A stretch of 62,936 nucleotides of DNA, filler included, from Octopus bimaculoides (Eukaryota): assembly GCF_001194135.2 (NCBI RefSeq). It is 7 parts of 7 records of this genome, joined end to end, with 100 filler letters (N's around TTAATTAATTAA, not from the genome) between each part and the next. Parts side by side here need not be neighbours in the genome. Positions count along the whole stretch, not along the records: positions 1 to 19,558 come from NC_069004.1; 6 more parts are not named here. One strand, written 5' to 3'. The notes under the pieces were generated by a model. It worked only from the letters and a program-made list of their open reading frames with translations. It searched no databases and was not told the origin of the DNA. Shown here piece after piece: positions 1 to 62,936 of this stretch; position 1 is the first letter of the stretch, and each line of letters starts with the position of its first letter. Made by a program: the position numbers and the translations under genes.

Positions 1-32
<32 letters not shown>

Positions 33-49
33 ATGTATATATATATATA

Positions 50-956
50 TTAGGTCATCCCATAAATAATGCGGTTTTTCAGTCGGAGGGGGACAGGATG
101 AACTGCCTGCATCAACTTGCTATAAAAGCAGGTACTAATTTTACCTTGTCCTTATTCTTAGTGCTAGTTTTAAAGATTTTAACAGTTATTTTTTGAAAGC
201 TAGAATGGAAGTGACAAAGGAGCACATTCGGCATATGCTGTTTTATGAGTTCAATAAAGGCACAACGGAAAGTGTGAGGAATATTAACGCAGTATACGGG
301 GATCAGACAATAAGCATGAGCCAGTGTCAACAGTGGTTCCAGAAATTCCGAGCTGGAAACTATAGCCTAGAATGCCAGCCCCGTTCTGGAAGATCTGTAG
401 AGGTCGACGAAGACGTTCTGCAAACACTTGTGGAACAAGATACCATCGTAACTGTTGAGAAACCAGCAGAGAAACTTGGATTTGGTCATTCAACCACTCA
501 TCGACACCAATGCTAGAAGGAAAACGACCATCTTTGGTTTCAAGACGAAAGGTGTTCTTCCATCAGGATAATGCTTAGCCACATACAGCGAGGATGACAC
601 TCCAAAGGCTGGAGCAGTTTGAATGGGAAGCGATGACCCACTCACCATATTCGGCGGATATTGCCCCATCTGATCATCATTTATTCCACAGTCTTTTGGA
701 TGGAAAAAAATATCATTTGGACGGGGGAAAATGAATTCTGTAGACGAGGTCAGAACAGTACGGGAAGAGTATTTTTCGTCACGGACAAGTGAATTTTGGA
801 AGAGGGGCATTGCGAGTCTACCAGATAGATGGAAGAGCATTGTAGAAAATGAAGAAGAATATATTTTAGATTTAAAAAGAACTTTGTTTACCTTAATTTT
901 GAAAAATAAAAGAAGTATAAAAACCGCATTATCGCATTATTTATGGGATGACCCAA
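50..956 (+). mobile_element. Internally deleted Tc1/mariner (mariner-type) DNA transposon
   Basis: Terminal inverted repeats ttaggtcatcccataaataatgcg (50-73) and cgcattatttatgggatgacccaa (933-956), set in a TA-rich context with TA at 48-49. Transposase fragments lie between them. Confidence 0.9.
193..873 (+). pseudogene. Disrupted mariner transposase
   Basis: ORF 193-516 has a mariner N-terminal HTH (HIRHMLFYEF..G...V..I..VYG....S..QCQQWF.KF..G...LE..PRSGR). Downstream frames give HQDNA*PHTA, SPYSADIAPSD (cf. YSPDLAPSD) and FWKRGI..LP.RW..IVENE.EYILD. The central region with the first catalytic Asp is missing, and there are stops and frameshifts. Confidence 0.88.
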
Positions 957-1198
957 CATATATATATACATATATGTATGTATGTATGTATGTATGTATA
1001 TATATATATATTTATATATNNNNNNNNNNNNNNNNNNNNNNNNNNNNNNNNNNNNNNNNNNNNNNNNNNNNNNNNNNNNNNNNNNNNNNGTCACGAGTGG
1101 ACGGCCATCATCATATATATATATATACATATATATACATACATATATATATATACATATATACATATATATATACATATATATACATATATACATAG

Positions 1199-1248
<50 letters not shown>

Positions 1249-2111
1249 CTCGCAGGGTAACTTTCTAAGAGTAATCCCATGGTCAGTCATGACCAAAGGA
1301 GGTTTCAGCATATATATATATGCATACATACATACAAAGGGCATTCGCACATTTTCAATCAACCAAAATCACTCACAAAGCATTGGTCATGCTGGAAGTA
1401 CAGCCGAAGGCGCATACTTGAGGTGCAGCCAAGCTGTACTGAACTCGAATCAATGTTATTACCAAATGAACTTCTCACTCACAGGGCTGCGCTTATGATT
1501 CACTTTCTGTCTTTTGGGGATTTTTTTAATAAGTCACTAAATTTGTGTGTGTTCATTTGATGAGACGTGGATACAGTTTCTTTGAACTCTGGTACTTTTT
1601 TTAATATTTAAATGAATATTTGGTAGTATGTTAAGCAGGTTGAGACGATATAACGCCAAACCAGATTCATTAATATTGAATTGATTCAGTCAATGCTGTC
1701 ATCGAACCCGGGTTTTAAACTTTAGGTTTTAAACTTTAGGAAAGGAAAAGACATCAAGATACGGGCGGTGAAGTGCCAGAAACTGTGGAGAATTGAACCA
1801 AATTCCAGCAACAATGTAGTCACGTTCTTCGTAGTGTTCGGTTCGAGCCAGCATCAACTGTACTTTTGATTTGGTCATTATCAACAACACAGAACATAAT
1901 ATGGTTCAGATTGAGGAACGTTTTGTCTTAGACCAATAAAGCCAAAGGCAAATTATGCAGGTGTGCCATGCACAACTCGATCCTTTGATGAATTTGAATA
2001 TTTTGTCATAATTTTACTTACGTCACAACAGATAATTCAGCGTCATTTCGAAGACAAGCCACGAAAGCATGCCTGCTGCCTGCTTCTAATTTCAAGTAGC
2101 GAAGACTACTG

Positions 2112-2152
<41 letters not shown>

Positions 2153-2238
2153 AATACAGAAATTTTCATGAAACGTTTTCTAGAATACTTACTACAAGCT
2201 TCATTGAATATTGTTTGGAAATTAAACTTTAAATAAAT

Positions 2239-5200
2239 ATGGAAACAGAATTTACTGAGGAAGCAGAACTTACTCAAGAAGAAGTGGATGATTTCTTGGT
2301 GAAGAATCCAATATTCGTTAGATCATGGCTCTCTAGGCGAGGATTGGGTGACTTGGGGGAAGAATTATACAATCAAAAGTTAAAGGAAGAAGCAATGGAT
2401 TCCTTTATAGACTTTTTACAAAACCTCTTGTTTCACAAGAAACTTTCCCGAAGAAACCAACTCGAATCTCTTACTACAAATGAAATGTACAAAGAAATAT
2501 TGAAAGTTCTTAATTCCGAGATTCATATACACTTTGTCTGTCATAAAGTTCTTCAGAATCTATGTATCTTACTTCAATGTGAAAAAGCAAATCTTTTTAT
2601 GGTTCGAGGAGCTGGAAAAATTCAATATCTAACGTCGACCCTGTTTGATGTTACAGCTGAATCTACTCTTGAAGAATCACTTCATACTGAAGAAAACGCC
2701 ATACGCGTTCCCTTCGGAAAAGATATTTCAGGATATGTAGCTCAGAGTAAGTGTTTACTAAATATTAAGGATGCATATCAGGATCCTCGTTTCTTATCTA
2801 ATGTCGACGAAAAAACTGGATTTCGCACCAAAAGCATTCTATGCGTGCCAATTCTAGACAGTGGTGATAATTTGTTAGCTGTCGCTCAAATAATGAACAA
2901 AAAAGATAACCATTTTGATTCTGAAGACGAAATAATCTGCGAGAGTTTTTTGTCCTTTTGTGCCATTAGTATGAGATGCAATAATTTTTTGCGAAGATCA
3001 TTTGAGGAATACGCACATCACAAGTTATTACTGAGACTGAATCGATGTATACTAAAATATCAAAATTCTCTAATGAAACTAATATCTGAAATTACCAAAC
3101 TTGCCATGGAAATGTTACAGTGTGAGAGTATTATCATCTATTTGAGTGATCCGAAAAAGGATAGTATTCACCCAACTGAAACTTCGAAAGTTTTTCAGTT
3201 ATTAAAAGGAGCTTCAGATATCTCAGAAGAAATTATAACACCTAAAATAAAATTGGCAATTGAACAAAATATTAACAGCGGAAATACTTTGGATATGTTT
3301 CTTTCGAGGGAATTTATTGAGCAAGACACCATAGATCTTGAATGTAAGATTGAAAGCCAGCTGATTTGTTTAGCTATTAAAGATGCCAGCAAGAATTTTG
3401 TAGGCTGGATCGTATATAGCAAAGATTCAAGGGATATTTTTAGTCAAAATGATATCAGCTTGATGGAAATATTTGCAATGTTCTGCGGTTTAGCTATCTA
3501 TAATTGCCGTCTTTATGAAACTGCGGCAAATATGCTGGATCAGATAGAATTTACAAACAAAGTACTTAGCTACTATACTACTTGTGATCCAGAAATTGTA
3601 GATCATTTTTTAAGTATGGAGGTACTAAGTTCAAGTTTTTACAAAATTTATCGATTCGACTTCAATGACTTCTTATATTCAGAGGATGACTCTATTTTGT
3701 TGGTTGTTCGCATATTTTTAGAAGCCAAAACATTATCCGTTCTCAACATACCTAAAAAATTATTATATAGGTGGATACTAACTGTTAAAAAGAACTATCG
3801 ACCTGTCATCTATCATAATTGGCGTCATGCTATCAATGTTACTCAAATGATGTTTTGTATGTTGACTACTGGGAAATTGCAAATATATTTCACAGAATTT
3901 GATCAGATTTGCCTATTGATGGCTTCTTTGTGTCATGATCTTGATCATAGAGGATATAATAATGCGTTTCAAGTGAAGACAGCATCTCCTCTTGCTACTC
4001 TTTACAGCACGTCTGTGTTGGAAAACCATCATATAGATCGAAGTATCATGATATTAAAAAATGAAGATACAAATATTTTACAAAACGTTTCAGCTGAAAA
4101 GTATCAGCATGGCCTTAAATTAATCGAGAAAGCAATCATTGCTACGGATCTCGTAATATATTTTGAGAGAAGAAATATTTTCAAACGGAAAATAGAAGTC
4201 GATGACCAAACGTTGTCATCTCAAGAAAGCATTGATTTACTAATTAGCATGATGATGACTGCGTCTGATCTTTCAGCTATTACTAAGCCATGGGATGTTC
4301 AAAGAAAGACTGCTATTATGGTCGCAGCCGAATTCTTCGAACAAGGTGACTTCGAAACCCAATGTAAATATACTGTGTTGCCTATGATGGATCGCAATAA
4401 AAGATACGAATTGCCCAAAATGCAAGTTGGTTTTATTGATTTTGTGTGTACAATAGTTTACAAACTTCTTTATCAGGTGCGTGAGGAATTAAAACCCCTT
4501 TACGATGGGATGCTTGAAAACAGAGCTCATTGGTCTGATATTGCAAATGGTAATGAAAAATTTGATATTGATAAAGAGTTGGAATTAGTTTTATATAACA
4601 TTTCACTGGAAAGTGCTATAACAATCGGAGACCAATTAGAGACGGAAGACAAAGGTATTTCGACCCAAACTATTTTAACATTTGATCGAAAGCAAATGGA
4701 TACTCAGACTGATATTTCAATCCCAGCAGATATATGTCAACCAGAAACTACCAGACCATCTTTGAAAACCGTTGAGACAAAAACAGTGGACAGTCAAACC
4801 GAAAATCGAACTCTGGAAGTGTCTTCGGCATTAACTCAAACAGAAAGGGCTTCTTTGAGGGAATCAGAACACTTGCCGATTGTAATGCCACACGAACAAC
4901 CAGTGATTAATATAGAAACATCAGAAGACGCTGACACTGGGCATGAAAAGGTGTTTTTACAGAGAAAAGCTCACAGTACTTATGCACAGCCAACTCAAGC
5001 TATGCCTGTAATCAATCGGCAGAGACGAACTAGTTGGATCGATGAAGTTGCTGAAGACAAACGTAACGAATTATCACAAAGCCGACGAGGAAGCCATGCT
5101 CTGAATGCCTTACCTGAAGAACCCACCCAACCATTCAGAAGAATGAATCGTGTTTTTCAACCACCAGTACGGCAAAGACTATCATCTTTAGAACCCGAAT

Positions 5201-5514
5201 ATATCAAAAGCACACCATCAAACGAAACCATCATCTCGGATGTTAATACACAAATGACTGCAAAGGAAAGGCCTTTCAGAGCATCGTCTGTTGACTCTCA
5301 GGAGATGAAAGCACAGAATCTCACAGAAAAACAAGAGAGCATGAGAGGAATTGAAAAAAACACTGAAGGTTGTAGACCGCAGGTAGACCCGCAGTTAAAA
5401 GATCCGGCGTTGAACTCCGATAAGCGAAGACGAAAATGCGCGAAAATTACTACGAAACCAAACCCTACTCAAAAACTAAGTGTTCTTAAAAGCAGAATGT
5501 GCATGATATCCTAG
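2239..5514 (+). CDS. Intronless GAF-GAF-PDEase 3',5'-cyclic nucleotide phosphodiesterase, PDE5/6/11 family (paralogue A, 1091 aa)
   Basis: Uninterrupted 1091-aa ORF. GAF-A has FGKDISGYVA and NK..F..EDE. The catalytic domain has YHNWRH, HDLDHRG.NN, TASDLSAITKPW, EFFEQGD and MQVGFIDF, so the metal ligands and invariant Gln are intact. Ends CMIS (CaaX). AATAAA at 5749. Confidence 0.93.
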   Translation: METEFTEEAELTQEEVDDFLVKNPIFVRSWLSRRGLGDLGEELYNQKLKEEAMDSFIDFLQNLLFHKKLSRRNQLESLTTNEMYKEILKVLNSEIHIHFVCHKVLQNLCILLQCEKANLFMVRGAGKIQYLTSTLFDVTAESTLEESLHTEENAIRVPFGKDISGYVAQSKCLLNIKDAYQDPRFLSNVDEKTGFRTKSILCVPILDSGDNLLAVAQIMNKKDNHFDSEDEIICESFLSFCAISMRCNNFLRRSFEEYAHHKLLLRLNRCILKYQNSLMKLISEITKLAMEMLQCESIIIYLSDPKKDSIHPTETSKVFQLLKGASDISEEIITPKIKLAIEQNINSGNTLDMFLSREFIEQDTIDLECKIESQLICLAIKDASKNFVGWIVYSKDSRDIFSQNDISLMEIFAMFCGLAIYNCRLYETAANMLDQIEFTNKVLSYYTTCDPEIVDHFLSMEVLSSSFYKIYRFDFNDFLYSEDDSILLVVRIFLEAKTLSVLNIPKKLLYRWILTVKKNYRPVIYHNWRHAINVTQMMFCMLTTGKLQIYFTEFDQICLLMASLCHDLDHRGYNNAFQVKTASPLATLYSTSVLENHHIDRSIMILKNEDTNILQNVSAEKYQHGLKLIEKAIIATDLVIYFERRNIFKRKIEVDDQTLSSQESIDLLISMMMTASDLSAITKPWDVQRKTAIMVAAEFFEQGDFETQCKYTVLPMMDRNKRYELPKMQVGFIDFVCTIVYKLLYQVREELKPLYDGMLENRAHWSDIANGNEKFDIDKELELVLYNISLESAITIGDQLETEDKGISTQTILTFDRKQMDTQTDISIPADICQPETTRPSLKTVETKTVDSQTENRTLEVSSALTQTERASLRESEHLPIVMPHEQPVINIETSEDADTGHEKVFLQRKAHSTYAQPTQAMPVINRQRRTSWIDEVAEDKRNELSQSRRGSHALNALPEEPTQPFRRMNRVFQPPVRQRLSSLEPEYIKSTPSNETIISDVNTQMTAKERPFRASSVDSQEMKAQNLTEKQESMRGIEKNTEGCRPQVDPQLKDPALNSDKRRRKCAKITTKPNPTQKLSVLKSRMCMIS

Positions 5515-5824
5515 TTTCAGAACAAAAGAGAAAACAATTACTTTACTTGCTCAAAAAAAAAGATAAAGAATGTAAATCAAGGGATTATGTAAGTCTTTCA
5601 CGAAATTCTTCAGTTATTTAGTATTTCAAGAAAACGATAAAAAGATAGATTGACTATTCATTTATTTTTGTAATGATGTCAGCTTCAAACATAAGAACCT
5701 ATATAAGCAGTGATGGCGCTAACATATGTATTTCATATACTATATTATAATAAAATATAATATATATACAAGTGTGTATGTCTCCTTTCATTGTGAATAT
5801 GTGTGTGTGCATGTGTGTCTGTGC

Positions 5825-5858
<34 letters not shown>

Positions 5859-6784
5859 NNNNNNNNNNNNNNNNNNNNNNNNNNNNNNNNNNNNNNNNNN
5901 NNNNNNNNNNNNNNNNNNNNNNNNNNNNNNNNNNNNNNNNNNNNNNNNNNNNNNNNNNNNNNNNNNNNNNNNNNNNNNNNNNNNNNNNNNNNNNNNNNNN
6001 NNNNNNNNNNNNNNNNNNNNNNNNNNNNNNNNNNNNNNNNNNNNNNNNNNNNNNNNNNNNNNNNNNNNNNNNNNNNNNNNNNNNNNNNNNNNNNNNNNNN
6101 NNNNNNNNNNNNNNNNNNNNNNNNNNNNNNNNNNNNNNNNNNNNNNNNNNNNNNNNNNNNNNNNNNNNNNNNNNNNNNNNNNNNNNNNNNNNNNNNNNNN
6201 NNNNNNNNNNNNNNNNNNNNNNNNNNNNNNNNNNNNNNNNNNNNNNNNNNNNNNNNNNNNNNNNNNNNNNNNNNNNNNNNNNNNNNNNNNNNNNNNNNNN
6301 NNNNNNNNNNNNNNNNNNNNNNNNNNNNNNNNNNNNNNNNNNNNNNNNNNNNNNNNNNNNNNNNNNNNNNNNNNNNNNNNNNNNNNNNNNNNNNNNNNNN
6401 NNNNNNNNNNNNNNNNNNNNNNNNNNNNNNNNNNNNNNNNNNNNNNNNNNNNNNNNNNNNNNNNNNNNNNNNNNNNNNNNNNNNNNNNNNNNNNNNNNNN
6501 NNNNNNNNNNNNNNNNNNNNNNNNNNNNNNNNNNNNNNNNNNNNNNNNNNNNNNNNNNNNNNNNNNNNNNNNNNNNNNNNNNNNNNNNNNNNNNNNNNNN
6601 NNNNNNNNNNNNNNNNNNNNNNNNNNNNNNNNNNNNNNNNNNNNNNNNNNNNNNNNNNNNNNNNNNNNNNNNNNNNNNNNNNNNNNNNNNNNNNNNNNNN
6701 NNNNNNNNNNNNNNNNNNNNNNNNNNNNNNNNNNNNNNNNNNNNNNNNNNNNNNNNNNNNNNNNNNNNNNNNNNNNNNNNNNNN

Positions 6785-6905
6785 GAACTACGATAAGTGT
6801 ACACATGTCTGTGAATTACTCAGCCACTTGCACGTTAATTTCACGTGCAGGCTTTTCTGTTGATCGGATCAGCTGGGACCCTCGTCGTCGTAACCGATGG
6901 AGTGC
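6785..6905 (+). mobile_element. SINE family C, 3' part (5' part lost in gap)
   Basis: Matches the 3' third of copies at 8194-8514 and 21714-22080 (cagccacttgcacgttaatttcacg...gatcggatca.ctgg.accctcgtcgtcgtaa). Confidence 0.8.
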
Positions 6906-6979
6906 TCCTACATATATGCGCATGCGAACGCACGCACGCACGCACACACACACACACACACATACACACACACACACAC

Positions 6980-7020
<41 letters not shown>

Positions 7021-7141
7021 NNNNNNNNNNNNNNNNNNNNNNNNNNNNNNNNNNNNNNNNNNNNNNNNNNNNNNNNNNNNNNNNNNNNNNNNNNNNNNNN
7101 NNNNNNNNNNNNNNNNNNNNNNNNNNNNNNNNNNNNNNNNN

Positions 7142-7469
7142 GACCCCAGAGCTTATTTTTTTTAAAGCCTAGTACTTATTCTATCGGTCTATTTTGCCGA
7201 ACCGCTAAGTTACGGGGACGTAAACACAGCAGAATCGGTTGTCAAGCAATGTTGGAGGGACAAGCACAGACACACAAACATATACACACACAAACACATA
7301 TAAATATATATACATATATACGACGGGCTTCTTTCAGTTTCCGTCAACCAAATCCACTCACAAGGCTTTGGTTGGGCCGAGGCTATAGTAGAAGACACTT
7401 GACCAAGGTGCCACGCAGTGGTACTGAACCCAGAACCATGTGGTTGATAAGCAAGCCACTCCTGCTCCT
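7142..7469 (-). mobile_element. tRNA-derived SINE family A copy
   Basis: Reverse complement of the family seen on + at 30089-30485. B-box-like gggttcagtacc; internal CA/TA microsatellite. Confidence 0.85.
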
Positions 7470-7597
7470 ATATATATATTATAATTAAGTTGTTTGTATA
7501 GAACTAATAATATTGAATTGAATTTACCATTTAATGATTAGATTATTTAATTATTAAATATTATTGGGTTGTTTCCATTTCTAATTTTTATATACGA

Positions 7598-7854
7598 TTG
7601 CGAGATCGTGGGTCCGATTCTCAAACCGGGCATTGCGTTGTGTTTTTGAGCAAAACACTTCACTTCACGTTGCTCTGCGATCATTTTGACATCTGATATG
7701 TGGCACCCCGTTGCACCTGTTCAGGTAATGGCGATCTGATGGAGGTAGTGAGCTTGTCTACACAAACATTTGATCACTGTAAGCAAATCCTCTGTATTGT
7801 TGTTCGGTAAGAAATTGTCGAGCCCTCATACGTCGCCTAACAACTGGAGAGTCC
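7598..7854 (+). mobile_element. tRNA-derived SINE family D (5'-truncated)
   Basis: B-box-like ggtccgattc followed by gcgttgtgtttttgagcaaaacacttcac. A reverse partial copy occurs at about 56311-56406. Confidence 0.6.
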
Positions 7855-8193
7855 ATTATATATATATATATATATANNNNNNNNNNNNNNNNNNNNNNNN
7901 NNNNNNNNNNNNNNNNNNNNNNNNNNNNNNNNNNNNNNNNNNNNNNNNNNNNNNNNNNNNNNNNNNNNNNNNNNNNNNNNNNNNNNNNNNNNNNNNNNNN
8001 NNNNNNNNNNNNNNNNNNNNNNNNNNNNNNNNNNNNNNNNNNNNNNNNNNNNNNNNNNNNNNNNNNNNNNNNNNNNNNNNNNNNNNNNNNNNNNNNNNNN
8101 NNNNNNNNNNNNNNNNNNNNNNNNNNNNNNNNNNNNNNNNNNNNNNNNNNNNNNNNNNNNNNNNNNNNNNNNNNNNNNNNNNNNNNNNNNNNN

Positions 8194-8514
8194 TCCCAGA
8201 CCGGGCGTTGTGAGTGTTTATTGAGCTAAAACACCTAAAGCTCCATGAGGCTCCGGCAGGGGATGAAGGTGAACCCTGCTGTACTCTTGCACCACAACTT
8301 TCTCTCACTCTTACTTCCTGTTTCTGTTGTGCCTGTAATTCAAAGGGTCAGCCTTGTCACACTGTGTCACGTTGAATATCCCCGAGAACTGCGTTAAGGG
8401 TACACGTGTCTGTGGAGTACTCAGCCACTTGTACGTTAATTTCACGAGCAGGCTGTTCCGTTGATCGGATCAACTGGAACCCTCGACGTCGTAAGCGACG
8501 GAGTGCCAACAACA
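8194..8514 (+). mobile_element. SINE family C copy
   Basis: High similarity to 21714-22080 over about 320 bp; ends gagtgccaacaac. Confidence 0.85.
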
Positions 8515-9393
8515 AAATATTATTAACTAAGTTTTTAAGATTATTTGAGGATGGTTGGAATGCATATTAACGCATTGGAATTTTTCCATTGGGTTTACTA
8601 TAAGAACAGTGTCTATCTGTACTTAAATCTAAAGCAATTTAGTGTGATCTCTGGTTGGTGAACTTCTTAACGGCATACATTGTGTGGTCATTCATGATTA
8701 CATCACGGTGACTATCGAACTCAGCACCACAGAGTATCTTCCAATGGAGCTGATGCTGGGGAATGGATAGGATTGACGGAGATATTTCAGTATAAATGGT
8801 CAGAGTAGTAACTCGGCTGTTAATTTAGGAGGACCGATGTGTATTGAGAGGGAGAAAGAAGGGAGATAGAAAGAGAGTAGGAAGAAAGGCAGAAAGGGGA
8901 CAATTTAATAACATGTGCCATATATTCGTTATTTTTTTCTAGGTGCCAATAGAATAGCAAGAAGGTCATGAAAACTTCTCGGCTCTCCACCCATTACTCT
9001 ACAGAACGTAACTACAATGTGACAGCCGCACCAAAAGATCCGCTGGGCGATATTGATAGCTGACAAAATATGAGCAAGGTGAAACGATGCACCTTACTGA
9101 GCGAAACATACTGAAGTACCGCCGCCCCTTTCAAGAATCGAAACCAAAACACTATTTTTATGAGCTCAGCATTCTACCCAGTTAACCATACGCCTTCACA
9201 CACATACACACACACAGACTCACTCACACACACACACACACTCATACACACATCACACTCATACGCACACACGCTCACACAAACTCTCACATAAACACAC
9301 TCTCACACACATACCCACACACACACCTATCAATTTAATGTTGCCCTTCTGAGCAACGATGAAGTTGGTGTGGAAGGGTTGATCTGGTGTGTT

Positions 9394-9425
<32 letters not shown>

Positions 9426-9874
9426 GGTGNNNNNNNNNNNNNNNNNNNNNNNNNNNNNNNNNNNNNNNNNNNNNNNNNNNNNNNNNNNNNNNNNNNNNNN
9501 NNNNNNNNNNNNNNNNNNNNNNNNNNNNNNNNNNNNNNNNNNNNNNNNNNNNNNNNNNNNNNNNNNNNNNNNNNNNNNNNNNNNNNNNNNNNNNNNNNNN
9601 NNNNNNNNNNNNNNNNNNNNNNNNNNNNNNNNNNNNNNNNNNNNNNNNNNNNNNNNNNNNNNNNNNNNNNNNNNNNNNNNNNNNNNNNNNNNNNNNNNNN
9701 NNNNNNNNNNNNNNNNNNNNNNNNNNNNNNNNNNNNNNNNNNNNNNNNNNNNNNNNNNNNNNNNNNNNNNNNNNNNNNNNNNNNNNNNNNNNNNNNNNNN
9801 NNNNNNNNNNNNNNNNNNNNNNNNNNNNNNNNNNNNNNNNNNNNNNNNNNNNNNNNNNNNNNNNNNNNNNNNNN

Positions 9875-9938
<64 letters not shown>

Positions 9939-10482
9939 CTATTTATTATTATTATTTAATTGAACGCGACGCATCCATTTCCAAGTAGGTTTATCTTTAC
10001 CTTTTTGATGCGACTCTACTCTATATTGTTTTCTTTTTCCATCCTTCCCTAATTCTCTTTTTCTCCCTTCCCTCCTTCACCGTTTTCTATCTGCCTCTCT
10101 CTCCCCCTCTTTTTCTTTTTCTCTCTTTCGTTGCTCACACGTGACCATCGTCCAACTTTCTTTTCCTCACGTGACCATCTTTTTTTTCCTGCACGGACGT
10201 TCAAAGGACTGGACTTTTTTTCTCTTTCTCTTCTATCTTTTCTCTTTTCAAAGAAAATATTTCTCCGAGCGTTCACTATTTTCCTCTCGTTCTGGTCTAA
10301 TGACCCTCTATGTTTGTTTTCGTTCGGTTTCCTTGCACGTCTCCACTGTCCTGTTCTTTGTTCCCAAATCTGAACCGCCATAAATTTTAAATTATGTTTT
10401 AATACTCCATACCGTCATTCGGTGTACGGTGTAGAAATATATGCTGTGATGCATTAATAAAGCTTATGAATTTCTATCTGCA

Positions 10483-10540
<58 letters not shown>

Positions 10541-11034
10541 NNNNNNNNNNNNNNNNNNNNNNNNNNNNNNNNNNNNNNNNNNNNNNNNNNNNNNNNNNNN
10601 NNNNNNNNNNNNNNNNNNNNNNNNNNNNNNNNNNNNNNNNNNNNNNNNNNNNNNNNNNNNNNNNNNNNNNNNNNNNNNNNNNNNNNNNNNNNNNNNNNNN
10701 NNNNNNNNNNNNNNNNNNNNNNNNNNNNNNNNNNNNNNNNNNNNNNNNNNNNNNNNNNNNNNNNNNNNNNNNNNNNNNNNNNNNNNNNNNNNNNNNNNNN
10801 NNNNNNNNNNNNNNNNNNNNNNNNNNNNNNNNNNNNNNNNNNNNNNNNNNNNNNNNNNNNNNNNNNNNNNNNNNNNNNNNNNNNNNNNNNNNNNNNNNNN
10901 NNNNNNNNNNNNNNNNNNNNNNNNNNNNNNNNNNNNNNNNNNNNNNNNNNNNNNNNNNNNNNNNNNNNNNNNNNNNNACCATCTTTTTTCTGTTGTTATT
11001 CCATAGTGTTATTATTATTATCATTATTATTATA

Positions 11035-11039
<5 letters not shown>

Positions 11040-11097
<58 letters not shown>

Positions 11098-11280
11098 GTT
11101 CAGTAGTTTTATTTTTATAGCGTGCTTTCACTTCACTACCGAGCGCAGCTCTGTGTGCCTTGGGTACGTGCTGTGGTTTGCTGTGTTGCTCTTATGGTCA
11201 CTGTATTGAAAGTGTTTTGTGTAGGTTGTGTGCAATTCCCAGTAGTGCAATTTTCTGTATGTTATATATACTTCTAAGTC
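11040..11280 (-). repeat. Interspersed repeat, probable LINE 3' end with (AAT)n tail (copy 1)
   Basis: About 190 bp near-identical to 19358-19558, each abutting a (TTA)n run, which is an (AAT)n tail on the minus strand. Confidence 0.65.
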
Positions 11281-11559
11281 CTGGTGTTTTTGTTATGTAT
11301 TATACATGATTTTATAAGCTTACAGCTTATAAGCGATCACCGCACAATGACTAAAGAAAATAGTTTCAATTTAAATGGATCTTACCGCACCCTGAAGAAT
11401 TCCAGAATTTTTTTTTTTAACTAGATACAAATTTTCTCCAGTATAATGGGCTTATCAGGGCTATTAAAGGCTACCAAACAAAGTTTAAATAAGCAAACCT
11501 ACTGCTTTCCAGCATTTAGAGGATAATACGGCTATCCGAAAGCTCATGTCTGTTAAGAA

Positions 11560-12120
11560 AGGAACCAAACGATACAACTATGTTTTAAACAATGTTGATG
11601 CTTGTTTAATATTCAAACACAAATGGGAAGAGTGTATGCTTGCTTAACTGGAATGGAGAAAAATATTTTTATTATGTATAAAGACAACAACAGATACTAA
11701 ACTACGATGGTTCCAGTTCAGAATTATACACAATATTCTAGCAACTCATTCTGTACTATTCAAGATTAGATTGGCCGAAAGCAACCTGTGCACTTTTTGT
11801 CAACTTGAGGTGGAGACTGTATCACACCTTTTATGGTATTGTGAATGTGTACAGGCCTTCTGGCAACATTTCTTAGATTTGCTGCGTGAAAAGTGCATAC
11901 ATGTTCGCAACATGACACTTGGCCTACAGCTCATTCTGTTCGGGTTGAGAAAAAACATATACTGATGGCATCTTTGACTTGTTAATATTATTAGCAACAA
12001 CTTTTTATATATAAAAGCAAAGTGTTAAAATCCACTCTCAGCAGCTTCAGACATTTTAGATATTTTGTGCACGACATGAGTGCTTTTGTTTCACTTTCGA
12101 CACGTGATACTTAAATAGTG
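11560..12120 (+). mobile_element. L1/Tx1-clade LINE ORF2 C-terminal fragment (zf-RVT)
   Basis: Translation KIF..CIKTTTDTKLRWFQFRIIHNILAT...FKIRLAESNLCTFCQLEVETVSHLLWYCECVQAFW is a CCHC zf-RVT motif typical of L1/Tx1 ORF2. Confidence 0.8.
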
Positions 12121-12169
12121 GAGGAGATATTATGTTGCTGTGGGCTCGAACTATGCAAGAAGTTAAACG

Positions 12170-12360
12170 TTTTTTTTTCTTTGACTAAAACACAACCGGG
12201 ACCCTAAGTAAGGCATGTGCAAAATTTGAATGAAATTGGTTGTATAGTTCTCGAGTTTTAGGGAAGCACACAGACACACACACACACACACACACATACA
12301 CACACAGACACACAGACATACATTCTCATTTATATNNNNNNNNNNATATATAGAAGATTA
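12170..12360 (+). mobile_element. Non-autonomous Helitron/Helentron-like (DINE-1/HINE-type) fragment
   Basis: gcatgtgcaaaatttgaatgaaattggttg..ttctcgagtttta followed by an (AC)n tract; same family as the arms at 53512-54179. Confidence 0.5.
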
Positions 12361-12575
12361 TGATTTTGTTTTTGTTTTGCTTTCTCTTTTTCTTTCTTCT
12401 TTTCCAAATAAAAGGTCGTTTTCCATTTGTTTTATACAAGACTTCACGGTACCCTGACCGTGGTGTCATAAATTATAAAAGGGAAAACTGGAAATAAAAA
12501 AGTTAAAAAATAAAAGAAAATAGTCTAACAATGGAGTATATAAGCCCTTGACATATATGTATGTATGTATGTATG

Positions 12576-12607
<32 letters not shown>

Positions 12608-12700
12608 CATGTATGTATGCATGTATGTATTTATGTATGTATGCAAGTATGTATGTAGTATGTGTGTGTATGTATCCCCTTTGTCCGCTTTTCCCGGGTG

Positions 12701-13165
12701 AGTCTAATAGTGGGGTATATAAGCCCTTGATTTATATATGTATGTATGTATGTATGCATGCATGCATGTATGTATGTATGTATGCATGTATTTGTGTGTG
12801 TATGTATGCATACATCCATCCCCTTTGTCCGCGTTTCCTGGGTGAGTTGTCAGACACCTCCTCCATAGGGACCTACCAGAAGCAACTGTCATTATACTTT
12901 CCTGCTGGATTCCTAAGTGTAACCAACTATGGATATCATCCAACTAGTTTGTTCTTGGTCTATCCTTAGGTCTTCTGTCCGTTCGCTCGGTTTGAAGAAT
13001 CTGTCTTGTGGTTCTTTCCTGCGGCGTTCTAATCACATGTCTGTAGTACAGAAGCTATGATCTCCCAATGTAGAGAACATTGAGGCGTGACCTGGAGAGA
13101 CTCACTCTGCACTCCGAACTACGCATCCTGTCGAACAACGTTGCTCCAGAAATCCTTATAGGAAG
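12701..13165 (-). mobile_element. RTE-clade LINE 3' fragment with (CATA)n tail
   Basis: Minus-strand translation IGRS*LLYYRHVIRTPQERTTRQILQ...RRPKDRPRT resembles the RTE ORF2 C-terminus (LRYFGHV.R...R......RP.GRP). It is followed by a CATA microsatellite. Confidence 0.6.
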
Positions 13166-13285
13166 ACAGACGGGCGGACGGGCAGATGGACAGATGGACA
13201 GACGGACAGACGGACGAACGGACAAACGCACAGACGGAGAGATAGATGAGTTTGGATAGACAGACGGATAGACAGACAGACAGAC

Positions 13286-13346
<61 letters not shown>

Positions 13347-13434
13347 TGAATATATTTACAGTCACACATACTTACAATCACACATGCATACACATACACA
13401 TATACATATGCACTACTGAATGACGTAGCAAGGA

Positions 13435-13650
13435 AGCCTCACTATGCTAGCTCGACTCGCTAGAAATAGCAGATCAAATATCCCCCAAATCACACTTTAA
13501 TGATTTACAGAAAAGGACACGTGATGTAAAAAAAAAGTCCTGGATAAAACCAAACAAAAAATAAAAAAGCAAACAGGATAATCATTTCCGGGACGCCTTT
13601 GAATATTGGTCTGCTCAATCAAGACCAACAACAACAACAGCAACAACAGC
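13435..13650 (-). repeat. Interspersed repeat family E (degenerate)
   Basis: Reverse-complement similarity to segments at 25208-25385 and 32170-32800 (gatttggctgctatttctagc motif; (GTT)n at one end). Confidence 0.5.
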
Positions 13651-13775
13651 TGCAACAAGAACGACGGCATATTGTTAACTGAATATGGTATGTCAGGAAC
13701 ATAAAACAATCTCACCGGTCTCCATTAAGCCTGAAGCTTTACAACTCAATAAATCTTATTATTAATCTCGTAATA

Positions 13776-13992
13776 GGAGTGGCAAACTGGCAGAACTTGA
13801 TAGTACGCCGGACAAAAAGATTAGTGGCATTTCGTCCGTCTTTCCGTTCTAAGTTTAAAATTTCGCCGAGGTCGACTTTGCTTTTCATCCTTTCGGGATC
13901 GATAGAATAACTACCAGTTGAGCTCCAGTTTTCGATGTAATCGATTTGCCCACTCGCCCGAAATTACCGGCCCTGTGCCAAAATGTGAAACC
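13776..13992 (+). mobile_element. SINE family B copy with 18-bp target-site duplication
   Basis: Family B body (ggc.a.ctggcagaa...ccgaggtcgactttg..tttcatcctttcgg), flanked by attattaatctcgtaata at 13758-13775 and 13993-14010. Confidence 0.88.
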
Positions 13993-14275
13993 ATTATTAA
14001 TCTCGTAATATTACGTCATAGTTAGGTTGATATCATAAATGAGTGGAGTGTTTTAGTAGTAAAAGTGGTATGTCTAAGCTTTTAAAGAAATGTGTAAGAG
14101 AAAGAATGGGGGGATGAGGAGGAAATTTAGTCAGAGAGAAGAGGGAGAGGAAAGAGAGAGGAAGAGGAAGAGAGAAAGAAAGAAATGAAACTAAAAAAGG
14201 AAAATTAGGCCAAAATGGAGAGATTGATAGATACATTGATAGATAGGCATGTATACACACACACACACACACACG

Positions 14276-14313
<38 letters not shown>

Positions 14314-14317
14314 AATG

Positions 14318-14377
<60 letters not shown>

Positions 14378-14462
14378 AAGGAATACGTGAGTAAAAAAGA
14401 TTTCGTTTCTTCGTGTCGATAGAATTTTGTCAGCTGCTTCAATAATAAACTAAAAAAAAATA

Positions 14463-17400
14463 ATGTCTACAGATCTGACAGAAGAAGACATAAGACAATT
14501 CCTTGATGACAACCCACAATTCGTTGATAATTGGCTTTCAGAACACGGCATGGAAGAAATAGCAACCGATTTTTCGAAACTTAGAGTTTTATCAAAAACT
14601 GCCCTAAAATTTTTGAGTATACTGTCTCTCGAACAAGATATAAATGTATATCTTGATAAAGACACCGAACCAGAGTTACCTGCTCGTAAGATGAATTTGT
14701 TCAGAGATATACTCAAATTGGTTCACTCAGACATTGATTCAACGAGAGTTACTAAAAAAATTCTTCAAAGCGCCTGCATTTTGCTTCGTTGTCATAAAAC
14801 GAGCCTTCTTTTGACCCAAGGATTTGGTAAAAAACGATTTCTTATTTCGAGAACCAGCAATGTTGCAACTAGATCTCAACTTGGCGAAATAGATAATATA
14901 GAAGGAGACACAATTCATCTACCATTTGGCAAAGGAATTGTTGGTTTCGTAGCGGAAAACGAATGTTTAGTAAATATTAAAGAAGCATGGCGTGATCCAC
15001 GCGTTCAGAAAAATATGGGAGAGACTGACTATCAAATTAGATCGATTCTTTCAGTACCAGTTTTCGATAAAAACGGTCGTGTGATAGGAGTAGTTAAAGC
15101 ATTGAATAAATTAAATGAAGATAATTTTGATTCTACTGATGAAAACTTATTCGAATGTTTTTCGAAAATTTGTGCTCTGAATCTCAACAACGATCGTTTC
15201 TTTAAAGCTGCCCAAGGAGAAAACAAACGGCATCAAATGTTATTGAAACTCAGTCGGTGTTTTTCGAGAAATGGAGAACATTTCCAGAAGCTAGTATCTG
15301 AAATTCTTCAATACGCCATGAAAATGCTGGACTGTGATAATATCAGCATCTATTTAAGTGATAATGCAGACGATTCAAGTCAACTGACCAAGTCAGCGAA
15401 CGTTTTACAATTTTTGAAGGGAGACACTAAAGTGAAAGATGCACCTATAGACCCGAGGTTTGTATCACTTATTGAACGAAATATGAATAGTGCTAGCATG
15501 GTGAATGTAGTCAGCCTGAGTAATTCATATGATAGAACCAAAAGGAAAACCAAAATCACATTGGAAGGTGATATACAAAATTGGATAATTTGCGTGACAA
15601 TACACGCTAATTGCAATACTGTAATTGGTTATATGATGTTTCTCAGGAAGACGATTGATATCTTCAGTGAAAATGACATTAATATGTTGGAGACATTTGC
15701 CATTTTTTGCGGACTAGCGATTTATAACAACCATTTGTACAAAAGTTGCAATAAAATAGTATCCAGCCATGATGTCGCATACGAATTGCTTCAGCTTCAC
15801 TCGACTTGCGGAGAAGAAGAAGCTTATGAGATGCAACATCAAGACATTCGGACAACAAGTTACTATAAACTTTACTCCTACGATTTTATTAGTTTTTTAT
15901 ACTTAGAAAATGAACAGGTTATATTGAGTGCTCTTATGTTTCTAGAAATGAACGCTCTAAATTCATTGAAGATATCCAAGTTTAATTTGTACAGATGGAT
16001 ACTAACCGTGAAAAAAAACTATCGTCCTGTCCCCTACCATAATTGGCAGCATGCTGTCAATGTTACTCAAGCAATGTTTAGTATGTTGACCACCGGTAGA
16101 TTACAAATATATTTCAAAGAATTTGAACTAGTATGTCTGCTAGTAGCTTGCTTGTTTCATGACATTGATCACAGAGGAACCAATAATGCGTTCCAAGTGA
16201 ATACAGCATCGCCTCTTGCTACTCTCTACAATACGTCTATCATGGAATGCCATCATATAAATCGAAGTATCATGATATTGGAAAATGAAGATACAAATAT
16301 TTTTCGAAACATTTCAGCTGAAAAATATCGGCAGGGTCTCAAATTTATCGAGAAAGCAATTCTTGCTACAGACCTCGTACTTTATTTTGAGAAAAGAAAC
16401 CTTTTTAGGCAACAAATCGAAGACGGTAACAAAACCTTTGAGTCTCAAGAAAGCGTTGAATTATTAATTAGCATGATGATGACTGCAGCTGATCTTATAG
16501 CTATTACCAAGCCATGGGAGTTTCAAAAAATGACAGCCATGTTAATAGCTAATGAATTCTTTACACAAGGAGACATGGAAACAGCTTCTGATATTCCTCT
16601 GTTGCCGTTAATGGATCGCAATAATATACACGAAATACCTCAAATGCAAGTTGGTTTTATTGATTTTGTGTGTACAATGATTTATAAATCTTTTTCAGAA
16701 CTGCATGAAGAATTGGAGCCTTTATATGATGGGATGCTCAACAACAGAGCTCACTGGGCTGGTATTGCAAATGGTGATGAAGAATTTGATGCTGAGAAAG
16801 AGTATAACTTAGCTTTAAAGTTGTTTTATTTGGAAGAAGCGATATCGTGTACGACTTCTCCGATGTTGCATGTAAATGTAGCCACACAGACAGTTCTAAC
16901 GTATTTAAATCTGGAGCAAGAGCAACAAACCATCCAAACCATACTTTCTTATCCTATTGAAGAATTAGTCACGGTGAATGATCTAACAATACCTGTTTCA
17001 CCGGAAATTGAGATGATCCCTAAAGCAACAAAGAATTGTCAAACCGAAGATCGATCCCCATCTTTAAGCGAAGCATTTGTTCAGACTTATGTACCTGCTA
17101 CACGTACAGGTGAAGCCTCACCTGCTGAACCCCCTACACAAATATTCAGACGACAACCGTCCACTGCAACAAAATCTGGAGACTACTCGGAATCAGAAAC
17201 TGCAGTTTCATCACTTACCAAGTCGTCAGTTTCCAGGTCGCCTTTTCCAACAAGACGATCAAGCTGTTTCGATGAGCTTCTTTATGAAAGACGCCAAGAA
17301 TTAGAGCTGGAAAAAGGAAAATCATTTAGAAATACACTCTGTCTAGAAAAACCTTTGTCTCTCAAAAGAACATCGCGTATTATTTTACCACCAAACCCAG

Positions 17401-17915
17401 TACGACGGGAAAGCACGCAAACACGTTCCAGTGATTATATATTCCACAGAAGTTCGTCTAGCCTACGGTTATCGATTGGGGAAATTTCTCAAAAAGAAGA
17501 AATTTTGTTTGAAAACATTTCGAGGAAGTATTCCTTTAAATCCGAAACATCGCCGAAATCTTCCATTATGGAGAACGTTCTTGAGCCAGTCAAAAACGAA
17601 AATGTTCGTGAGAAGAGTAAAGACGCAGATACGCCTATTGGAAAAGAAGTACGGATTCTTTCGCCAAAAAAGAAGAAAGCGTCTTGGACGAGTGCATACG
17701 AGGGTAATGGTAGTACAAAAGGTAGAATACCTGTGGCTCGAAGGTCACTTTCTATAACGAAGGATCGAATGGATAGTGTATATAGAACCAGATCGAATTC
17801 AGGTATGCAAAAACAAATATCACAGAACATCGAGTTTCGAAGACGAAAATGTGTCAAAGTTGCTTCAAAAGATGTTCAAAAGGGTAAAAGACTGGCTATT
17901 TGTGTGATTTGTTAG
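14463..17915 (+). CDS. Intronless GAF-GAF-PDEase 3',5'-cyclic nucleotide phosphodiesterase, PDE5/6/11 family (paralogue B, 1150 aa)
   Basis: Uninterrupted 1150-aa ORF. GAF-A has FGKGIVGFVA and LNK..F..TDE. The catalytic domain has YHNWQH, HDIDHRGTNN, TAADLIAITKPW and MQVGFIDF. Ends CVIC (CaaX). AATAAA at 17963. Confidence 0.93.
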   Translation: MSTDLTEEDIRQFLDDNPQFVDNWLSEHGMEEIATDFSKLRVLSKTALKFLSILSLEQDINVYLDKDTEPELPARKMNLFRDILKLVHSDIDSTRVTKKILQSACILLRCHKTSLLLTQGFGKKRFLISRTSNVATRSQLGEIDNIEGDTIHLPFGKGIVGFVAENECLVNIKEAWRDPRVQKNMGETDYQIRSILSVPVFDKNGRVIGVVKALNKLNEDNFDSTDENLFECFSKICALNLNNDRFFKAAQGENKRHQMLLKLSRCFSRNGEHFQKLVSEILQYAMKMLDCDNISIYLSDNADDSSQLTKSANVLQFLKGDTKVKDAPIDPRFVSLIERNMNSASMVNVVSLSNSYDRTKRKTKITLEGDIQNWIICVTIHANCNTVIGYMMFLRKTIDIFSENDINMLETFAIFCGLAIYNNHLYKSCNKIVSSHDVAYELLQLHSTCGEEEAYEMQHQDIRTTSYYKLYSYDFISFLYLENEQVILSALMFLEMNALNSLKISKFNLYRWILTVKKNYRPVPYHNWQHAVNVTQAMFSMLTTGRLQIYFKEFELVCLLVACLFHDIDHRGTNNAFQVNTASPLATLYNTSIMECHHINRSIMILENEDTNIFRNISAEKYRQGLKFIEKAILATDLVLYFEKRNLFRQQIEDGNKTFESQESVELLISMMMTAADLIAITKPWEFQKMTAMLIANEFFTQGDMETASDIPLLPLMDRNNIHEIPQMQVGFIDFVCTMIYKSFSELHEELEPLYDGMLNNRAHWAGIANGDEEFDAEKEYNLALKLFYLEEAISCTTSPMLHVNVATQTVLTYLNLEQEQQTIQTILSYPIEELVTVNDLTIPVSPEIEMIPKATKNCQTEDRSPSLSEAFVQTYVPATRTGEASPAEPPTQIFRRQPSTATKSGDYSESETAVSSLTKSSVSRSPFPTRRSSCFDELLYERRQELELEKGKSFRNTLCLEKPLSLKRTSRIILPPNPVRRESTQTRSSDYIFHRSSSSLRLSIGEISQKEEILFENISRKYSFKSETSPKSSIMENVLEPVKNENVREKSKDADTPIGKEVRILSPKKKKASWTSAYEGNGSTKGRIPVARRSLSITKDRMDSVYRTRSNSGMQKQISQNIEFRRRKCVKVASKDVQKGKRLAICVIC

Positions 17916-18008
17916 ACTACCATTATATGGGACGGAGGAACAATAGGTGTTCTAGTAATGAAAATAAAAATGAAATAACAAAGGCATTACAATGTTTTCT
18001 TCTTTATG

Positions 18009-18199
18009 CACAAGGCCGACATTTTTGAGAGGAGGATGCGGGATTAGTCGAAATCATTGAAACCATTCCTTGACTCGTACTCCGAAGAAATGAAACGTAA
18101 AGTTAACCTTGGCGGGATTTGACTTCAGAAGGTATAGACTCAGGACAAATATGGTAAGGCATGTATTCCGATACTAACCATTGTGCCAGCACATCGCCT
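18009..18199 (-). mobile_element. Degenerate SINE family B copy
   Basis: cacaaggcc...aaagttaaccttggcgggatttgac...tgccagc, a diverged reverse complement of family B. Confidence 0.55.
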
Positions 18200-18524
18200 T
18201 CGCAAAAGACATTAAAATATGCCGTTGAGAGAATAATTAAATAAAATAAATTAATTAGAAAATATTTAAGTTTCTGGTTTCGCCCTTTAGCATTTAAACC
18301 AGCATATCAAGCTCAAATATTCTACCTGTTTCATGTTTAAACCGGCCAGGTCTGGCCTCTCACGCCTACCCTACAATGTCATTCAAAAATATAATCACGC
18401 TCTCGAAATCTCGAAGCTACGAGCTGGTAACAATGTATTTTACTGCCAATAGACAGAAACACACCACACACACAGACACACACAACCTAACATTCACTCA
18501 CACACGCACACACTCTCTCCTTGT

Positions 18525-18555
<31 letters not shown>

Positions 18556-18579
18556 GAAGAGACAGCAATGTGCATATAT

Positions 18580-18646
<67 letters not shown>

Positions 18647-19030
18647 TATATATATATAGAGAGAGAGAGAGGGGGAGGGAGGTTTTATATGAATATGGAT
18701 GTATATGAGGGAGGTTCCAATGTTTCTTTCGTATTCATAATTATTATTGATATGTAAGCGAGAGACCGAGAAGAGACAGCAATGTGCACATANNNNNNNN
18801 NNNNNNNNNNNNNNNNNNNNNNNNNNNNNNNNNNNNNNNNNNNNNNNNNNNNNNNNNNNNNNNNNNNNNNNNNNNNNNNNNNNNNNNNNNNNNNNNNNNN
18901 NNNNNNNNNNNNNNNNNNNNNNNNNNNNNNNNNNNNNNNNNNNNNNNNNNNNNNNNNNNNNNNNNNNNNNNNNNNNNNNNNNNNNNNNNNNNNNNNNNNN
19001 NNNNNNNNNNNNNNNNNNNNNNNNNNNNNN

Positions 19031-19265
19031 GACCTGCATGCGGTGGATGTAGGTGTCTTCAAGATGAGGCTGGACCTCTTTCTGTCAGGTGTCCCAGATG
19101 AACCAACTTCACGGCAGGAGGTGCAGATGAGAGCTGCTGCATCAAACTCTCTCATGCACCAAATGTCAATTCCTGAGGTAAAATTCGTGAAGTAGAATTG
19201 TGTAGCAACACCAAATGGCGGTGCCCCAGCATGGCCACAGCTCATGAGCTGAAACAATTTAAAAA
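19031..19265 (+). mobile_element. CR1-clade LINE 3' end
   Basis: DLHAVDVGVFKMRLDLFLSGVPDEPTSRQEVQMRAAASNSL is homologous to the 35880 and 38075 copies; the latter carries diagnostic CR1 ORF2 motifs. The 3' tail has a hairpin and an A-rich end. Confidence 0.8.
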
Positions 19266-19357
19266 AAAAGAGAAAAAGAGATTTTCCTGAGATGGCTTAC
19301 ATTAGAACATAGTTTCCTTTCATTGTTCTTGTGGATTCTTAATTTCTGGATTCTTGA

Positions 19358-19558
19358 TTATTATTATTATTATTATTGTTCAGTAGTTTTATTTTTATAA
19401 CGTGCTTTCACTTCACTACCGAGCGCAGCTCTGTGCGCCTTGGGTATGTGCTGTGGTTTGCTGTGGTGCTCTTATGTTTACTGTATTGAAAGTGTTTTGC
19501 GTAGAATGTGTGCAGTACCCAGTAGTGCAATTTTCTGTGTTATATATATTTGTAAGTC
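19358..19558 (-). repeat. Interspersed repeat, probable LINE 3' end with (AAT)n tail (copy 2)
   Basis: Near-identical to 11040-11280. Confidence 0.65.
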
Positions 19559-20599
19559 NNNNNNNNNNNNNNNNNNNNNNNNNNNNNNNNNNNNNNNNNN
19601 NNTTAATTAATTAANNNNNNNNNNNNNNNNNNNNNNNNNNNNNNNNNNNNNNNNNNNNCTTTCAGAAAGTAAAATTGTGTTCAGTGCAAATGCTTTCATT
19701 TTATAAATGCACATTCCTTTCATAATTAAATGCACAACAATACTACATACATACATACGTACGTACGTATGCGTGTATGTACGTATGGGTCTGAGTGAAA
19801 AAAAAATGAAAAAAAAAATAGTGTAATAGGTAGGGTGGGGGAGAGGACTCGGAAAGTTCACATCGTGAATGTTCCGAGTCGTCTCACCGTAGCCAAAAAC
19901 AAAAACAAAAATAGTGTAATAGGTGTAAAATAACTTACTCTAAACGAATATAAAAAAAAAAAAAAATGCGCGCTCGCATTTGACCTACGTATGTATGTAT
20001 GTATGTATGTACGAACGTACGTATGTATGTACATACGTACATACGTACGTACGTATGTATGTATGTATGTATGTACGTACGTATTTATGTGCTCGTATGC
20101 ATGAATGTACCTGTTCTTAGGTAGTGTACTTCAATATTCATCCAGTTTAACACTCCCACTTGGCTCTAGGTTATCCTTAGCAGAGTCAACTGTGTTAAAA
20201 ATATTTAGGCTAGGTATTCAATCTGAATTTGACTTCCTCCTAGCCTTCCAGCAGTCCTTAAAAGGTCTTCTACACTACTATTTCTTCTCTACGTGAGTCA
20301 TAAAAATAAAAACTTGTAATTTACGTTCATCTGATTTTTTTCTTTTTCAACTTTCGTAAAGATAATTTATTCTCGATATTGTTACAAAGAGATTATGCTT
20401 CATGAAGATCAAAACATGTCGAAAGTTGTCTCCCTTGCAGGAAAACTTTAAGATGATTATGAGTCACCATCTAAAATTGATCTTCCCCCTCCTTTTCTCT
20501 TTGTGTTTCTGCTTTATGCTTCATTTAAGTCGGTCTATTGATATAGTGGCTTGAACGTAGAATAAAATATGTTGCAGTATTCGTTCTATTGTCTGTGCC

Positions 20600-20680
20600 C
20601 TAGATCCAGTTTTGCGGCATCGTCGGCGATGGTGGTGGAAATGGTGGTGAGCAGATAGTGTTACCTATATCTGCTAGTAC
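20600..20680 (-). other. Candidate terminal coding exon of an unidentified minus-strand gene
   Basis: About 50-nt polypyrimidine tract plus AG (20681-20730 on minus), then the open frame VLADIGNTICSPPFPPPSPTMPQNWI*. No homology recognised. Confidence 0.25.
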
Positions 20681-20820
20681 CTAAAAACAAAAAAAACAAA
20701 AAATAAAAATAAAAAAAAAGAAGAGAAAACGAAAAAAGGCAATACTACGTTACATTAACGCTTCACTCTCAGTTTTGAGTTAGAGCTAGCAGTAAGTTTC
20801 ACTAATTAAATATCCTTTAT

Positions 20821-21070
20821 CTTTTACTTGTTTCAGTCATTAGATTGCGACCATGCTGGGGCACCACCTTGAAGAATTTTAGTCGAATATTCTATTGATC
20901 CCTAGATGCCGGTAGTTATTCTATTGGTAGTTATTCAATTGATCTCTTTTGCCGAACCACCATGGCTTTGGTAGGCCCGACGCCATAGTAGAAGGTGTCA
21001 CGCACTGGGACTGAACCCAGAACCATGTAGTTGGGGAGCAAACCTCTTACCACACGACCACGCCTGCGCC
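20821..21070 (-). mobile_element. SINE family A copy, internally deleted
   Basis: Head ggcgcaggcgtggtcgtgtggtaagagg (A box), gggttcagtccc (B box) and tail cagcatggtcgc..tgactgaaacaagtaaaag; the central part is missing. Confidence 0.8.
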
Positions 21071-21713
21071 CATAAATTTCTTGCTGTTTTTCATGACCAT
21101 AGCCTTTCTCAGTTAATTCCATTTCAAAACAATGCTGAATAAATAATTTATTTGGTGAATACGTTACAGTTCTGTCTGATCAAATATTCCTTTCTAATTT
21201 TGACATACGGCCAGCAATATTTTGGGGAGGGGGCAAATCTATTACACTGATTCCAGTGCTCAACTGGTACTTATGTAAAAATTAACACTTCCTTCTCCAA
21301 GCCTAGATTCGTAACCGAATCTAAGAATTCTCAGTCGTCCAAACCACCACGATCAACAGGTGCGAAAACAGGTTTTCTTTGTCCTGTCAAAAAGTGATTA
21401 ATCATCTCCCTTTGACCTACGGACCTCAGCTGTCAGGTGAAGTTCAAATGGACAGGAGCTGACCTATTTAGGTACAAACTCTGCTGCAGTATGTCTGTCC
21501 TTCTAGCTGCCACAATTTTTATAAATACGGCGGTCAACAGACAGACAAGGGAGAAAGGCCTAGGCAGCAAAACGAGGAAGCTCTACGACAAGTTTTAGCG
21601 ACAGCAGATACCAGAGCAATGTTTGAAGTTCCACGGTAGACTACTGTCTTAGATGAACTACGTACGCACACACAAACATTCAGTTCTGACATATTATTTC
21701 CACAGATAGTGAA

Positions 21714-22080
21714 GGCGCAATGGCTCAAATGTTAGGGCATAGGATCGCGGTTTCGATTCCCAGACCGAGCGTTGTGAGTGTTTATTGAGCGAAAACACCT
21801 AAAGCTTTACGTGGCTCCAGCAGGGGATGGTGGCGAACCCTGCTGTACTCTTTCACCAAAACTTTCTCTCAGTCTTACTTCCTGTTTCTGTTGTGCCTGT
21901 AATTCAAAGGGTCAGCCTTGTCACACTTTATGTCACGCTGAATATCCCCGAGAACTACATTAAAGGTACACGTGTCTGTGGAGTGCTCAGCCACTTGCAC
22001 GTTAATTTCACGAGCAGGCTGTTCCGTTGATCGGATCAACTGGAACTCTCGTCGTCGTAAGCGATGGAGTGCCAGTGCCA
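21714..22080 (+). mobile_element. Full-length tRNA-derived SINE family C
   Basis: Head ggcgcaatggctcaaatgttag (A box) and gtttcgattccc (B box); the body matches the 8194 and 6785 copies. Confidence 0.88.
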
Positions 22081-22195
22081 ACTTTCGACAAATTAAGTCC
22101 AGTGAATAAATTATTTTTAATTATGAATTGATTCACTCATTTGTTTACTTCAAAGGCATACACATTCCTTTTGCATCTGTTTACCATGATACACA

Positions 22196-22548
22196 TCTAA
22201 CCACTACACTTATTTTATCGACACCAAAAAGATGAAAGGCAGTGTGGACCTCGGTAGAATTTGAACCCAGAATGTAAAGTCGGAAGAAATACTGCTAAGA
22301 AATACTGCTGTATCAACTATTAATCCCTATTACAATAAGCACAAGACCGGAATAATTTTTTGGAGGGTGGGGTGGGAGCTAGTCGATTATATCAACCTCA
22401 GGGCTCAAATGGTGCTTAATTTATTGAGCCCGAGCGTACGAAAGGCAAAGTCGACCTCTGTGGAATTTGAACCCAGAATGTAAAGACGGACAAAATGCTG
22501 CGAAGCAATTTGTCTGGTGTACTAACAAGTTTGCTAGCTCCCCGCCTT
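22196..22548 (-). mobile_element. Two adjacent SINE family B copies (partial 22196-22300; near full 22331-22548)
   Basis: Repeated gaaaggca.gt.gacctc.g..gaatttgaacccagaatgtaaag.cgga motif. Confidence 0.75.
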
Positions 22549-22859
22549 CAACCTGTATCAGCTATTCACAAAATTAATAAAGGTTTCTAATTTAGGCACA
22601 ATGCCAGCAATTTTGAGCAGAGGCTCGTCAACAGAAGGGTGCAGGAGGTGTAAGTGCACCCTTTAAAATTTTGGTGGGGCAAGGAAAACACATTTTGGGT
22701 TGGACCTGAGTTTGCAGCCATTAAGCAACTTTCGTTTCCGCACATATNNNNNNNNNNNNNNNNNNNNNNNNNNNNNNNNNNNNNNNNNNNNNNNNNNNNN
22801 NNNNNNNNNNNNNNNNNNNNNNNNNNNNNNNNNNNNNNNNNNNNNNNATGTACAGTACA

Positions 22860-23300
22860 TAGAATTATGTACAAAAGTCAGGAAAGTGAACAGTGTAAGA
22901 ATCATGATATACATGTGTGCATGCATATGGAGTTGGGGATATCAAGTGTAGTGTTAGTGAGATGCATGGAAGTTTTAAAGGATGCAATATCTCAGCAACT
23001 CTGAGTGTGAAAAAAATGTTTTTGGGAGTCATGGGAGCTGTACTGTTTTCTGACTTTGTAGGCATGCCCACATGTGTTAGACACATGGAACTCAAAAAGG
23101 TGTTCAAGGTGGTTGTTGGCATGATGGTTAATAATTTTGTAAAAGCAAAGTGAAACTCGTTTTATTCAAATATCCATCCATCTTCTTTGCCCTTTTTTCC
23201 TGAAAATGTTGTGGGGGTAGAGCTCTAAGGCACCGTCTTCATAGGGTTTTATTAGAAGCCACCATCATTACACTTTCTGGCTGCTGGATTCCAAAGCATG
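22860..23300 (-). mobile_element. Old CR1-clade LINE 3' fragment (second subfamily)
   Basis: Minus translation YKIINHH...TCGHAYKVRKQYSSHDSQKHF(F)TLRVAE resembles the CR1 C-terminal TRGH..K....R..FFT.RV motif. Confidence 0.55.
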
Positions 23301-26300
23301 ACTAACCAAGACTTTGGATATTGTCCAACGGTTTTGTTCTTGGTCTACCGCAAGCATATTTTCAACCCTTTCTTCTTAGCTTTCATACATCACACACACA
23401 CACACATGCATGCATGTACTGTATGTATCTATGTATTTATAGTTCCCTGCCTGACTGAACTTCCTTCACTCTTGGACCCTCATCTCTCCTACCTTCTTCT
23501 TGGACCTTCAATACACCTCTTTATCAACCTTACCATCACTTCATCCAGATTATCATTAGATCCTTATACTTTTCGGACTCTACCATCATGGATCTTATTG
23601 TATACATTTGTTTATGTATGTATGTATGTATGTAGGTAGGTAGGAAGGTAGGTAGGCAGGTATGCATGCATGTACATAAGTATGTAAATTATAATGTAAT
23701 GAATATAATTCTCTAGGCTTGTTTATGAACAAACGAGTGAGCTAAACTTTTTAACCATTCCCTCTTTCTCTTCACATTGACAATCAGATTCATGACTATG
23801 AATTAACTAAAGCATTAAATTGATGTCCACTACAGAACTACGCTACACCTGTTCAGGGTGATTCACTAGTCAAGTAACCATAGCTCAATTTTCTGAGATA
23901 TTCACTTACAGCTACAATAAGATCATCTTTCAAAGTGACTTCAATGTATAATAATAATAGGTGGTGGTATCTAGAATAGAAGGTGTTGTTTTGCTTTTAA
24001 ATCACGATGTTGAACCAGATCATGCAGAGCTATAACAGGTGATTGGAAGATTTTTTTCATACACCTGACAAATTGTACTTTCTCAAAAGTTTATTTCATG
24101 GAGCTATTTAAGAATAGTTTTCAGTCTTTTCTGTATTGTGAGCACTTTTTACTATAACATCACGTTGGAAAATCCCTTCAAACTTTTTAATGCAAATTTT
24201 TCAGTGCAAAGGCAGCTTGCAGTAGTCCAATAAATATTATCCTTCAAGAAGGATCTCTTTTTTTTTTATTTGATGGAAATACATTCAAAGGAAATAATTT
24301 CTTTGGTTCAAAGAGAAAAGATGATTTAAGCCTAAGAAAAATAACTGTTGATTTGAAGATTTCAAAGTCTACAGTAGAATATATGTTCAAGAATGAGTAT
24401 AACTAGAAGAAGAAGAAAAGAAGAAGGAAAAGTCACTTGGGAAGAGAACTTAAAGGCGAATGAAAATGACTGTGTCCCATGTACTGGTAGTCTGAAAAAT
24501 ATTATCACACAATTTTAATAAAATTTTCACAAAATACTACATAAATTTTTATATATGTGCTCAGGTTGTGCAATGAAAACAGGAATATTATGCATAGGTC
24601 TACATTGTTTTACTCTACAAGTGTGTTTACTACTAAGTGTCTATAAGCAATACAATTCAAGTGTTCAAAAAAATGTCTAACTCCTGTATAAAAGACATTA
24701 CAGCTGTGTGTCCACCTTGAAATTTTAGGTATATGTCTAGGACCAAATTATTCTCATGTGTACTTACCTTATTTATTTGAGATGGTAGGGAATGTGATTT
24801 GAGGGCTGTCATCCCCAGCAGGCTGAGCAACAGTATAAAACAATAATGAGGAACCACTTTAATACTAAAGGTGTATTTCCTGTGCAGTTCATATCTCTAC
24901 TGAGAAAAAATAATGAACCTTTAATATCAAAAGAATCCATATATAATTTTAAATTATTGGTTTGAAATTTTATTTCTGATATAAGTTTTAGAGATTTCTT
25001 TTGTGGAAATTATCACATTTGCAGGGTGGTTTAGAGCAGTCATGGGCAAAATACAACCCACAAGACTTTCTGAATGGTATACCAACAAATTTTTTAGTAG
25101 TGCAGCCTACCTGATGATGAGTTATGCCTCATGTGGTCTACTTCTTGAGAATAGTTGCCCACTCTTGGTTTAAAGACATCTGTGTTGGCTAGACCATGAA
25201 AAAAGGAGTTGTTGTTTACCTCCAGTTCAGCTCTGGTTAAGTTGAGAGCTATGACCAGAATAATTCCAGTCATGACCATCTAGACTTTTTTATATATTTA
25301 TCAGGGACCGATCGTCCAGAGTATCAGTTATTTAAAGAAGGTGGAATGTAGTTGAGGGAATTTAGCTACTAATTCTAGCAAAATAAGTAATCACAGAGAG
25401 GTCCAGTTATAGCTGATCAGAGGAATGAAAGAGTAGAGAAGTAATGGTGGTATGGCCATGTGACAGTAGTGAATGGTAGATAAGACATGTAATGATTGTG
25501 GATGGAAGCTCCAGTAGTGATAAGTGACTGTGGTGGTATAGAGATGTGGTGGCAGTGGATAGTAGCCAGAGTTGAGATTGATTACAGTGGACATATGTCA
25601 GAAGAGGATGGCTGCTATTGGTGAGATATATTACAGCTGCTGAATGAAATATTTGGTTACAAATAAAGATAACAACAGATTTGATTTCTTTGTAAAATTT
25701 AATTTCCCAAAAATGTTAAGATGTGTACAATTGTAAAAATGAAAATTGTGGAATTTTTGGAGATTAAGTCTTACTACTTGGGATCTTTACTATACAACTG
25801 CCATCATGAACAACAACAACAACAACAATAATCAATTAAAATGTATAAAGTATTATAAAACAAAAACGATTCTTGCTACAGGAACGCCATTTGTAAAGTA
25901 ACAAGATTTAGCAAGAGAGAGAGAGAGAAGAGAGTGAGAGTGAGAGAAAGAGAGGGAGAGAAAGAGAGAGTAATTAACTGAACTCTAAAACAACAATAAC
26001 AACAACAATATCAGCAAGATATCAAATAAAGTTGGAATGTCTGGTTTTAAAATACAGGGAAATTCAGACAAAAATTGTTCACTAAACTGAACTGATAAAA
26101 GGACTATATATATATATATATATATGTATACATTTCGGATTTTAACAATAGAATTATATACACACTGGTGTATGTATGCTTATATTGCAGTGAAATCCAA
26201 AACCAAACTGTACTGATCCTTATGGAATTATTTTATTACATGCAACAGTTCTCAGTGTCAACTTGCTCACCGATTTTATTCTAGTAGAATGTCACAAAAT

Positions 26301-27325
26301 TTTAATCTTCAGATACAACCTGATTACATAGAAAAAGTAGATGTTGACTAGATGGGTAGACACAGTGTCCATTCAATGCCCACTTTTCCATGCTAGCATG
26401 GGCTAGAAAGGGGATTTTTTGAAGCAGGATTTTTACAGCCAGATGTTCTTCTGGTTGCCAACCCTTGTTTTTCAAGTAAGGGATTTTTTCTTTATTCCAG
26501 ATGTCTTACAAAGCATAGAGTGACCAATCATAATATCAACAAGGAATGTACATATTATATCAATGTGAGATCTCCGTATTCAGACACTCATACACATACA
26601 AGCATGCCTCTAACTTAATGCAACAAAGTGTTCCCTTGTGATCCATTGTAACTGAGAATTTAAATGCACTTGGAATACCTAAGGCAAGGCTCCAAACAAC
26701 CATGACAGTGAAATGTATATAAGAAATATAAAATAAACTTGTGTTTATGCTTACTTCTCATACATACATATGTATTAAATATAAATATATACACACACAG
26801 ACCAGACACACATAGACACACACACGAACATACAAAGTCATTAGTGAAGGATTATCAATCTGGGCAAAACATTTTTTATAAGCTCTCTGATAGTACATCA
26901 GACTCACAATACTGTTTAGATTAGTAAAGAACTCTGCATATTCTTGTGGCAGGGTCCAAGGTAATAGTTCATCACTAGATTGTAAATCCATGGTTGGGCT
27001 CTAGTTAGTCTGGCTTTCACAGAGAGTGAGATGCAAGACAAGGTGTAAATAATGGTTGTAGCATATTTACAGTTGTAAGTCAAAAATTTACTGCAATAAA
27101 GGAAAATATGTAATGACTATTATTTATACCTTTCCCTATATATATATATATTAATAAATATATATTAATAAATATATATAAATAAATAAATATAAATAAA
27201 TAAATAAATATACAAATATATATACNNNNNNNNNNNNNNNNNNNNNNNNNNNNNNNNNNNNNNNNNNNNTTAATTAATTAANNNNNNNNNNNNNNNNNNN
27301 NNNNNNNNNNNNNNNNNNNNNNNNN

Positions 27326-29340
<2,015 letters not shown>

Positions 29341-30088
29341 CAAAGGCAACAGCGCTACTGTGATTGGGGGGGGGCTTGGATAGGGACAGCTTAGTGAATA
29401 GGGACGAAAAAAAAAGAAAATTACAATGCTGATATTAGCATTGTAAGAGTTCCGGTTTTAATGATTACTATGATGGCCCTGAACAATAGAGGATAGGTAA
29501 GACTCTTTGGGTGTGAGATTAGAAAGAATTGTTTTGTTTTTTTTAATCCTTGCAGTTAGGATAAGCGAGACAAAATATTTATTGTCGGCCAGGCAAATTT
29601 GATATGTCTGAAAACTTTGTCTCTTCTGCTTGCACTTATGATCACGGTAAGATAAGTTTTGATCTGAAGTACTCACATAAGTCTGTTTCATGAATCTTGG
29701 TCACTGCTTGTACCACCCTGAACTGGGAGCTTCTAAATTAGTCGTGCGGAACCCACTTCATGGTGATGTAAGAAGAGGAAAACGTCGTCACATTTACATT
29801 GGTAACTTGATTGCGGAGACTGGCCTGGAATGTATCCAGGACTTCGAGGTGGTGATGATGGACCAAGAAGTGCAGCGGGTAGACTTTGTTACTGCAGCCT
29901 GGATTGGGATCCAGCCATAATAAAATAAATAAGGAACCTGCTTCGCTTACCCAAGCTACAAGGATTTTTTTTTTAATCCTCTCAAATTTCACCCCTAAAG
30001 TGTTTTACCAATTGTCTGTCATCCAGAGACATCAGATAAGTCAAAGAGACCAGAATTCATACTCTGCCGACATCAGCATTTGTCTCTA

Positions 30089-30485
30089 GGCGCAGGCGTG
30101 GCTGTGTCGTAAGAAGCTTGCTTCCCAGCCTCATCGTTCTGGGTTCAGTCCCACAGCGTGGCACCTTCGGCGAGTGCCTTCTCTATAAGCCTCAAGCTGA
30201 CCAAAGCCTTGTATGTGGATTTGTTAGACGGAAACTGAAATTCGTGGTATATATATTTGTGTGTGTGTGCGCGCGCGTATGTGTGTGTGTCTGTGTTTGT
30301 CTCTCCAAACTTGACAACCGGTGCTGGTGTGTTTACGTCCTCTAATTTAGCAGTTCGACATAAGACACCGACATAATAAGTATCAGACTTTAAAGAAATA
30401 AGTACTGGGGTCGATAGATTCGACTAAAAATTCAAGACAGTGCCCCAGCATGGCCGCTGTTTAATGACTGGAACAAGTAAAAAAA
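30089..30485 (+). mobile_element. Full-length tRNA-derived SINE family A
   Basis: ggcgcaggcgtggctgtgtcgtaag (A box), gggttcagtccc (B box), internal (TG)n, tail gtgccccagcatggcc..tgactggaacaagtaaaa. Confidence 0.88.
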
Positions 30486-30939
30486 TATTCACTAAACTGT
30501 CTATTCCCCTCCAGTTCACGGTACCCAACCACTATCAGCATCACCATTGCAAACACAGACCACCACCGCCCCAACAATAACAACAGAAGATAAACTCTAA
30601 CACTGCTATTATCCCCATCACGACTAAAACTGCCAACACAAAAGCGAAACGGCAAAATCCTTATCGTTATCAACGTTAACAATCCCGACATCGCTACCAA
30701 AAATAATTGTATCCCTATCACCGATTATAGGGGGTGATTTACTATGTGAGATGCCCAGCATTGTTTCGTAGTAATTGTGTCGAATTTTAGCACAAGGCCA
30801 GCTGCTTTATGGAAGAGGGGTTTAATCCATTACATCTACCCTATTATTTAACTGGTACTTTATTTTTTATCGACAACCAAAGAATAAAGAATTAAAGAGT
30901 TTCAGAAATTGCAATTCTGTAATTAGTAGCTACGGCTAG

Positions 30940-31011
<72 letters not shown>

Positions 31012-32169
31012 GTGTGTGTGTGTGTGTGCGTGCGGGGGGTGCGCGTGCGGGTGTGCATGCGCGAAGGTATGTGCATACATGCCTAGAAACACATACATAT
31101 ACGGATACATAATTACATATATATTTATATACACACACGCATATACACACACACACACATATATATATACACATATATATATATATACATTATACAAATT
31201 ATGTATATATACATACACGCACACACACACACACACACACACATGAACACAAATTCATCTATCTATAAATCTATCATACAAACAACACTCTACCTAGACA
31301 ATAATCTTCTCAAATTTCATCATATATACATATAATATAAATATTCATATATATATNNNNNNNNNNNNNNNNNNNNNNNNNNNNNNNNNNNNNNNNNNNN
31401 NNNNNNNNNNNNNNNNNNNNNNNNNNNNNNNATGCACGTATATACGTATGTACGCACGTATAAATATATATTTATGTATGTATGCATGTGTATATGCGTG
31501 TGTGTGTGCGTGTGTGTGTGTGTGTGTGCGTGTGTGTATGTGTGTGTGTAGATATGTGCATACATACACACACATGCATACATGTGTACAGCGAATGATA
31601 TTTTCCTGTATATAATAACCTGGGGGACCGACATGGCTACCCACGTCAATCTCCAACATTACAACCACCGCCACCATCATAATCAACACCGCCACTCTCA
31701 TTAGCATATCACAGGCACTACAATCAACACCTCCAGGCCAATAAACAACAGGCAGGTGTTAATTAATGTAGCCAATTAGTCATGTAAATGGCGGCTGGTT
31801 GCCTGGCTGCCTGGTTGGCTAGTAGTTAGGGTATTATTGAGAGAAAGAGAGGAGAGTGAGATGTTGATGACAAAATAACTTCACTGCCTCCGACAATCTA
31901 TATAGTGAAGAGTAGAGAGGAACGGTAGGGCAGAAGCCGATGAAATTAATGGAGAGGGCAGATGTGGAGAGGAATAAAAACGCTGAGTATGTTGAAGATG
32001 AGGTTAGAGGGGTTGTGAGTGATTGTGTGGTGGTGTTATTGTGCTGGGAACGAGGGAAGACGGAGAGGAGTAGAGGGGCGATTGATGAAGTGTTGAGAAT
32101 ACAATGAGAGTAGGAGGAAAATGGCGGATAGTGAGGAAATTGAAAAAAAAAACGAGGATTAATGGTCTT

Positions 32170-32391
32170 GCTGCAATTTAACCCTCGGTCAGTCTTAATC
32201 GACCAGACCTATGATAAAATCCTTTCCAGTTAAATATAGAACTATAAAATCCTTTCTAGTTGTGACTATCTCTTCTTATGAACAACGAGCTCGGAGAACG
32301 GCAACATAGGACTTGAAAAGAGATTTGGCTGCTATTTCTGGCAAGCTTAGCGACGATACTGTGACATACTCAGTCAAGTAGTGCTTAGTAC

Positions 32392-32427
<36 letters not shown>

Positions 32428-32800
32428 GTAGTCTGAAGTCAATCCCCTAATCGAGCGTTCTAACCCTGACCATCACGTCTTTTTCTTGCAAGGATCCTGC
32501 ACTTCATATTATCTAACATGTCGTATTCTTTAAACGGAAGGATGTGATTGGAGGCAGATTTAGCAGCCATTTCTTGTAGGCTTAGAAGACAGCTTGAGTC
32601 TAACTCAGTGGAGTAGTGCTCAGCATTAGTCTAACCTCTAATCAAGCGTTCCAGCCGTGACCATTATGTCTTTTTCTTCTTGCAGGGTGGGGCAACCAAC
32701 GGTTCACATTATTTAACGCATAGTTTTCATAAAACGGTAGGATGTGATTAGAGGGAGATTTAGCTGCTGTTTTTAGCCGGCCAAGAAAACCACTTGGAGG
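32170..32800 (+). repeat. Three diverged tandem copies of repeat family E
   Basis: Units near 32170, 32410 and 32620 share taatc.a.c...ccag..gtgacca.c..gtcttttt and ggatgtgatt.gagg.agattt.gc.gc.attt. Confidence 0.55.
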
Positions 32801-33476
32801 CCCTTTGTTTGTTTCCCTCCCTCGTGGGAATAAAAGGCATATATGGAGGTCGGCGGTGGAGGACAGACATTGGAACGATGTAACTACCTGCTAAAAGGTT
32901 ACCCTGATTAAAGGGGACGAGGCAGGGAAGGAAACAGGCGGCGGCGGTGATAGCAGTGGTGTTGGTGGTGCGGCGACTGTGGTGGTGGCACAGTGACGGT
33001 GGTGTGGTGGTGGTGGTGGTGGTGGTTTCTATTCCGATAATCTAACTAAAACCCTTGCAGCCGTTGTAGAAAGCGAATAATAGAAAGGAGTGTTTATGAA
33101 TGTGTGTTTTTATGGGGTGTGTATATATATAGGATGGGGTGAGGTGTACCGATATCTGTGTGTACATGTGTATATGGAAATGGATGTTCATCTCACTGTG
33201 AGTGTAAGTGTGCATATCAGTGCATCAGTATGTAAATGTGATGTGTGTATGGGCGTGTGAACGTATATATATGTGTGTGTGTGTGTAGCGAGATAGTTTC
33301 CAGGCAAATTATAGTGTTTAGCTTTCAATAAATGTCCGGAGAGGTTCATACAATGGAATTAATATTTCTACAGCGAAGAAGTAGAAAAGTTTAATGCTTC
33401 GCATAGAAAAGTACACAAACAGACCCATGTACTATAAAACTTATTATTAATAATTCAGATATGTGTAGCTGTTATG

Positions 33477-33514
<38 letters not shown>

Positions 33515-33626
33515 TTGTCTGCGGACGAAATTAACAGGTTGTTGGCAATCACATATTAATTATGCAAAGCAACTAACCTGTAATACGTACACATCGGCCT
33601 TCTTATTTTTTATTGTATGCTTAACT

Positions 33627-33681
<55 letters not shown>

Positions 33682-33895
33682 CGCAATTGTCTTATCTGTA
33701 AAGTTAACACCTTGCCTATGTTTGTATGTGTGTGAATTTGTGTATAATTATGTCTGGCTAACCAACGTTAAATCTGTCTTTCTCTCCCTCAGTCTATCTA
33801 TCTATCTATCTAACTATCTATCTATCTATCTATCTATCAATCTATTTATCCATTGGTGTAGTTTTCTGTCTGCTTGTCAGAAAGTTGGTCTGCCA

Positions 33896-33929
<34 letters not shown>

Positions 33930-34374
33930 TTGTCTATCTCTCTATCTCTATCTGTCTCTCTATCCATCTATCTATCTATCAATCTAATTATCTATTGGTG
34001 AAGTTTTCTGTCTGCTTGTCAGTCTGTTGGTCTATCAATCTATTTACCTATCTGTTTATCTATCTATCTATTTGTCTATCTGTTTACCTGTCTATCTAGT
34101 TGTCTGTCTGTCTATGCAATCCACGTCACCATGCTATGTACGTATGGGTTATCCAATATCTATGAACCCTACCTGTCTTCCAAGATTATGTCCATCGCTA
34201 TCCCATCAAAATCAACAGTTCTACAATATATCTGTGAAGTTAACATCCTTACACTTTGTCAATCCAGTTAATACATCCACAATGTGATTAACCTGTCGGG
34301 ATCTTCACTCGGCCTCTCTGCATTTAATTAGCGTCAACACACTTTGACAAGCTAATCAATCTGTCTAACCACTC

Positions 34375-35123
34375 AGGTAAGCTAGCTGCCGGAATCGCTG
34401 GCACGCCGTATAAACGCGGTGGACTTTGCCTTTCACTCTTTCGGGGGTCGATGAAATAAGTACCAGTTGAGCACTTGGGTCGATGGAATCGACTAGCCGC
34501 CTCCCTCATAATGTCAGCCTTTGTGCTTATAGTAGAAAGGATATTTTAATGCGGCGAGCTGGCATAATGGTTAGCACGCCGTAAAAATGCTCAGCTGTAT
34601 TTCGTTCGCCTTTACATTCTGAGATCAAATTCCACCGAGGTGGACTTTATCTTCGGGGTCGATAAATTAAATACCAATCGAACACTGGAGGTTAATGCAA
34701 TCAATGATCTTCCTCCCGCTAAATTTGAGTCCTCGCGCCTATACTTGAAAAAAAAATGGGTCTGACCACTCAATATCTTCATATTATAAGGCAACGAGCT
34801 GGCAATGTGGGATAAAATGCTTAACAGCATTTCGTCCGTCTTTATGGTCTTAGTTCAGATTTCATCGAGGTCGACTTTCACTTTCATCTTTTCGGGATCG
34901 ATGAAATGAGTAACTGTTAAGTACTGGGGGTCGATGAAATCGTCTAGCTCCCTCCTCTATAATTTCTGGCTTTTTGCCTATAGTAGAAGGAATATTGTAA
35001 AGCGGCGAGCCGGACAAAATACCTTGCTGCATTTCGTCCGTCTTTACATTCTGAGTTCAATTCCGCCGAGGTCAACTTCGCTTTTCATCCTTTCGAGGTC
35101 GATAAAATAAGTATCAGTTGAGC
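34375..35123 (+). mobile_element. Four head-to-tail SINE family B copies
   Basis: Starts near 34375, 34551, 34789 and 35002; each has gagct/gagcc heads and ga.ttt..c.tt.cgg.gtcgat.aaat motifs. Confidence 0.8.
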
Positions 35124-35879
35124 TCTGACATACGAAAGTGTATCGGAGAAGTGCTACTCATTGAATGTGCACACATATACACGTACACATGCACACACGC
35201 AGACGATGCACATGTATATGCAATCGCCTGTGTATATACAAATATGTATCTATACATATACGTTGCCGGTGTTAAAATGTGGGTAGCTGATGAAGGAAAA
35301 TGTTCTCTATGTGGCTTGTGTGTTTTCTGTACTCTGGTTATTATTATTTTCTTGTCTACGTTTTGTTTGCAATGTCCTATACCCAGATATGCACCTATAT
35401 ATACAGGTAGACGTAGGTATGCACATACCTGTACGTATATATGCATATACTCATTTATTATTTTATATATATATATATATATATNNNNNNNNNNNNNNNN
35501 NNNNNNNNNNNNNNNNNNNNNNNNNNNNTTAATTAATTAANNNNNNNNNNNNNNNNNNNNNNNNNNNNNNNNNNNNNNNNNNNNTATTTGTTTCATTTTC
35601 TTCATTTAGTGCTTGTGCATCCATAGATTTCTACTGAAGCAGCAGGCAATGAAGCTGTCACCAGAAAACTCATCACCTGAAAATTCATTAGGCTAAAAAT
35701 ACCATCTAAAGGTCTAAACGTTTCTAACAGAAAGACATTGAATAGGCTAATTCCTCATTTGAACTTTTTAAATTACATATATATGTGTGTGTGAGGACTA
35801 GAAATCTACGGATGCACAAATGCACAGAACGGAAACAAATATGGACGACTTGTTCCGAAGCACACCCGAGCAACGGTCC

Positions 35880-36180
35880 TCAAAAGTAACCTCCAATTGT
35901 TTTCCCCCCAAATTCCTATGTTCTCGGAATCTACATATTTCAGGGGCCCACAGCTTTTTGATATTCTTCGAAAGAGCCTGAGGAACCTGCACAAAATAGA
36001 TGTAGGTGTTTTTAAATCAAGGCTGGACCTCTTTCTGTCGAGAGTCCCAGACGAACCTACCTCACGGCAAGAGGTACAAATGAGGGTAATTACATCAAAC
36101 GCCATTCTACACCAAGTGCCACATATTAGAGGAGGATCTCAGTAATAATAGTGTAGCAAAATGGCAGTGCTCCAGCTGTA
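35880..36180 (+). mobile_element. CR1-clade LINE 3' fragment
   Basis: FRGPQLFDILRKSLRNLHKIDVGVFKSRLDLFLSRVPDEPTSRQEVQMR; roughly 90% similar by eye to the reverse copy at 38075-38335. Confidence 0.82.
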
Positions 36181-37153
36181 AGATATTATCCTACTTTCTA
36201 TGCTCTACATTATATATTTTAACAATTACTGGTATTTTTGTATTTTATATATTATATATCTAAAGCATAATATGTTATACATGTATGTATATTGTTATAA
36301 TTGTCTTTTTAAAAATAAAAAAAAAAATAGACATAACATAATGACTAAAAGTTGATGAATACCACCTCTTGATCCCCTCCATTTTCTTATTGCTGTATAT
36401 ATATAAATATATATATATATTTATAAATATTTATGTATACATATATGTGCATATATATGTATATATATAGGTGTATGTGTGGGTGTGCATGCATGTGTTT
36501 CACACGAGTGTGAGTGGGCAGATGCATATATAGCATATGCACATTTAGATGTGTATGTGAATATAATTGTGCGTGTATAGGTATGTGTACGTGTGTGTGT
36601 GTTTGTATGTGTGTAGATATGTATATGTGTACATGTGTATGGTTGCATATATATGTGCACATATAGGCATGTGTGTGGGTGTGCATGTATGTTTCACATG
36701 AGTGAGTGAGAATATGCATATAGGCACATGTATGTTGGTGTACATGTGCACATACTCAAATTCTATGAGCGTTTTTTACTTTCTCCCCTTCAGTTTTTTC
36801 CTTTACTTAACGGTCATTCTAATAGCTCTTTTGTTTGTCTTGATAACAGTCATTTACATAGTAATTTCCCTTTGTTTAACGTTCATTTTCATAGCATTTT
36901 TGTTTGTTTTAATAACTGATGAGATGCCCGAGCAGATTTCCACCCCGACATCCAAAACCTAGAGTTTTATTATGGCAACCGAATAATTGTCACATATTAT
37001 ATTATGGATAAATTCCTCTATTTACATAATGTTGAGGTCTCATTCATTTTTTTTGTTATCATACTATTACTATTCTTTATTAATATATATATATGTATAT
37101 ATATATATATTTATAAATATATATGTAAATATATATATATGTGTATATATAAA

Positions 37154-37204
<51 letters not shown>

Positions 37205-37207
<3 letters not shown>

Positions 37208-37650
37208 CAAAAGAAGTAACAAGGATATCCAAAGGTAATGCAGTACAATCGTTTCAAACAACTCCATTTAATTGAACAATGCAATCATTACATCAATTTA
37301 AATGCAGAGCAATCCTCAGCTGCATAAAGACATAGAATTAAATTAAATTATAACAGATGGACATATTAGTATAATTTTACCTAAAACCTCCAAGGAGGTA
37401 AGGAGATAGACAAAGAACATGCTATATTCACTTCAGCTTAGAAGCTACTCTTAAAACCTCTTTGGAGGTTTTAGGTAAAATTATACTAATGTGTCCATCT
37501 GTTCTAATTTAATTTAATTCTATGTTCTTATGCAGCTGAGGATTGCTCTGCATTTAAATTCATGTTATGATTGCATTGTTCAATTAAATGGAGTTGCTTG
37601 AAACGATCGTACTGCATTACCTCTGGATATCCTTGCAGCTTATTTTGATT
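37205..37650. repeat. Fold-back inverted repeat (194-bp arms, 58-bp spacer)
   Basis: 37205-37398 versus reverse complement of 37457-37650: 14 mismatches counted by eye (about 93% identity). Confidence 0.92.
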
Positions 37651-38074
37651 TTATTCATCTTATTTTGAAATTGTATGGATAATACCGAAATAAATTCTGG
37701 TGCCTCAACTTAAGTACCTAATTCATTTGAATCTATCTCTCTCTATATATATCANNNNNNNNNNNNNNNNNNNNNNNNNNNNNNNNNNNNNNNNNNNNNN
37801 NNNNNNNNNNNNNNNNNNNNNNNNNNNNNNNNNNNNNNNNNNNNNNNNNNNNNNTAATGCCACACAACAGACTTCCCAAATAAACACATTTTAGTACCAA
37901 ATGCAAGGAAAGCAACCCTCAAAAGAAACCAACTTCAGGGAATTAAACAATTTTTTATTATCAGTTAATATCTCCTTAAATTCATTAGTACATAAACAAG
38001 AAGCACTACGTATTTAATAAGATTTAGCTTTACAAACTATCTCCCAATTAAATTTTTTTTTTATTATAGTATCA

Positions 38075-38838
38075 GCTGAGAGCTGTGACCATGCTGATGC
38101 ACCGTCATTTTGTTACACTTTTATTACTGAGAGAGTCCTCCAATATGTGGCACCTGGTGGAGAATGGAGTTTGATGTAGCTACCCTCATTTGCACCTCTT
38201 GCCGTGAGGTAGGTTCATCTGGGACTCTCGACAGGAAGAGGTCCAGCTTTGATTTAAAAACCTCTACATCTACTTTGTGCAGGTTCCTCAGGCTCTTTGG
38301 GAGGGTATTAAAAAGCTGTGGGCCCCTGAAACCCAAACTGTTACAGTAACTGGTCCTGAAGCGCGATGGCATTGCTGGGATCTTTGGCACTATGCAGTGT
38401 CGTCCCGTTCTGGCATTGGTGTAGCTTTCAATGCCAAAATTTGGCACAATTCCTTCCAGGATCTTCCAGATGTATATTACTGCATACCTCTCCTGCCTTC
38501 TCTCCAGGGAGTAGAGTCATAGCTGTTTCAGCCTTTCCCAGTAGCTGAGCAGTTGCAAAAAGACAATCTTCTTTGTGAATCTTCTCTGGATTGCTTCAAT
38601 GTCCGCTGTTAATTTCCCACTGGTGAGTGACCATAGCTGTGAGCAGTAATCCAGGCGGCTGAGGACGAATGTCCTCCAGAGGACCATCATGGTTTCCTTA
38701 TCTCTGGTTCTGAATGTTTTCAGGATCCATCCAGCCAGTCATCTGCACTTTGTCACCATCCTGGTAATGTGCACTTGGAAAGAGGTATCATCACTCATGT
38801 CGACACCCAGGTCTCTCACTGATTTAGGCTCACAAGGG
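38075..38838 (-). mobile_element. CR1-clade LINE 3' fragment (about 760 bp)
   Basis: Minus translation SVRDLGVDMS...GWILKTFRTRDKETMMVLWRTFVLSRLDYCSQLWS...IEAIQRRFTKKI ... TRFRTSY/GPQLFNTLP ... VPDEP, the CR1 ORF2 C-terminus, plus the 3' tail. Confidence 0.85.
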
Positions 38839-38849
38839 ATAAGATAAGA

Positions 38850-41800
38850 TAAGTGATGCCGTTTATTTTACTAATATTGTTTAACGTTCGGATTTATTTA
38901 TTTAATAACACTATCTTTTTATATGTATTTCTGTTCATAAAGATGTTTACCATTAGTCCACAGATGTTATTTTAGATGAATTATACCTTTAACTTGAATT
39001 ATTAGTATTAAGCATTTACATTTCATTTGCTGTACTAACGAGAGCTTCCCTTCAAGTACTGATATTTTTATTATTTATTTAGTAAGATACGTTATTTGAA
39101 TTCCTATTTTTTCCAGCGACCTGATGAGTGACTGTATTTTGAGTAGAATATAATCTTGATCAATTTATTGTGAATTGTACTGGTTTTTTCTGCTATAACG
39201 TAGCCACGAAACGCATGTAGTCAACACTTTACCTCCTTATTGTTAATTATTGCTCCATTTCTTAACTTCTCTATCTATATTAAACCACGGTTTTACCTTT
39301 AAATTACCTACTACCGTATACCTTATAACGAGGACTATACATAGTGAGGTAATACACCAGGAGTGCCTACGGATACATCTATTCCTAAGATGGTTGCATA
39401 ACCTCTAACTTATATCTTGCTTAACATATATATTTCTTGCTAAGTTGCATTAGCCAGACATAACTCAAGCACCTACTGGTAAAATGGAGCAAATAACAAG
39501 CATCATTAAAGGATACACCAATTCCACCTAAAGATGTATATCTTAAAGAAGTGATTAAAAAATTAACAGACTTCATCCACTGTTTATGATGGAAAGCCTT
39601 ATTCTACGATAAAAACAACCAAGCAGAGACAACCAATCACAACAACAGCAAAGAATTTACCAAAGGAATTTTCAAAACTAGAAAAGCACCCCCACCAAAC
39701 AGCTACTTGGACACCTTTGAGAATGAACTATAGGATACTATTAAGAGCCTAAAATTTAAATGACACCCACTAAGGAATAATGCTTACCAAAGAAACCTAA
39801 AGGACCTACTATATAAACTGAAATTGCAAAAGGAAATTATTGTACACTCCGATAAAATCAGGAACTCATATATTTTGGATATTAATTTATACCACAGGTT
39901 GTTGCATAGAGAAATAACAACAAAAACAAATACAAAATAGTACCCAATAACACCTTAAGATCTTTGAACTTATCAGCCATGAATGTTATGACCAACTACA
40001 ACATAGATGAGAAAACTGAACGTTTCACCCCTTCCAGAACCTGCATAACAATTAAGGACCATAAAGTAAATTTCTTAACAGATCCGAAAATTAGATTAAT
40101 ATGCCCCAATAAATCCGATCTTTGTAAATCAAGTAAATTAATACTAGATAAATATATCCCAACGATAGAAAATAAAATAATCCTAGAATTATGGTCCAAT
40201 ATCTATGAAGCCCTTAACTGGTTCTCCAGGATAGAGAATAAAAATAACTATAAGTTCCTACAGATAGACATAGAAGATTACTACTCATCAATTAACCCTA
40301 CAATCCTAAATAGCACTCTTATTTTTGCCAAAAATCATACTGAACTAACAATGAATGAAATTAAGGTAATCTTAGAAGCGAGGAAATCCATAATAAATCT
40401 CGATAACAAATTATGGGTAAGGAAAGATACCCCTAATAACTTCAACATCACTATGGGAGCCCCTGATTCAGCACAGGTAACTGACTTAGTAGGCATTTAC
40501 TTACTATCATATTTACAGGAAGTATTCCCAGAGACCAGGAGAGGCCTCAACAGAGACAACACATTATTTATCCTGAAAAACATCTCAAATAGGAGACTAG
40601 AACTACTAAAGGAAAAAACTATATAAGTTTTTTAAATGTTTTGGCTTAACCATTACAATAGAAAAAGAGCATAATTCTATTAACTACTTAGACGCGAACT
40701 GCAACCTAACCATGGGACTGCACAAACCCTACATAAAACCGAATACAAACCTTAAATATATAAATGCATTTAGCAACCATCCTAACTTTATTAAAAGAGG
40801 ACTAGTACAAGGAATCAGCAAAAGAATCTCACACCTCTCTTCCAACGAAGATATCTTTAATAAGTATAAGGAATTCTACAACACCGCATTAGAAAAAGCA
40901 GGTTATAAGCAAAAAATTAAATACCTTTACTCAGAACCCTATAAAAATAACATAAATACTCAAAACTATTATAATAATAGGAATTATACCCCAAAAACAA
41001 TATGAACAACATTAACAGGAATGACAGTAGTAATAACATAAATAGTAGGAAGAATGATAAGATTCAGACTATTATGAATAACAACATTAAGAATGATAAG
41101 AATAGAAATACTAATAATGGGAAGAATAACAATACTAAGAATATTAATATTAATAATAATAGAAATATAAGCAAAAATAACGCACCTCAAAGAACCAATA
41201 GAGCCCCTGTTAGAAATGATAATACCAAAATATATAAAATAAATAAATTGTACAGAAACAACCCCAATAAAACTGATAGTAATAATAATAAAAAATAACT
41301 ATAGAAAGAATAATAATAATTATAACCATAACTTTATGATCTACAATAATACTGAGGACAGTTTCTACACCAAAAATAATAATATTAAAAATAACAAACA
41401 GAATAAGGATAACATCTGGTTAATAATCCCCTTCGCAATAAAGCTAAAACCCAACATAGTTAAATCTATAATGAGACTTATTAATAAACACTTTAATATG
41501 AACACCAAATACTCAGAAATCTGTAGCAATAAAATAAGAGTACGCCATAGCTTCACTAGCAAACTAGCTACCATTATAGCCTCTATCAACAATAAAAAGC
41601 TAGACACCTTCTATGAAACTAGGGAGAATAGCAATGTTGAGAATAGCATAACAACCAATCGACTGATAAAATAAATGCCCCCCCCCCAATAACTCACTTT
41701 CAAATAATGCGAACAACTACCTTATAAATAATAACCCCCCTCAACATATCATAGGCACGGACAAACTTAATGATCTATGTTGCTGCAGATATAAAAATAC

Positions 41801-42140
41801 TTGTGAATTCTTAAATAAATGTAAAACTAAAAACGTAGTCTACCAATATGATGTACTCGCAAACAATTACAAGAAAACTTATATTGCAGCAACTAAAAAT
41901 GAAATGAAACTTAGATATAATTCCCATCATGCCAGTTTCAGAAATAGAGGTAAAGCAAACTCTACCAGACTAAGTAGTTATATTTGGGAACTGAAAGACA
42001 ATAACATTAATTATATATTAGAAGGGCGTATCCTAGTCAAAACTTCATATAACATTAATAATAATCGTTGTAATTTTATGTATAAACAAGAAATTCTTCA
42101 TCTTAATGGCCAAATCAGAATTACTTAATAAACGAGACCA
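38850..42140 (+). mobile_element. Degenerate Penelope-like retroelement (RT plus C-terminal GIY-YIG), resembling the Naiad group
   Basis: N-terminal SLKDTPIPP...L*WKALFY. RT: ITIKDHKVNF..P..RLI.P.KS, QIDIEDYYSSI, ITMGAPDSAQVTDLVG, GLNRDN (decayed YRDD). GIY-YIG: CCCR...C....C...NVVYQ...TYIA.T...RYNSH.ASF...NSTRLSSYIWELK, then CNLC...LLNKR after a frameshift. The 5' boundary is approximate. Confidence 0.85.
39118..39222 (+). ncRNA. Type I hammerhead-ribozyme motif in the 5' region of the Penelope-like element
   Basis: gac-CTGATGA-gtgact[68 nt]agccac-GAAAC-gcat-GT-A-gtc: intact core, stem II with one mismatch, 3-bp stem I. Confidence 0.65.
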
Positions 42141-42144
42141 GTCA

Positions 42145-45100
42145 CAAGTCTATCCAAAAAGGGTGAAATGAGTTTGTGAGAATGGAGAGAAGAGCAGATG
42201 TCAACTCGGGATTTGCAGTTGCTTTCAGACAATTCATGAGGCACCCATTTTCCAAGTCTAAGAAGCTTTCCAAGTTGTTGAAGATGATGATGAACAGTTG
42301 TCTTCTCATTTTTAACTAAATTGATGAGTTTTATGGGATTTCTATCAAATTTTGTGGAATTTGAATTTCTTCTTTTTCATTCTTGGGAATTAGATCTCTT
42401 CCAGCATTAAGAATGAATCATGAATATTCTTCTTGACCCTCTCTCAATCGCATGTTGTGATGTAATTCAAATTTTTCAAATTTTCTCCACAAAGAGGATC
42501 TTTTGATACTTGAATTGACTACATTAATGCTTATTCCTCTCTTAACAACAGGTAAAAGTTGTCTGAAATCTCCACAACAGATGGTAATGATTCCGTCGAA
42601 TGGTTCATCTTTGTTACAGATATCTCTTAGTGTTAGGTAAACAGCTTCAAAGCATTCTCTTCTTATTGATATTTTATCTCAAACAATAAGTGTTGTTTCC
42701 CTGATGACATATGCTAAGTTGGATCTCTTATCAATGTCACAGACTGATTTTTCTTGAATTTGGAATGAGCCGTCCATCCACCCAGCATCAACATAGCTGC
42801 AATTCCTGATGAAGCAACAGCAAGAGCTATTTGACCTTTACTTCTGACATAAGCTAATAAGGTTTTTCCAGTTCCTCCTGGTGCCTCAATGAAACTGAAT
42901 GATGAGGAATTCATGTTCAAACATCCAAAAACATAATTATAAACGGCCTGTTGCTCTTCATAAAGGAGTGGTGTTCTTCCAGCAACAATATTTCACTGCT
43001 TATCAATGTCGTAGTTCAATTCATGCAAAAGTTTGTGATTGACTTCAATTTCTTCATTATTGTGAAGAAGTAGTAAATTTTCCATTGCTTTTGAAAAACA
43101 TTTCAGTTTTTCTTGTACCATACTTCAGTGACCCTTCATGATGTCTCTGAATCTCTCCCAAAGAGCTAATGGATCTGACAAATCTCCAGATGTGAGGATC
43201 ACAATGAATAAGTTCCCCGTTTCTTTAGGAAGTCTTGTTGTTAGTGCATCTTGCATGGTATTGATTGAATGCAAATCCTCTTCAAGAAGTCCTCTTCCTT
43301 TATATGCCTCCTTAAAGTTAGGAAGGATCATCCTGTTATATGTTCATAATGCAATGAAACTTTCAAGTCCATGAAATTCAAGCAATAAAATTCTTAAATA
43401 GTACAGTTCTCCTGCCAACATAAACAAAACCAAGTGTTCTTTTGAAAACGTCCAAATGCCCTTCAACTTTTTTGCCATTCTTTATTACTGTTCCAAGTGA
43501 AATACATGGGTACTTCAGAATAAAGTAATGGCTTTGCAAAGTCCTTATTGAAGCACAATGAAAAGAATTCTGTTAATGTTGTTCTCATAGTTTGTTCATT
43601 GACAGCCATATCCTCATTGTTTTTGAGCAATATTCTTTGTGCATCTCGTAGATGAACTTGCAGTCTCACTATTTTCATGAATCGAAAATCCTAAAATGGA
43701 TGCAACTGCTTTGGAAGGTCTAATATACCTACCCATTAGATATTAATTTCATTATCATTGTTTATTTGAACAACAGTTTGTTCCTTTCCTTTCAGCATGT
43801 ACTTGATGATGTACTTAACTGACCTCACTGAGGCAACAATTTCAACGTTGCAGTGGCATTTGAAGGCTCTTAAAAGAGTTTTATTATAGGGCACAACCCA
43901 TATGTTGTTGTTGAGTGTTTTCCCATTCTTATGCAATTCAACTCCTCTCACTGCAACTGAGCTTCTTCTATAAAGAGGATAAGAATCTTCTCCACAGAGT
44001 ACTTTGCAAGTATTGTTTGGGGTATCTCTTGGAGCATGATCCAGCCTTCCAGCATGGAGAATGTGCATTACAATATGGACCATGAATCATATGAGTATCA
44101 ACTAAATCATGTAGTTTTTTGTCTGTTGTTGGGTCTGGAATTTCTGCTTGTACAGAGTCATCAATCTCAATTGGTCTTATATTCTTTACCAGCCAAATAG
44201 TGCATGCAAGTGTGGCAAGCCACCTTTTTGATATTCAACAGTATGAGTATGTGCTATGACTTCACCCAGATTTTTCTCTTGACAATCAAGTCCATAAACA
44301 TGTGTCTCTTCAGTTGGAAAACTCTTGCAATCAAATCTGGCCTGTCAGATGCCACCTGTCCAGGAAAAAAGATTTTGAGTAATTTCTGGCCATTTGGAAT
44401 TACATGTAAGTGTAATAAACAATGATGGTGTTCCGTGTCTCCTCAAAATTTCCATGGCATCCATCTGCTATTCAGCCAGGTATCTTGGACTCCCAGTAAA
44501 TGTTGAAAGAAGTAAGACTTTTTTTCCAACATCATTAAGACCATCACAGTTGTTTATGGCATCTGTTAGTCCCTTGTATGCTGTACATCTTAAATCAACT
44601 TGCTGCTGTTTCAAATAGGACAGGTTACTAGATTTGATTTTTGCAGCTTGATCAATCAAATACTACTGGAATAATCGGCCGCTTCAAAGAATATGATTGA
44701 ATTCATTTTGATGATTCCTTATTTATAGGCATAATATTTCTTGATTGGCAATCACTTATTGTTTGTCATAATCAAATTGATGTTCCACCTACTGTTACCT
44801 TCAAGAAAAAAGAGAACGTACTGCAATGGGTCATAGGAACAATAAGTTTCTGAAATTATGATTAGTTCACCTCCTCTTTCCTTCAAGATATGCCTGGAGG
44901 ATGCATCTTGATTTGTACTGGGCAAAATAACAGAGACTTCATTTGCAGTTGGTGCATTCCAACACCTCTCATGCTCTCCAGTTGGCCTTCTGCTCTCATC
45001 AATATATGGATTTCTCTCTCTCAAAACTGTTTCAATTTGTTCAACAATCCTTCTTTCTAGCCCTGCTTCGTTGTTCAAAATTCTTATCATTTGTTGAACT

Positions 45101-45800
45101 GAGTCTTGTGGGTCCAAGAAGTATAGTCAAACAAATTTGGCTAGCACATCAGCATCTGGTATTAGTGGACCCAGGAAATGGTAAATTTGTCCGTGAATTA
45201 TGACAGAGGGATTGTAATTTTCAGGTTGCTGACTTTCTTTGCAATTAAAAGATGTCATTTGGAAAATGATATTGTACTGCCTGACATATTTTCTGAAATT
45301 TTTCCTACATCTGTCTGACCTTCAAATGATTCCTTCATTTCTCATAGTAAGTCAAGTAACAGTGCTAAATTGACTTTTCCATTCATACAGCAGATGTTGA
45401 CAGTTTCTCCTGGAAATTTGAAAGCTTTATAATGGGGGCGTATTTGATTCATTTCTCCAAGAGAGACATCAATATCTTGATGGCTGCGGAGCCAACAGTG
45501 CTAGTTTCGGTGTTGTTGAGCTTCTAATCTAAGTCATCTCTGTTCTTCATTTTCATTCAAACAAATGTGTTGATGTCTCATTTGATCTTGCTCTTGTTCC
45601 TCAGCTCTTTGATCAAAACTATTCTTTAAATGTCTAGTCTGTGTTGTCTCTGTTCTTCAGTTTGAAGTCTTAATTATTCTCTTTTTTGATTCAGATATCT
45701 TCCTCTGTTTAGTTGATACCTCTTGCTTTCTCTGATCTTTTTGGCTTCAGGTGTCACAAGGCTCGAACCAGGCCTTTTTGGTGGCATTATGGAAAAATAT
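42145..45800 (-). mobile_element. Degenerate autonomous Helitron (Rep HUH endonuclease plus PIF1-like SF1 helicase)
   Basis: Collinear minus-strand fragments: LGEMN...FKFPGE..CC.NGKV; NAPTANEV, YDPLQYVLFF; GKKVLL.STFTGSPRY; DRPDLIARVF; VVPYN..L...F.CH.NVE....SVKYIIKY..KG; RLQVHL; APGGTGKT, AVASSGIAA.L..GG.TAHS.F, GDFRQLLPV, L..NMR. The 3' end is truncated. Confidence 0.9.
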
Positions 45801-46069
45801 TCTTATGAATTCTTACAAAAAATATCTCATTTATATTATACTGTACTGCAAAATTTGTATATAAATGATTAAAGGAAGTAAGAAAAAATGGCTCTTTGAA
45901 GTGTTGCTACTAAAATCAACATATTCAACTTGATTTTCTTTCTCTTCAAGAGAGAAATGACTTCTTTATTTTGACAGACAGACAGATAGATTGAAAATGT
46001 GACTTTGAAGAATGTACCCACCAGCATAGACAAGACATTAGTGACTTTAGATTCCAAGTCAAAGGGATG

Positions 46070-48208
46070 TCAAGAAGCAAACTAATCTGGAAAAGAAGGA
46101 TTTGAAAGCTTAAGGACCCTTCATATGGTCAGAGATTTAGGGACATCCTGATTGAGAAATTTGATGAGAGGGAGGAGGAACTACAGACTTGTGACATAGA
46201 GGGCAACTGGGAATTCCCGTGGGACAGCTTGCTGAGTGCCACAGACCAAATCTGCAGCTGGTGCAATGCGCCATTCAGACCTAGGGTGATGTGGTGGTAG
46301 AACGATGCTGTAGACAAGGCCATTGGAGCAAAGAAACAGGCCTGGTAGAGTGGGGGTAGCAAGGAACTGTATCAGATAGCCAGAAGGGAAGCTAGGGGAC
46401 AGGTATGTCCAGCCAGGGAAGAAGCAGAAAAGACGTTTGCCTATGTTCAGTGACTTGAGGACCAAAGTCTTGAAGTGTTTCAGATTGCAAAACAGTATAT
46501 GAGAGAAAATTGTGATGTCATAGGAGATAAATGTGTCCGCATGGATGATAGTGCACTTGCATTTAATGATTCTGCAATGAAAGAAGCTTGGAAATGCCAT
46601 TATGAAAGACTACTCAATGAGGAGATTGAATGGGAAGAGGAAAGTCTGCCAAATGTTTGACAGTACCTTGGTAGATTAAGCAATTAAAGATATGAAGACA
46701 GGGAAAGCCCCAGGTCCATCAGGTATATTTGGCAGTGTGGGTTATGGTCTAGTCATCCATAACGTAAATCTGGTGGTACACAAAGGAGTCATACCCAAGG
46801 ATTGGTGTAGCAATACCATAGTCAACTGTTACAAAGATAAATAATTACAGATAGAAATAATTACAGAGGTATCAAATTGTTGGATCAGGTGATTAAAGTT
46901 ATGGAGAGGGTCATAGCCCAACTAATTAGGGAGCGAGTTAGTCTAGATGAGATGCAGTTTGGTTTTTTGCCAGTGAGATGCACCAATGATGTTATATTTC
47001 TGGTAAGGCAGCTGCAGGAGAAATATATAGCCAAAGATAAACCTCTGTACCTGGCTTTTGTTGACTTGGAGGAAGCCTTTGACTGGGTCCCCCGATCCCT
47101 TATCTGGTGGTTAATGTGAAAACTAGGGATAGACGAGAGGTTGGTGAGAACTGTAGGAGCCATGTACAGAGACGCTATCAGTAAGGTGAGGGTTGGCAAT
47201 GAGTACAGTGAAGAATTCAGGGTAGAGGTAGGAGTTCACAAAGCATTGGTCCTCAGCCCCTTCTTGTACATCATAGTCCTCCAGGCAATAACAGACAGGC
47301 CTGCCCCTGGGAGCTCCTTTATGCTGATGACCTTGTTCTTATAGCTGAATCACTACCAGACTTAAAGAAGAAGTTTTAGGTATGGAAGCAAGGTCTAGAA
47401 TCGAAAAGCTTTAGTTAACCTTAAAAAACCCAAAGCCTTAGTAAGTAGGAAGGCAAACAAATCACAAATCCCTGCTCAATCTGAAGAAAAGGTGTAGGTA
47501 GAAACCCCTTAAGATGTACCCAGTGTAAACTATGGACAAATAAGCAATGCAGCAATATCAGAGGAAGGTTAACAGGGAAAATAGCTTTTGCATATGGAAG
47601 ATGCACAAGTACAATAGACACACTAAAAATATACAGAAAATAGACTCCTATCAACTGCCAGCGGGGTAAGCTAGAGGTAGTAGATAGCTTCCATTATCTA
47701 GATGACCAAGTTAGTAGCAGAGGTGGATGCTCTGAGAGCATAGCTGTCAGAATAAGAATAGGCTGGGCAAAGTTCAGAGAGCGCCTATCTCTGCTGGCAA
47801 CAAAGGGCCTCTCCCTCAGAGTGAAAGGTAGATTGTATGATGCGTATGTGTGAACAGCTATGCTACACGGCAGTGAAACATGACCTGTGACAGCCAAGGA
47901 CATGTGTAGGCTTGAACGAAATGAAGTCAGTATGCTTCACTGGATGTGCAATGTCAGTGTGCATGTATGACAGAGAGTAAGCATCTTAAGAGAAAAGTTG
48001 GGCATAAGAGGCATTGGATGTGGTGTGCAAGAGAGATGACTGTGCTGGTATGGTCATGTGATGCGTATGGACAAGGACAACTGTGTAAAGAAGTGTCGAC
48101 CTCTAACTGTGGAGGGAACCTTTGGTAGAGGTAGACCCAGGAAGACATGGGACAAGGTGGTGAAGCATGATTTCCGAACTTTGAGCCTTACAGAGGCAAT
48201 GGCTAATG
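46070..48208 (+). mobile_element. 5'-truncated RTE-clade LINE (RT domain plus C-terminus)
   Basis: MKTGKAPGPSG, NYRGIKLLDQVIKVMERV, MQFGFLP..CT.D.IF.VRQLQEK, AFVDLE.AFD.VPR, GVH....LSP, LYADDLVL (frameshifted), F.YL...S..GG, WYGHV.R, GRGRPRKTW. Many stops. Confidence 0.92.
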
Positions 48209-48664
48209 TGTTATGTATACCTATAAGATAATGAAGGGTGAGAACTTACCCTATATTTTTCGAAGGTGGCGAGATAAACGTTTGTCAACGACCGTTTGGC
48301 AGAAGTGAAATAACGTCGGTATGAATAACCAAATATATATACACAGGAAGTTAGCATAGTACGAGACAGGTAACCTCGTTCACTTCCTGTTAACGAGCAA
48401 GGCAGGTAATCTCATACTTCCTGTTAAAAAAGGGAGTGGGAAAGACAGCTGGAGCTTGGCGTGGATAGAACCAGAACGAGACGGAGCTGCATATGGGTTG
48501 GACCGTTCACCACCTACCTTGAAACCATTGAGACTGGACATAATCTCCATATATGAACATCTACTTCCCTGTTTGAACACTTTGTTGTTGCGATCAGAAG
48601 GTTACCCCTTTTTCTTACATTATTAATTTGTCTGATCGTAACAAATTGGGGGCTCGTCCGGGAG
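48209..48664 (+). mobile_element. LTR (435 bp, TGTTA...TAACA) followed by a tRNA-Pro primer-binding site; 5' end of an LTR retrotransposon
   Basis: Starts tgttatg (48209) and ends cgtaaca (48643). After a 3-nt spacer, tgggggctcgtccggga (48647-48663) is complementary to the 3' end of eukaryotic tRNA-Pro (CCA included). Confidence 0.8.
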
Positions 48665-49757
48665 CTGAACTCTCGCAAACACATTATAAAACAACTTTAC
48701 AATTCACCTATGAACTCATCGNNNNNNNNNNNNNNNNNNNNNNNNNNNNNNNNNNNNNNNNNNNNTTAATTAATTAANNNNNNNNNNNNNNNNNNNNNNN
48801 NNNNNNNNNNNNNNNNNNNNNTATATATATATATATATATATATATTTCCGTGAGAGTTAGAGGTTGGGAAGCCAACCAACTAAGGGATAGTACCTATCC
48901 AATATACTGCTGGTAGTGTGCCCAATTATTACTACCCATGTTCTGGTTATTGCGTGGCAATTTTGTAATCGAGTGCCATATATGGGTGGGGGTAAAAAGT
49001 GGTTTACCCTTAATTTATACGGCAAAAAGAAAATGGTGGGGATACAAAAATGATATACATCAGCCGGTAGACATTTTATTATGTCTATTTATTCCAAAAC
49101 AAAAGAGAGAGTATTATAATAATACATACACATGCAAAGACTGTGCTACACAAATATATATTAATAATACATAAAAGAGTAAAAGATTAAAATGTCAAAA
49201 GATCAAAATATATACACAAACACACATATTTATGTATATATTTATGTCTTACATATATATGTATACACCAAGAGATTTTGTACGCGTGCATGTATGCGTA
49301 CATATATGTATATGTGTGTATTTGTGTATATATTTATGTCTAAAATATGTATATAGAATATGTATGTCTAAATATGTATATAACTATGTACATGCATCTG
49401 AGTATTTTGGTGTATATATGTATATTTTAGATGGTCTAGTATGCGTATATACTGCTGAAAAATATTTATGTAGTATAGCGTGAAAAATTTTAAATTTTAA
49501 TTTTAATGTATTAATCGACATATATTTCGTATATGATTATTTACCATATGTATTTGGAATCTGTCCTTCAATTCAAGGTTGTCTTCGATTTTATAATAGG
49601 AAGAATCTATACTGAATTTATTTTGTTCATTGCATGCTTAAGACCATTAGTTGAAAGGACCAATGAAGCAAAACCATTTTCAAAAATGTATCCTTTAAAC
49701 TAGTTCTTTTTTTGTTTTTGTTTGATTATATCGTCATTTCTGTTCTATTCTAACAAA

Positions 49758-49797
49758 ACTGTCCGTCGAACGGGAACGTGAAACTCTGAATAACAGT
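49758..49797 (+). ncRNA. Degenerate minimal hammerhead-like motif
   Basis: actgt-CCGTCGA-acg(ggaa)cgt-GAAAC-tctga-AT-A-acagt: stems I and II perfect, core and stem III mutated. Confidence 0.45.
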
Positions 49798-50125
49798 CTT
49801 TGTGATATTTCTGCTGCTTTTAAATAAAGCATATTACTTACTCTACCTCTAGTATTTGAGTACTCTTTTTTCCACCTTGTTTCACATTTATGTGCTAACA
49901 CCGATAAATATATATATATATAAAATTAATCAAAGGACAAACTTTGATTAATTTTAATCTTTCAGCTATTTAATGCTTTTCTTGGGCTTAGAATCGTCTA
50001 TATTATTGATTCTGTTATCATTTAAAAAAATAGCCATTCCAGATAATAACAAAATTAATAATATCTTATCAAATTAATTTTTCGAGAATTATTTTTCTCG
50101 TGAATTGTTTACCCTTGTATCGTGA

Positions 50126-50160
<35 letters not shown>

Positions 50161-50480
50161 NNNNNNNNNNNNNNNNNNNNNNNNNNNNNNNNNNNNNNNN
50201 NNNNNNNNNNNNNNNNNNNNNNNNNNNNNNNNNNNNNNNNNNNNNNNNNNNNNNNNNNNNNNNNNNNNNNNNNNNNNNNNNNNNNNNNNNNNNNNNNNNN
50301 NNNNNNNNNNNNNNNNNNNNNNNNNNNNNNNNNNNNNNNNNNNNNNNNNNNNNNNNNNNNNNNNNNNNNNNNNNNNNNNNNNNNNNNNNNNNNATATATA
50401 TATGAATTATTATTAAATAGTGCAATACAGTAGTATTGCTTCCCAGCAAAACAAAGCACCAGTGTATATATATATATATA

Positions 50481-50640
50481 TATATACGATGGGCTTCTTT
50501 CAGTTTCCGCCTACCAAATCCACTCACAAGGCTTTGGTCTGCCCAAGGCTATAGTAAAAAACACTTTGCGCAAGGTGCCACGCAGTGGGAATAAATCCGG
50601 AACCATGTGATTAGGAAGCAAGCTTCTTACTACACACCTA
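50481..50640 (-). mobile_element. SINE family A 5' half
   Basis: gggcttctttcagtttccg..ccaaatccactcacaaggctttgg...aaggtgccacgcagtggga..ggaaccatgtg. Confidence 0.8.

Positions 50641-62936: not shown

What the first reader, a model, noticed from the sequence alone, without database searches (positions are those of the whole stretch)
2239..17915. Tandem pair of intact, intronless GAF-PDE genes (probable retrogene followed by local duplication)
Animal PDE5/6/11 genes are normally many-exon. Here two single-exon ORFs over 3.2 kb sit about 9 kb apart on the same strand, with all catalytic residues intact, while every surrounding TE is decayed. This implies ongoing selection on a lineage-specific retrocopy array. 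No poly(A) remnant or TSD survives, so retro-origin is inferred from intron absence alone.
Basis: partly seen in the sequence, partly recalled or inferred. Interest (0 to 1): 0.7.

Follow-up and report, generated by a model that had tools for sequence, protein, structure and literature searches.

The report
Octopus intronless cGMP-phosphodiesterase gene array
Two intact, intron-free octopus genes for a PDE5/6-type cGMP-degrading enzyme belong to an old, fast-evolving tandem family that seems to stand in for the normal many-exon gene.

Summary
ORF1 (2239-5514, 1091 aa) and ORF2 (14463-17915, 1150 aa) are uninterrupted GAF-GAF-PDE genes in Octopus bimaculoides. No assembly gap lies inside either.

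- **Not a recent pair.** They are two members of a five-gene cluster, with a sixth copy 640 kb away. They share 42% amino-acid identity, and their split predates the Octopus-Argonauta divergence.
- **One origin.** All intronless copies form one clade (100% bootstrap) inside the PDE5/6-like group. The closest outside relative, in a clam, has at least 14 coding exons over 57 kb.
- **Parent not found.** No conventional cephalopod PDE5-like protein turned up in any search, so retrogene replacement is likely but unproven.
- **Odd selection.** Coding DNA diverges as fast as the flanks, with omega about 0.7 for ORF1 and 1.0-1.2 for ORF2. Yet no stop codons arose where about 13 are expected (P about 1e-6), and ORF2's indels all preserve the frame.
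- **Kept features.** Both ORFs keep the catalytic residues, the GAF-A motif and a C-terminal RRRKC...CaaX anchor signal.
- **New finding.** A cAMP-response element sits upstream of 13 of 14 family genes (P about 5e-17).

Expression and enzyme activity remain untested.

The parts
2018..2025 (+). cAMP-response-element-like 8-mer TTACGTCA, 221 nt upstream of the ORF1 ATG. Probable promoter element.
   Evidence: This is one of only two matches to TKACGTCA in the window, and both lie upstream of the two ORFs. It sits in a 17-nt block, CTTACGTCACAACAGAT, that is invariant in Octopus B, Octopus D and the Argonauta orthologue. Across the family, 13 of 14 genes carry such an 8-mer, against a background of 0.046 per 800 nt.
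2239..5514 (+). ORF1 (gene 'B'), 1091 aa: a single-exon GAF-A/GAF-B/PDE5-6-type cGMP phosphodiesterase with a roughly 300-aa tail.
   Evidence: identical to protein P0001 on CM046624.1. The O. vulgaris orthologue P0002 is also a single exon.
2536..2970 (+). GAF-A domain of ORF1 (residues 100-244), with the NK...F...DE cGMP-binding signature.
   Evidence: Pfam PF01590, motif table, coordinates checked.
3811..4509 (+). PDEase_I catalytic domain of ORF1 (residues 525-757). All metal-binding and substrate-clamp residues are present.
   Evidence: Pfam E 1.3e-79, residues.
5023..5046 (+). Conserved tail motif RRTSWIDE in ORF1 (basophilic-kinase-type RRxS followed by an acidic helix).
   Evidence: Aligned with RRSSCFDE of ORF2, coordinates.
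5425..5511 (+). C-terminal membrane-anchor module of ORF1: RRRKC (5425-5439), a basic linker, then the CaaX box CMIS (5500-5511).
   Evidence: A CaaX box is also present in canonical chiton, Drosophila and sea-urchin PDE5/6-like proteins.
5515..14462 (.). Intergenic spacer holding six assembly gaps, microsatellites and short interspersed repeats. It contains no PDE fragment.
   Evidence: The spacer length matches the gap-free O. vulgaris spacer.
14011..14018 (+). CRE-like 8-mer TTACGTCA, 452 nt upstream of the ORF2 ATG.
   Evidence: The same element and its flank (TTACGTCATAGTTAGGTTGATATCATAA) are present in both O. vulgaris C copies. The Argonauta C-orthologue has TGACGTCATAGTGACATCA.
14463..17915 (+). 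ORF2 (gene 'C'), 1150 aa: a single-exon GAF-A/GAF-B/PDE5-6-type phosphodiesterase with a roughly 350-aa disordered tail.
   Evidence: The AlphaFold model has pLDDT above 90 over the catalytic domain and below 50 over residues 801-1150. Foldseek matches PDE6 full length and the PDE5 catalytic domain, with TM 0.94-0.95.
14748..15182 (+). GAF-A domain of ORF2 (residues 96-240), with the NK...F...DE signature.
16035..16733 (+). PDEase_I catalytic domain of ORF2 (residues 525-757), with catalytic residues intact.
17253..17276 (+). Conserved tail motif RRSSCFDE in ORF2, at the start of the only tail helix predicted with pLDDT above 60.
17838..17912 (+). C-terminal anchor module of ORF2: RRRKC (17838-17852), a basic linker, then the CaaX box CVIC (17901-17912).

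Best explanation
ORF1 and ORF2 are two functional members of a cephalopod family of intronless PDE5/6-type cGMP phosphodiesterase genes.

Inferred origin: one reverse-transcribed copy of the ordinary many-exon PDE5/6-like gene arose in a cephalopod ancestor. It came under a promoter containing a cAMP-response element. It was then multiplied by DNA-level tandem duplication that copied promoter and gene together.

Shown:
- Present arrangement in O. bimaculoides: five genes within 36 kb, in the order A2(-), A(+), E(+), B = ORF1(+), C = ORF2(+). A sixth copy, D, lies 640 kb away.
- The B/C split is older than the Octopus-Argonauta divergence.

Inferred from sequence:
- Each protein should work like PDE5 or invertebrate PDE6.
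- GAF-A should bind cGMP.
- The HD-type catalytic domain should hydrolyse cGMP.
- The disordered tail should end in a prenylated CaaX cysteine. A basic RRRKC patch would help hold the enzyme on a membrane.

More weakly inferred: the conventional parent gene seems to have been lost, that is, retrogene replacement.

Shown on evolution: the family evolves several times faster than its PDE11 paralogue. Selection clearly preserves the reading frame, catalytic residues, the anchor and the CRE, while most other residues change at about the neutral rate. That pattern is expected from a mix of purifying and diversifying selection.
For: Gene structure:
- Both ORFs are uninterrupted, and tblastn gives one full-length HSP per copy.
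- Gene span equals CDS length in O. vulgaris, Argonauta and O. bimaculoides copy D.
- The Mactra relative has at least 14 coding exons over 57 kb.

Phylogeny (NJ tree):
- The intronless clade has 100% bootstrap support.
- It sits inside the PDE5/6-like group, at 100% against PDE11.
- Argonauta orthologues support the B lineage (92%) and the C lineage (99%).
- Argonauta has the same B-then-C order on one strand.

Cluster map. O. vulgaris models CAI9740185-195 and O. sinensis XP_029650736-745 are near-consecutive runs of this family.

Parent:
- The canonical protein is 52-65% conserved from cnidarians to molluscs and insects.
- No cephalopod appears among the top 120 hits to the clam protein.
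- None appears among the representatives I named. Octopus PDE11 was found.

Selection:
- Omega for B is 0.69-0.74, and 0.41 in the PDE domain. Omega for C is 1.09-1.19.
- Flank divergence is 0.095-0.107, against 0.111 for the coding sequence.
- About 13 stops are expected and none is observed: P 3e-6 for C and 1.5e-6 for B.
- The C coding sequence has 4 indels, all multiples of 3. Its flanks have 18 indels, mostly not multiples of 3, in 1.1 kb.
- Canonical-invariant columns change half as often as variable ones (p 2.5e-4).
- PDE11 is 96.1% identical between the species, against 76-79% for this family.

Function:
- Pfam, PDB sequence search and Foldseek all agree.
- The catalytic, GAF-A and CaaX/RRRKC motifs are present.

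Promoter: the CRE 8-mer is present upstream of 13 of 14 genes (P 5e-17). Counting about 8 independent lineages, 7 of 8 have it (P 3e-9).
Against: - No expression data could be reached. The only 'transcript-like' contigs (Logan) end in a microsatellite and include the CRE, so they are probably genomic.
- Omega for ORF2 is statistically indistinguishable from 1, even at conserved columns (0.93). By itself that is what a pseudogene would show.
- No poly(A) tail, target-site duplication or parent locus is available to prove retroposition.
- Loss of the parent rests on annotated proteomes and capped hit lists, not on a genome search.
- The NJ tree uses simple distances, and the family sits on a long branch.
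- The organisms behind the three non-octopod family members are unidentified. How far the family extends in cephalopods is therefore open.
- CRE function, prenylation and cGMP specificity are sequence inferences only.
Confidence: 0.65

Rival explanations
1. One reading: a young, lineage-specific retrocopy of a retained multi-exon PDE5/6/11 parent, followed by one recent local duplication that produced this pair.
For: Intron absence, same strand and about 9 kb spacing, and a multi-exon outgroup gene.
Against: - ORF1 and ORF2 share only 42% identity, with saturated synonymous sites.
- Separate Argonauta orthologues exist for each.
- Five clustered genes plus one dispersed copy exist.
- No retained PDE5-like parent was detected.
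Confidence: 0.05
2. Relaxed copies on the way to pseudogenes: ORF2 in particular is no longer functional, and its open frame is a leftover.
For: Omega is 1.09-1.19 for ORF2, including 0.94 in the catalytic domain and 0.93 at conserved columns. The coding sequence diverges as fast as the flanks. The family has lost 30-50% of residues that are invariant in canonical proteins. Some paralogues do carry catalytic-site losses, Q817E and H657Y.
Against: - Thirteen stops are expected and none is seen (P 3e-6).
- All four coding indels are in frame, while the flanks carry 18 mostly out-of-frame indels.
- The catalytic residues, CaaX and CRE are retained in O. bimaculoides, O. vulgaris and the Argonauta orthologue.
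- Conserved columns change at half the rate of variable ones.
Confidence: 0.1
3. In-situ intron loss rather than retroposition. The original PDE5/6-like gene lost all its introns at its own locus, for example by recombination with its cDNA, kept its own promoter, and then duplicated in tandem. In this case the 'parent' is not missing: it is the array.
For: No separate parent was found. No poly(A) tail or TSD is present. A conserved promoter block is shared by all copies. The C-terminal CaaX and the N-terminal motif of the canonical protein are fully retained.
Against: Simultaneous loss of at least 13 introns is rarer by this route than by retroposition. The clam gene has no CRE 8-mer in the 2 kb upstream of its first coding exon, though that may not be its promoter. 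Synteny could not be examined.
Confidence: 0.18
4. Assembly artefact: cDNA contamination or mis-assembly created apparently intronless copies.
For: The O. bimaculoides region is heavily gapped. O. vulgaris has nearly identical C copies that could be assembly redundancy.
Against: The same intronless genes occur in the same order, with diverged intergenic DNA, in independent assemblies: O. bimaculoides, gap-free O. vulgaris, O. sinensis models, and Argonauta hians. Flanks align across species at neutral divergence.
Confidence: 0.01

Closest known systems
Invertebrate PDE5/6-like 'cGMP-specific 3',5'-cyclic phosphodiesterase' (Drosophila Pde6/CG8279 type, sea-urchin sperm PDE5, mollusc orthologues such as Mactra P0007)
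   Same: - N-terminal motif, tandem GAF domains, GAF-A NK...F...DE, and a class I catalytic domain with identical metal and glutamine-switch residues.
- A long low-complexity C-terminal tail ending in a CaaX box.
- The octopus family nests inside this clade.
   Different: - Canonical genes are multi-exon (at least 14 coding exons in Mactra), and 52-65% conserved across Metazoa.
- The octopus genes are intronless and multi-copy in tandem, and only about 38% identical to the clam protein.
- They have lost 30-50% of canonical-invariant residues and the NK dyad of GAF-B.
- They end in CaaX with X = S/C/A (farnesyl-type by the usual rule, from my own knowledge) instead of L/I.
- They carry a family-specific RRRKC patch.
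Vertebrate PDE5A and PDE6 (solved structures 3bjc/9lss, 6mzb, 9cxg)
   Same: Best sequence match is full-length PDE5A (E 4e-128). The model superposes on the PDE5 catalytic domain at TM 0.94-0.95 and on whole PDE6 chains at TM 0.60-0.65. PDE6 is also prenylated at a CaaX box (established knowledge).
   Different: About 30-40% identity. There is no evidence for a P-gamma-type inhibitory subunit. PDE5A lacks CaaX. The vertebrate genes have about 20 exons (established knowledge, not tested here).
Retrogene replacement / 'orphaned retrogenes', e.g. amphioxus SYCP1 (PMC5803294)
   Same: A single coding exon of about 3.2 kb stands where other animals have a large multi-exon gene. The parent is not detectable, and new regulatory input was acquired at the new locus (PMC5803294).
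   Different: Here the retrocopy expanded into a tandem family and evolves near the neutral rate. Loss of the parent and a change of locus are not yet demonstrated.
Octopus tandem expansions of signalling genes (GPCR clusters, PMC6408891)
   Same: Lineage-specific tandem clusters of signal-transduction genes in O. bimaculoides. That paper reports signs of positive selection and suggests co-duplicated regulatory elements.
   Different: A different protein class. That paper does not mention phosphodiesterases (count 0) or intronless or retro-derived genes (0 occurrences).

Membership tests
Class I GAF-containing cyclic-nucleotide phosphodiesterase (PDE2/5/6/10/11 group) | PDEase_I (HD-type) catalytic domain with the two His/Asp metal-binding motifs | tested here: met
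   PF00233 E 1.3e-79 (ORF1) and 1.3e-78 (ORF2). YHNW(R/Q)H, HD(L/I)DHRG, E..HH, the TA.DL aspartate and Q/F of MQVGFID are all present.
Class I GAF-containing cyclic-nucleotide phosphodiesterase (PDE2/5/6/10/11 group) | Two N-terminal GAF domains in tandem | tested here: met
   Two PF01590 stretches in each protein. The model shows two alpha/beta GAF folds before the catalytic domain and matches full-length PDE6 and PDE2 chains.
PDE5/6-like subfamily (as opposed to PDE11) | Phylogenetic placement with PDE5/6-like proteins | tested here: met
   NJ tree: intronless family plus canonical PDE5-like against PDE11, 100% bootstrap. This is a simple distance method with a long branch.
PDE5/6-like subfamily | GAF-A NK...F...DE cGMP-binding signature and cGMP-orienting residues (Q817, Q775, A767, W853 of PDE5A) | tested here: met
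   Motif table. Q775, A767 and W853 were read by eye from the ORF translations against the PDE5A alignment.
PDE5/6-like subfamily | cGMP-selective hydrolysis and allosteric cGMP binding | not testable with these tools
   Needs recombinant protein assays.
Prenylated PDE (PDE6 / Drosophila Pde6 type) | C-terminal CaaX box | tested here: met
   CMIS (5500-5511) and CVIC (17901-17912). CaaX is also present in most paralogues and in canonical chiton, fly and urchin proteins. Actual lipidation was not tested.
Processed retrogene | Complete absence of the parental introns from the coding region | tested here: met
   Single ORFs, against at least 14 coding exons in the closest outgroup gene.
Processed retrogene | Poly(A) tract at the 3' end and flanking target-site duplications | tested here: not met
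   None is visible downstream of either stop. This is expected to be erased, given saturated synonymous divergence and DNA-level duplication. The A-run at about 2120-2150 is upstream of ORF1 and is not shared by O. vulgaris.
Processed retrogene | Location away from the intron-containing parent locus | not testable with these tools
Retrogene replacement (orphaned retrogene) | Parent gene absent from the genome | tested here: inconclusive
   No cephalopod canonical PDE5-like protein appears in the hit lists or named representatives, whereas Octopus PDE11 was recovered. These were protein-database searches only, with capped lists.
CRE-regulated promoter | Consensus or near-consensus CRE (TGACGTCA) in the proximal upstream region, conserved among relatives | tested here: met
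   13 of 14 genes carry it, P 5e-17. A 17-nt invariant block is shared between Octopus and Argonauta. CREB/ATF binding and cAMP responsiveness were not tested.

The most novel reading that the evidence does not exclude
In octopods, and possibly all coleoid cephalopods, the single-copy, many-exon PDE5/6-type cGMP phosphodiesterase was replaced by a retrocopy. That enzyme is otherwise conserved from cnidarians to insects. The retrocopy captured a CRE-driven promoter and radiated into a tandem family of membrane-anchored enzymes. These now evolve under diversifying selection, with omega of 1 or more and 1.9 at variable positions of ORF2. This would amount to a lineage-specific rewiring of cGMP signalling under cAMP/CREB control, perhaps in sperm, sensory or neural cells.
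Probability: 0.3. Interest if true: 0.7.

Novelty: new variant of a known kind. Interest (0 to 1): 0.5.

Why it matters
PDE5/6-type enzymes set cGMP levels in sperm, photoreceptors, neurons and muscle, and are among the most conserved signalling enzymes in animals. If the conventional gene really is gone, octopods would run all of this chemistry on a retro-derived, rapidly diverging gene family. That would be a clear natural case of retrogene replacement followed by expansion.

The case would also be useful for three questions:
- How retrocopies acquire promoters.
- Why some enzymes tolerate near-neutral sequence turnover while keeping their frame and active site.
- Which cGMP pathways differ in cephalopods.

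The conserved CRE gives a direct, testable handle on how the family is regulated.

Tried and rejected
- **Literature.** Searches for an existing description found nothing relevant: octopus/phosphodiesterase/intronless, cephalopod/retrogene, octopus PDE expansion, O. bimaculoides/PDE5, and cephalopod PDE tandem expansion. A search on Drosophila PDE6 prenylation gave no directly citable primary paper.
- **Non-octopod members.** I tried to identify the organisms behind the contigs from ENA ERZ21867824 and Logan SRR11869384/5/91. The accession search found nothing. No named close relative appeared. The ERZ contigs share repeats with each other but none with octopod loci. They remain unidentified.
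- **Expression from Logan contigs.** I hoped these would give transcript evidence. They include the upstream CRE and end in an (AAT)n repeat, so they are probably genomic.
- **Upstream gene orthology.** I first assumed that the gene upstream of ORF1 was the orthologue of O. vulgaris gene A. It is only 40% identical, so it is a separate lineage, 'E'. The true A and A2 orthologues lie further upstream.
- **Other cephalopod PDE5-like proteins.** I named 20 further database representatives in search of a cephalopod canonical PDE5. The only cephalopod entries were family members and PDE11. The second batch of ten contained no cephalopod at all.
- **Intergenic ORFs.** Pfam on six intergenic ORFs matched only the mariner HTH. 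Two earlier calls failed on frame errors.
- **Poly(A)/TSD inspection** was negative.
- **Positive selection.** The partitioned omega test gave only a nominal signal (1.94, p 0.02, one of eight tests). I do not claim positive selection as shown.

Full report
**What is in the window**

The piece is from Octopus bimaculoides chromosome record CM046624.1, with window position 1 at about 10,436,179. ORF1 (2239-5514, +, 1091 aa) and ORF2 (14463-17915, +, 1150 aa) are open from ATG to stop.

All N runs lie outside both ORFs, so whether the gaps preserve frame does not affect the genes. The gaps sit in the 8.9 kb spacer. In the gap-free O. vulgaris assembly the orthologous genes have the same order and a 9.2 kb spacer. 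tblastn finds no hidden PDE fragment in the spacer.

**What the proteins are**

- Both match Pfam PDEase_I (E about 1e-79) and two GAF stretches.
- The best solved structure by sequence is full-length human PDE5A (E 4e-128 over residues 85-779).
- An AlphaFold model of ORF2 is confident over GAF-A, GAF-B and the catalytic domain, where pLDDT exceeds 90. It is disordered over residues 801-1150.
- Foldseek matches whole PDE6 chains (TM 0.60-0.65) and PDE5 catalytic domains (TM 0.94-0.95, rmsd 1.6-1.8 Å).
- Both ORFs keep the metal-binding histidines and aspartates, the glutamine switch, the phenylalanine clamp and the GAF-A NK...F...DE signature.
- Both end in a CaaX box, CMIS and CVIC. It is preceded 20-30 residues upstream by a conserved RRRKC patch.
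- CaaX is ancestral. Chiton, Drosophila Pde6 and sea-urchin sperm PDE5 end in CSVL, CALL and CSVI.

I therefore infer a membrane-anchored, cGMP-regulated cGMP phosphodiesterase. Activity and lipidation are not shown.

**The pair is part of a larger, old family**

A third intronless GAF-PDE gene, 'E' (P0122, 1060 aa), ends 6.8 kb upstream of ORF1. Two more copies, A and A2, are gap-truncated and arranged head to head further upstream. That makes five genes in about 36 kb. A sixth copy, D (P0003), lies 640 kb away between OATP genes.

O. vulgaris has the syntenic A-B-C run plus an inverted C2-A2 pair. Its models fall within the run CAI9740185-195, and O. sinensis has XP_029650736-745.

ORF1 and ORF2 are 42% identical. 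Their synonymous sites are saturated, with pS 0.63-0.85. The exception is the catalytic domain (pS 0.36-0.53), which suggests an old gene-conversion tract.

Argonauta hians has a B-like and a C-like single-exon gene in the same order and on the same strand. In an NJ tree they group with ORF1's lineage (92%) and ORF2's lineage (99%). The ORF1/ORF2 duplication therefore predates the Octopus-Argonauta split.

**Origin**

All intronless proteins form one clade, with 100% bootstrap support. This includes three from unidentified, non-octopod sources. The clade lies inside the PDE5/6-like group, separate from PDE11 (100%).

The closest non-cephalopod relative is Mactra P0007. Its gene has at least 14 coding exons spread over 57 kb. 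Intron loss thus happened once and completely, which is the signature of reverse transcription.

No poly(A) tail or target-site duplication remains. That is expected at this age and after DNA-level duplications. Copies B and D, for example, share about 600 nt of upstream sequence.

**Is the parent gone?**

The canonical PDE5-like protein is remarkably conserved. The clam protein is 60-65% identical to its gastropod and chiton orthologues. It is 52-57% identical to those of hemichordates, echinoderms, cnidarians and insects.

- No cephalopod protein is among the 120 best hits to the clam protein.
- None is among the best hits to ORF1, other than the intronless family.
- None is among the database representatives I could name.
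- Octopus PDE11 was recovered from three species.

This suggests retrogene replacement in the sense of PMC5803294. It rests on protein databases with capped lists. In-situ intron loss cannot be excluded without synteny.

**Selection**

Between O. bimaculoides and O. vulgaris, the coding sequences differ by 0.111-0.112 per site. That is the same as the adjoining non-coding flanks (0.095-0.107).

| Measure | ORF1 (gene B) | ORF2 (gene C) |
|---|---|---|
| NG86 dN/dS, whole gene | 0.69 | 1.09 |
| Codon-model omega, whole gene | 0.74 (p 0.03 vs 1) | 1.19 (not significant) |
| Codon-model omega, catalytic domain | 0.41 | 0.94 |
| Stops expected under neutrality | 13.4, none observed | 12.7, none observed |
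| P(no stop) | 1.5e-6 | 3e-6 |
| Amino-acid identity between species | 78.9% | 78.0% |

The PDE11 paralogue is 96.1% identical between the two species, so this family evolves several times faster.

Neither gene is decaying:
- ORF2's coding sequence has 4 indels, all multiples of 3. Its flanks have 18 indels, mostly not multiples of 3, in 1.1 kb.
- Columns invariant in canonical proteins change half as often as variable ones (p about 2e-4).

For ORF2, omega is 1.94 at variable positions of the folded domains. That is nominal only (p 0.02, one of eight tests).

My reading is strong selection on frame, a few key residues and the termini, with rapid and possibly adaptive turnover elsewhere. What function tolerates this is unexplained.

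**A conserved upstream element**

The window has exactly two matches to TKACGTCA. Both are on the + strand, at -221 of ORF1 and -452 of ORF2.

Across the family, 13 of 14 genes carry TGACGTCA, TTACGTCA or TGACGTAA within 800 nt upstream. The background chance is 0.046 per 800 nt (P 5e-17). Counting about eight independent lineages, 7 of 8 have it (P 3e-9).

In the B lineage, a 17-nt block around the element is invariant between Octopus and Argonauta, while the surrounding sequence has diverged. This is a cAMP-response element consensus. I infer that it is part of a promoter duplicated along with each gene. Binding and regulation are untested.

**Comparison and novelty**

The proteins work like invertebrate PDE5/6 and pass the sequence tests for that family. 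The gene family differs in these respects:
- It is intronless, tandemly expanded and fast-evolving.
- It has lost 30-50% of canonical-invariant residues and the NK dyad of GAF-B.
- Its CaaX ends in S/C/A rather than L/I.
- It carries the RRRKC patch and the CRE.

The proteins already exist as predicted entries in public databases. I found no paper describing the family. I rate it a new variant of a known kind, of moderate interest. Interest would be higher if loss of the parent and diversifying selection are confirmed.

Noticed in passing
window 193-516 (+), extending to about 900: Remnant of a Mos1/mariner-type transposase. The ORF matches only the N-terminal HTH_48 domain (E 1e-17), and the rest is broken across frames.
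   Followed up: partly
window 8194-8508; 11069-11268; 19357-19546; 7142-7460: Short interspersed repeats with young copies. They are 94-96% identical to copies in locus L002, 640 kb away, and are also repeated in the O. vulgaris loci. So not every mobile element near the genes is old.
   Followed up: partly
window 3763-4593 versus 15987-16817: The catalytic-domain DNA of ORF1 and ORF2 is about 78% identical, with pS 0.36-0.53. The rest of the genes is saturated (pS 0.63-0.85). The values are the same within and between species. This suggests an old gene-conversion tract between the two paralogues.
   Followed up: partly
window about 2120-2150: A run of about 30 or more A's lies 90-120 nt upstream of the ORF1 ATG. 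O. vulgaris B and paralogue D have only an interrupted A-rich stretch there. It is an expanded microsatellite, not a retrocopy tail.
   Followed up: yes
window gap edges, e.g. 5805-5858, 9875-9930, 10490-10540: The assembly gaps I looked at are bordered by microsatellites such as (TA)n, (TG)n and (ATT)n. This probably explains why the short-read assembly broke there.
   Followed up: no
L003 22597-23411 and L005 499-3906 (O. vulgaris): Two copies of gene C in inverted orientation differ by only 0.6% over 815 nt, and by 3.3% upstream. This is either a very recent segmental duplication or assembly redundancy. Three 1135-aa C models are annotated.
   Followed up: partly
paralogues outside the window: O. 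vulgaris/O. bimaculoides gene A (L003 3197-6298; L012 10001-12079) and L011 10001-13768: Some family members have lost catalytic determinants: glutamine switch Q817 to E in the A lineage, and H657 to Y plus Q817 to M in the unidentified ERZ_2 copy. They still keep long open frames and CaaX, so they may be pseudo-enzymes or regulatory partners.
   Followed up: no
L002 10001-12922 (O. bimaculoides copy D): The dispersed B-like copy lies between OATP-family gene models on the same strand. It lacks the RRRKC...CaaX end. Its ORF stops just before a (GT)n tract and an assembly gap, so its true C-terminus is uncertain.
   Followed up: no
window 5023-5046 and 17253-17276; also tail positions aligned: The otherwise fast-evolving tails contain conserved short motifs: RR[ST]S.[FI]DE, a PPNP-like patch, and an FD.D.E stretch right after the catalytic domain. 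RR[ST]S.[FI]DE starts the only confidently helical stretch of the tail. These may be phosphorylation or docking sites.
   Followed up: partly
window 10049-10381 (-): A 110-aa Lys/Arg/Glu-rich ORF on the minus strand of the spacer has no Pfam match. It is most likely a by-product of purine-rich low-complexity DNA.
   Followed up: partly
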